NCBI GenBank assembly: GCA_039090665.1
Contig: JAWCSL010000007.1
Coordinates: forward strand, 1 to 39,675
Direction of reading: 5' to 3'
DNA: 39,675 bases
Source of the DNA: Candidatus Aenigmatarchaeota archaeon
GTDB lineage: Archaea; Aenigmatarchaeota; Aenigmatarchaeia; CG10238-14; SCSR01
Shown here: one piece after another, positions 1-39,675 of the stretch
Layout of the letters: each line of letters begins with the position of its first letter
Numbering within the stretch: position 1 is the first letter of the stretch
The notes under the pieces: model-generated
What the model was told of the DNA's origin: nothing
Database searches by the model: none
Seen by the model: the letters and a program-made list of their open reading frames with translations, nothing else
Position numbers and translations under genes: made by a program

Positions 1-501
1 GTATTTTTTATACCAGTCGTAATCGTAAAGATTTATACCCAGTTTTTCTGCAAGTGGTTTAATCTTTTCAACTTCATTTTTCATCTCACCTAAAATCATT
101 ACTTTTTTATTGACATTATTTTCTGCTTCAAACCTTTCCCATATTTTCTTGCAGTTTTCTACTCCTATCTCAAATTTCTTCTTGTCTCCTATCGCTTCCT
201 CTTTATAAAAAGCTACTTTCTTCAGAGCATAACTACCAACACCATAAGCATACATAAGCAAGAAAGCCATCACTGCTAAAAAAGCTGCCAGGAAAGGAAG
301 CCATGTCGTGAGACCTAAATAATATAGCGAAAAGATACCTAAGGCTGAAATAACCAGAGCCAAAAGCAAGTTGAGCCTTTCAGCTTGCTCACCTAGAATT
401 TTGGATTTTCTTAGCAAAGCATAAATCAAGAGAAAGAAAAATAGGAAAGGTAAGAAGATTGAGAAAATCAGTTGATCGTAAGTTAAACCGAATATCTCCA
501 T
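1..501 (-). CDS. Multi-pass membrane protein of the 'YxLLxKSxILG' family; runs off left edge, missed by ORF track
   Basis: Manual translation from ATG at 501: MEIFGLTYDQLIFSIFLPFLFFFLLIYALLRKSKILGEQAERLNLLLALVISALGIF...YDYDWYKKY, 167 open codons to position 1; about 3 TM helices then a charged helical tail; motif shared with 17513..18109 and 18109..18663. Confidence 0.85.
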   Translation of the reverse strand, partial: MEIFGLTYDQLIFSIFLPFLFFFLLIYALLRKSKILGEQAERLNLLLALVISALGIFSLYYLGLTTWLPFLAAFLAVMAFLLMYAYGVGSYALKKVAFYKEEAIGDKKKFEIGVENCKKIWERFEAENNVNKKVMILGEMKNEVEKIKPLAEKLGINLYDYDWYKKY

Positions 502-553
502 AAATTAGATTTATTATTTTGAATAATGAATAAAACTTTAATAATTATTTTGA

Positions 554-1075
554 CTAAGGAAATCTAGTTTTTTCTCCTATTTCAGAAGAAGAAAGAACTA
601 TGTCTGCAGTCTTTATTTTTATCCATGCATTCTCTATAGGTTTATTATTTCTAATCGCGGCTAGAGCATCTGTTCCCTTTAATGCGATTGCATCATCTAT
701 ATACATATTCAGAGTATTGAGTTCTCTTATAACCCTATCATCAAGAACTTGTAAATATAAAACATCGTTTAATATTACATTATTACCTAAAATTGCTGAT
801 AATACTTTTGATGTACCGACTCTAGCTTTGTATGTGTCTTCGGTTTTCACATTTATAGTGTATGGAATTCTATTTAGAGCAGTAATTAGAGTATTTCTTA
901 ACTCTGTTAAATCTTGGGTTTGAAATCCTGGAAGTCTATAACCTTCTTTCTGTATTAGATAGTAAGTTTGGGATAATTGAGTAAGTATGTTTATATAATC
1001 ATCTGGGTACATCCTGGAAGTATTAGAGTGTTTCAAAAATGTTATTTTTGCTTTTAATAGATTTTCTTGACTCAT
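554..1075 (-). CDS. Hypothetical protein (173 aa, soluble, helical)
   Basis: ATG-started ORF between co-directional genes; no motif recognised. Confidence 0.7.
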   Translation of the reverse strand: MSQENLLKAKITFLKHSNTSRMYPDDYINILTQLSQTYYLIQKEGYRLPGFQTQDLTELRNTLITALNRIPYTINVKTEDTYKARVGTSKVLSAILGNNVILNDVLYLQVLDDRVIRELNTLNMYIDDAIALKGTDALAAIRNNKPIENAWIKIKTADIVLSSSEIGEKTRFP

Positions 1076-1101
1076 ATTGTTATCTATAAGTAGTAAAATA
1101 T

Positions 1102-1962
1102 TTAAAGCTTTTTCTCAGGTTTTTCAAATTTCTTTTTGAGTTCTCTGATTTTTTCTATTTCTTCCATAGTTTTCTGCCATTGTGGACTATCTTTCTCAAA
1201 TAATTTTAATGCTTCTAACAATTTCATCTCGCGGTTTTCCAACTCTGCAAGGTAACCCACTCCCATCAGTTGTGCTGATTCTTTTATACTTATTATACCT
1301 AATGGACTAACAAATTTCTCAGCAGTTTTCCACACAAACCCTGTGAACAAAGTTCCTACCATAAGAGCTCCTATACCAGCAAACCCATAATCTAAGATTT
1401 GGATAAAGTATGTAGCAAAGAATCCTCTAAAAGCAAAAAGTGCCCCGATAACTGCTATAACTCTTCGAACATTCTTATTTCTTATCATGAAAGTTGGCAT
1501 GAACTCAAAAAAGAGAGAAATTAAAAGAGCGAGAGGTGCAATAATGCCAAAAATTATAAATGTTGTAATTGTGAGCCATTCTAAGTTTTGTGGTGCATAT
1601 CCCGTGAAAATACAAGAGGTTGTGTAAAATAGTCCAGGCATTGTGACAATAGAAACATCTGGTTTAAACATCTCTTTACATTCTTCATAAGTTACTGTTG
1701 GTTTGCTGAAGAGTGGAAGTATAACACCAACTATGATTAAAATAATGCTTATATACAATAAAACAACTCCCAAATATAGAACCCATTTCCATTTTCCTAT
1801 CAATGCAGTTACAATACATGTGAAAGCTAGAGCAATAAAAAATATCCACCAGCCACTGAGTGTCCTAGCCCATCCTGGTGCCTCAACTCCTTGAGCTGGG
1901 GCTAAGGAAAAAGAAAAAAATAAAAATAACTGCATAAAAAACAAAATTTTTCTTATCTCCAT
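1102..1962 (-). CDS. Hypothetical multi-pass membrane protein with C-terminal coiled coil
   Basis: Track ORF 1102..2046; start moved to ATG 1962 (MEIRKILFF, signal-peptide-like) to avoid overlap with divergent gene at 2017; several hydrophobic segments, E/K-rich tail. Confidence 0.75.
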   Translation of the reverse strand: MEIRKILFFMQLFLFFSFSLAPAQGVEAPGWARTLSGWWIFFIALAFTCIVTALIGKWKWVLYLGVVLLYISIILIIVGVILPLFSKPTVTYEECKEMFKPDVSIVTMPGLFYTTSCIFTGYAPQNLEWLTITTFIIFGIIAPLALLISLFFEFMPTFMIRNKNVRRVIAVIGALFAFRGFFATYFIQILDYGFAGIGALMVGTLFTGFVWKTAEKFVSPLGIISIKESAQLMGVGYLAELENREMKLLEALKLFEKDSPQWQKTMEEIEKIRELKKKFEKPEKKL

Positions 1963-2016
1963 AATTTTATTAAGTATTTTCAGAAATTTAAGCATAAATT
2001 TGGCATAGATTTTATT

Positions 2017-3165
2017 ATGAGTTCTCTTCTGAGTAAGATAGAACAAAACATTAAAACCAGCTTCGAAATTTTAAGCGATTATGTTTTTTTAATAGATGAT
2101 ATTTATTATCTACCAAACCCTTCCATCAAACCACCATTAAAAAATTATAAATTCAAGTACTTACGCTCGGATCAAGATGGTGTTTATGAAGCTGAAGGTA
2201 CACCCTGGCTTTCTTACTTACATTTCAAGAATATGCTAGGCGATGAAAACGCAAAATCTTTGATTGAAAGTGTGAGTAAAAAATCTGTTGAAGATAAAGA
2301 AAGAGAAATTTGTGAATTCTTGAAGGAAAATCACATAAACTTTCAAAAGTTCTTTTCAGCAGGTAAAAAAGCTGTTGAAGAATTCAAGCCAGTGAAAAAT
2401 CTTTTCAACTTTGTTCACTCTGTCCAAACAAAACTATCTTACTATCTTGATATAAGATCTGGCACATTTGGTGAAATCAGGATCGGCAAAAGCTATTTTG
2501 ATGGGCCCCTTAAAATTTTTTGGAAAAATTTAGGAGTTTCTTCTGAACAAATTGGTGGGTCAAAGGCCTATTTCGATGAAGAAGGTACCTTGGAAAAAAT
2601 AGAGCTTGAGCTAGAACACAAAAAATCCCAACCTATGCCAAATTATCTTCAATATGTACTAGGCTTCACAGACACACCCCAAACCGATTTCCCGATGATA
2701 GATGTTAATCTCAATATATTGCCTTTAGTTTTTTCATTTGGTAAGCTTGCTGAAATTCCGAGAGGGATCGTAATACCATGTCAAAATGCGAAAAAAGATA
2801 TGATGGAAGCAATTAGAATAATGTTGAAAGTTGAAAGGGGAATTGTTGAGTATTTCGGAAATGTGGATGTAGAGGGAGCAAAGAAAATTGGAAAAGAAGT
2901 TAAAAGATTATATGAAATTTGTTTTTCTAGCCATCAAAATTTTTTGAAATACAAGGAAAGTTTTGTGAATAAAAGTTTAGATTTTTTAGAAAAGTTAAGT
3001 GTTGAAATTGGGAAAAGAAAATATCCTCTTTTCCCAGAAGAATTAACAGGAATAAAAAAATATTTAATAACTCTTCAAAACTCAACTAATTTTGAAATTA
3101 GCAAAGAATTAAGTGATAAAATAATTTATCTTATGAAGAAATATTCAGCCGAATTTCCTAGATAA
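2017..3165 (+). CDS. Hypothetical protein (382 aa)
   Basis: Long ORF with typical composition; no family recognised. Confidence 0.75.
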   Translation: MSSLLSKIEQNIKTSFEILSDYVFLIDDIYYLPNPSIKPPLKNYKFKYLRSDQDGVYEAEGTPWLSYLHFKNMLGDENAKSLIESVSKKSVEDKEREICEFLKENHINFQKFFSAGKKAVEEFKPVKNLFNFVHSVQTKLSYYLDIRSGTFGEIRIGKSYFDGPLKIFWKNLGVSSEQIGGSKAYFDEEGTLEKIELELEHKKSQPMPNYLQYVLGFTDTPQTDFPMIDVNLNILPLVFSFGKLAEIPRGIVIPCQNAKKDMMEAIRIMLKVERGIVEYFGNVDVEGAKKIGKEVKRLYEICFSSHQNFLKYKESFVNKSLDFLEKLSVEIGKRKYPLFPEELTGIKKYLITLQNSTNFEISKELSDKIIYLMKKYSAEFPR

Positions 3166-3166
3166 A

Positions 3167-4471
3167 TTATTTCATCTTTTCATACTGGGAAATTATTCTT
3201 TCAATTGTTTTATGAAGATCTTCTTTGTCTCTCTTTAACTGTGGTAAGATTTTTAAAGCTTCTTCCATCAACATATTTCCAGGTATTTGATAGTCTGGAG
3301 AAGAAAAAAACTGATCAAATCTTCTGTAAAAATAGAAAATGAGCGAACTTGATTCTTCATTTCCTTGTTGGCGGAGAGTGTGGGCCAAATCATTCATTAC
3401 ATTCAATGTTTCTTCTACAGTACCTCTTTCCAGAAGTCGTCCTAAATTTGCTGCTTTAAACAAAATATCCGAAATTATTACTTCGACTTGGTATATTGCT
3501 TCCTTTTCTTGGGCTGGTGTGAAAGTCTCTTCGGATCTAACTTCAATTGCTACTTTCTTTTCTTTTCTGGCCTCTTTTTTCAGACCAGAAAATCTATTTA
3601 TTAATCCTTGACTTGCCCAAACCAAAATATTTTCTAACAAATTCTGACATTCAACAGAAAGCTCAGAGTTTTTACTTATTTCTTCAAAAGGTTTATCTGT
3701 TGATAAAGCAACACCATAACCTACAGAAGAAAGTATTCCGACACTTGAATAAAGTTGATAAAGAATCTCATTCATATCTATCCCACCAACAAGATAATAT
3801 TCACCTTCCCACTTATACTTTTCCTCTAATTTATCTTCTACTAGAAATCTCTCCATCCCCTCTGAGTTTTTCCATTCAGTTAATCTTTGGAGAAATACTC
3901 TTTCACCTTTATGTCTGAAAAAAGAAATAAACTTTCTATCATCTTCATTTATTTCTTTTAGAAGTGAAAATGGAAGATTAGAAGAAGGTAAGGATCTAAT
4001 TTTTCTTGAAAAATTACTACATGGTAACTCAAGTTTTTTCATCACTCTTTTATACTCTGAAGAGAAAAAACTATCTTTCTTGTAGACAAGTTGGTAAGTT
4101 CCGAAGTCAACTGATGGTATGAACTGTCTAAAAATAAGTTCAGTATCAAACAATTGTTCAACAAAATTACTCCTTTTAAAAATCTCATATTCTTCTGGAT
4201 CTTTATAGTCTACAATTAGGACAATCCCTCCTTTGCTCCTATATTTCTTTAAAAGAGCTATTTCTTCCTTTGAGAATGATGTTCTGGGATTATAAATTAA
4301 GAGACAAGAACCTTTTTCCAAACTTTCTTGCGTCAATTTCTCTTCAGAAAAAAGAAAATCTATTGTTTCTCTTGAATTGTTTATAAATTCTATTGGAGGA
4401 GTATCCTCTCCATGGGAAAGTGAAACTATCACTCTGGCTTCTAGACTCACATTTAAAAAAAATAAACTCAA
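3167..4471 (-). CDS. Hypothetical protein with putative N-terminal GIFT/GldG-IFT52-like (GATase-like fold) domain and helical C-terminus
   Basis: 'IVSLSHGE' and 'LLIYNPRTSFSKEEIALLKKYRSKGGIVLIV' resemble the GIFT/DUF4350 pattern; start uncertain (TTG 4471 or a downstream GTG). Confidence 0.55.
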   Translation of the reverse strand: MSLFFLNVSLEARVIVSLSHGEDTPPIEFINNSRETIDFLFSEEKLTQESLEKGSCLLIYNPRTSFSKEEIALLKKYRSKGGIVLIVDYKDPEEYEIFKRSNFVEQLFDTELIFRQFIPSVDFGTYQLVYKKDSFFSSEYKRVMKKLELPCSNFSRKIRSLPSSNLPFSLLKEINEDDRKFISFFRHKGERVFLQRLTEWKNSEGMERFLVEDKLEEKYKWEGEYYLVGGIDMNEILYQLYSSVGILSSVGYGVALSTDKPFEEISKNSELSVECQNLLENILVWASQGLINRFSGLKKEARKEKKVAIEVRSEETFTPAQEKEAIYQVEVIISDILFKAANLGRLLERGTVEETLNVMNDLAHTLRQQGNEESSSLIFYFYRRFDQFFSSPDYQIPGNMLMEEALKILPQLKRDKEDLHKTIERIISQYEKMK

Positions 4472-4486
4472 AAATATTTTAAGTTT

Positions 4487-4510
4487 TGGGTAAAAGAATG
4501 GGTAAAAGAA
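4487..4510. repeat. Perfect 12-bp tandem repeat (TGGGTAAAAGAA)x2 in divergent intergenic region
   Basis: Read directly at 4487-4498 and 4499-4510. Confidence 0.85.
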
Positions 4511-4548
4511 TCAGTTAAATAATATAATTAGATTTAGAAATATTAATT

Positions 4549-5394
4549 ATGAAGCTTCATTTTTTGTTGTTGTTATTAGTGATAATAGTTTTTTTATCTG
4601 GATGTGTAGGTCAAAGTGAAACACAAAAAAGTTATGGCATTGGTTTAAGTGCTACTCTTACGGTTGATGCACAACAAGTAAGAACTTCTATTCCTGTAAC
4701 TTTTATTCTAGCTGTTAAAAACCTTGCTTCCGAAGTAGCAGAAGACATAAAAGTTCAGCTTTTGAATTTAACTGGATGGCAAGTAGAAAATGAAATCCAA
4801 GAACTTAAAGAGCTAAAACCAAATGACCTCTACAAGTTTTCTTGGGTTGCTTATGCGCCATCTCAAAATAAAACTTTCATAGCAACCACAAATGTTTTCT
4901 ACTATATGAGAACAAAAGCAAACATAAAATTGAGAGTTTATGACAATGAATATTTAAATACTCTTAATCAAGAAGAAAGAAATAAAATTAAAGAAAAATC
5001 TGCCCTATTGTCTTCAATGATGAGTAAGAATACACCGGTAGGTGTGCAAATAAACCTTAAACAACCTTTTATCCTAACTCGTTACAGAGAAACTTTGCCT
5101 TTTGTTTTAGAAATAAAAAATGTTGGTTCAGGTGAAGTATATAGTGATATAAGTAATTATCCTCCACCAGAAAGATATAAAGAATATGTGAGGTTCGAGT
5201 TCAACAGTAATTCAACTCTACAATGTGATTTTGATGATGGTGAGCTTGTAAAACTTTCTAACAAAAGCAAAAGTATTGTATGTAGGCTTGTAATAACAAA
5301 AGATGATATCAAAAATTATACCGACTTTTCAATAAACTTTACTATAAGTTACACTTATCTTGATAAAGCTAAGACAAAAATTGAAGTTGTTTAA
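4549..5394 (+). CDS. Predicted lipoprotein with Ig-like/CARDB-like beta-sandwich domains
   Basis: Signal MKLHFLLLLLVIIVFLSGC with lipobox LSGC; beta-rich segments 'VTFILAVKNLA', 'FVLEIKNVGSG'. Confidence 0.75.
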   Translation: MKLHFLLLLLVIIVFLSGCVGQSETQKSYGIGLSATLTVDAQQVRTSIPVTFILAVKNLASEVAEDIKVQLLNLTGWQVENEIQELKELKPNDLYKFSWVAYAPSQNKTFIATTNVFYYMRTKANIKLRVYDNEYLNTLNQEERNKIKEKSALLSSMMSKNTPVGVQINLKQPFILTRYRETLPFVLEIKNVGSGEVYSDISNYPPPERYKEYVRFEFNSNSTLQCDFDDGELVKLSNKSKSIVCRLVITKDDIKNYTDFSINFTISYTYLDKAKTKIEVV

Positions 5395-5430
5395 TCTTGT
5401 TTTTTAAATTTGTAAATCTAACTCTTTTTT

Positions 5431-6420
5431 ATGAAAGGCATTGCTCTTGCTCTGATTGGTATTTGTCTAATAGCTGTTGTTGTGGTTGTGGGTTATTTTG
5501 TTTATCAAAGCTTTAGCACTAAAGTATTTGTTGAAGCTTATACCCCTAACATACCAAATTTTGTCGATGTAAATTTCTTTATTGGGACTGAAAGTAAAGA
5601 AGGACTTCCCACAAGATTCTTGGATGTAAAAAAGGGTTATTTTGAATTTCCTTTTAATATAAAAAATTTGTTTGACGAAAAAATTAAAACAAGGATTTGT
5701 CCAAGTATTATTGTCAAACACTTAAATTCGATTTCTTCGATAGATGCTGATTGTCTGGAATTTGAAATGAATCAAGGGGAAGAGAAAAAACTAAACATAA
5801 AAATCCCTTTTAGTGGAGAGGAACAGAAACTTCTAAATTCAACAAAAACTGTTTTGAGAATAGAAGTGGAGTATAGTGGTGTGATAAAAAGTCTTTGTGA
5901 TTTGTATTTGAATACCGGCTATCCTTATTGTAAAATTTCAGATTCTTCGTCTCTTAAAATCTCGCCAGACCTAAGACCAAATCCAATAAATTTGGTTAAA
6001 GATGAAAAATTCTCTGTTTATCTTGGAATCAAAAAATTTTCAGAATATCTCGAACTTAAAGAAGTGAAAATTTTCCCGATTGAAACAAGAGTTATAACAA
6101 TTTCTCATGGTAAAGAAACCATAGAAACAATAACTTTAGAAGAAAATTATACCTCTAGTTTATCTTATGTTGTTTCTTTACCTGAGGACTATCTGTTTTT
6201 ACACGAATTTGCTGCCCCAAAGATAAAAGTTGAAGATAGGGAAAGACAAGAATATATAAACATAAATTGTGAGTCTGAAAGTGCAAAGAAACTGAAGATA
6301 TGTGAATTTAAAGGAAAGGATGAAAAGATTGAGCAAGCTTTTAAGAAGCTTGTCTTAGAAATAAAAATATATTTCCTCAGCAGAAGATCAATAGAAGAAA
6401 GCTTGTATGTGGTTAGCTAA
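5431..6420 (+). CDS. Class III signal-peptide surface protein (large pilin-like, beta-rich)
   Basis: MKG/IALALIGICLIAVVVVVGYFVY fits PibD-type cleavage motif; several paired Cys. Confidence 0.7.
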   Translation: MKGIALALIGICLIAVVVVVGYFVYQSFSTKVFVEAYTPNIPNFVDVNFFIGTESKEGLPTRFLDVKKGYFEFPFNIKNLFDEKIKTRICPSIIVKHLNSISSIDADCLEFEMNQGEEKKLNIKIPFSGEEQKLLNSTKTVLRIEVEYSGVIKSLCDLYLNTGYPYCKISDSSSLKISPDLRPNPINLVKDEKFSVYLGIKKFSEYLELKEVKIFPIETRVITISHGKETIETITLEENYTSSLSYVVSLPEDYLFLHEFAAPKIKVEDRERQEYININCESESAKKLKICEFKGKDEKIEQAFKKLVLEIKIYFLSRRSIEESLYVVS

Positions 6421-6776
6421 TAAGAACTTTGACAATTGCAGCTTTTAAGACAATCGTCAAAGTTCTTATAACCAAAAAAGCTACAAACTTCGCCAAAAGT
6501 TGCTCTGTTTATCTCAGATTCTCTGTTATTTGGATCCGGCAATCTTTGCCCTATCTGATCGTACAAAATTCCACTTTTTTCATATTCAAGTGTTGGCATA
6601 TAAGTGTTTATACAACCTCTTCCATTCATTTGCCTACACAATTCTTGATGTCCTGTTATTTTGAATGTCCATGTCTTGAATGGCCCAAACTGACCACCAA
6701 ACAAGGCAACAAGAGCTACTGCCACCACTATGATTATTACAAGTGCTGCAATTATCCAAAAAGTTTGTTCTGCCAT
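6417..6776 (-). CDS. Leaderless pilin-like protein with Cys-rich C-terminus
   Basis: MAEQTFWIIAALVIIIVVAVALVALF helix; Cys pattern LCxxxxxxGC...FGEVC...CLKSCNC shared with 10858..11109. Confidence 0.75.
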   Translation of the reverse strand: MAEQTFWIIAALVIIIVVAVALVALFGGQFGPFKTWTFKITGHQELCRQMNGRGCINTYMPTLEYEKSGILYDQIGQRLPDPNNRESEINRATFGEVCSFFGYKNFDDCLKSCNCQSSY

Positions 6777-6824
6777 TAAATAAATTTTAAATTTATCGAA
6801 ATTTAAAAGTTGCTTTTTTTACCA

Positions 6825-6884
6825 TCAAGGTTCCTGAACCCCAATTAAAAGCGCAAAAATTGTCCAAAACGGTTGTTCAGCTGT
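6825..6884 (-). pseudogene. Decayed duplicate of the N-terminus of pilin-like gene 6417..6776
   Basis: Reads (T)AEQPFWTIFALLIGVQEP* versus MAEQTFWIIAALVII; ACA in place of ATG, truncated after 19 codons. Confidence 0.6.
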
Positions 6885-7298
6885 TTAACTAGAAAGCTTA
6901 AATGTCACATCTTTTGATAAATTTACTTCAATTCTCAGGTCTTTGTAGTTGTAAAATATCTTGCCCTTTACAATTAAAAATCCTGAATCTTCATATGCCT
7001 CTACAAGTTTAAAAATTGATTCTGAATTATCAAAGGTAAGAGAAATTGTTTTTGGAATTTCTTTTGCTATGGATTCATAAGGAATTCCTTTGGTTCTTTT
7101 TTCTAAAACTTTGTTCTCAAAATATTTTCTGAAATAGAATTGTGAATATTCCGCCTCGTTAATGATAGAAGAATATTTTCGTGAAATTGCAGAAATTTCG
7201 ATTTCTCTACTTAATAGTTGACCTAAAAAATAGAATGCTGCAACAGTTAGGCAAACTGTTATTAAAATCGCCAATATATAGCCCACCAAACCCTTCAT
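6885..7298 (-). CDS. Pilin-like protein (class III signal peptide)
   Basis: MKG/LVGYILAILITVCLTVAAFYFL; ATGA overlap with upstream gene. Confidence 0.8.
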   Translation of the reverse strand: MKGLVGYILAILITVCLTVAAFYFLGQLLSREIEISAISRKYSSIINEAEYSQFYFRKYFENKVLEKRTKGIPYESIAKEIPKTISLTFDNSESIFKLVEAYEDSGFLIVKGKIFYNYKDLRIEVNLSKDVTFKLSS

Positions 7299-7681
7299 AC
7301 CACTACCTCTACTTTAATTTTTTTATTATTAGCAAATGTTTCGATTGTAGTTTTCTCACCAGAAATTTTTGGATTTCCTATTTCTTTATCTCCAACCAGA
7401 ATTTTGTAGGTAGGCAACACTTGACTTATCTTAGCCTCTATAGTGCTCTTATCAATTTTTCCCTCCAAGTAACTTAAAACCATTTCGCTCATCTCAGATT
7501 GAGCTATAGCTATTGATAGCATCTGTGATTTCAATGGGTTATAAATTGGTCTATAAGTTATCTCAACCCCTATCTTTATGTTGAGAAAAGACATAATGAA
7601 AAACAAAATACTGGCAAAAATTATGAAAGTTACCAAAAAAATCATTAAGTTGAAAATTTTGGGTAAAAGTAAGCCTTTAAT
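7295..7681 (-). CDS. Pilin-like protein, probable ATT start
   Basis: Track ORF from ATG 7645 extends in frame 12 codons to ATT AAA GGC (IKG/LLLPKIFNLMIFLVTF) at 7681, preceded by GGTGAT SD-like sequence; the ORF is secure, the start is inferred. Confidence 0.7.
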   Translation of the reverse strand: MKGLLLPKIFNLMIFLVTFIIFASILFFIMSFLNIKIGVEITYRPIYNPLKSQMLSIAIAQSEMSEMVLSYLEGKIDKSTIEAKISQVLPTYKILVGDKEIGNPKISGEKTTIETFANNKKIKVEVVV

Positions 7682-8084
7682 AGCTTATCACCATTTTTCC
7701 AAACTTAAATTTTTCTTTTGAATAAATGGTGATTGGGAGAGTGAAGCTTTTTTTGTGTTGAGAACTACCTAGCCTCCAAGTATTTTCAAAATCTGAAACC
7801 TCTATCTCAAATTCATTTGAATTTAAACAAACATTATCTTGATTTAATTTTTCCTCATCAAATATACTTCTGTAAAAATTTCCGCTTTCATCTTCATAAA
7901 TTAAGCATTTGTTCCCGATGATTGAATTGACTGCATCAAATATTTTCCTTTCTTCGGTTGTTTCATTTATTTTTATATTGTAAATTGCAAAAAGGAGAAA
8001 CAAACCCAGAAGAACTGCTATAACTATAATATTTTTCAGTATATCTATCATGTTTTCTGATATTATCCAAACTTGTCCCTTCAT
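7677..8084 (-). CDS. Pilin-like protein (class III signal peptide)
   Basis: Likely start ATG 8084 (ATGA overlap): MKG/QVWIISENMIDILKNIIVIAVLLGLFLLF; two Cys. Confidence 0.8.
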   Translation of the reverse strand: MKGQVWIISENMIDILKNIIVIAVLLGLFLLFAIYNIKINETTEERKIFDAVNSIIGNKCLIYEDESGNFYRSIFDEEKLNQDNVCLNSNEFEIEVSDFENTWRLGSSQHKKSFTLPITIYSKEKFKFGKMVISY

Positions 8085-8461
8085 TCTATCCAAACCTCTT
8101 CTCCTATTTTCTTAATAGTTATGGAATTGTCCAAGCAAGTGGAGTTGCTATCCTTAATTTTAATATAATTTGGTGCTATGATTTCATGTGAATAAACATC
8201 GTTTCCTATTTTTACAATTACTTTGTCATTCAGAATCTTAACATCACACGATTTACCTACAAAAATTCTTGAAGATATGTCAAAATTAGATGAAGATATC
8301 GAGGAAATTATGCTAGCTACTGTTTCTGAAAAAAGTTTAGTGTTTACCCAGTTTCTTCTAAAGATGGATAATCCGATTATATAAGAAGAATAGATTATCA
8401 GTAAAACTATAACTAAATCAGCAAAAAATTGTAAAAATGTAACGAGCAGGGAGCCTTTCAT
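8081..8461 (-). CDS. Pilin-like protein (class III-like signal)
   Basis: MKG/SLLVTFLQFFADLVIVLLII, followed by helix and beta-strands with two Cys. Confidence 0.8.
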   Translation of the reverse strand: MKGSLLVTFLQFFADLVIVLLIIYSSYIIGLSIFRRNWVNTKLFSETVASIISSISSSNFDISSRIFVGKSCDVKILNDKVIVKIGNDVYSHEIIAPNYIKIKDSNSTCLDNSITIKKIGEEVWIE

Positions 8462-8464
8462 AAT

Positions 8465-10870
8465 TTAATTTAGAGCTGGAATCTTAAAATCTATTAAGTC
8501 TGGGCGGTTTTTATAAACATCTGGATAAATAAGCTGTGTCTCTCTATAAACATCTATAATTAATCCAACGAACTCTGAAACTACTGAACAAGCACCAGTG
8601 AACTTTTGACCAAATCCAAAACATGCTGCTACTGCATCTAAGACCCCAGCACCCGCCGTTGCCACAGCACAAAGTGCTGCAGAAACACATTTAGCAACAT
8701 ATTCTCCTGCTTCTAAACCAACATACCAGTTAACCAAACCTGCTGTTGCATAGCAGTAATTCTTTTTGCTGTAAGATAAAGGCATGTAAGGTTCAACATA
8801 TATTGTATCTCCTTGTTGATAAATTTTAAGCTCTGAATAACATGGACTTACTAAATAAAATCTTGGATCTGGAGCAACTATACTGTTTCTCTTCAATTTA
8901 ATTGAATCTATGCCTTTGGCTTGACATGCCTCTGGTAATGGATAAGCTCTCACACAAGCTCCAAGCTGAATACAAATTGCACCATCTTGACATGATGTTT
9001 GACAATAGCCTTCTGGTGGTTTCTCTTTAGAAGGATAGCCATAGTAAGAGAAATACCTATCCCAGTAGGTTGCTCCTAGAGGAGTGTAAAGATCCTGAAT
9101 TCTAAGAATAGCATAGCCTAAAGTTCCTCTAGAAAAGATTTCTGCATCTTCTTTTAGTCTCAATCTTTTACCATTCAGTAAATTCCACAAATTTTTAGAT
9201 TCAGATGAACTTTTTATAACATCTTCCTTTAAATACCTTCTCACGATATCTTGAGTTTCATACAAGATTGTTTCTTCAGAAATGTCTTTACCTTCCATAA
9301 ACAACTCATACAATCTCTCATCGATGTTATTAACTAGTTTTTCCATTTTTGATCCTCTCTCTATGACAGTAAAAAATATACCTTCATCTGCCTCTTTTTG
9401 CAATTTCGTTATTTTAATTGAGATTAATCTCAATGCCTCATCCTCATTAGTAACTTTAACCCCTGCACGCTTAAGAAATTCTACAGCATCCTCAGGATTC
9501 TCTTCAAAGTATCTTTTCATGCTTTCACTCAGTTTTGAAAAAGAATCAGAATCCAAAACCCTATCACTCATTACTGTCTCTTCTAATCTAGCTATCTTTT
9601 CTTCAAATGGTAAGACTATTTTCTTCTTAATTCTTTCAAAAAACGGATCTTCATCAAGAATAACTTCTTTTATCCCCTTTACTCTTCCATATTCGTCTAC
9701 CTCATAAACTGGAACAAAAATATCATCTATTCTGTCTGGCCATCCATTTTCACGGGCATATTCTTCTAGTGGATTTATCACATTTTCTACTGCCTCATCA
9801 CCAAAATCTTTTGCTATTCTCCAATGTTTGAGAGAAGAATCATATTCCCATCCTTTCTTTTTCCAAAGTTCTGCAAGTTCGTCGCTCTCTTCCACTTCTT
9901 CTTTAAAATAACTGGAAATTTTATCTTTCAAATCATCCATTTTTATTGAAAATCTTCTTTTGGCTTGAGCTATCTTAGTTTTCAAATAGTTCTGAACTTT
10001 TGGTATGACAAATTTTTGCAGAATAATTTTAGTCACATCTGCCCCAATTCCAACAATTACTCCCTCCTTCAAACAATCGCCTAGAGTTTTATCTTGCATT
10101 GCCAAACATAATAGAGTATAGCCGGCTGTGACTTTTCCTATGAATTTTCCTTCTCTCACTACAAATTTTCCTGCTTTTATCACACCCCTCTTTAATTTTC
10201 CCATATTCTCTATCACATCATCTGCACCGTTTTCTAGGGCATTCCATGCTCTCTTCAATTTAGCAAAAGTTTCTGGTGAAATTGACTCTATTTTATCCCT
10301 AATTTTATTAGCAATTTTTCTTCCAACCGTTATCGTACCTTCTTTTCCAGCCTCTGCAGCAGTTTCTAGGCCAAATATATCCATACCCAAAAACACAGAG
10401 TCCAAAGTAACTGTCAACAAAAAATTAGAGCTCCATGGCAAATCCTCCGACCAGGGGATGAAGACTGAAGCTGCTGTTTCCAGAACACCTTGACCAAATT
10501 GATATGGTGGTTCTGGAGGAAAATATTCCCAATAAACTTTATAATAAGGATCATTGAATAATTGTACAGGAATTTCAAGTTCTGGCCCACCTAAACCAAT
10601 TTTTTTCTTAACCCAGTTTATTCCATTTTCTATTTCATCCTTTAGACTTGCAATTCTATTTTGTTCTAACTCAAATTTCAATGTTTTTTCTTCTCCAGTT
10701 TCACAAACATACTCCACACTTTTATAAAAATTATAAGCATTTTGTTCCGCAATTTTATCACTAGAATTGTGGATAAAAAACCACCACAAACCGAATCCTA
10801 CCAACACAGCAATTACTCCACCAACAACCAAAAATCTTAAAGTATACTCATTCAAAATTAACACCCACAA
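8465..10870 (-). CDS. Large pilin-like/membrane-anchored exported protein (about 800 aa), Cys-rich C-terminus with Gly/Ala hydrophobic hairpin
   Basis: N-terminal TM (FLVVGGVIAVLVGFGLWWFF); charged helical middle; 11 Cys in the last ~180 aa; segment SAALCAVATAGAGVLDAVAACFGFG; start uncertain (GTG 10870 or TTG 10855). Confidence 0.8.
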   Translation of the reverse strand: MWVLILNEYTLRFLVVGGVIAVLVGFGLWWFFIHNSSDKIAEQNAYNFYKSVEYVCETGEEKTLKFELEQNRIASLKDEIENGINWVKKKIGLGGPELEIPVQLFNDPYYKVYWEYFPPEPPYQFGQGVLETAASVFIPWSEDLPWSSNFLLTVTLDSVFLGMDIFGLETAAEAGKEGTITVGRKIANKIRDKIESISPETFAKLKRAWNALENGADDVIENMGKLKRGVIKAGKFVVREGKFIGKVTAGYTLLCLAMQDKTLGDCLKEGVIVGIGADVTKIILQKFVIPKVQNYLKTKIAQAKRRFSIKMDDLKDKISSYFKEEVEESDELAELWKKKGWEYDSSLKHWRIAKDFGDEAVENVINPLEEYARENGWPDRIDDIFVPVYEVDEYGRVKGIKEVILDEDPFFERIKKKIVLPFEEKIARLEETVMSDRVLDSDSFSKLSESMKRYFEENPEDAVEFLKRAGVKVTNEDEALRLISIKITKLQKEADEGIFFTVIERGSKMEKLVNNIDERLYELFMEGKDISEETILYETQDIVRRYLKEDVIKSSSESKNLWNLLNGKRLRLKEDAEIFSRGTLGYAILRIQDLYTPLGATYWDRYFSYYGYPSKEKPPEGYCQTSCQDGAICIQLGACVRAYPLPEACQAKGIDSIKLKRNSIVAPDPRFYLVSPCYSELKIYQQGDTIYVEPYMPLSYSKKNYCYATAGLVNWYVGLEAGEYVAKCVSAALCAVATAGAGVLDAVAACFGFGQKFTGACSVVSEFVGLIIDVYRETQLIYPDVYKNRPDLIDFKIPALN

Positions 10871-11109
10871 TATTTTTTACAGTTTTCTAGTTTCATACCA
10901 TTTTGATCACAAATCTCATCAAAACTCTTTGAGTCAATAACAACAAGATTATCATCACAACCTTTTTTTATGAGCTCTAAACAAGCTTGATTTAATCTTA
11001 TAGTTGGCTCGTTGGCACCACTTTTCATCATTTGCAAAATTACCATGACTGCAAAGAGTAATACGAATGACAAAATTATTAAGAGAATTATGGATAACGG
11101 CTTTTCCAT
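10858..11109 (-). CDS. Leaderless pilin-like protein with Cys-rich C-terminus
   Basis: MEKPLSIILLIILSFVLLFAVMVIL; ACLELIKKGC...FDEIC...CKKYCGC matches Cys pattern of 6417..6776. Confidence 0.8.
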   Translation of the reverse strand: MEKPLSIILLIILSFVLLFAVMVILQMMKSGANEPTIRLNQACLELIKKGCDDNLVVIDSKSFDEICDQNGMKLENCKKYCGC

Positions 11110-11124
11110 AAAATAATTTTGATT

Positions 11125-11259
11125 TTATGGAAAAATAAACTTAACAATACTAAGAAATTTTTCTCTGGCAAAGAAAACTAAAAAAAATGTCAGCAACAAT
11201 AAAGAAATGAGCATGATGACATAAACCAAGTATTTGAAAGGCAAACTTATTCCTTTCAT
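11125..11259 (-). CDS. Micro-pilin, 44 aa (not in ORF track)
   Basis: MKG/ISLPFKYLVYVIMLISLLLLTFFLVFFAREKFLSIVKFIFP*; TGATG coupling to upstream ORF. Confidence 0.75.
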   Translation of the reverse strand: MKGISLPFKYLVYVIMLISLLLLTFFLVFFAREKFLSIVKFIFP

Positions 11260-11396
11260 CATTTCCACGGCTTTGGTATCTTTATATTAGCAATCAATTT
11301 TACTAAATCAACATTTCTTATGATGTAGAATATCACAAAAATTATTATAGCTAGGATTATTATGGAAAGAATCAAGATCCACTCATCTTCACTCAT
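11259..11396 (-). CDS. Leaderless single-TM micro-protein, 45 aa (not in ORF track)
   Basis: MSEDEWILILSIIILAIIIFVIFYIIRNVDLVKLIANIKIPKPWK*; TGATG coupling at both ends. Confidence 0.75.
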   Translation of the reverse strand: MSEDEWILILSIIILAIIIFVIFYIIRNVDLVKLIANIKIPKPWK

Positions 11397-11557
11397 CAAC
11401 TTCCACCAAATATTTTCTTCAAAAATTCTGGTATATTTAATATTTGCTCAAAGGTAGAAGTTCCCGATTCTTTAATCTTCCAATAAAAATACAACATTAA
11501 AAGAAGTGCACTTATTGCCACAATTATAATTACCATTGTGTTTAGCGTTAATTCCAT
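11396..11557 (-). CDS. Leaderless micro-pilin, 53 aa (not in ORF track)
   Basis: MELTLNTMVIIIVAISALLLMLYFYWKIKESGTSTFEQILNIPEFLKKIFGGS*; shares ELTLN with 11578..11772 and EFLKK with 11769..11942. Confidence 0.75.
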   Translation of the reverse strand: MELTLNTMVIIIVAISALLLMLYFYWKIKESGTSTFEQILNIPEFLKKIFGGS

Positions 11558-11577
11558 AATTAATTTTTTTCGTGTCC

Positions 11578-11772
11578 CTAAATAAATACTTCACAAAGTT
11601 CTGCTTTTCCAAAAAGTTTGCCTATAGTCATAAGACATAACTCTTTGCTTGTCCATCCAAAAACATTGGAATGAAAGAAAATTGAAAGAAAGATTATTGC
11701 CAAAACGATAGTCAAAATTATGCCTATTAGTATCACGGTCCAATTCAAAGTTAATTCGATTGCACCTTTCAT
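11578..11772 (-). CDS. Small pilin, 64 aa (class III signal peptide)
   Basis: MKG/AIELTLNWTVILIGIILTIVLAIIF; two C-terminal Cys; ATGA overlap. Confidence 0.8.
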   Translation of the reverse strand: MKGAIELTLNWTVILIGIILTIVLAIIFLSIFFHSNVFGWTSKELCLMTIGKLFGKAELCEVFI

Positions 11773-11942
11773 TTTCCTATCACTTTCTTCAAAAATTCTT
11801 CTATTCTATCATATATTTTTCCTGATTTCAAATCTTCCATAAAACCTTTTGAAAAAAAGATTAAAATTCCTATTATAACTATTGCAACAAGCAAGAAAAA
11901 GATTATAACATAAATGTGGTCTAGCAAATTTATCCCTTTCAT
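11769..11942 (-). CDS. Micro-pilin, 57 aa (not in ORF track)
   Basis: MKG/INLLDHIYVIIFFLLVAIVIIGILIFFSKGFMEDLKSGKIYDRIEEFLKKVIGK*; ATGA overlaps at both ends. Confidence 0.8.
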   Translation of the reverse strand: MKGINLLDHIYVIIFFLLVAIVIIGILIFFSKGFMEDLKSGKIYDRIEEFLKKVIGK

Positions 11943-12061
11943 TTGAATACAACCTCAACAGGGAATTTTAACAAATACCTAACCACAACCATCACCAATA
12001 TGAAAAAAATTATCAATCCTACAACCAAGGACAATACAATTTTTTGTACTCTTTCTTCCAT
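11939..12061 (-). CDS. Leaderless single-TM micro-protein, 40 aa (not in ORF track)
   Basis: MEERVQKIVLSLVVGLIIFFILVMVVVRYLLKFPVEVVFK*; ATG immediately follows stop of platform gene. Confidence 0.7.
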   Translation of the reverse strand: MEERVQKIVLSLVVGLIIFFILVMVVVRYLLKFPVEVVFK

Positions 12062-14089
12062 TCACATCACTTGAAATATATTAATTATCATTCCTGAAAG
12101 TGCAACATAAATAGAAATTGAAAATATAACAAAAATAATTGTGGAAATTAAGAGTATTTTAGAAATGTAATTAACCCAAACAACATAGTCAAAACCTGTT
12201 TCAAGACCAACAACCAAAATTCCTGAAATTATCGAAATTTCTATAAGATAGATACCTATAACAAGTTGGAAAATAGCTGGAGAAACTCTAGCAGTCTTCC
12301 AAACTTCAAGCATCGGAAAACCAATTGAAGGAATACCAGAAATTTCTGTTGGCGTAATCTTTCCTAAACTTACGGAAAATGAGATTAAAATTCCCATAAT
12401 AATTAATCCTAAGGCTGTTGCTACACCAGCGACTAGTGGGTTCAAGAAAAATGACATGAATTTGATTGTAGAAACATTGTCTGCAATCAAATCTTCTATT
12501 TTGTTTTGAAGTAAAGAAAGTTTTTTAAGATGCTTGGAAATTGTCTCAAGAGCTTGAGAAAGAAATATAGAACCTTTTGAAGAAATATCAGCTATTATTC
12601 TGAAAACAGATGTAAGCATCACGGAATTGTATTTTTTCACAATTCCTGTGTTTTTGTCGAAAAGTGCTGAATTTAAACTTCTGCCCAATAATATGTTTTC
12701 TTTCAGATCTTTGAATAGTTCTTCTATTTCAAAAATTTTTGATCTTGTAGAAAGAGAAAGTATTGACCTTTCAAAAGGCACTCCAATTTTTAAAGAATGT
12801 GAAATTTGAAGCAAAATTGAATCTAACTCAGACTCAATTCTTCTTATTTTTTTCATTTTTTCCATTATTTTTCCCGTGTAGAGGATTAAAGGTAAAGTGA
12901 AGAGCGACACAATTGTTATAAGAAATAGAGAAGTTGTAAGTGCGGGTGTTGTCAAATCATTTATAAGAAATTCACATTCTTGAATATTCATTTTCAAACC
13001 TTCTGGCTTTTTTTCAACTTCAAACTTCTCGTTCATCCAAGCCGAACAAAGCTGGAAATTTTTTACATGAAAGTAAATATTCGGTATAAACATCATTGAT
13101 ATTATCAGCCCCAAGATCAAAAGTATAGGAAGAATATTCACTTGTTTATTCAAAAAATTGAATGTTAAAAATTGTCTCTCCAATTCTATTGGCGATGTTA
13201 CAAGAGGTCTTCCGTTTATCACAAACATAATCAAAATGAGAAGAATTGTTGGTAAGAAAACATCATAAACAAAAAATACACCTATGATGTTTAAAAGCTC
13301 TGGTAAGAAAATTGTGAGTAAAGGAATAAGAGTAAGTCCAATAATTGGAAGTATTAGACCTAAAACCATTATGGCTGTTGTTGGGAGCTTTAATTCCCTT
13401 GCATATTTTTCCATTCTTTGGTAACTTTCATCAACGGCCAAACTAGTAGCTTCATCCAACAATTTTTCTCCTTGATATGGGTTTTTAGAATATGCTATTA
13501 GAAGTTTTAGTGCTTCACTAAACTCTCTAGCCTCCACATACCATTTATCAGCAACTTCATTTAAACCTTCTTCAAAAGTAAATATTTTTTGTGAAACTAA
13601 ATCAGACAAAACTTTTCCTAAATCTGCTTTTATCGGACCTCTTAAGTTTTTGTAAGCCAAAATAACCGCATTTTCAAGATTTGGAATTTGAGAAAGAGAA
13701 ATTACCATATAAGTTATGCAATGCACCATTTCAGAAGATGCTTGAGCACGAACAATTTTTACTTTCAAGTATGGATAATAGTAAATGGAAAAGGTGAAGA
13801 ACCCTATCATGAAAAGCAAATAGAAAAAATAAGAAAAATTAAACAATAGAGAAATTATAAAAGCCACCAAAGTAGAAAAAATGAAAAATAGAAATGCGGC
13901 TGAGATATTTGAGGTTGGTGGTATCTTTAGCATAGAAAATTTTATGATCTTCTCTTCTTCTTTCATCTTCCTTTCATTGAACTTTATTCTCAAAATGTTG
14001 TAAGAGAAATTGCAAAAAATCTCATACAGGCTTTTCTTTTTTTTTCTTTCTATTTCCTTATAAATTTCTAGCACTTCTCTTGATACCAT
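12062..14089 (-). CDS. Type IV pilus membrane platform protein (TadC/ArlJ/T2SS-F family, two-domain)
   Basis: Two cytoplasmic domains (YMVISLSQIPNLENAV; QISHSLKIGVPFERSI) each followed by TM bundles; directly downstream of the ATPase. Confidence 0.85.
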   Translation of the reverse strand: MVSREVLEIYKEIERKKKKSLYEIFCNFSYNILRIKFNERKMKEEEKIIKFSMLKIPPTSNISAAFLFFIFSTLVAFIISLLFNFSYFFYLLFMIGFFTFSIYYYPYLKVKIVRAQASSEMVHCITYMVISLSQIPNLENAVILAYKNLRGPIKADLGKVLSDLVSQKIFTFEEGLNEVADKWYVEAREFSEALKLLIAYSKNPYQGEKLLDEATSLAVDESYQRMEKYARELKLPTTAIMVLGLILPIIGLTLIPLLTIFLPELLNIIGVFFVYDVFLPTILLILIMFVINGRPLVTSPIELERQFLTFNFLNKQVNILPILLILGLIISMMFIPNIYFHVKNFQLCSAWMNEKFEVEKKPEGLKMNIQECEFLINDLTTPALTTSLFLITIVSLFTLPLILYTGKIMEKMKKIRRIESELDSILLQISHSLKIGVPFERSILSLSTRSKIFEIEELFKDLKENILLGRSLNSALFDKNTGIVKKYNSVMLTSVFRIIADISSKGSIFLSQALETISKHLKKLSLLQNKIEDLIADNVSTIKFMSFFLNPLVAGVATALGLIIMGILISFSVSLGKITPTEISGIPSIGFPMLEVWKTARVSPAIFQLVIGIYLIEISIISGILVVGLETGFDYVVWVNYISKILLISTIIFVIFSISIYVALSGMIINIFQVM

Positions 14090-14093
14090 CTAA

Positions 14094-16331
14094 TCATCTT
14101 TTAATCTTTTCCTTAAACCAATTTAGCCATCTTTCATAAATCATCTTTGAATCTAGACCACCAACTTCTTCTCTAACCTGCTCTGAAATCATATGAAACA
14201 TTTCATTGCTTTGAACTACTATCTCAGCTTCCAATATATCATCTCTTCCCAATTCTCTGGCAAAATCAACCATTGTTTGTCTTATTTTTGCTCTTAGTAA
14301 AATGTTGTCCCAAACTGCATCCCAATTTCCATGCCACTCTCTAACACGCTTAGCAATTTCATTCAAAACATAGCTCTCGCCATTAATTAAAGTGTCTGTA
14401 GGTTTTAGTCTATCTTCTTTAGCAGAATATTCCATAAGCGTGACAAATCCGCCTTCATCCAAAGGATCTTGTTTCCAATGTTTTCTCACTTCTGTTAGCT
14501 CCGTCACGCGCCTAAATCTTCTCAAACCATCCGGTGTCTTGAGCAAATTGCAAATTGTTATGGCATCCAAAGCTTTAAAGCTTGTTGGTGGAACTTTTAA
14601 GTCATTTACAACCCTATCATAAACTCCATAAGCCGATTCTCCGTGAATTGTGCCAGCAACGAGATTTGCCAAAGCTCCGATTCTCATTGCCTCGAACAAG
14701 GCCAATGCTTCACTGCTTCTTACCTCACCTATTATCAAAACAGAATCTCCTAATCTCAAAGCAGTCCTTAAAGCTTCTTCTGCCGGAAGCTCTGCTTCAA
14801 CCCTTGTTATAACAGATCTAGATTTCAATCTTTCTATGTTGTAGCCTAAATTCATGAGCTGCACTGCCGGAAGCTCTAATGTATCTTCAACAAGACAAAG
14901 ACGGAACTTTTTCATAACTTCAAGCATTATAGCTCCTAACAAGCTTGTTTTGCCTGAGCCTCGACCTCCAGCAACAAGCAAGCTTCTACCTCCATCAACA
15001 ATAAAACTCATAACTCCAGCATACAAAGAATCAAAAAACCCTGCTTTTATGAAAAGTGGGAAAGTCCATGGCTTATCTCTATGTCTTCTAAAAGCATAAC
15101 CAAGACCATAAGGAGATAAAGTTCTTGTTATTGCCGCAACTCTTGCCCTCCCACCAGGTACTAAAAGCTCTGTATCAAGCACGGGATTTGCTTCATCTAA
15201 AGGCCTTCCTGAATAAAGCCTAAATCTTGTTGCCCAAGCATCTGCATCTTCTTTTGTTGGCAACAAATTTGTTTCACATTCTTCAAACTCGGCATGATTG
15301 ATGAAAATTGGTGTGGAGCCTATTGGTGAGTTTATGTAAACATCTTGAACTTTCTCATCTGCAAGTAAAACTTCCAAAATGCCAAAACCTGCAGTATATC
15401 TTGCAAGAATCTCTGCCAGTTCTTCAAGCTCTTGAGAAGAAAGCTCAACCCCCCTGCTTCTGGCTATATCTCTTATTAAATCCCTTCCTATGCTCATAAA
15501 AACTTCTCTTGCTTTCTCTGGTTCAGTGAATTCCCTTTCTGAAGGCCTATGCTCAGCAAGGTATCTTCTTGCTAGATCCAAAATCATGTACTTATCTTCA
15601 CTCAAAGTGAATTCTGGTGGAATCACATGATAAACATACCTTATCTTTCCCGGAACTTTGAAAATTTCAACAGAAGTTTTACCAACAAAATATTTTTGAA
15701 TTGAAATCCCGTCTTTTGGGGGCATAATCATATAGCGCGTAAGCATAAAATTAGGTCTTATTAGAGGTCTGAAAACTTGTCTGTAAAAGCTTCTATCTCC
15801 TGGTTTGAATTGGGAGAGTTTTGATTTGAAAATTTGAATTAAAGTGCAACTAGACAAAATTTTTTCCATTGGCAACAAAACTTTTTCAAGATATTCTGTA
15901 TGACAAAGTTTTGTTTGATCTTGAAATTTTTCTGCCATCATTTTTTCTCTCAAAATCATCTTTTCTAACATCACATAAGCCCCTATTGGGTCTTTTCTCA
16001 AAACTTGAGTAACAAGAAATTGAAGTTCTGAAAGTCTTCTTGGAAAAAGCTTTTCGCATTGGCTTGGGCCAAACTTGTTGATGGAGATAAGCTTCTCTTC
16101 ATTCAAAATCTTGTTATAAGCATTAGCTATTTCTTTTAAAAGTTTAACTTGCTCATAATCATATTCCCTTTCTCTTGTTTCAACTATAACAATTCTTTCC
16201 ACACCCTTGGTTTCAAGCAAAGTATCGATTACCACAGCCATACAAGCCTCTGAGTCTTCTATGCTTGGCTCTATAGCCCAGTTCATAGCATTTATTCTAA
16301 GAGTGTTTTCAATAACCTCATAATCTACCAT
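14094..16331 (-). CDS. Type IV pilus/secretion ATPase (VirB11/CpaF/ArlI family)
   Basis: Walker A GGRGSGKT, Asp box VEDTLEL, Walker B LIIGEVR, His box GTIHG; N-terminal extension. Confidence 0.95.
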   Translation of the reverse strand: MVDYEVIENTLRINAMNWAIEPSIEDSEACMAVVIDTLLETKGVERIVIVETREREYDYEQVKLLKEIANAYNKILNEEKLISINKFGPSQCEKLFPRRLSELQFLVTQVLRKDPIGAYVMLEKMILREKMMAEKFQDQTKLCHTEYLEKVLLPMEKILSSCTLIQIFKSKLSQFKPGDRSFYRQVFRPLIRPNFMLTRYMIMPPKDGISIQKYFVGKTSVEIFKVPGKIRYVYHVIPPEFTLSEDKYMILDLARRYLAEHRPSEREFTEPEKAREVFMSIGRDLIRDIARSRGVELSSQELEELAEILARYTAGFGILEVLLADEKVQDVYINSPIGSTPIFINHAEFEECETNLLPTKEDADAWATRFRLYSGRPLDEANPVLDTELLVPGGRARVAAITRTLSPYGLGYAFRRHRDKPWTFPLFIKAGFFDSLYAGVMSFIVDGGRSLLVAGGRGSGKTSLLGAIMLEVMKKFRLCLVEDTLELPAVQLMNLGYNIERLKSRSVITRVEAELPAEEALRTALRLGDSVLIIGEVRSSEALALFEAMRIGALANLVAGTIHGESAYGVYDRVVNDLKVPPTSFKALDAITICNLLKTPDGLRRFRRVTELTEVRKHWKQDPLDEGGFVTLMEYSAKEDRLKPTDTLINGESYVLNEIAKRVREWHGNWDAVWDNILLRAKIRQTMVDFARELGRDDILEAEIVVQSNEMFHMISEQVREEVGGLDSKMIYERWLNWFKEKIKR

Positions 16332-16377
16332 ACAATTAATTTATCTATTCCACAAAACAAATTGTTTATTGAGAGAT

Positions 16378-16767
16378 ATGGCTGCTAAAGAAGCTGGAAT
16401 AGAAGTTTTGACAAGTGAAATGGTAAGGAGATTGAACGAATATAGCAGTAGGATAAAAAATGTAGAATTAAGACTTGAAAGAATAGAAAGTAGAGTAACA
16501 AGTATAGAAGAAACTGTACTAAGCCAATTAAGTAACTTAAAGATTGGTTTAGATAAACTTTCTCAAAAAATTTCTTCTCTTGTGGATAGATTAAACTCAA
16601 TAGAAAGTGAAATTTTGAGAATAAACAAGGAACTTGGTAAGACCGCACTCAAGAGCGATATCAAGAAAATAGAAACTTTTATAGATATTGTTAATCCCGT
16701 GACTTCAAAATTTGTTACAAGAGATGAATTAGAAAGAATTCTGGAAGAGAAGCTCAAAGAAACATAA
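16378..16767 (+). CDS. Coiled-coil hypothetical protein
   Basis: Heptad-rich helix ending KFVTRDELERILEE; divergent from ATPase; ATG 16378 preferred over TTG 16369. Confidence 0.75.
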   Translation: MAAKEAGIEVLTSEMVRRLNEYSSRIKNVELRLERIESRVTSIEETVLSQLSNLKIGLDKLSQKISSLVDRLNSIESEILRINKELGKTALKSDIKKIETFIDIVNPVTSKFVTRDELERILEEKLKET

Positions 16768-16807
16768 ATTTGTATTTAAAAAACCAGAAAATAATATAGG
16801 GAAAATC

Positions 16808-17470
16808 ATGCCTTTGCCTTTTTTACAACAAAAACCAGAAGTTGTAAAAAGCAAGCCACCTGTAGAAAGGATAAAAGAACTTTCTTCAAAAGGATTCTCA
16901 GAAGTTGAAATAATTGATATTCTTAGAAAGGAAGGTTATTCTCCAGAAGAAATAGATGTTGGTCTTACAGAAGCTTTGAAAATGGGAGTTAGTGGTATAT
17001 CTCCTCCTGGAGAAGGTCCTGTTAGCTTACCCAAGCTTGAAGACCTGCAACCAAAACAAACACAACTAGAAATACCAGAAACATCCTTACCTCAAGACTA
17101 TTCTTATTACACTACACCTCTCTATGCTCTACATTCAGAACAATCATATCCAACAGAAGATTACATAGAATTCATTGTAAAGGAAAAAACAGCAGAACTT
17201 AATGATAAGCTTAAAGAATTTATGATAAAATACTCAGAGCTTGAAAAGAAGTTTGCTGAAATTCATCAACAATTGAATGAGCTTATGAGAGCCAAAACAA
17301 GCGGTGAACAACTTGTACTTGCAAGGCTAGATGAGGTGAAATCTGTTTTAACTGATATGGAAACAAGAATTGCTGGTTTAGAAAAAGCTTTTAAAGATGC
17401 TTTACCAGCATTGATAGAAAGTGTGAGAGCTTTAAGTGATGTGGTACAAAGAGTGAAAAAACTTTCTTGA
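16808..17470 (+). CDS. Hypothetical protein: helical N-domain, Pro-rich linker, C-terminal coiled coil
   Basis: Repeated GFSEVEI/GYSPEEI motif, P/Q-rich linker, long heptad repeat. Confidence 0.75.
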   Translation: MPLPFLQQKPEVVKSKPPVERIKELSSKGFSEVEIIDILRKEGYSPEEIDVGLTEALKMGVSGISPPGEGPVSLPKLEDLQPKQTQLEIPETSLPQDYSYYTTPLYALHSEQSYPTEDYIEFIVKEKTAELNDKLKEFMIKYSELEKKFAEIHQQLNELMRAKTSGEQLVLARLDEVKSVLTDMETRIAGLEKAFKDALPALIESVRALSDVVQRVKKLS

Positions 17471-17512
17471 ACAAACTTAAATTTTTCAGAAATCAAATAA
17501 AAATTGAGAGAA

Positions 17513-18109
17513 ATGGTCAATTTTTTCAAAATTTCAGCTGCTGCTTTTGCTTTCCTTACACTCTTTTCTCTTCATGCTCTAGCTCAAAATCCTTTTCTTG
17601 ATATGATACAAAGTTTTAAAGAAAGCGGTGTTTTTGATATTTTCCTTTTCATTTTATTTTTTGTTACTTCTTATGCAATCTTGATGAAATCAAAAGTTTT
17701 GGGAAGTAATGCAGGAGTAAATGGTGTTGTTGCATTGGGTATAGCTTTCTTCCTTTCTCTTTATTCAACTTTTACAGGATTTAGCCTTATTGAGCCCATG
17801 TCCAGATTCTTCACCCAAGCAAGTGTTATAGCACTTATGTTTATTGCAGCTCTTGTAATAGCAAGTGTTTTCTATCCCGACCTTCCAAAAATGCTTGCCG
17901 AACATATAAAAGGACCTACAATACTCTATATACTCATTCCCTTGGCTTTAGCACTCCTTATAACATCAAGAGTAATCTGGGTCTTTTGGGCTGGATATAA
18001 AGCTACTCCAGGACCAAGTAGTGATATCATGGTGCTTATAGTTGGTTTATTAATTTTTGGTATCATATTGATAATAGCAACAATAATTGTTGGTGGGGGT
18101 AAAAAATAA
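17513..18109 (+). CDS. Multi-pass membrane protein ('YxLLxKSxILG' family)
   Basis: FLFILFFVTSYAILMKSKVLGSNAGVNGVVALGIAF; about 5 TM helices plus possible signal; TAATG-coupled to paralog. Confidence 0.8.
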   Translation: MVNFFKISAAAFAFLTLFSLHALAQNPFLDMIQSFKESGVFDIFLFILFFVTSYAILMKSKVLGSNAGVNGVVALGIAFFLSLYSTFTGFSLIEPMSRFFTQASVIALMFIAALVIASVFYPDLPKMLAEHIKGPTILYILIPLALALLITSRVIWVFWAGYKATPGPSSDIMVLIVGLLIFGIILIIATIIVGGGKK

Positions 18110-18663
18110 TGGTAAGCCCATTCGAGCTTATGGTACTGAAGCTTCAAGAATATGGCTTCTTCACATTCTTACTACCTTTCATTTTAATGGCAGCTATTCT
18201 CTATGGTTTACTTAGGAAATCACAAATTTTCGGTCCACCCGAGAAAAATGTTGCAGTTAATGCTGTTGTTGCCATAGTTGCAAGCTTCATGGTGTTGGCT
18301 GCCCCTGTAATAGCTGGAATAAATATAGAACAACAACTTGCAAAGTTCTTCCTTCATAGCATGATAGCAGTTATTATACTTGTTGTTACCCTTCTCACAA
18401 TAGGAATGTTCGTAGGTCCAGATCTACCTACCAAGCTTCAAGACAAACTTGGCTCTAAATTTCTTGGAGGCTTGTTAGTTGTTGGTATTGTTATTGGTTT
18501 AACCTTACTCGTTACAAGCGGTTTAACAAATGTTTTCTTTCCAGAAGGATTTGGGGGAATTCCTGAAGATGTTGTGATCTCGATAGCAACGATAGCCATT
18601 CTCTTGATAATAATAATGCTAATAGTGATTTTTGTTAGTCGTGAAGAGAAGAAGAAATCATAG
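18109..18663 (+). CDS. Multi-pass membrane protein ('YxLLxKSxILG' family)
   Basis: FLLPFILMAAILYGLLRKSQIFGPPEKNVAVNAVVAIVASF; shares 'PDLP' with upstream paralog. Confidence 0.8.
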   Translation: MVSPFELMVLKLQEYGFFTFLLPFILMAAILYGLLRKSQIFGPPEKNVAVNAVVAIVASFMVLAAPVIAGINIEQQLAKFFLHSMIAVIILVVTLLTIGMFVGPDLPTKLQDKLGSKFLGGLLVVGIVIGLTLLVTSGLTNVFFPEGFGGIPEDVVISIATIAILLIIIMLIVIFVSREEKKKS

Positions 18664-19411
18664 TTTCTAGAAATTCTTTTTCTGTGAAGTGGAGCGAACC
18701 TGGAACTATTAAAACTGCTGGTAATTTTATTTCAAACTCCATCAAATCTTTGATACATTTGAAGAAAATTTTCATCTCTTTGCTCCCTGCTCTAGAAAAA
18801 ACAATTATCTTATCGTTCGTACTTATAATTTTATCTTTTCTTACCTCTTCAAGTCTTAACAGAATTTCCAAGGCTTCCTTTACACTCATTAGCTTATTTT
18901 CTTCTGTATCTATATCTAAGAGGCAAAGTGTATGCAGGCCACGAGCCTTATTCATCTTTATAGTTTCGTAAACTGATTCTGGAAGTTTACCTCTTGTTTT
19001 CTCAAGGAAAGGAATTGTAACGCATGAACCAAATTTATAGATGTGTAGACCTGTTTCTGCTATAGCTGAAAAAATGGAAGAATTATGGATGACTTCAGTT
19101 TTTATCCCCCTTTTCCTTGCTTCAAGAATTAAAGCTGAATGTGTGGTGGCAACCAAAGGATCGCCTCCCACAAAAATTGCTATGTCTTGAGTTTTTGCTT
19201 CTTCCAGAATTTTCCCAGAATTTTCTTCCAAATCTTTTCTCTTCAAGACTTTGATTTTCTTTCCTATAATTTCTTCCAATTTTTCCAAATCACCAAACCA
19301 GGCTGTTGTGTAAAGTTCTATGTAAACTTTGTTTGCCTTCTTTGCTTCCTCTATTCCCCTCAAGCTCAAATCTTTTTCATCAAACAAGCCTAAGCCTATT
19401 AGTACAAGCAT
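18635..19411 (-). CDS. dph5: Diphthine synthase
   Basis: MLVLIGLGL, ELYT, GDPLVATTH, GLHIYKFG, GLHTLCLLDI, LIVPGSLHFTEKEFL. Confidence 0.95.
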   Translation of the reverse strand: MLVLIGLGLFDEKDLSLRGIEEAKKANKVYIELYTTAWFGDLEKLEEIIGKKIKVLKRKDLEENSGKILEEAKTQDIAIFVGGDPLVATTHSALILEARKRGIKTEVIHNSSIFSAIAETGLHIYKFGSCVTIPFLEKTRGKLPESVYETIKMNKARGLHTLCLLDIDTEENKLMSVKEALEILLRLEEVRKDKIISTNDKIIVFSRAGSKEMKIFFKCIKDLMEFEIKLPAVLIVPGSLHFTEKEFLETMISSSLHD

Positions 19412-19438
19412 AATTCAAAATAGATTGAAAAAATATTT

Positions 19439-20077
19439 ATGAAGGTTTTATTTTCTGGAAAATCTGTTAAAGGCAAAGATCATGAAGAAAATGAAGATGG
19501 CATGCTTTTGGAGCCTGAGCTCAAACTTTTTGCTGTTGCGGATGGGGTTAGCATTCCAAAAGATGGAAAAGAAGCAAGTCGGAAGGTTTTAAAGTATTTG
19601 AAAGAAAACTTCAAAGGAAATTTAAAAGAAGCGATAGAAAAAACCAATAAAGCTTTTGTGGAAGAAAAGTGGAAGGAAGTGTTTGAAGGTTACACTACAA
19701 TAGCAGCTGTTCACTTGAAAGAAAATTCTGTCGAAGCTTGTAATGTTGGTGATAGCCCAATTTTCTTGATCAGGAAAAATAAAGTTGAAAGCCTGGCCTT
19801 TATTGACAAGATTCTTGGAACAAGCACTTTGACTCAAGCCATGGGAGAAGAATTCATTAAAGTTCATTTTTTTGAGAAAGAATTGAAAGTTGGTGATTTT
19901 ATTTTATTGGCAACAGATGGAATAACTGATGTTTTAGGTGAAGAAGAAATTGCTAAATTGTTGAAAAATGAAAACAATCTAGAAAGAATTGTTGAAAAAA
20001 TTATAGAAGAAGCTGAAAAGAAAGCAAGTTTTTATCAAGATGATAAGACCTTGGTTTTAATTAAGGTGGTGGGGTGA
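19439..20077 (+). CDS. PP2C/PPM-family Ser/Thr phosphatase
   Basis: NED, LFAVADG, NVGDS, LTQAMG, LLATDG, DDKT motifs. Confidence 0.9.
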   Translation: MKVLFSGKSVKGKDHEENEDGMLLEPELKLFAVADGVSIPKDGKEASRKVLKYLKENFKGNLKEAIEKTNKAFVEEKWKEVFEGYTTIAAVHLKENSVEACNVGDSPIFLIRKNKVESLAFIDKILGTSTLTQAMGEEFIKVHFFEKELKVGDFILLATDGITDVLGEEEIAKLLKNENNLERIVEKIIEEAEKKASFYQDDKTLVLIKVVG

Positions 20078-20844
20078 GCTTTGATATTATAGGTAGCAAA
20101 GAAAAGGCTGTAGCAATTGTTGAGATTGAAGAAAGCGAAGATGGGAAAAAAATAGCTGAAGAGATAATGAAGAAGCATAAAAATGTTAAGTGTGTTTTGA
20201 AAAAAGCTTCTGGAAGAAAAGGTGAGCTCAGGCTGAGAGAATATGAGCTGATAGCTGGTGATGAAAATACTGAAGTTATTCATAAAGAATATGGTTATAG
20301 CTTAAAGCTTGATCCACAAAAAGTTTATTTTTCACCAAGAGAAGCTCGAGAGAGGCAAAGGATAGCCGAGCAAGCCAAGCCCGGTGAAAGAATTTTAGTG
20401 ATGTTCTCTGGAATAGCTCCCATAGCAATAGCCATAGCAAAAAAACAGCCTGAAGTTGATAAAATTTATTGCATAGAGAAAAATGAAGAAGCACATAAAT
20501 ATGCGGAAGAAAATGTGAGGAGAAACAAACTTTCACATAAGATCTTCTTGATTCATGGGGATGCTGAAGAAGAAGCAAAAAAGCTAGACATAAAATTTGA
20601 TAGAATTGTGATGCCTTTGCCTTTTGGAGCTAAGAGCTTTCTTGATGTTGCTTTTAGCTGCCTGAAAGATAGAGGCATAATTCATTTTTACTCTGTTGAA
20701 GAAGAGGGCAACTTAAAAGCATTAAGTGAGATAGAAGCTACTGCAAAAAAATATGGGAAAAAAATAAAGGTTCTGAATGTTAAAAAAGTTTCAGAGTATG
20801 CACCAAGAAAATGGAAAGTTTGTATAGATTTTCTGGTGAGTTAG
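20074..20844 (+). CDS. trm5: Trm5/Tyw2-family tRNA methyltransferase (short, D1-less, Trm5a-like)
   Basis: SFDIIG start, HKEYG, KVYFSPR, SAM motif MFSGIAP, DRIVMPLP, YAPRKWKVCIDF. Confidence 0.8.
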   Translation: MSFDIIGSKEKAVAIVEIEESEDGKKIAEEIMKKHKNVKCVLKKASGRKGELRLREYELIAGDENTEVIHKEYGYSLKLDPQKVYFSPREARERQRIAEQAKPGERILVMFSGIAPIAIAIAKKQPEVDKIYCIEKNEEAHKYAEENVRRNKLSHKIFLIHGDAEEEAKKLDIKFDRIVMPLPFGAKSFLDVAFSCLKDRGIIHFYSVEEEGNLKALSEIEATAKKYGKKIKVLNVKKVSEYAPRKWKVCIDFLVS

Positions 20845-21607
20845 TGGATTTGGAAAAGGAAATAGAAAATACGCAAGTCTTAATTTTGATGGGAGGAAGT
20901 GGCAAAAGGATAGGAAATCCTGAATTACCAAAGGCCTTAATGAAAGTTGGGGGGAAAGCTCTAATAGATCGTTGCATAGAATTCTATGCTAAACATGGGT
21001 TTAAGGATTTCATACTTCTTGTTGGTTTTATGCATGAAAAAATTGAAGAGCATGTTGGAGATGGTTCCAAGTATGGTGTAAAGGTAAGGTATTGTTTAGA
21101 TCCATCAATTAAAAAAGTTGGTAAAGGTAAGGCTTTGAAGAATGCCATTTTAACTGGAGTAATTGATTTAAACAAAAGAGCGATAATAGCTTATCCTGAT
21201 GATGTCTATCTTGACGAAGAAATTCCAATCAAGCTTTTGAAGAAGCATCTTGAATTGAAAGAAAGTAAAAGAATAATAGCTACTTTAGCTTGTGCTTCTG
21301 GAGTTGAATATCCTTATGGTGTAGCTTTAGCTTATGATGGTGAACTAGTGGAAGAATTTTTTGAGAAACCAATAGTTCAAATTCCCTCAACAATTGGTTT
21401 GTATATGGTTGAGCCTGAATTCTATAAAGAAGTTGAAAAAATATTGACATGGGGGAAGAAAAAGCAATAGAGTTTGAAAGTGTTGTTTTTCCTAAGCTTG
21501 CTAAAGAAAAGAAGCTTGGCAGATTTTTGATAGAACCAAAGAAATGGATTGCAATCAACACACAAAAGGAATTGGAAACTGCTGAAAATGTTTTAAGCAA
21601 AAAATAA
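20844..21607 (+). pseudogene. Sugar-phosphate nucleotidyltransferase split by a 1-nt frameshift at A6 run (21436-21441); possibly an assembly error
   Basis: GGSGKRIG...PKAL, EFFEKP; adding one A continues NIDMGEEKAIEFESVVFPKLAKEKKL...WIAINTQKELETAE to TAA 21607; GTG start at 20844 overlaps trm5 stop. Confidence 0.85.
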
Positions 21608-21635
21608 ACTTTTTCAAAAGACAATTTTCTATCAG

Positions 21636-21736
21636 GCGGGAGTCGCCTAGCCTGGTCAATGGCGCAAGGTAGCTTAAGCCTTGAATCAGAGCCTTGTGGC
21701 TTAGTGCCTTCGTGGGTTCAAATCCCACCTCCCGCA
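21636..21736 (+). tRNA. tRNA-Leu(CAG) with 15-nt intron at position 32/33 (21671-21685)
   Basis: Acceptor GCGGGAG/CTCCCGC + A73; anticodon stem CAAGG/CCTTG; spliced loop TT-CAG-AG; long variable arm; GTGGG TTCAAAT CCCAC; BHB helix CAAG/CTTG with bulges GTA and AAT; no encoded CCA. Confidence 0.9.
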
Positions 21737-21746
21737 CTAGGGCTGA

Positions 21747-21799
21747 GGGATATATACATCTTTTTGAAATTTGGTAATTTTCATAAAAAATCAAATTAA
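21747..21799 (+). repeat. Left terminal inverted repeat (53 bp)
   Basis: GGGATATATACATCTTTTTGAAATTTGGTAATTTTCATAAAAAATCAAATTAA. Confidence 0.95.
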
Positions 21800-21828
21800 T
21801 TTAAATCTTTAAACTCTTTATTATTTTC

Positions 21829-22287
21829 ATGGTATATGAACTAACTATGGCTTTTGTACCAATATTAGGATTTATTTTAGGTGGTATACGCTTCATAATA
21901 TATAAGCAAATTATAAAAGAAAGAAACAAAATTCTAGAAAAAATTAAAGAAGATTATAAAAAATTTCTTAAACATCCCAAAATAACTTCCGATGAAGAAA
22001 AAAGAAATTTTATAAAAAATCTAGCTGGGTTATATAAATTTGAAATAGAATTAAAAAGAGTTGATATAAGTTTTAAAAACTTATTTTTTGGATTCATAGG
22101 ACTACTTGTCGGTATTTTTATTTTTGATGTATTTGGTGTACCATCTTTAATTGTTGTTATTATCATTTTGGAAGTTTTTGGAATTTTGTCTTTTCTTGAG
22201 TTTATGTTCCTCAACGAAACATACAACCACATTAATTTGTATGAATCAGGGAAACCACCAAAAGAATTTATTAAGAAAATTTGGTAG
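21829..22287 (+). CDS. Hypothetical membrane protein (about 3 TM), element cargo
   Basis: 152-aa ORF, hydrophobic N-terminus and C-terminal hairpin, very AT-rich. Confidence 0.7.
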   Translation: MVYELTMAFVPILGFILGGIRFIIYKQIIKERNKILEKIKEDYKKFLKHPKITSDEEKRNFIKNLAGLYKFEIELKRVDISFKNLFFGFIGLLVGIFIFDVFGVPSLIVVIIILEVFGILSFLEFMFLNETYNHINLYESGKPPKEFIKKIW

Positions 22288-22306
22288 TTTTCTTAAAAAT
22301 CAAAAC

Positions 22307-22800
22307 TTAACATTTTTCGTTTGTTTCCTCTATTAACAAAAGTTGTTGATAGTATTCTCTTGAAGAATATCGACAACATTTATACATCTCAGAAAATTTA
22401 CAAAATTTCCCAAAGTAAGTTGCACATTCGGCTTTTATTCGAATATAAGCATTTTTCACACTGTCATTAAAAGTTGGTTTAAATTTGAAGGTAGACAATT
22501 GACCAGCATCAACTCGGTAGACAATACTTCTACTATCTTCAACTTTTCCAAAGTCATCTATGAATTTTATTTTATCTGAAGTAAAGGTTACATTGAAAAA
22601 TGCTGAAATTTTTCCACCATTATTTAACTGATATAAGTTTCTAATTTATCATTTAAAATGGTAGGGCAAACTTTATCTGCAGTGCTTGTTTGAATTACCC
22701 AAACCATTTCTGGTAAAGAAATATAACCATAAATTATTGTACCGATTGCTATCAGAATTGCTAAATAAGTATAGAATCGTTGTGGTGAAATTCCTTTCAT
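22307..22800 (-). pseudogene. Frameshifted class III signal-peptide (pilin-like) surface protein, element cargo
   Basis: ATG 22800: MKG/ISPQRFYTYLAILIAIGTIIYGY...LETYIS* (stop 22624-22626); shifted frame continues QLNNGGKISAFFNVTF...KAECATYFGKFC...KCCRY...EKC* to 22307; one missing base within 22627-22645. Confidence 0.7.
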
Positions 22801-22817
22801 AAGATAGAGTTTTCTAG

Positions 22818-23018
22818 TTAAAAATATTTATATTTATCAGCTTCGAAGCTATAAGATGGTTAATTAAACATGATTCTCATTTTATTTCACAACTACTGGT
22901 TCAATCAAAGAACTATATTGTTTATGATAAAGAAGAAGGACAAATTGAAAATATAGGTTTTGTAGAGGGTAAACAATTAGATTGCTCTTGCATAGCAAAT
23001 ATAACGATAAAATCTTAA
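22818..23018 (+). pseudogene. Start-less 3' gene fragment whose stop lies in the right TIR
   Basis: About 66 open codons with no ATG: ...SFEAIRWLIKHDSHFISQLLVQSKNYIVYDKEEGQIENIGFVEGKQLDCSCIANITIKS*. Confidence 0.4.
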
Positions 23019-23067
23019 TTTGATTTTTTATGAAAATTACCAAATTTCAAAAAGATGTATATATCCC
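23015..23067 (-). repeat. Right terminal inverted repeat (53 bp)
   Basis: TTAATTTGATTTTTTATGAAAATTACCAAATTTCAAAAAGATGTATATATCCC, exact reverse complement of 21747-21799. Confidence 0.95.
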
Positions 23068-23314
23068 CACATCTTTATAGTTAAAATTCTAGTACCAACA
23101 AATGTTGGCTCAGCCAATATTCGCCAAAAAATGAAGTAGACTAGATTGCAGATAGTTTTAAATATCTTTTTTCCTAACTTCAATTTAGGTGTAAGAGATG
23201 GGCGATAGTTTTTGCATCAACTAACTTTTACCTTGAGTTTTTGGATGATTTTCTGAAACTAAACAAAATTTATTTTAAAACACTAAATTCTTTGAATAAC
23301 AATATAAAAATTAA

Positions 23315-23418
23315 GCTCGGGTGGCCGAATCTGGTTAGGCAGTCGGCTGCAGTTGGTCTTTTGATAAAAGATGAGAAGTTGAGACCGACGCATGTGGGTT
23401 CAAATCCCGCCCCGAGCT
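23315..23418 (+). tRNA. tRNA-Cys(GCA) with 31-nt canonical 37/38 intron (23353-23383)
   Basis: Acceptor GCTCGGG/CCCGAGC + U73; anticodon stem GTCGG/CCGAC, CT-GCA-G then intron then A; T arm GTGGG TTCAAAT CCCGC. Confidence 0.9.
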
Positions 23419-23433
23419 CTTCAAAGTGATAAA

Positions 23434-24849
23434 ATGCTTAGAGTCTTCAACACACTTACAAGAAAAAAAGATGTTTTTAGGCCAATAGAAGACAAAAAGG
23501 TTAAAATGTTTGTTTGTGGTCCTACAGTTTACGATTTTTCTCACTTAGGACATGCAAAAACTTATGTACAGTTTGACATGATCGCAAGATACTTGCGATT
23601 TAAAGGTTTTGATGTTTTTTATCTTCAAAACATTACTGATTTGGATGACAAAATAATAGATAGGGCTAGAAAAGAAGGTGTAGATCCAAAAGAAATAGCG
23701 AGAAGATTTGAAGAAGAATATCACAAAGATATGAAAGCTTTGAATGTTATTTCTGTTAATAAATATGCTCGCGCCACTGACTACATAAAAGAAATAATAA
23801 GTCAAGTTGAAAGGTTGCTCAAGAAAGGCTTTGCCTATGAAATAGAAGATGGGATTTATTATGATATAAGCAAGTTCAAAGAATATGGTAAGCTTTCTGG
23901 AAGAACTGTTTTAGAAGCAGAAGACGCTGTTTCAAGAATCGATGAAAGTGTGAACAAAAGAAATAAAGGAGATTTTTGTTTATGGAAGAGATCTAAGCCG
24001 GGTGAACCAAAGTGGCCATCTCCTTGGTTTGAAGGTAGGCCTGGATGGCATATAGAAGATACTGCAATTACCGAAGCTCATTTCGGACCACAATATGATA
24101 TCCATGGAGGAGCAAGAGATTTGATTTTTCCACATCATGAAGCAGAAATTGCACAAATGGAAGCAATTTCAGGTAAAAAACCTTTTGTGAAGTATTGGCT
24201 CCATACAGGTTTTCTTACAGTTAATGGAGAAAAAATGTCAAAGTCTTTAGGAAATTTTGTGACAATAAAAGATGTTCTTAAAAAATATGATGCTGAAACA
24301 ATAAGGTTGTTTTTCCTTTCTTCACATTACAGGAGCCCAATTGATTATAATGAAAAGAATTTGGAGCAAGCCAAAAAAAATCTTGAAAGATTGTACAATA
24401 CTTTGGAAAAATTAGAAGAAGCAAAAAAAGTGAGGAAAAAAACAAAAAATGAGAAAGATTTTGAAGAATTTATGAGAAAGATTGTGAAAGATTTTGAAGA
24501 ATTTATGGACGATGACTTCAACACGCCAAAAGCTTTGCTATGCTTATATAAACTTTCTAGCAAAACAAACATCTTGCTCGAAAAACAAAAAAATGAAATA
24601 AATGAAAAACTTGCAACAAAAATAATCGAAACTTTTAGAAAACTTGGCTATATTTTTGGAATACTGCAAAAAGAAATAAAAAGGGAGGAAATTCCTGAAG
24701 AAATCAAAAAATTAGTTGAAGAAAGAGAAAATGTAAGAAAAGCTAAAGATTTTGAGAAAGCTGATGAGTTGAGAGAAAAAATTAAATCTTTAGGATATAT
24801 TGTTGAAGACACAAAAGATGGGCCCAAAGTTAAGAAAATTAACCCCTAA
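23434..24849 (+). CDS. cysS: Cysteinyl-tRNA synthetase (class I)
   Basis: MLRVFNTLT, FVCGPTVY, HLGHA, GRPGWHIE, DLIFPHHE, KMSKSLGN; start ATG 23434 (track start lies inside the tRNA). Confidence 0.97.
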   Translation: MLRVFNTLTRKKDVFRPIEDKKVKMFVCGPTVYDFSHLGHAKTYVQFDMIARYLRFKGFDVFYLQNITDLDDKIIDRARKEGVDPKEIARRFEEEYHKDMKALNVISVNKYARATDYIKEIISQVERLLKKGFAYEIEDGIYYDISKFKEYGKLSGRTVLEAEDAVSRIDESVNKRNKGDFCLWKRSKPGEPKWPSPWFEGRPGWHIEDTAITEAHFGPQYDIHGGARDLIFPHHEAEIAQMEAISGKKPFVKYWLHTGFLTVNGEKMSKSLGNFVTIKDVLKKYDAETIRLFFLSSHYRSPIDYNEKNLEQAKKNLERLYNTLEKLEEAKKVRKKTKNEKDFEEFMRKIVKDFEEFMDDDFNTPKALLCLYKLSSKTNILLEKQKNEINEKLATKIIETFRKLGYIFGILQKEIKREEIPEEIKKLVEERENVRKAKDFEKADELREKIKSLGYIVEDTKDGPKVKKINP

Positions 24850-25543
24850 ACTTAATATTCACAAACTTCTTCCCCCTTTCAATAATTTCTTTAATTTCAT
24901 TTTTCTCAAAAGGTGTGAAACTCTTTTGAGAAAGAGTTTCATTAAATTTCTTAAAATTTTGAAGATAGTAAACTTTTGCTCCTCTAATACTCTTACAAAT
25001 TTCAATAACATCTTCAATTGAATGAAATTCTTTCATTAAAGTTGTTCTAAATTCGTGGTCAATTGAAGAAGAAAGCAAAATTTCTATGGATTTTTTAATG
25101 TTTTCAAATGTTTCTTCATTCAAATTTCCTACAATCTCCTTGTATTTTTTAAACTCCAATCTTGTTTTTATGTCCATCGCAACATAATCCACAAGTTTGT
25201 TTTCAATTAAATTCAAAAGCATTTTTGGATTACTTCCATTCGTCTCTAAACCTACTAAAAAACCTATTGATTTAATTTTTTCAATTAAATTTGGTAGATC
25301 TTCATTTAAAGTCGGCTCACCACCTGTAAAAACAACAGCATCGATGAATTTTTTATTTTCCTCAAAATAAGATAAAATGTAGTTTTCTGAAAATCCTTTT
25401 ATTTCTTTGATTTTTTCTGGCAAAACTAGTTGTGGGACATAACAAAATTGACACCTGAAATTACAACCTGCTAAAAAAATTATAGAAGATATTTTTCCGG
25501 GATAATCAAGTAAGCTTGTTTTTTGAAACCCTGCTATTATCAT
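24839..25543 (-). CDS. nrdG: Anaerobic ribonucleotide reductase activating enzyme (radical SAM)
   Basis: SLLDYPGK, GCNFRCQFC, TGGEPT, ETNGS, VAMDIK, EFRTT; downstream of nrdD. Confidence 0.92.
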   Translation of the reverse strand: MIIAGFQKTSLLDYPGKISSIIFLAGCNFRCQFCYVPQLVLPEKIKEIKGFSENYILSYFEENKKFIDAVVFTGGEPTLNEDLPNLIEKIKSIGFLVGLETNGSNPKMLLNLIENKLVDYVAMDIKTRLEFKKYKEIVGNLNEETFENIKKSIEILLSSSIDHEFRTTLMKEFHSIEDVIEICKSIRGAKVYYLQNFKKFNETLSQKSFTPFEKNEIKEIIERGKKFVNIKFRG

Positions 25544-25546
25544 CTA

Positions 25547-27664
25547 TCATAAATTTTGAAAAACTTTATCAAAAGTTTTTCTCTGCCTGAATTCTTCCTG
25601 CTTTCCTTCATTCCATTGTTCAACTGGCCTCAAATAACCAACCACTCTTGAATAAACTTCCGTTCTTTTATTACATTTTGGACAAGTGGGAGCTTCTCTT
25701 GGAATGTAACCATGATCTTGACAAATACTGAAAGTTGGTGTTATGGTGAAATAAGGTAGCTTGAAATTGTTACAAATTTTCTTGACTAAAGCTATTAAAG
25801 ACTCTACAGGAATGTTTGCTTCTCCAAGCCAAATGTGAACTACTGTTCCACCTGTATACTTTACTTGTAAAGGATCTTGTAGCCTTAAATATTCCCAAAG
25901 ATCGTCTGTAAAGTAAACAGGTAAATGAGAAGAATTAGTATAATAAGGTTTGGCTCCTTTTTTAACTTCTTCTTCATTTGCAACTATTATATCTGGGTAC
26001 TTTTGTTTATCGATTTTTGCCAACCTGTAAGAAGTAGCTTCAGCTGGTGTTGCTTCCAAATTATAAATGTTTCCAGTTTCTTGTTGAAAATCTTCAAGTC
26101 TCTCTCTCATGTAATCCAGAACTTTTTCAGAAAACTCAAGACCAGCTTTATCTCCTATGGAACAACCTAAAAAGTTCAAACAAGCTTCATTCATTCCAAC
26201 TAAACCAATTGTATTGAAATGATTTTTCCAATATTCACCAAAACTTTGTTTTATTTTTCTCAAGTAAAATTTTGCATAAGGATAAAGTCCTCTTTCAGTC
26301 AGTTTTTCTAACCAAGTCCTCTTTATTTCTAAAATTCTTTTACATATTTCCATCATCTTATCCAATCTTTCGAAAAATTCTCTTTCTTCTTTTGACAAAT
26401 AGCCTATTCTTGGCATGTTAATCGTGACCACACCTATGCTACCAGTAAGTGGATTGGCTCCAAACAAGCCTCCACCTCTTTTCTTCAATTCCCTCTTATC
26501 GAGACGAAGATGACAGCACATTGAACGAACATCTTCTGGATTCATATCAGAATTGATGAAGTTTGCAAAATATGGTATGCCATACTTTGCGCTTGTCTCA
26601 AAAATTCCTAATATAGCTTCATTTTCCCATTCAAAATCTTTTGTTATGTTTATTGTTGGAATTGGAAAAGTGAAAACTCTGCCAACAGCATCCCCTTCAA
26701 GCATAACTTCTGCCAAAGCTTTATTGAAGATGTTCATCTCTTCTTGAAAATCACCATAAGTTACATCCAAGACATTGCCACCGATTATCACCGGCTCATT
26801 TTCCATAAATTTTGGGACTTTAAGGTCAAGAGTGATGTTAGAAAATGGTGTTTGGAAACCAACTCTGGTTGGAACATTCATGTTAAAAATAAATTCTTGT
26901 AAAGCTTGTTTAACCTGTTTGAAGTCAAGACCATCATATCTTATAAAAGGTGCTAGAAGAGTGTCGAAATTAGAAAGAGCTTGTGCACCTGCAGCTTCTC
27001 CTTGCAGTGTAAACATGAAGTTAACTATTTGACCTAAAGCTGACCTGAAATGCCTGGCTGGTTTTGAAGATATTTTTCCTCTAACTCCAGTAAAGCCAGA
27101 GAGCAATAAATCTTGTAAATCCCAACCAACACAATAGGGACCTAAAATTCCCAAATTATGGATATGTATATCACCATTTAGATGAGCTTCTCTGAGTTCA
27201 GGGGTTGTTTTGTTGTAAATTCTATGTAACCAATATTGAGAAATCACCTGAGAAGAAATATGAAAATTTAAGGCTTGGAGGGAAAAAGTTGTGTTTGCAT
27301 TTTCCCTAACAAGCCATGTTTTTTCATCAAGATAACTATCTACCAACTCTCTTATTTGATTGTGTAAGGCTCTGTAGAGAATGTAGGCTTTTGCTGTTTT
27401 GTAATGACCGTTTTCAACTAGAACTTTTTCTACTAAATCTTGGACTTGTTCTACAGTAGGAATTTCTCCAGGTTTAAGTTGTTTTTTAAGTAACTCCACA
27501 ACTTGAAAAGAAAGTTTTTCAGACAAGCTTCTGTCTTTACCACCAACGGCCTGAGCAGCTTTCCATATAGCTTCTGTTATTTTATTCTGGTCGAAATCAA
27601 CTATCCTACCATCTCTTTTTATGATTTTTGTAATCTTTACTTCATCGTGATTTTCTTCACTCAT
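25547..27664 (-). CDS. nrdD: Class III (anaerobic) ribonucleoside-triphosphate reductase with ATP cone
   Basis: IIKRDGRIVDFD cone, FTFPIPT, RSMCCHL, EATPAE, YTGGT, CQDHG..CPKC, YSRVVGYLRPV glycyl-radical motif. Confidence 0.97.
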   Translation of the reverse strand: MSEENHDEVKITKIIKRDGRIVDFDQNKITEAIWKAAQAVGGKDRSLSEKLSFQVVELLKKQLKPGEIPTVEQVQDLVEKVLVENGHYKTAKAYILYRALHNQIRELVDSYLDEKTWLVRENANTTFSLQALNFHISSQVISQYWLHRIYNKTTPELREAHLNGDIHIHNLGILGPYCVGWDLQDLLLSGFTGVRGKISSKPARHFRSALGQIVNFMFTLQGEAAGAQALSNFDTLLAPFIRYDGLDFKQVKQALQEFIFNMNVPTRVGFQTPFSNITLDLKVPKFMENEPVIIGGNVLDVTYGDFQEEMNIFNKALAEVMLEGDAVGRVFTFPIPTINITKDFEWENEAILGIFETSAKYGIPYFANFINSDMNPEDVRSMCCHLRLDKRELKKRGGGLFGANPLTGSIGVVTINMPRIGYLSKEEREFFERLDKMMEICKRILEIKRTWLEKLTERGLYPYAKFYLRKIKQSFGEYWKNHFNTIGLVGMNEACLNFLGCSIGDKAGLEFSEKVLDYMRERLEDFQQETGNIYNLEATPAEATSYRLAKIDKQKYPDIIVANEEEVKKGAKPYYTNSSHLPVYFTDDLWEYLRLQDPLQVKYTGGTVVHIWLGEANIPVESLIALVKKICNNFKLPYFTITPTFSICQDHGYIPREAPTCPKCNKRTEVYSRVVGYLRPVEQWNEGKQEEFRQRKTFDKVFQNL

Positions 27665-27774
27665 GCTATCGCCAAAAAAACTATATCTAAAATAAACCTT
27701 CTTTTAAATATTCATTTCTCTATTACATAATTTATATCTAAAAACACAATTCTTTTTTACATCAAGGTGAAAAT

Positions 27775-28911
27775 GTGGACCTGTATCTTGCATCAATCCT
27801 AATTTTTGCATTAATCTTAGCTATTTTAATTTATAGAGATAGAAAAAACATAGAATTTCATTACATCATTTTGATGAGAAGAACAAAAACAGGAATAAAA
27901 ATTCTAGACAAACTCGCCAGACCAAAGCTTTTTTGGAAAATATTAGGAAGTTTTGGAATTCTAATTGCATTTTTTTTAATGTTTGAAGGCTTAGTTTCTT
28001 TGATAAGATACGGGCAACTTTTAATAGAAGGTATTGTTAAGATGCCAGGATTGAGTTTTGTTTTTCCTTCAATTAAGCCTGAAATTGAAGCCGGACCAGG
28101 ATATTTGCTTCTACCTTTCTGGTTTTGGTTGATAATAATAATTTCAGTAATAGTTCCACACGAAGTGTTTCATGGAATAATGAGTAGGGCTGAAAAGATA
28201 AAAGTGAAAACTGCTGGTGTTTTGCTGTTTTTAATTTTGCCAGGAGCTTTTGTAGAGCCAGATGAAAAACAATTGAAAAAATCTAGTCTTTTGACTAAAC
28301 TTAGGGTTTTTGCATCTGGCAGTCTAGCAAATTTCCTTGTTTATCTAATTGTTTTTAACATAACATCACACATACTTTGGTCTTATTTTGTTCCGGGACC
28401 AATAATCATAAGAGAAGTGAATGAAACAGGACCTGCTGCACAAGCTGGTTTAAAACCAAATATGATAATTAGCGAAATAAACAAAAAACCAGTAAAATTA
28501 ACTTATAATGAATTTTTATTGGGCTCTAGATTTCTTCTTGAAGAAACCAAAAATTTGAAGCCTGGTGATGAAATAATTGTGTTAGCAAATGGAACAGAAT
28601 TTAAAATTAACTTGGCTTCTCATCCTGAAAATGAAACACTTCCTTACTTAGGAATAATTTACTCCCCAATTGTGAGGGAGGGATTCGTGCCAATTGGCTT
28701 TGTCTTTACATTATTGACATGGATTTGGATAATAAATTATGCTATTGCTATCTTCAATATAATGCCAATATATCCTTTAGATGGTGGGATGATGATTCAA
28801 GCTGTAGCAGAGAAAATAAACAAGAAACACTCCAAAAGAATAACACTTGCAATAACATTATTAACAGTTTTAATCTTGTCTTTCAACTTCATTGCTCCTT
28901 TTCTCTTGTAG
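27775..28911 (+). CDS. Site-2 protease (M50) with PDZ domain
   Basis: HEVFHG, GAFVEPD, GPAAQAGLKP, FNIMPIYPLDGG. Confidence 0.93.
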   Translation: MDLYLASILIFALILAILIYRDRKNIEFHYIILMRRTKTGIKILDKLARPKLFWKILGSFGILIAFFLMFEGLVSLIRYGQLLIEGIVKMPGLSFVFPSIKPEIEAGPGYLLLPFWFWLIIIISVIVPHEVFHGIMSRAEKIKVKTAGVLLFLILPGAFVEPDEKQLKKSSLLTKLRVFASGSLANFLVYLIVFNITSHILWSYFVPGPIIIREVNETGPAAQAGLKPNMIISEINKKPVKLTYNEFLLGSRFLLEETKNLKPGDEIIVLANGTEFKINLASHPENETLPYLGIIYSPIVREGFVPIGFVFTLLTWIWIINYAIAIFNIMPIYPLDGGMMIQAVAEKINKKHSKRITLAITLLTVLILSFNFIAPFLL

Positions 28912-29473
28912 AAAGTACTTCAACTTTCCTTATCTCAAAATTTTTGATTGGATAAATTTTTTTAGTTTCTTCTATAATCTTTGTTTTTATTTCATCGGAA
29001 ATCAAACCTCTAACAAAATCATCCAAATTTTTGGCTTCAACTTCTTGTTTTATTATTTCTTCTATCTTTTTTCTAATTGCTTTTTCAATACTGCCTTTTG
29101 CTTTTCTAGAAACAACGCATATACACTTCACTCTTAACTCTATCCCATCTTTTGTAAAAACATCTTGAATTGTGTCTATTCTTCTAACTCTTCTTACAAC
29201 CATTCTTGAAATGTAGTCTTGCAAACACTCAGCACCATGGAACTCTGTAAAAGCTTTGTTTCCTTCAACTTTGTTTATCTTGAACAAAATTTTCAAATAA
29301 TACTTGTTGACATTTTCTGTGAGTTCTAAAGCACTCAAAATAATTTCTCTACCTATCAAAAGTTTTGGATCACTTGCCATAGTTAAGCCTATTTCTTTCT
29401 CACCAAAAACTTTTGGTGAAATTATCACATAATCTTCTTTTGTTTTAGCTTTTTTCTTCACCAAACATTTCAC
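28889..29473 (-). CDS. rps3ae: 30S ribosomal protein S3Ae (eS1)
   Basis: IISPKVFG, LIGR, DYISRMVVRR, KKIYPIKNFEIRKVEVL; conserved position after DHH gene; exact start uncertain. Confidence 0.92.
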   Translation of the reverse strand: MKCLVKKKAKTKEDYVIISPKVFGEKEIGLTMASDPKLLIGREIILSALELTENVNKYYLKILFKINKVEGNKAFTEFHGAECLQDYISRMVVRRVRRIDTIQDVFTKDGIELRVKCICVVSRKAKGSIEKAIRKKIEEIIKQEVEAKNLDDFVRGLISDEIKTKIIEETKKIYPIKNFEIRKVEVLSTREKEQ

Positions 29474-30821
29474 CCAATTTTTTATCTACAATATTAACAA
29501 AATCGTTTTGTAAGTTTTTATCTATTAAGGCTCCAGCAGCGTGTGTATGACCACCTGCTTCTCCTTTTAATAACTTTGTAGCATAATATAAAACCTCTCT
29601 TAAATTTATATTTTTGATATCTTTAGGTAATCTAGCAGAAATTTTTAAACAATTATCTTCACTTTCGGCTATTCCAAAAATCGGTTTTTTGGAATCAAAT
29701 ATGTTTGAATTCAATGCTATTGAAGTTATGGTTCCTATTAGAGTATCTTTAATCTTGTTTCCTGCTAGAATAAAGTTTGCATTTGGTGTTGAAAAGACAA
29801 TATTACCTTCCTTCAAAAGTTTTATGCCTTCACTTATTTGTTTCCTATATTCTTCCAATATTTCCCATATCTCTTCTATATTTGAGCTACCTAAACAAAT
29901 TTTTATACCTATATCTGCATTTCCAGTTCTTCCACAAGCATTCAATATTGTTGCGAATTCCCTTGCATCTTGTAGTTCTTCTTCTCTATCAAGAATTGTG
30001 TATATTTCACCAAAAATGTCTACAGCATTTGGTTGAGAAAATTTCAACCTTTCTAAGATTATAGCTGAGGCTAGCTTTTGTTGTTCTTCTATAGTTAGAT
30101 CTTTCAATTTTTTCCACTCACCATTCTCCTTTACAGAGATGCCTAATTCAGAGAGAAATTGAACAGCATTAGATTCTGACCCTGTTATTCCTGGGATGAA
30201 AGGATCAAAGCTTTGCTCAAGAGATTTATGGATTGGTTTCGTGTTTCTACCATAAAGTCTTATTCCCTTACTGACCGCGATTTTGCCAACAGCTTCAGCT
30301 TCTTCTAAAATTTTTCTTGCTAAACCTCTTAACTTCCAACCCTCATCTTGCTCATCACCAACCGCACCAACTATTGCTAAATCTATCAAATCTGTGTTTT
30401 GAATTGAAACATTTTTTGCAAAAAGATAACAAATCATGGAAGATGAAATTTCTTCTTCATCAAATAAAAGTGGGTTAAGATGAAAGAGATTGTCATCTTT
30501 TAACATTTCTGGTTCATGATGATCTAAAATAAAAACTTCTGTTTTTTCTAAAAATTGTTTCAAGAAATTGAGTTGCCCACTTCCCAAATCTGAAAAAATG
30601 AAAAAATCTTTATCCGTGAATTTTATTTTTTTCACCACATTTTCTGTTAGTTGTTTCACAATTTTCAATTCAAAATTTTGTCCAAGCCTCAATAACATTT
30701 TTGAAAGTATAGCAGCACTTGTTAAACCATCCGCATCTATATGAGAAATTATCTTTGCTTTTTTTTCATTGATTATCGACTTGAAAATTTTTGACACTCT
30801 TTCTATTTCTTCCAGGAACAA
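29445..30821 (-). CDS. RecJ-like DHH-family phosphoesterase
   Basis: SHIDADG, SDLGSG, ILDHH, GAVGD, LNACGR, GGH; between rps15 and rps3ae. Confidence 0.92.
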   Translation of the reverse strand: MFLEEIERVSKIFKSIINEKKAKIISHIDADGLTSAAILSKMLLRLGQNFELKIVKQLTENVVKKIKFTDKDFFIFSDLGSGQLNFLKQFLEKTEVFILDHHEPEMLKDDNLFHLNPLLFDEEEISSSMICYLFAKNVSIQNTDLIDLAIVGAVGDEQDEGWKLRGLARKILEEAEAVGKIAVSKGIRLYGRNTKPIHKSLEQSFDPFIPGITGSESNAVQFLSELGISVKENGEWKKLKDLTIEEQQKLASAIILERLKFSQPNAVDIFGEIYTILDREEELQDAREFATILNACGRTGNADIGIKICLGSSNIEEIWEILEEYRKQISEGIKLLKEGNIVFSTPNANFILAGNKIKDTLIGTITSIALNSNIFDSKKPIFGIAESEDNCLKISARLPKDIKNINLREVLYYATKLLKGEAGGHTHAAGALIDKNLQNDFVNIVDKKLGEMFGEEKS

Positions 30822-30825
30822 GCTA

Positions 30826-31293
30826 TCACTTTTGTACTATGAGTTTTGCTTTCTCAGGAGAGTATTCCCAGTCTGGAGGAAGAATTCCTTTTCTAGAATA
30901 ATATTTCCCAAGTCTTTTTATCTTAGACTCTAAATTCTCCAATCCTCTCAAAGAATGTTTATCTGCTTTGTTTTTTTCTAAATGTGCCCTAAGGTTTACT
31001 GCTTTTCTCAATAAATTCATTAAATCTTCTGGAATTTCGGGATAAACTTTTCTCTCTTTCATTATCTGAGTTATACTCTTACCAGTTATCGTCTTAACAT
31101 CAGGAATTCCATATTGGTCTCTCAAAATTGTGCCTATTTGAGCTGATGTCAACCTTTGTCTAGCTAGCTTTTCTATTAAATCTTCTATCTCTTCCTTTTT
31201 CATTTTTACCCATCTTGGTACAATCTTCACAGGAGGCTTATGACTCCCAGCTTTTCCTTTTTTTCTAGAGTACATCCTTGCCATGTTTACCAC
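30826..31293 (-). CDS. rps15: 30S ribosomal protein S15 (uS15)
   Basis: MARMYSRKKGKAGS, IGTILRDQYGIPDVK, IPEDL, ESKIKRLGKYY. Confidence 0.97.
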   Translation of the reverse strand: MVNMARMYSRKKGKAGSHKPPVKIVPRWVKMKKEEIEDLIEKLARQRLTSAQIGTILRDQYGIPDVKTITGKSITQIMKERKVYPEIPEDLMNLLRKAVNLRAHLEKNKADKHSLRGLENLESKIKRLGKYYSRKGILPPDWEYSPEKAKLIVQK

Positions 31294-31335
31294 TTAATTA
31301 TTCTTTAAGATTTGAACATTAATATTTAAAAATTC

Positions 31336-31581
31336 CTATTCAACCAAGATTTCTTTCACAAACCAAACTAAAACAAGTGCTACTGTTGAAACAAAACTTA
31401 AAAAGCTACCAAGCATGAGTAAAATTGCGGCTAAATTTTTTGGGTTAAAAATTGTCAAAAGAAAGCCAAAAGACAATACAATAACTCCAACTACTATTCC
31501 CAAAATTGAACAGTTTTCAGCAGTTTCAAATTTATCCTTACCTTTTAGCTTTTCTTTCAACATATCTAGCCCTAGCTTCAA
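31336..31581 (-). CDS. Small two-TM membrane protein
   Basis: 81-aa ORF with two hydrophobic helices in the operon; start uncertain. Confidence 0.65.
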   Translation of the reverse strand: MKLGLDMLKEKLKGKDKFETAENCSILGIVVGVIVLSFGFLLTIFNPKNLAAILLMLGSFLSFVSTVALVLVWFVKEILVE

Positions 31582-32173
31582 TTTCTTCCACCCTTTTCAA
31601 AACTTGTTCAGCATACTTATATTCTTGTTTATATCCTTTAACTATATTTTCCCAACATAAGCTTAAAATTTTAAAGTGAGTTGATTTGAGAGCTTCAAAC
31701 AAAAGGTTTAAATCCATTCCTTGATCTTCTATTCTTCTTGAAAAGAAACCGAGTCCAAAATCGATGAAATAAATTTGATCGTCTTTTAGAATTATATTTG
31801 ATGTTGTCAAGTCTCCATGAATGATACCTGCTGAATGAAGTTTGCCTATAAGTTTTCCTAACTCAAAACAAATTTTTTCAATTTCTTCTTTACTCGCAAC
31901 AGAAAAAAATTCTTTCAATCTTTTCCCTTCAATAAACTCCATGATTATCTTGAATCTTTCATAATCTACTTCAAAAATCTTTGGAGTTAACACACCAATT
32001 TTTCTAGCTTCTGTTAAAAGCTTCACTTCTTTCTTTGTTCTTTCCTTCCTTAGCTTAATATCTATCTCTTCTATCCTATAACTTTTCTTTATTCTTTCTT
32101 TTATCAATACTTTTTTGCCTTCAATTTCATCCAAATAAAGAATAGCTTCTGCGCCTTGTTTTAAAACTTTCAT
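31538..32173 (-). CDS. bud32: KEOPS-associated kinase Bud32
   Basis: QGAEA, KERIKKSYR, IIHGDLTTSN, IDFGLG; standalone, not fused to Kae1. Confidence 0.93.
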   Translation of the reverse strand: MKVLKQGAEAILYLDEIEGKKVLIKERIKKSYRIEEIDIKLRKERTKKEVKLLTEARKIGVLTPKIFEVDYERFKIIMEFIEGKRLKEFFSVASKEEIEKICFELGKLIGKLHSAGIIHGDLTTSNIILKDDQIYFIDFGLGFFSRRIEDQGMDLNLLFEALKSTHFKILSLCWENIVKGYKQEYKYAEQVLKRVEEIEARARYVERKAKR

Positions 32174-32180
32174 AATTAAT

Positions 32181-33131
32181 TTAAGGATCTTTAATTCCTT
32201 CTTCAGTTATCTTGAATACAGCCTCGCCTTCTGGCAAGCCTGGTGAATCGACCAATCTTGCTATTCTCATTCCTTCTTTTCCTCTTCTCAAATATAGCCT
32301 ATAAGTTGCCATGTGAGCAAGAATTGCTCCACCAGAAGCTTTTACAGGATCACCAAACATTACAGAAGGATCCATCAAAACTTGGTTTGTTATGTAAACC
32401 GCAAGATTGTAAGCATCTGCCAGCCTTTGAAGCATGTGCAAGTGTTTATTCAATTTTTGTTGCCTTGGTGCAAGTTCTCCTCTTCCTATAAAATCTGCTC
32501 TAAAGTGTGAAGTCAAGCTATCTATTACTATGAGTTTGATGTTTTTCTCTTCAATTATCTCGTTTGCCTTTTCTACAAGAAACATTTGATGCTCTGAATT
32601 GAAAGCTCTGGCAACATGAATATTGGACAAAATTTTTTTAGGATCAAGATCTAAGGCTTTCGCCATTTGAGCTATTCTTTCAGGTCTAAATGTGTTTTCT
32701 GTATCAATGTAAAGAACATTTCCACCTAAACCACCTTTTTCAGGAGGTAATTGAACATTAACAGCAAGTTGAAAAGCTAGTTGTGTCTTACCACTTCCAA
32801 ACTGTCCATAAGATTCTGTTATTGCTTGGGTCTCAACTCCACCACCAAGCAAATTGTCCAGATTTTTTGATCCTGTTGTTATCCTGGCAACTTTCAATCT
32901 TCTCTCTAAAATTTTATCCCCTGTTTCGTATCCAATTTCAAGCATTTCCCTTACAGCGTTTATTATCTTGGCTGCTTGACCTTCCCCAATCTCAGCAATT
33001 GCTGCTAACTCCCCAGGAGAAGCTACTGCTATAGCCATAGGATCTGTATATCCCACTTCCCTCAATTTCTCAGCAATTTTTTCTCCAACACCAGGAATAT
33101 CTTCAAGTGAGATTTCTCTTTTCTTATTCAT
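32181..33131 (-). CDS. radA: DNA repair and recombination protein RadA
   Basis: Hh[41 protein letters not shown]. Confidence 0.97.
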
Positions 33132-34131
33132 TTTCTAACTCCTCAACTAATCTTTTACTCTCTTCCAACACATTTAAATCTTTTGCATCCGATACTATAA
33201 ATTCTAGCCTATCAAAAACTATATTCTTTTTCACTCTCCCTATGAGTTGTAATTCTCTTCCTAAAAGTTTTTGTTTCACCATCTCATATCTCTCTCTTTC
33301 TTCCATTTCTTCCAAGTCTTTTGCTGAAAGCTGTAAAATCTTCTCAGCTTGCTCTCTAAAGAAAACTGCTCTTATGTTTGCCGTGCCATCATCAATTATT
33401 GTTGTTAGTATCAAAGCTTTAGATGGAATAACTTCACCGTGTTGTGGGCAAATATTTTTTTGCTCTTTTTTTATCAATGTATTCGAACATTCTGGACAAA
33501 TTTCAAATAAAAATTTACCTCTAAAAATATGAACTACAGTTGCAACAACTTCTGCCCTTCCTGTAGTAAGATTTTTTATTTTAGTTCTTTCAGCTTGTGG
33601 TGAAAGATATTTCTTCTTCAAATAATCTAAGTTTGGTATGGCTTCACATTCAATTTTATTTATGAAACCGTATTTCCCTACAGAAACTTCAATTCCATAC
33701 ATTCCTTCTTTTGCTATACCATTTGTAATTTGAACGGCATCTCCTTGCTTAAGTTCGCCTTTTTCTACCATTTCTGCTTGATCATTCCAAAGAGGAACTC
33801 TCACAAAACCAGTATCATCACCAACAAAAATATTCACAACTTTGCCTAAAGAACCATCTTGACGTTCAAAATTTATTATTGGCGTGATGTTGAAAATTCT
33901 GCCAATGAAATTTACATTCTTCATCCCAGGAACAATATTTTTGATTTCTAGTTGGCGCCTTCTCTTTTCAAGTAAATCTAACCCAAACTCATTGGCAATG
34001 AGGTAAGCTGCACCTTCTTCTGTCAGTAGATCTGAAAATTCTTTCCTTTTTTCCTCTATTTTTTTCATCAATTCCTCTCTAGATAAACCAGAAGCCTTCT
34101 CTATTTCTGCCAAAACTTCTTCCAGACTCAT
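33124..34131 (-). CDS. rpa: Replication protein A (OB folds plus Zn finger)
   Basis: N-terminal [13 protein letters not shown] fold [17 protein letters not shown]...[14 protein letters not shown]. Confidence 0.88.
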
Positions 34132-34164
34132 AAAAACCTAATAATAATAAGGAAGTATAAAAGC

Positions 34165-34371
34165 CTAAATCTTTCTTCTTGCTAGTCTTACATCTTCATC
34201 TAAAATTGTTTTTCGACCAGCATGTTTTGCAAGCAAAGCTGCTTCTTTTGCTATTTTGAAGAGTTCTTCTTCCATGATTTTTGCCATTTCATCTAGAGCT
34301 GATTGAGAAACTCTTTTTGCACCAACTTTCTTGAAAATTCTCTCGAATGGTTGTTTTGGCAAAATGGACAT
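34165..34371 (-). CDS. Archaeal histone (HMf type)
   Basis: LPKQPFERI, GAKRVS, AKHAGRKTI, DVRLA. Confidence 0.95.
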   Translation of the reverse strand: MSILPKQPFERIFKKVGAKRVSQSALDEMAKIMEEELFKIAKEAALLAKHAGRKTILDEDVRLARRKI

Positions 34372-34402
34372 GATTAGATTTTATTGCTTTGAATATAAAA
34401 AT

Positions 34403-36838
34403 TTAAAACTTTACTTCAAAAATTTTGACTTCAGGATTATAATACTTTAGCTTAAAGTGTTCAAGTTTTGGAATTTCAAACTCCTTCACACCTTCACCAT
34501 TGAAAAAGAACATGTTTGTGAAAACAGATTTTTCAATATTTTCATCCATAAAAATCACAAACCTAAAACTTGGATCAATAAAGACTAAACCGTTAAATGT
34601 AGCGTTCTCTATTCTTTGATTAATTTGTTGTCCTTGATAGAAGTAAATTATATCTTTAACTACAGCATTTCTTATTTTCTGCGCTGGAAGATTTAAAATA
34701 GCCACAAGTGTATTGTTTTTTTGAGTTATGTAAATTATACCATTGCCGTATTCCAAAATTCCTCTTTGTTGATTGAAATTGGTTAGTTCTAGCTGAATGA
34801 AGTTTTTTCCTTCACCTGTTCCATTTTTCTCATCATAACTTCCAAAATAACTTAGCCAATAGTATTTTCCTATCAAGTCTGAGCTTGCTATCACATACAT
34901 TTTGTTTGCTGGCTTACAAGGATCTTCTTTGAAAATATTGTCATAAATTTTATCTCCAAAAACTGACTTCACTTTTTCACATTGATCTTTTGAAAGGAAT
35001 GTATATTTCTTGAGGATTTCCACAGCTTCTGTTTCATTATTAGTAGAAAAAGCTCTTCCCATATCTCTTATCCTAATATCATGATTGTAAATAACACAAT
35101 CTTGAGGGCTGCAGTGTGCACCATCTGCCATAATTTTGAATGGATTGCCCTTATAATAGCTGTAACCTGCCAAAATGTGACCTGGATCCCACCATGTTGC
35201 AACGATAGTATCTTTATCACTATTTGCAACAAGCCAATCTAGAGCTTCATACCAATTGCTACTTATTTCCATTCCTGTTGCTTGACCTACTTGAATTGAA
35301 TTTGATAAAAAGAACAAAAGTTGGAAAACAAAAAGACCCAAAATTAGAAATTCAACTATTTTTTGTTCTTTTTTGTAAATTGCCAAAATTGAAATTAAAG
35401 AAATGAATAATAAAGCTGCTGTGTCGACTACAGTTTTAAAAAGAAGTTGTTGTAAGAAAATTAGAGAAATTAATACTATTATAAGAACTATTGAAGGATA
35501 TTTTTTATAGTTTGCTATCACATATCCGCCTGCAACAGCTGCTACAATTGAGAACTGTAAGCTAAACCTTACTCCTCTTGAAACCAATAAAAACATGCTT
35601 AAGAGCCAGAAGAAAAAGAAAACTTCTTCTATTGAAATCTTCTCTTTCTTCCAAACCTTGAAAAAAGCTATACCAAAAATACCAAATGAAAGAAGTGTGG
35701 GTAATAGACCTGTTCTACTAGCAACAGAAATGAAATATGAGAAAAGTGTATGTAAGACTTTTTCTCGTTTGAAAATTTCTATTGGCTGAAGTTCTGCGAC
35801 CGAAACATTTACTATAAGTGGTTTTTCAGGAACTATCACAAAAGCATGAAAAATAAAGTAAAAGAATAGTAATGAGCCAAAGAAAGAAAAGGAAAAGTAA
35901 AATCTTCTAGCAACATTTGTCTGTTTTTTTATGTGGTTAAAGAAGTAATAGGCAAAAGATCCGTTCCATGCCAAAAGAACTAATAAAACAAATACTCTTA
36001 TAACCAAACCTAAACCAGTGAAAGCAAGTCCACCAAAGAAAGATGTGAATTGAGTAGAATTGAAAAGGAAAAATGAGATTATGTTTGTTATTAGTGAAAC
36101 AATAAATATCGGCCAACCTGTTTTAGAAATTTCTTCAACTATTTTTTTGATCTCAAGTTTGAAAGAAAAAGTATGAATGAATTCTTCGAAAATACGGAAA
36201 AATGGTAAAATGAAAGTGAAAATAGTGAATAAAATAAGGGTTATCCAACCGCCACCCCAATTCCAGATGAAAAGCAAATTAGCAAGAACGGCAAAAATTA
36301 TGTAAATTGGTTTGGGATTTTTAAGTGCAACTAATGTAGCAAAAACTGAAAGAAAGAAATAAAAAACTACTGGAGTATCAGAATCACAATAACCTGCCAT
36401 ACTAACACCAATGAAAGAAGGTGTTAAAACTGCAAACAAAGCTGTAATTATTCCACCTAAATTGTTGCTCAAAAATCTGCCTAATAAGAAAGCTGGAATT
36501 GGTATTAGAGCAACCATTATAAGTGGGGAGAGGATTGCTGATTTCATGAAATCTGATGAAGTGAAAACATTCAAAACTTTATGGAAAAATATTATGGTAT
36601 ATGGCCAACCTTGGAAAGATCCAACCGGCCTACCTGGAAAAGAAAAGCTTTGAATGTCCCAAGCTATTAGCTTATAATTATTATCCAAAATCATCTTAGC
36701 ATATCTATAAAACCACCAAGGGTCATAATCTAAGACGGTTGGTGTATTTATTGTGCCTAATCTTACCCAAATAGCAAAGTAAATAATTATTAGTATTGTT
36801 AAAATTGTGAAAATTTTTGTTAAGTTTACTGTAAACAT
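34403..36838 (-). CDS. aglB: Oligosaccharyltransferase (STT3/AglB family)
   Basis: DYDPWWFYR, GYCDSD, SVAELQ, WWDPGH, DLIGK; many TM helices. Confidence 0.88.
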   Translation of the reverse strand: MFTVNLTKIFTILTILIIIYFAIWVRLGTINTPTVLDYDPWWFYRYAKMILDNNYKLIAWDIQSFSFPGRPVGSFQGWPYTIIFFHKVLNVFTSSDFMKSAILSPLIMVALIPIPAFLLGRFLSNNLGGIITALFAVLTPSFIGVSMAGYCDSDTPVVFYFFLSVFATLVALKNPKPIYIIFAVLANLLFIWNWGGGWITLILFTIFTFILPFFRIFEEFIHTFSFKLEIKKIVEEISKTGWPIFIVSLITNIISFFLFNSTQFTSFFGGLAFTGLGLVIRVFVLLVLLAWNGSFAYYFFNHIKKQTNVARRFYFSFSFFGSLLFFYFIFHAFVIVPEKPLIVNVSVAELQPIEIFKREKVLHTLFSYFISVASRTGLLPTLLSFGIFGIAFFKVWKKEKISIEEVFFFFWLLSMFLLVSRGVRFSLQFSIVAAVAGGYVIANYKKYPSIVLIIVLISLIFLQQLLFKTVVDTAALLFISLISILAIYKKEQKIVEFLILGLFVFQLLFFLSNSIQVGQATGMEISSNWYEALDWLVANSDKDTIVATWWDPGHILAGYSYYKGNPFKIMADGAHCSPQDCVIYNHDIRIRDMGRAFSTNNETEAVEILKKYTFLSKDQCEKVKSVFGDKIYDNIFKEDPCKPANKMYVIASSDLIGKYYWLSYFGSYDEKNGTGEGKNFIQLELTNFNQQRGILEYGNGIIYITQKNNTLVAILNLPAQKIRNAVVKDIIYFYQGQQINQRIENATFNGLVFIDPSFRFVIFMDENIEKSVFTNMFFFNGEGVKEFEIPKLEHFKLKYYNPEVKIFEVKF

Positions 36839-37884
36839 AAAATCATCTGTTTTTTATTTTTATTAGATATGTTAACCTTTTTCCGTATTAAATTTAAACT
36901 TCCTATGATTATTCCCAGACTCCAAGCAATGAGTCTTAAAACAAAAATCCCAAAATAGTAAAGTATGTCTTTAAATTCTTTTCTTGGTAGTTTACATATA
37001 CTTAAAATCCAAATACCAAGCAGAACAAAAATCGAAAATAATGCACACAACAACAAATAATCAAAAAAGATGGATAAAGAAGCAAAGATCAAAAAAATGT
37101 AAACTAAAATAATTTGAATGCCCATAGTAGGGGTGCTTACATGATCTCCCTTAATTTTGTCTAAATGTTTAAGATAAAGTAATGGTACAAAATTTGCGTA
37201 TTTGAATTGTTGTTTAAAAAACTTTTTCCAAGAAGATCTGTGATAATGGTAAATTTTTGCATTTCTTTGATATAAAATTTTGCCGTATTTTTTTGTTAAC
37301 CTATATCCAAAATCAGTATCATATACTACATCTAAATTTGTATCGAATTTTACTTTTTTCACTAATTTTGTTTTAATTAAAAGGTTCATAGTAGCTGCTC
37401 TTGAAAGCTTTTTTGGAAAGTGTTTATATCTTTCTAATAATTCATTCCCTATTATTTCTTGTAATTTGTTTTCAGGTTTTCTTGGATTCAAAACAATTCC
37501 AGCTACTCCCGAAATGTTTTCAACATTTTTTTCAATTAAAAAAGGTTTTACAAGTTCTATTAACCAATTTTTATCCGCAACACAATCTCCATCTATGAAA
37601 GCAATGTAATCTGTTTTTATGTATTTGATAGCATAATTATAAGCGGTTGGTGGATTGCTTTTTTTCCTTAACAGAATTATTCTTGGTTTTTTGATTTTTT
37701 TCTTAAAATCTATTAATTTTTCCCATGTGCCATCATCAGAAAACGCATCTACCACAAGAATTTCATATTTTTCTTTAGGATATTTTTGTTTCACTAAGGA
37801 GTTCAGACACAAATCTATTGTTTCCACATTGTTCTTAACTGTAAGCAAAACAGTTAGAGTTGGTAAACAATTTTTAAATTTCAC
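36826..37884 (-). CDS. GT2-family glycosyltransferase with C-terminal TM helices
   Basis: EILVVDAFSDDGT, AFIDGDC, YDTDFGYRL, FFKQQFKY. Confidence 0.92.
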   Translation of the reverse strand: MKFKNCLPTLTVLLTVKNNVETIDLCLNSLVKQKYPKEKYEILVVDAFSDDGTWEKLIDFKKKIKKPRIILLRKKSNPPTAYNYAIKYIKTDYIAFIDGDCVADKNWLIELVKPFLIEKNVENISGVAGIVLNPRKPENKLQEIIGNELLERYKHFPKKLSRAATMNLLIKTKLVKKVKFDTNLDVVYDTDFGYRLTKKYGKILYQRNAKIYHYHRSSWKKFFKQQFKYANFVPLLYLKHLDKIKGDHVSTPTMGIQIILVYIFLIFASLSIFFDYLLLCALFSIFVLLGIWILSICKLPRKEFKDILYYFGIFVLRLIAWSLGIIIGSLNLIRKKVNISNKNKKQMILCLQ

Positions 37885-37914
37885 AATTTTAGTATTGTTT
37901 CAAAATATAAATAG

Positions 37915-39426
37915 CTAGGTATTTCTGAAAATCAAATTCCACATTACTTTCAATATTTCTATAAACTCACTTACATTTTTAATTTCAAATAATCTTTTCA
38001 AAACATACGAAGGTCTTAAATAAAAAGAACGATAACACCAATTCACAAGTCTTTCCATATCTTTCTGAGAAAGATATGGCAATTTTATTATACCCTTCCT
38101 ATAGGGATCTGTTCCTACCCAATCTCTAGTTTTTGTTGCCAACCATCTATTTTTCTTAACAATTTCATAGTATTGAGTTGCAGGGTGTGGTGTTACTATA
38201 CTAAAAGATACATACTTCACATCTAACATTTTTAAAACTTCAAGTGTCCATTTTATGCTTTCTTTTGTTTGGAACGGACTTATACCTATCAAAACATTTA
38301 TCTTTGGCTCAATACCAATTCTTTTAAGCAAAAGGATTGCACCCATTTGATCTCCAACTGTCAATCCTTTTTTAACAAAATCTAAATCTTGTTGGTCAAA
38401 ACTTTCTATCCCCAAATCTATGTATTTGCAACCAGCATCCTTCATAGCCTGAAGGATTTCCTTATCTAAACACTCATCTGCTCTAGCAAGGCAACCCCAT
38501 TCCATTTTCAAAGGTTTCAACAATCTACACAGTTTAAGTATTCTTCTTTTGTATTTTGGTAATTTTGTAAGTGCAAGAAAATCATCATCCATTATAGCTA
38601 CTGCCTTGTATCCAAGTTTTTTCAACATTTTGAATTCTTTGAAAATATTTGCCACAGACCTGAATCTGACAGGAGGTTTTTTTGTTCTTGAAAAATTCAG
38701 AATTTTACCATTCTTTATTTTGCCTGTAGCTCTTCTTCCTTCTATTTCTCTTGCAAAAGTATATGCTGAAGGTATACAATAAATGCATTGAGCCCAACAT
38801 TGCCTGCTTGTAAGCATAGTGGCCACAGGCCTCTTTCTGAGTTTGGGATTAAAATACACCATTGGGTTTTTGATTAAATGTCTAGCTGGAAACGGAATTT
38901 TGTCCAAATCTTCAATTATGCCTCTTGGCGGATTGTCAATAATTTTTAATTTGCCTCTTGAAAATGTGCCAAAACTTAATCCTAAAACATTTTTTAAATT
39001 AAGTCCTTTCTCTAAATGATTTATGAGATCTAAAATTGTGAATTCCGGTTCACCTCTAACCACAAAAACTTTGTCATCAAAAATAAAGTCATATGGCTTT
39101 CTTGTTGGTTCTGGTCCTAAAAAAATTATGTAAGCATTTTTATTTAGCTTTCTTATCTTTTTCGCCCATTTTTTGTCTATTTCTTCTGACAAAAAAACTG
39201 TGAAAAAAACAATCGCATCAAAATTTTTAACATATTCTTCTAACCAATCTTTACTTTTTTTCTCTACAGGACAATCGACAAACTTAACTTCATGTCCATG
39301 TTTTTCGAGCATAGCTGCAGGATATAAGATATGAGATGGTTCTTGAAATTCTACTCCATAATTACATCCAAAATTCCTATCAGGCGCTCTTCCGTCAGCT
39401 GGTGGAATTAAGAATAATATTCTCAT
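37915..39426 (-). CDS. Cobalamin-binding-domain radical SAM protein
   Basis: N-terminal B12-type domain (LGPEPT, VVRGEPE), IPFPARHLI, TSRQCWAQCIYC, LGIES, TPHPAT; GGAGGT SD at 39435-39440. Confidence 0.88.
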   Translation of the reverse strand: MRILFLIPPADGRAPDRNFGCNYGVEFQEPSHILYPAAMLEKHGHEVKFVDCPVEKKSKDWLEEYVKNFDAIVFFTVFLSEEIDKKWAKKIRKLNKNAYIIFLGPEPTRKPYDFIFDDKVFVVRGEPEFTILDLINHLEKGLNLKNVLGLSFGTFSRGKLKIIDNPPRGIIEDLDKIPFPARHLIKNPMVYFNPKLRKRPVATMLTSRQCWAQCIYCIPSAYTFAREIEGRRATGKIKNGKILNFSRTKKPPVRFRSVANIFKEFKMLKKLGYKAVAIMDDDFLALTKLPKYKRRILKLCRLLKPLKMEWGCLARADECLDKEILQAMKDAGCKYIDLGIESFDQQDLDFVKKGLTVGDQMGAILLLKRIGIEPKINVLIGISPFQTKESIKWTLEVLKMLDVKYVSFSIVTPHPATQYYEIVKKNRWLATKTRDWVGTDPYRKGIIKLPYLSQKDMERLVNWCYRSFYLRPSYVLKRLFEIKNVSEFIEILKVMWNLIFRNT

Positions 39427-39450
39427 AAAAATTTACCTCCAATTAAAAAA

Positions 39451-39675
39451 CTATCTCAAAATATTCTTAAATACATTTTCAAGCCTATTAATTGTTTTTT
39501 CCACGAAAATTGTTTAGCTGTTTTTATTCCATTTTTCGACAATTTCTTTTGAAGTTTTTCATCATCTAAAAGTCTTAAAATTGCTTCTGCCATTTCTTTT
39601 GGTCTTCTTGGATGAACAACCAAGCAATTTTTACCATCATAAGCGTAATCTTCTGTTCCGTACCTAGTTGTTATC
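39451..39675 (-). CDS. C-terminal part of a GT4-family glycosyltransferase (partial at window edge; apparent 1-nt frameshift near end)
   Basis: ITTRYGTEDYAYDGKNCLVVHPRRPKEMAEAILRLLDDEKLQKKLSKNGIKTAKQFSWKK; as assembled ends at TGA 39456, while one extra A gives family-like TINRLENVFKNILR* ending 39451. Confidence 0.85.

Follow-up and report, generated by a model that had tools for sequence, protein, structure and literature searches.

We describe a gene that lies within a type IV filament operon, inside its array of pilin genes, in the window (the whole 39,675-nucleotide stretch of DNA from a Candidatus Aenigmatarchaeota archaeon that was analysed). The gene encodes a real, conserved and uncharacterised surface protein of 796-801 residues, and we assign a probability of about one half to the view that it is a lineage-specific large pilin-like subunit, either a minor pilin or a tip protein, of the Aenigmatarchaeota type IV filament.

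Results

A conserved gene of Aenigmatarchaeota

The 801-aa ORF occupies positions 8465..10870 of the minus strand, with a TTG start at 10870 and its stop at 8465-8467. A second TTG at 10855 would give 796 residues and is the likelier start, since the homologues begin with MNE[YF]TLRFL and the stop of the upstream ORF lies at 10860-10858, two bases ahead of this codon. The search returned 45 homologues at E<=1e-3, with 42 cluster representatives, and every named homologue belongs to the Aenigmatarchaeota (DPANN). The gene is under purifying selection, with dN/dS values of 0.12-0.16 against three relatives; together with the homologues, these values indicate that the ORF is more than a chance reading frame. 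Neither Pfam nor NCBIfam gave a family at E<=0.01 for the protein, nothing consistent emerged when the same libraries were applied to 52 members and 13 distant relatives, and the best ESM Atlas score, 0.80, is at noise level. Counts out of 52 given below refer to 52 aligned homologues that are kin to one another. The source DNA is present in hot-spring metagenome runs from five studies, with no RNA runs among those listed.

The filament operon and its exchanged block

All the neighbouring operon genes lie on the minus strand. The type IV filament ATPase (14094..16331) has 745 aa, matches PF00437 at 6.1e-15 and carries a long N-terminal extension; a match to its N-terminal 285 aa was obtained in 198 of the 201 genomes sampled across the phylum. 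Against NCBIfam it resembles both TadA (1.6e-36) and FlaI (2.2e-33), with both matches below the curated cut-offs. Next to it is a polytopic TadC/FlaJ-like platform protein of 675 aa (12062..14089), whose weak PF00482 match (E 0.0011) falls under the gathering score. Six packed pilin-like ORFs of 40-64 aa follow (11125..12061). An MKG leader occurs in three, and this small-pilin array is present in eight of the nine loci inspected, L009 being the exception. An 83-aa pilin-like protein with six Cys (10858..11109) is encoded directly upstream of the 801-aa gene, and five pilin-like genes of 126, 138, 116, 137 and 119 aa lie downstream (6417..8461). The 138-aa neighbour combines a KG|Q class III motif with a conserved Cys pair; its predicted complex with the whole 801-aa protein, run without controls, scored 0.00, which counts neither for nor against an interaction.

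Among related loci, a platform homologue occurs in 23 of 25 and a homologue of the 138-aa pilin in 17 of 25, and the gene order is retained in divergent loci. A block of ~8.7 kb (5411..14095) shares no nucleotide similarity with a genome of the same genus, whereas its flanks match. It comprises the platform gene, all the pilin-like genes, the 801-aa gene and a plus-strand gene for a 329-aa MKG protein. The whole platform-plus-pilins block, the 801-aa gene included, is exchanged among genomes of one genus, and the motor is retained.

The N-terminal helix and the signal motif

Residues 13-37 (10760..10834, minus strand) form a membrane-grade hydrophobic segment according to KD19. The segment includes a 25-residue uncharged run and reaches a KD19 of 2.34 at residues 15-33, so that the N-terminal transmembrane helix claimed in the sequence-only reading is borne out as the one strong hydrophobic helix of the protein. 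All 52 homologues have a KD19 of at least 1.6 here (median 2.48), and across the family membrane-grade hydrophobicity is, by sequence, limited to this helix. In the model a 51-residue helix spans residues 8-58 and is followed by strands at 62-68 and 110-114, with pLDDT 92-96 at residues 41-70; its onset resembles that of alpha-1 in type IV pilins.

Some of the features by which a pilin is recognised are present: a hydrophobic segment of ~20-25 residues opens a long alpha-1 helix, a type IV filament ATPase and platform are co-encoded, and a prepilin peptidase (PF01478) is encoded elsewhere in the genome. The 801-aa protein lacks a class III signal peptide ([KR]-G, or A/S, before the hydrophobic helix), and no G-1 precedes the helix in its (M)NEYTLRFL start under any of the three possible starts. 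A [KR]G ahead of the hydrophobic helix is found in 16 of the 52 aligned members and in 7 of the 13 distant relatives; the motif is missing in 33 of 52, with 18 members leaderless and 15 having MK without G. We therefore do not claim canonical prepilin processing for the 801-aa protein. The window's clade (18/52) starts with MNE[FY], in register with +1 of KG|MTEF, the mature +1 position, and prepilin peptidase would accordingly be unneeded in this clade. The earlier description of the protein as pilin-like and linked to a pilus agrees with its position in the pilin array, its long N-terminal helix and the class III motif in part of the family.

Two conserved modules around a variable middle

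Behind the helix, a conserved N module (residues 38-160; 10391..10759, minus strand) shows a mean identity of 49% over residues 6-160. It has an invariant C56 and Q70 and the motifs DPYYxxYWExFPPEPPY and PWSEDLPWSSN, and it recurs in distant relatives of 850-1176 aa. In residues 161-300 (9971..10390, minus strand), amphipathic helices rich in Lys are accompanied by a helix-turn-helix that bears the C255/C266 pair; KD19 there reaches 1.6 in 3 of 52 members, and AlphaFold pLDDT is low at 154-191 and 280-304. The least conserved part is the charged, Cys-free middle (residues 301-560; 9191..9970, minus strand), with a mean identity of 29% and, in some homologues, coiled-coil-like inserts of 128-152 aa. 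The most conserved module, the C module, follows at residues 561-720 (8711..9190, minus strand), with a mean identity of 61%, the motifs QDLYTPLGATYWD, DPRFYLVSPC and NYCYAT, and pLDDT 84-96 at residues 630-720. It leads into a Gly/Ala/Cys-rich helical hairpin of variable length (residues 721-780; 8531..8710, minus strand), which is replaced by 15 residues or fewer in six of the 52 members.

Several points of the sequence-only reading can be judged against this layout. The amphipathic and hairpin segments that it quoted are all found in the translation, and the end motifs that it proposed as conserved (PYY/FP, YLVSPC and YC) are kept in the 52 aligned homologues: no variation is seen at P108, F117, P118, the run from Y672 through L, V, S and P to C677, Y705 or C706, and conservation is at least 90% at Y109 and E115. 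The supposed charged helical insert of ~270 aa is indeed charged, with 41% K/R/D/E and no Cys at residues 301-570, but the model mixes helices with strands (alpha/beta) there. Conserved ends around a variable middle were likewise recovered in the identity values (49% and 61% versus 29%) and in the inserts of up to 152 aa. The dN/dS of the middle, 0.17-0.22, denotes purifying selection, and diversifying selection was rejected.

The protein has 14 Cys, and the reported 11 in the C-terminal third are confirmed at residues 623, 627, 633, 639, 649, 677, 706, 728, 734, 750 and 761, all within residues 571-801. Six Cys are invariant across the family, one in the N module and five in the C module, an uneven division that would place the two modules in one compartment. 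The remaining Cys come and go together. C255 and C266 are both present in 49 of 52 members and both absent in three; C623 and C639 co-occur and are mutually exclusive with the alternative pair of C697 and a C-tail Cys; and the hairpin Cys (C728, C734, C750 and C761) co-occur as a set of four. An even number of Cys occurs in 46 of the 52 members, a count inflated by the kinship of the sequences. Such pairwise gain and loss, with even totals, suggests that the ectodomain is stapled by disulfides. The pairs predicted from these sequence patterns are 255-266, 623-639, C56 with one of 627/633/649/677/706, and two staples among 728/734/750/761. A polytopic-membrane arrangement was also considered and set aside, as most members fall below the threshold in the additional hydrophobic segments and the division of the invariant Cys would put both modules on one side.

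Fold searches

Foldseek with the full model gave no matches at E<=1e-3 in PDB or BFVD. In VIA-align, run against 48,161 chains, the highest Z was 6.3, to generic helical hairpins on residues 711-785. When the entries listed by Foldseek itself were examined again, Z did not exceed 3.5, and needle-tip and colicin structures, with Z 2.2-2.8, were dismissed as noise. The C-terminal 246 residues modelled alone (19 sequences) yielded a poor model (pLDDT 58), with which the fold search returned helical hairpins alone (best Z 6.1). No pilin, adhesin, enzyme, toxin or fusogen fold was recovered with the full-length model, whose pTM of 0.49 means that weak matches could be missed. This applies equally to the lack of a fusogen fold among the Foldseek PDB, BFVD and VIA matches, and the lack of a pilin chain among the matches concerns searches that scarcely sampled the N-terminal part. 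The best match in a PDB sequence-profile search (E 0.008, 17.8 bits) was to a clostridial neurotoxin, in its helical translocation domain. We judged it to be compositional: it lies in the K/E-rich middle, where designed helical bundles, I-BAR and apolipoprotein score similarly.

Discussion

Large or modular minor type IV pilins are familiar from bacteria, for example GspK of type II secretion, CofB/TcpB of type IVb pili and PilB/PilC of Streptococcus sanguinis, and PilY1 provides a tip adhesin that is not a pilin. By description, the 801-aa protein is similar to GspK, CofB/TcpB and the modular minor pilins in joining a pilin-type N-terminal helix to an outsized head, and similar to bacterial large minor pilins in having its gene among minor-pilin genes near an ATPase and a platform. 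It differs from them in being archaeal, in the leaderless start of the window's clade, in its two conserved modules around a variable middle with many paired Cys, and in showing no similarity of sequence or fold in the family and fold searches; in Pfam/NCBIfam it is not a member of GspK PF03934, PilY1 or similar families.

If the protein is such a large pilin-like subunit, its N-terminal helix would serve as an anchor, first in the membrane and later in the core of the filament. A head of ~750 residues is too large for the filament body, and the protein would thus sit at the tip or at the start of the filament, where it may act as a priming or adhesive subunit. The conserved N and C modules would then be stapled by disulfides into a single unit, and the charged middle could serve for spacing or display and tolerate change. 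For the window's clade, translation from the mature +1 residue would allow this without prepilin peptidase. Since conservation peaks in the C module, a role in the machinery or in structure fits at least as well as host-specific binding.

The reading that we hold to be possible, though not probable, is that of a membrane-anchored component for assembly or envelope passage: a bitopic protein with a large ectodomain that would stay outside the filament and hold it or open the S-layer. PilN/PilO, FlaF/FlaG and the unexplained UpsX are models for such a membrane-resident accessory component. The 33 of 52 members without a G-1 cleavage motif, the window's among them, are compatible with this role, as is the conservation of the C module, which at a mean of 61% (~51% in P0041 of locus L013) outranks the platform at 31-33% (L013, L018, L021), as expected of a part that contacts conserved machinery or its own envelope. 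The invariant PWSEDLPW, D593, R661 and S675 could form a binding or catalytic site. Pulling the other way, the class III motif in part of the family marks substrates of the filament machinery, the gene lies within the pilin array instead of adjoining the ATPase or platform, and it is swapped along with the pilins, although the platform is swapped too. The same invariant polar residues, with E142/D143, could instead be the putative active site of a pilus-delivered surface enzyme that cuts the S-layer or cell wall; they are invariant in 52 members, yet neither an enzyme fold nor, among the 52 members and 13 distant relatives, an enzyme family in Pfam/NCBIfam was found, and we hold this to be very unlikely.

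The sequence-only reading had favoured a pilus-tip effector that would enter the membrane of a host by its Gly/Ala hairpins and act there as a pore, translocator or fusogen. A likeness to alpha-helical domains for pore formation and translocation (colicin-type, the diphtheria T domain, clostridial neurotoxin HN) does exist, since the window's protein has a hydrophobic, small-residue-rich hairpin among amphipathic helices; the hairpin (residues 728-779) attains a KD19 of up to 1.87 and superposes on transmembrane hairpins (Z 5-6.3, rmsd 1.2-2.9 over 41-56 residues). The borderline neurotoxin match points in the same direction, and DPANN archaea are thought to depend on contact with a host cell. 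Against this, Z values of 5-6 are obtained with any helical hairpin according to the VIA-align calibration, the neurotoxin match is compositional, and no toxin, pore-former or fusogen emerged from the Foldseek PDB, BFVD or VIA searches. Nor does hydrophobicity across the family favour membrane insertion: the hairpin arms reach a KD19 of at least 1.6 in just 14/52 and 13/52 members, the hydrophobic segments other than the N-terminal one do so in only 3-17/52, and beyond the N-terminal helix no uncharged run exceeds 17 residues, as against ~18-20 or more per spanning helix. The loss of the hairpin in six members makes it dispensable, in contrast to known pore-formers, and its four co-occurring Cys suggest disulfide staples. 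Fusogens (viral classes I-III and fusexins) have a C-terminal transmembrane anchor, whereas the sole membrane-grade segment here is N-terminal. We thus regard membrane insertion as unlikely. A more elaborate version, in which a leaderless, disulfide-stapled tip pilin frees its hairpin and amphipathic helices into the host membrane to start a cell bridge, with the swappable cassette setting host range, is a long shot; the bridge between cells would be the one by which these host-dependent archaea are presumed to feed.

The ways in which DPANN archaea attach to their hosts and exploit them are not yet understood, and to our knowledge no member of the Aenigmatarchaeota is in culture. A conserved part of a pilus machine with no known fold or domain is therefore a concrete candidate for a protein of attachment or cell contact. 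Were the protein only to anchor or prime the filament, it would be an ordinary, though new, accessory subunit. For a pilin-like protein, two features are unusual, namely that the window's clade starts at the mature +1 residue and that the exchange of the platform and all pilins among genomes of one genus leaves the motor in place.

The locus shares its design with archaeal 'System 2' and other loci as described in the text of PMC13705601, and with the DPANN 'dark matter' islands in that of PMC6393860: the ATPase carries a long extension at its N-terminus, there is one platform gene, some of the many pilins bear the class III motif and others lack it, and a large accessory surface protein is encoded. 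The adhesin-like proteins described for those loci differ in having Ig-fold, beta-helix or PilY-like structures, none of which was found here. The 801-aa family is not known to be named in either paper, and the supplementary tables of PMC13705601 may list it under an arCOG. According to the text of PMC6393860, uncharacterised signal-peptide proteins of the DPANN pilus islands are predicted to be diverse pilins, and that of PMC13705601 raises S-layer priming for proteins of this kind, a suggestion that would also suit an assembly component. UpsX (arCOG05986) of the Sulfolobales Ups pilus, an accessory protein without known function in a type IV filament locus (PMC13705601), is by this description alike in being conserved, unexplained and co-encoded with pilins, ATPase and platform, albeit in a different phylum. 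Ordered loci are rare in DPANN as reported in PMC13705601, in contrast to the compact and ordered locus of the 801-aa gene. The genome that carries it is 0.62 Mb in size and encodes five secretion-type ATPases.

The gene and its family

The reading frame of 801 codons is open from a TTG codon at 8465..10870 on the minus strand. Since the 83-aa ORF upstream ends with a TAA at 10860-10858, and translation from a further in-frame TTG, at 10855, begins with MNEYTLRFL, as the closest annotated homologues do, the gene is likely to be 8465..10855, encoding 796 aa; residues are numbered here in the 801-aa frame. A search of 5.8 billion clustered proteins returned 45 homologues at E ≤ 1e-3, an exhaustive library held 42 representatives of the family, and dN/dS against three relatives was 0.12-0.16. 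On these sequence comparisons we regard the gene as real.

The organism names attached to homologues, ten in all, were without exception Candidatus Aenigmatarchaeota, and the titles of 25 related loci from species-representative genomes comprised 22 Aenigmatarchaeota, two "uncultured archaeon" and one Candidatus Calescibacterium. The last, AWOA01000066.1, filed under Candidatus Calescibacterium nevadense, carries an Aenigmatarchaeota-type operon with a large protein 56% and an ATPase 57% identical to those of the window, and is probably a binning error or contamination. For two homologues the source name is at odds with this family: P0017 is called "DNA-directed RNA polymerase subunit F" and P0033 "methyl-accepting chemotaxis protein", both likely to be automatic mis-annotations.

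When 201 genomes sampled from the phylum were searched with a profile, 67 had a match to the large-protein family; in the window's own taxonomic family only 5 genomes out of 41 had one. About a dozen of these 67 genomes' matches were full length; most others were proteins of 850-1335 aa sharing only the conserved N-terminal module (profile ~9-113) or the C-terminal module (~585-715), and both modules were present in several proteins of this size. The frame of two modules thus predates the middle seen in the 801-aa protein. None of 13 distant relatives contained a Pfam domain.

A type IV filament operon

The gene lies inside a type IV filament operon, all genes of which are on the minus strand; the pilus link proposed from the sequence alone is thus supported. 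The operon encodes an ATPase of 745 aa (PF00437), which matches the TadA and FlaI models under their equivalog cut-offs, and a platform protein of 675 aa with a weak match to PF00482. Between the platform gene and the gene for an 83-aa pilin-like protein (10858..11109, six Cys) sit six ORFs (11125..12061; 40, 57, 64, 53, 46 and 47 aa) that abut or overlap, each approximately a single hydrophobic helix and three of the six with an MKG leader; all are candidate major pilins of Flp size. In the related locus L001 the 64-aa ORF is 100% identical, against a nucleotide average of ~86% for the locus. The 801-aa gene follows the 83-aa gene and is followed in turn by five pilin-like genes of 126, 138, 116, 137 and 119 aa. 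The last of these (6417..6776, minus strand) also encodes six Cys; the Cys content of the 83-aa and 119-aa proteins is 7.2% and 5.0%, compared with 0-1.4% in the cytoplasmic proteins of the window. A prepilin peptidase gene (PF01478) is found on another contig of the genome.

Among the related loci, 23 of 25 include a homologue of the platform protein, 17 one of the 138-aa pilin and 11 the ATPase, many of the contigs being short. The order platform, tiny pilins, Cys pilin of ~90-100 aa, large protein and pilins of 120-190 aa is found again in loci where the large protein is only ~30% identical.

Pilin character of the N-terminus

An N-terminal hydrophobic segment had been proposed, and we located it at residues 15-33 (hydrophobicity score KD19 of 2.34). 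In the AlphaFold model (52-sequence alignment, mean pLDDT 70, pTM 0.49), residues 8-58 form a single helix and a strand comes next; pLDDT is 92-96 at 41-70. The alpha-1 helix of type IV pilins is similar in length and position.

When the N-termini of the 52 aligned members were classified, 16 showed the class III signal pattern, [KR]G immediately ahead of the hydrophobic helix, as in MKG before LTISAQMLKF and AAKG before FTISAQ; among 13 remoter relatives (850-1176 aa), 7 likewise had KG or RG. Fifteen members begin with MK without Gly, and in three the start is uncertain. The remaining 18 form the window's clade, with the N-terminus MNE[FY]T.RFL, whose initial Met aligns with the +1 position after KG in KG-MTEFQLRF; the window's protein itself has no class III cleavage site. 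The motif in part of the family, together with the N-terminal helix, makes this look like a family of pilin-like substrates, of which the window's protein would be a leaderless version.

Conserved ends, variable middle and cysteines

Identity to the window's protein, averaged over 51 homologues, was 49% for residues 6-160, 38% for 161-300, 29% for 301-560, 61% for 561-720 and 40% for 721-801; the closest relative, 88% identical overall, gave 97%, 94%, 77%, 94% and 83% for the same regions. One subgroup of homologues has inserts of 128-152 residues in the middle. The dN/dS ratio was 0.04-0.13 for residues 6-300 and 561-720, 0.11-0.18 for 721-801 and 0.17-0.22 for the middle, which rules out diversifying selection there. 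The expectation of the sequence-only reading, conserved ends with a variable middle, is thus supported, but the variability of the middle reflects relaxed constraint. The middle had also been called a charged helical insert: residues 301-570 are indeed charged (41% K/R/D/E) and Cys-free, but AlphaFold predicts a mixture of helix and strand.

The C-terminal third contains 11 of the protein's 14 Cys, as had been noted. Six Cys are invariant in the 52 members: the N module has one, C56, and the C module the other five, at 627, 633, 649, 677 and 706. The pair C255 and C266 is complete in 49 members and wholly missing in three; C623 and C639 occur together in 33, and C697 paired with a Cys of the C-terminal tail in 18, the two pairs being mutually exclusive. 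The four Cys of the hairpin (728, 734, 750, 761) are each found in 41-43 members, and where one is lost the others mostly are too. The Cys total is even in 46 of the 52, although the sequences are kin and their independence is overstated. We read this pattern as a signature of disulfide pairs, which would fit an extracellular head in a thermophile, and the count of invariant Cys, one for the N module and five for the C module, suggests that a disulfide links the two.

Proposed membrane insertion and the search for relatives

Across the family the N-terminal helix alone is membrane-grade, with KD19 of at least 1.6 in 52/52 members (median 2.48). The same threshold was reached by the segment 140-180 in 17 members, by 236-295 in three, and by the first and second arms of the C-terminal hairpin in 14 and 13. 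Beyond the N-terminal helix, no uncharged run in the window's protein exceeds 17 residues, and the Gly/Ala hairpin varies in length, six members having at most 15 residues in its place.

Foldseek searches of the full model against PDB and BFVD gave no match at E ≤ 1e-3, and the best Z in the re-aligned list was only 3.5. With VIA-align, residues 711-785 matched transmembrane hairpins of Vma21p (Z 6.3, rmsd 1.9, 56 residues) and helices of TRIC and SLC26 (Z 5.2-5.6), values which, on the calibration of the tool, lie within the range for any helical hairpin. Several low-score rows placed ~90-110 residues from 135-290 and 705-790 jointly on compact helical bundles, which hints that these helices pack together in the model, at scores too low to rely on; the hydrophobic segments may or may not form an ordinary globular core. 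The C-terminal 246 residues folded alone reached pLDDT 58 (19 sequences), compared with 84-96 at 630-720 in the full-length model, and a fold search with this poor model returned nothing informative. An ESM Atlas search with the 801-aa protein gave noise-level matches. In a PDB sequence-profile search the K/E-rich profile region 256-401 had a borderline match (E 0.008, 17.8 bits) to botulinum neurotoxin A, in its helical translocation domain; apolipoprotein A-I, I-BAR domains and designed helical bundles scored similarly, and we take the match to reflect composition and not homology.

Interpretation

We consider, at a probability of about one half, that the 801-aa protein is a large pilin-like subunit of a lineage-specific filament. 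The N-terminal helix would anchor the protein and mediate assembly, with the remainder displayed as a disulfide-stapled head; its large size would probably place it where the filament starts or at its tip. A membrane-resident scaffold or a component for passage through the envelope, which we hold to be possible but rather unlikely, would be favoured by the absence of a cleavage site and by the strong conservation of the C module. An effector inserting into a host membrane, as the sequence-only reading proposed, appears improbable: the quoted Gly/Ala/Lys segments are all in the sequence, but the segments beyond the N-terminus are mostly below threshold, the hairpin is missing in 6/52 and no known relatives were found, so that the toxin or fusogen reading is unsupported. 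A surface enzyme we rate as very improbable.

A large pilin-like subunit would be a known type of role. One study predicts unrecognisable signal-peptide proteins of DPANN pilus islands to be diverse pilins (PMC6393860), and another describes archaeal type IV filament loci that encode large adhesin-like proteins and pilin-like proteins lacking the motif, and reports ordered loci to be rare in DPANN (PMC13705601). In the excerpt of a third, type IV pili are mentioned only for thermal Aenigmarchaeota MAGs (PMC8407114). Our literature search found no paper naming the 801-aa family; the family is new and its system little studied. Its start without a leader, a fold that matches no known one and the exchange of the cassette merit specialist attention.

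Cassette exchange and genomic setting

The window's genome (620,606 bases, 15 contigs, 90.6% complete) has five genes for PF00437 secretion-type ATPases, at three sites on its contig C8 and on C14 and C13. The remainder of the window carries housekeeping genes (CysRS, NrdD, RadA, RPA, ribosomal proteins, AglB/STT3), and its DNA is present in hot-spring metagenome runs of five studies.

The N-terminal 285 residues of the ATPase were found in 198 of the 201 sampled genomes. In two genomes of the same genus, G145 and G162, the ATPase is 85-87% and the divergent upstream genes are 71-86% identical, whereas the platform is only 26-29% identical and the entire pilin array is different, with Cys-rich proteins of 292-297 aa and no member of the 801-aa family. 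Nucleotide similarity to G145 covers 14096-18072 and 4524-5410, with none between. A platform-plus-pilins block of ~8.7 kb (about 5411-14095), to which the 801-aa gene belongs, is thus exchanged as a unit; similarity ends sharply at 14096 and restarts at 5410. The four genes divergent from the ATPase (16369..18663, plus strand) encode two coiled-coil proteins of 132 and 220 aa followed by proteins of 201 and 184 aa; they remain with the motor upon the swap, and 10 of the 25 related loci have them conserved beside the ATPase. A second gap in similarity to G145, with both flanks matching, spans 514..4523; for its four ORFs (173, 314, 382 and 434 aa) no Pfam match exceeds the gathering score.

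A tract of ~1 kb (about 10400-11390), comprising the first 160 codons of the 801-aa gene and two small upstream genes, is 96-99% identical in nucleotides to L001 against a background of 80-87%, and dS is 0.043 in these codons compared with about 0.75 downstream. The stretch 20090..20689 is likewise 96-99% identical against the same background, and both tracts probably reflect recent recombination, the first of them within the cassette type.

Follow-up and report, generated by a model that had tools for sequence, protein, structure and literature searches.

What could have moved a DNA segment that has perfect terminal inverted repeats (TIRs), stands directly behind a tRNA gene and carries no enzyme for its own mobility? 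Casposons, the transposons moved by a CRISPR-related Cas1 and those from which CRISPR adaptation presumably took its machinery, are one answer. The window, a stretch of 39,675 nt from a hot-spring archaeon of the Candidatus Aenigmatarchaeota, contains such a segment of 1,321 bp next to a tRNA-Leu gene. Where the published accounts we draw on describe casposons, these are large and always equipped with Cas1 and a polymerase, solo-TIRs being their sole known remnants. We conclude, with a probability of about 0.87, that this segment derives from a family-2-type casposon and is a miniature, non-autonomous form of it.

Ends and contents of the element

A repeat search of the window placed two 53-nt arms at 21747–21799 (plus strand) and 23015–23067 (minus strand), 100% complementary and separated by 1215 nt, as an earlier sequence-only reading of this DNA had claimed. 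The left arm begins GGGATATATACATC and the right arm is the same (53/53), both terminating in TATCCC-3′. Both arms were also recovered by the nhmmer profile of the family described below, which scores 43.7 bits on the window ends and 52–57 bits on the ends of elements with Cas1 and a B-family polymerase (PolB). The outer 28 nt of the TIR occur twice in the window, 100 shuffles produced no match at all, and the entire genome of 620,606 bp has the 53-bp repeat at these two sites only. The element is present once in this genome; no further copy with its own target-site duplication (TSD) was found there, and the only other copy, in the sister species G002, sits at the same locus.

A partial TIR copy, absent from the list of the earlier reading, lies inside the element at 22277–22321 (plus strand). 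It covers the inner part of the repeat (profile positions about 21–47, 76–80% identity), has the orientation of the left TIR and overlaps the stop codon of ORF152. Comparable partial internal copies were detected by the profile in the related contigs L063, L059 and L054.

ORFs, Pfam and tblastn reveal neither Cas1 nor a polymerase nor any other gene for mobility between 21747 and 23067, in line with the first description of the segment, nor does tblastn find a remnant of Cas1 or PolB in it. The polymerase of the relative L072, used as a tblastn query, has no match in the window or the genome.

The element instead carries two passenger genes. ORF152 (21829–22287, plus strand) is intact and encodes a small predicted membrane protein of 152 aa that belongs to no known family; a homologue with 42% identity occupies the same position inside the related end in L078. 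Nothing exceeds the Pfam cut-off (DUF456 reaches E 0.024), the one weak PHROG match (E 0.0066) has no known function, and a search of 5.8 billion proteins returned the self-match only. Its Atlas matches all score below 0.9; the one at 0.87, to a cluster named 'superinfection exclusion protein A', is at most a lead.

The second gene (22307–22800, minus strand) encodes a Cys-rich protein of 164 aa. Compared with the intact G002 copy it shows a single-base difference, a frameshift near 22625–22627, and the extra A is also seen in one contig of run X8. Both genes are intact in G002. The description of the cargo as decayed, made from the sequence at first sight, was thus not sustained. The predicted model of the 164-aa protein (ORF164) comprises an N-terminal helix and a beta-sandwich (pLDDT 85), with no Pfam match. 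Foldseek returned nothing at E ≤ 0.001; its second-best entry was 8fk7, a subunit of an archaeal type IV pilus (E 2.6e-3, TMq 0.36), amid generic Ig-like folds, and identification as a pilin was set aside as unproven.

Perfect inverted repeats around two opposite small genes for surface or membrane proteins would also be expected of a phase-variation segment whose inverted repeats serve a site-specific recombinase as sites for flipping it. This origin is highly improbable. The neighbouring ORFs and Pfam matches include no recombinase gene, and the same repeat design bounds elements with Cas1, PolB and 14-bp TSDs. The contigs of four further hot-spring runs contain no inversion (strand-change) joint and no empty-site or circle joint; these contigs break at the TIRs and can hide rare forms, and the parts they leave uncovered are not evidence. 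The short contigs over the inner TIR borders have the reference orientation. They contain no joint that leaves out precisely the element; a joint 21737 to 22804, with a 21-nt side on the shared tRNA end and very high depth, was taken to come from other organisms.

Target tRNA and empty site

The tRNA-Leu(CAG) gene, with a 15-nt intron, lies at 21636–21736 (plus strand). Rfam gives it 28.9 bits, just under the gathering score of 29; ARAGORN with introns allowed reports tRNA-Leu(cag) at 21636–21737, and default ARAGORN reports 0 tRNAs in the window. The discriminator A is nt 21736, the motif CGCA covers 21733–21736, and the TIR begins 10 nt after it, at 21747, the spacing originally noted. The insertion is therefore at a tRNA 3′ end that carries CGCA.

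The left target-site position (21733–21746, plus strand) comprises 14 bp, CGCA followed by CTAGGGCTGA. The right copy (23068–23081, plus strand) reads CACATCTTTATAGT and corresponds at 12/14 positions to CGCATCTCTATAGT in the empty site of a congener, G004. There the tRNA-Leu 3′ end and the downstream sequence match the right junction of the window element at 19/21 positions, a score attained by 0/500 shuffles, which supplies the empty-site allele that the sequence-only reading had looked to. An empty form of the window locus would have the tRNA-Leu joined to TCTTTATAG.

The two 14-bp flanks themselves, CGCACTAGGGCTGA on the left and CACATCTTTATAGT on the right, agree at only 4/14 positions, in line with the caveat of the sequence-only reading that a clean TSD is absent. 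The last 10 nt of the left flank match neither the right copy nor the G004 empty site.

A remnant of an island placed in a tRNA gene by a tyrosine integrase would share the position at the tRNA 3′ end, and the right junction does repeat CCC(G/A)CA of the tRNA end; in the relative G096, moreover, a tyrosine integrase gene lies beyond the casposon-targeted tRNA, on its other side. The ends of the present element are inverted rather than direct, though, the duplicated part of the tRNA amounts to 4–6 nt only, and no integrase is found inside or beside the element. We accordingly give such an origin very little credence.

The same end design in related genomes

The end design recurs in other Aenigmatarchaeota: a search of 117 genomes of the order yielded it in 9 further ones (G114, G104, G075, G096, G112, G100, G024 and G105, with a second site in G002 included in the count) and in 31 distinct metagenome contigs. 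The family end usually stands about 10 nt past a tRNA 3′ end, and the tRNAs identified beside it are those for Lys, Ile, Glu, Leu and Arg. ARAGORN with introns named a tRNA within 130 nt at 8/33 distinct flanked ends, and by default named none at several loci; sequence rules were used instead. By these rules, CA lies exactly 10 nt before the end in 21 of the 33, and TG at −4/−3, the mirror image at the far end, in 13. Both signs are present in 5/33 and neither in 4/33, three of the latter four being tRNA ends at 9, 11 or 12 nt.

Nine elements have two ends, with sizes of 9.7, 9.2, 4.8, 4.5, 2.5, 2.0, 1.3, 0.93 and about 0.67 kb. The TSDs are perfect (14/14) in L072 (9,731 bp) and L063 (9,176 bp), 13/14 in L061 (930 bp) and 11/14 in L064 (2,501 bp). 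Four of the nine lack Cas1, the window element among them. L061, another of these, has a cargo different from that of the window, and in the other two, L052 and L085, the far ends are degenerate and a TSD is unsupported (2/14 and 4/14). The second end of L078 was searched for by profile and not found. Among the ends listed, the TIR of L073/L084 is closest to that of the window, and a 47-aa polymerase remnant lies beside it. Polymerase fragments are also retained in L081 and L060.

The two largest elements, L072 and L063, encode Cas1 and a B-family polymerase, and L072 an HNH nuclease; elements with cas1, polB and this end design, which the sequence-only reading proposed to look for, are thus present in relatives. 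By tblastn, Cas1 is found in 10/31 metagenome contigs and 1/4 genome contigs (11/35). Pfam Cas1 scores are 199–217 bits in L063, L072, L074, L064 and G096. The Cas1 proteins of L072 and L063 match PDB 6OPM, the M. mazei casposase (PMC6977970), over the full length including the C-terminal part (E 2.2e-136 and 3.4e-125), against 1e-28 to 1e-35 for the best CRISPR Cas1.

L072, L063, L056 and L080 encode the polymerase at full length, and L074, G096 and L064 have Cas1 without PolB. The 864-aa protein is called a polymerase because polymerase-B motifs including CDTDS were read in it by eye and because, in the Atlas clusters nearest to it (score 0.99), 14–41% of the members are annotated with DNA_pol_B or DNA_pol_B_2. 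It has no Pfam match at E ≤ 0.001 (sub-threshold matches only, up to E 10) and none in PHROGs, NCBIfam or the PDB sequences.

These relatives also bear on whether the window element could stem from an ordinary insertion sequence, as a MITE mobilized by a DDE transposase. MITEs of bacterial and archaeal insertion sequences are short TIR-bounded shells that need a transposase made elsewhere, and the element is likewise small, has TIRs and lacks a transposase. Where the contig is long enough the enzyme is nevertheless Cas1, 14-bp TSDs that start from the last 4 nt of tRNA genes are a casposase signature, and the host genome holds no other copy. A DDE-type origin is hardly credible. The logic of a MITE applies to the casposon derivative all the same, with an enzyme of the Cas1 family instead of the DDE type; tRNA-end targeting, a putative 14-bp TSD, a single copy and a gene cargo set the window element apart from MITEs.

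Comparison with known casposons

In the TIR start printed for MetMaz-C1 (PMC10359463), GGGATATAG, the first 9 bases equal those of the commonest family start, GGGATATAGATATC, and the first 8 equal those of the window start, GGGATATAT. The alignment to a published casposon TIR that the earlier reading envisaged therefore succeeds, with the likeness confined to the terminal 8–9 nt.

The M. mazei family-2 casposons target tRNA-Leu at CGCA and produce a 14-bp TSD with 4 bp of tRNA overlap (PMC6977970), a geometry that the window element appears to follow. They share with the window element the tRNA-Leu 3′ end CGCA and a TIR that starts GGGATATA(G) with a 3′ C, and with its relatives a casposase that aligns end to end with 6OPM, PolB and an HNH nuclease. 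They differ in TIR length (31 bp versus 53 bp here) and in the TIR sequence past the first 8–9 nt, and the window element, in a DPANN host, lacks casposase, polymerase and nuclease.

AciBoo-C1 of Aciduliprofundum boonei has a 15-bp TSD that overlaps the tRNA by 5 bp, so that its TIR also begins 10 bp past the tRNA, and its PolB is of the CDTDS group. Its end requires a 3′-terminal TCCCC (PMC6614799). The similarity to this end that the sequence-only reading suggested extends to the required C-run, the window element having TATCCC-3′, and the exact terminus differs, TCCCC versus ATCCC. AciBoo-C1 further differs in being autonomous and in targeting tRNA-Pro.

A functional parallel is provided by artificial mini-casposons, TIR-flanked resistance cassettes that carry foreign cargo and depend on casposase supplied externally, in vitro or in M. 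mazei in vivo. The report on MetMaz-C1 includes the mobilization of one by the chromosomal casposase in vivo (PMC10359463). Those elements are laboratory-built, whereas the window element is natural and bears archaeal genes, and no helper is found in the genome around it. The M. mazei solo-TIRs (Krupovic et al. 2016), as described there, are also casposase-less remnants beside CGCA targets, yet they have one end only, in contrast to two perfect ends enclosing genes. The proposed family 5 (Salgado et al. 2022) comprises casposon-like elements from hot springs that have no polymerase; L074, G096 and L064 likewise lack PolB. Family 5 casposases lack the HTH and are near type I-A Cas1, whereas the relatives' enzymes resemble the M. 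mazei casposase, which has the HTH, and the window element does not carry even Cas1.

Origin of the miniature element

The reading as a mini-casposon or an internally deleted casposon, first offered from the letters of the sequence, is supported by the ends, the full relatives, the empty site and the geometry. The element appears to keep what a casposase needs in cis, namely two 53-bp TIRs and a position 10 bp past a tRNA that ends in CGCA. The casposase (Cas1 with C-terminal HTH) would have been lost from it, together with B-family polymerase and nucleases, and the two small passenger genes stand in their place. The element, or a longer ancestor, was probably inserted by a casposase, and any further transposition would need a casposase in trans.

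Such a helper was not found in the host genome, nor was a casposon polymerase; the genome is 90.6% complete, so that the absence is unproven. The sole Cas1 of the host genome belongs to CRISPR. It lies on contig C1 next to cas4, cas3, cas5, cas7, cas6 and a CRISPR array and shows 26–28% identity to casposases.

A different history, with the same kind of product, is that a full-length casposon was inserted and shrank in place by internal deletion, never moving as a miniature. The size series from 9.7 to about 0.67 kb, the polymerase remnants in L073/L084, L081 and L060, and the single copy in a host without casposase are consistent with this. Several observations point the other way. The window element has no remnant of Cas1 or PolB, its passenger genes are intact in G002, and its TIRs are identical at 53/53 positions as against 46–47/50 in the full elements with perfect TSDs. 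The 930-bp L061, which lacks Cas1, carries a different cargo and has a 13/14 TSD, shows that tiny elements with fresh-looking duplications exist. Shrinkage in place is a possible history of the miniature casposon, of less than even probability.

Probable spread between species by recombination

The element and its right flank (23068–23331) are 99.85–100% identical to G002, while neighbouring genes are only 85–89% identical. Outside the element itself, 247 nt of flank belong to the match and are 100% identical; therefore the transfer to G002 was by homologous recombination and not by transposition. The tract ends inside a tRNA-Cys(GCA) gene with a 31-nt intron (23315–23419, plus strand; ARAGORN with introns), its likely right-hand anchor. 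The shared tract probably marks, judging from the sequence comparison, a recent recombination of the whole segment from tRNA-Leu to tRNA-Cys. In G002 there is a gap to the left of the element, and the left border of the tract would be expected inside tRNA-Leu. Because conserved tRNA genes lie on both sides of the element, homologous recombination can take it from one species to another with no transposase involved. The element may now be stranded as a casposon, with its latest spread owed to homologous recombination for which the flanking tRNA genes served as anchors, which would add a second route of spread, across species.

Implications for casposon biology

Hybrid flanks were reported in vivo for M. 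mazei, where a circular intermediate that carries target sequence was proposed from PCR products. The flanks of L074 are hybrid as in the window element, and by analogy the mismatched target duplication of the latter resembles the M. mazei hybrid flanks. The hybrid target sites would provide field evidence on how casposons excise and re-insert.

Tentatively, it can be proposed that casposons have natural casposase-less satellites of 0.67–2 kb, which are moved in trans and carry one prior target copy onward. The cargo of the 0.67–2 kb miniature elements varies: besides a tRNA methyltransferase-like gene, it includes secreted proteins and membrane proteins. If the proposal is true, the circular intermediate that carries target sequence would have left natural footprints in the hybrid flanks of L074 and the window element, and casposition would resemble site-specific recombination at CGCA more than it does classical cut-and-paste.

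Like ordinary transposons, casposons seem to give rise to miniature copies that hitch-hike. The enzyme-less two-ended shell and the series from 9.7 kb to less than 1 kb would then reflect parasite-of-a-parasite dynamics as in other transposons, and such a shell may narrow the gap between a casposon and the 'repeat – short insert – repeat' layout that has been invoked for the origin of the CRISPR array.

The inverted repeats and their tRNA target

The sequence-only reading placed exact 53-bp inverted repeats at the 3′ end of a tRNA-Leu gene, 10 nt past its discriminator, and both points are confirmed. A repeat search of the window returned an exact 53-bp inverted repeat with arms at 21747–21799 and 23015–23067, separated by 1,215 bp. 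The outer 28 nt of the repeat occur at only two sites in the window and gave no match in 100 dinucleotide-preserving shuffles. No further copy of the repeat was found in the 620,606-bp, 15-contig genome (90.6% complete). ARAGORN with introns allowed identifies tRNA-Leu(cag) with a 15-nt intron at 21636–21737; the default ARAGORN missed it, and Rfam gives it 28.9 bits, just below the gathering score of 29. Its 3′ end reads ...CCTCCCGCA. The discriminator is at 21736, and 10 nt beyond it the left repeat begins.

On the 3′ side of the element lies tRNA-Cys(gca) (23315–23419, 31-nt intron), followed by cysS, so that both tRNA genes are intron-bearing. By our own reading, the tRNA-Leu homologue of the related genome G007 differs from that of the window in intron sequence in the anticodon region. 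A conserved block at 23149–23237 holds a TTTAAATAT box and then a nine-codon mini-ORF (23198–23224) that encodes MGDSFCIN-stop, with one Cys codon. The related genomes G004, G006 and G007 have kept the block as well. Downstream of it are tRNA-Cys and cysS in the window and G006; in G004 and, as we read the sequence, in G007, the downstream gene is of the PALP family (cysteine-synthase-like). The mini-ORF could be a cysteine-sensing leader peptide.

A family of ends behind tRNA genes

With the element as query, repeat-like sequences were found among 117 genomes of the order in G114, G104, G075, G096, G112, G100, G024 and G105, and at a second site in the sister species G002. Several are no more than about 150 nt from a contig end, which is typical of repeats in assemblies. 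In six of them (G114, G075, G096, G100, G105) the repeat starts 9–10 nt past an apparent tRNA 3′ end; ARAGORN named the tRNA at three of these ends, as Lys(ctt), Ile(gat) and Glu(ctc). The end pattern built from these sequences, GGGATA-N14-15-AAATTTGG-N4-5-TTCATAAAAAAT, matches four contigs in species-representative genomes (two Candidatus Aenigmatarchaeota, two uncultured archaeon) and 36 metagenome loci on 31 distinct contigs. The search for further copies, suggested as a check on the original proposal, was productive in genomes of the order and in metagenomes.

Altogether 34 ends are distinct, and the flank is present for 33. CA stands exactly 10 nt ahead of the end in 21/33, and TG at −4/−3, the reverse complement of a CA abutting the far end, in 13/33; five ends carry both signals. 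Only four carry neither, of which three are tRNA ends at 9, 11 or 12 nt and the fourth a far end off by one base.

Two loci of G114, on contigs C38 and C24, converge over their last 130 nt on the same ~127 nt, which comprise ~19 nt from the 3′ end of tRNA-Lys, 10 nt and the element end. The tRNA-Lys is complete in C24 only, while C38 has a tRNA-end fragment after another T-arm-like piece; the functional target therefore seems duplicated. On contig C1 of G002, at ~3040–3090, a degenerate end that scores 22 bits occurs singly, about 10 nt past GGCA and ahead of a 20-nt palindrome. It resembles a solo-TIR, and no counterpart was found in the genome of the window.

Two-ended elements and target duplications

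Nine distinct two-ended elements were found by the pattern, by a profile that nhmmer built from 32 distinct ends and, in the case of G096, by sequence reading. Locus L072 (9,731 bp) and locus L063 (9,176 bp) have 14-bp flanks that agree at 14/14 positions. Agreement is 13/14 for L061 (9116–10045, 930 bp), 11/14 for L064 (identical to L067; 128–2628, 2,501 bp) and 7/14 for L074 (8306–13153, 4,848 bp). The flanks of the element on G096 contig C32 (L047; 1574–6112, 4,539 bp) agree at 6/14 ungapped and, by our own reading, at 11/14 with one indel. The window element (21747–23067, 1,321 bp, shared with G002) and L085 (about 670 bp) each score 4/14, and L052 (identical to L079; 2,013 bp) scores 2/14; the far ends of L085 and L052 are degenerate. 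The lack of a clean target-site duplication (TSD) at the window element, remarked on before, is therefore borne out. The ends of L052, L085 and another locus, L078, are uncertain, and many metagenome contigs are short.

The sole gene of L061 encodes a 191-aa GCD14/TrmI-like tRNA methyltransferase homologue. In G096, a tyrosine integrase gene (C32, 9133–10356) lies on the opposite side of the casposon-targeted tRNA, and two kinds of integrating element may share this neighbourhood.

Casposase and polymerase of the larger relatives

The five larger elements encode Cas1 (Pfam Cas_Cas1, 199–217 bits). By tblastn, Cas1 is present on 10/31 metagenome contigs and 1/4 genome contigs; many of the others are merely 1–3 kb. 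The G096 Cas1 matches PDB 6OPM, the Methanosarcina mazei casposase (PMC6977970), with E 2.2e-136 over residues 1–388, against 5e-28 for the best CRISPR Cas1 chain; for the L072 Cas1 the values are 3.4e-125 (residues 9–401) and 3e-35. Both alignments to 6OPM take in the C-terminal part past the Cas1 core. The casposases of the family are 57–88% identical to each other.

L072, L063, L056 and L080 encode a protein of 858–866 aa, for which Pfam, PHROGs, NCBIfam and PDB sequences gave no accepted match. By eye it contains DTE, NLSFD, DFLSMYPT, KILANATSYG, FCDTDS and KRY, which we take to be polymerase-B motifs. In the Atlas clusters nearest to it (score 0.99), 14–41% of members have DNA_pol_B or DNA_pol_B_2. 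The 'PolB_CDTDS' group includes the Aciduliprofundum boonei casposon polymerase (PMC7544198). L072 further encodes an HNH nuclease (weak Pfam match) and a methyltransferase, and HTH proteins also occur in the set. Judged by sequence, the relatives bearing Cas1 and the polymerase are casposons, and L072 and L063 are full elements with the same end design plus cas1 and polB, such as had been sought.

L074, the G096 element and L064 share the ends of the family and encode a casposase near the HTH-bearing M. mazei enzyme, without the polymerase. They look like derivatives without polymerase inside a lineage of family-2 type, and differ from the proposed family 5.

Cargo and present mobility

No Cas1, polymerase, nuclease or remnant of these is detectable inside the window element by ORFs, Pfam or tblastn, in agreement with the earlier statement that it has no mobility gene. 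The cargo had also been called decayed, which does not hold. ORF152 (21829–22287) is intact and belongs to no family; a homologue in L078, 42% identical (E 8e-35), has the same position and orientation just within a related end, and ordinary-looking genes start ~1 kb farther inward there. The minus-strand gene (22307–22800) has a one-base frameshift in the window and is intact in G002 (164 aa); the extra A is seen in one contig of the hot-spring run X8. Its protein has three homologues of 48–68% identity; 59 alignment columns are invariant, six of them cysteines. The model of the 164-aa protein (pLDDT 85) has an N-terminal helix and a beta-sandwich. A fold search with it had no hit at E ≤ 0.001; outside that threshold, generic Ig-like folds were listed, with an archaeal type IV pilus subunit in second place. 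To read the protein as a pilin-like surface protein is a guess.

The repeat search also found, at 22277–22321, an incomplete copy of the inner end sequence that is oriented like the left end. Partial inner-end copies in direct orientation occur in L063 (1346–1373), L059 (6323–6349) and L054 (894–911), 476–1,226 bp inward from the tRNA-proximal end. Such an internal copy seems to be a family feature.

The sole Cas1 of the 90.6%-complete genome, on contig C1, is 26–28% identical to the casposases and adjoins cas4, cas3, cas5, cas7 and cas6 genes and a CRISPR array of 30-nt repeats. This type I CRISPR-Cas locus with its array occupies C1 81552–90756, outside the window, in a 0.62-Mb genome. A casposon polymerase was not found in the genome by tblastn. 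For the present, the window element could transpose only with a helper encoded in the unassembled tenth of the genome or coming from outside.

In contigs of four more hot-spring runs, from four studies, the element interior is 100% identical and the contigs break at its ends; neither excision nor inversion is seen in them. Three alternatives, an invertible switch, an IS-type MITE and an integrase island, are improbable, since the repeat associates with Cas1, 14-bp TSDs and tRNA ends, and the enzymes proper to these systems were not seen.

Empty site and recombination

Among 60 relatives searched, the layout of tRNA-Leu followed by tRNA-Cys and cysS is conserved in the genus, with variable intervening content. 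The congener G004 is without the element, and its flanks are 93% and 90% identical to those of the window. There, tRNA-Leu is directly followed by TCTCTATAGTTAAAA, a DJ-1/PfpI gene and the PALP-family gene. The right junction of the window, CCCACATCTTTATAGTTAAAA, matches CCCGCATCTCTATAGTTAAAA of G004 at 19/21 positions, a value reached in 0/500 shuffles. By this comparison, then, the element is flanked on the right by a copy of the tRNA end plus native downstream sequence, and G004 supplies the empty-site allele sought in relatives. Such a copy is predicted if 14 bp of target, counted from CGCA, were duplicated on insertion.

G002, which represents a second species in the genus, has the same element on a contig that begins within the left repeat. 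The two copies differ at 2 of 1,306 nt, and the next 247 nt of flank are identical. Identity is 88.8% in cysS, 86.0% in the genes past it and 84.6% in the upstream genes, and the identical tract stops within tRNA-Cys. Near-identity of element and flank between diverged neighbours, with a border in tRNA-Cys, is the signature expected of a recent homologous-recombination swap of the whole inter-tRNA segment, not of transposition.

The left 10 nt at the window element (CTAGGGCTGA) are unlike both the right copy and the G004 site. In L074, the tRNA-side copy is GGCACTATACTACA and the far-side copy is GGCACTTCTATTAG. The latter is the perfect TSD of L072, at a different tRNA, and the absent partner GGCACTATACTACA is found at a far end in L056. 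L074 thus has hybrid flanks, the near copy from one tRNA site and the far copy from the site occupied in L072. Mismatched copies fit homologous recombination, be it among copies of the element or with DNA from outside, a process attested by the tract shared by the window and G002. They also fit a casposon bringing one old target copy to a new site. In M. mazei in vivo, a tLEU2 site was reported as replaced by the former TSD of the casposon and a circular intermediate was proposed, with the authors' caution that the replacement may be a PCR artefact (PMC10359463).

Likeness to known casposons and proposed history

M. mazei casposons adjoin tRNA-Leu, with the last 4 bp of the tRNA within a 14-bp TSD whose first bases are a conserved CGCA; C is the terminal base of the transferred strand (PMC6977970; PMC4779613). 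In A. boonei, a 15-bp TSD overlaps tRNA-Pro by 5 bp, so that this element also begins 10 bp past the tRNA; the 3′-terminal TCCCC is the one part of the end that integration requires (PMC5137440; PMC6614799). The MetMaz-C1 end is GGGATATAGGTAAC... (PMC10359463). The commonest end of the present family, GGGATATAGATATC..., shares its first nine bases with MetMaz-C1, and the window end, GGGATATATACATC..., its first eight, so that comparison with published casposon TIRs supports the kinship first suggested. In tRNA species, CGCA motif, the spacing of 10 nt and the terminal bases, the window has the same arrangement as M. mazei.

Solo-TIRs, tandem and inactivated casposon copies (PMC4779613), polymerase-less 'family 5' elements and artificial mini-casposons (PMC5137440; PMC10359463) are already known. 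In the casposon literature searched, no description of a natural casposase-less two-ended element was found under non-autonomous elements, and the term 'MITE' did not occur. Nor was a sign of such a casposon-end family in DPANN/Aenigmarchaeota found there. As far as our searches reach, the casposase-less two-ended element is expected in principle and undescribed.

A history is proposed from the ends, the target geometry, the Cas1/PolB kinship, the empty site, the absence of an enzyme and the recombinational exchange. A casposase would once have joined the 3′-OH of each ...TATCCC end to the two target strands, 14 bp apart, beginning at the CGCA of tRNA-Leu. The element may have been miniature already at insertion and served in trans, like the laboratory mini-casposons in M. 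mazei (PMC10359463), or it may have shrunk afterwards. Since insertion, it would have been a two-gene cassette between two tRNA genes, travelling with them by recombination.
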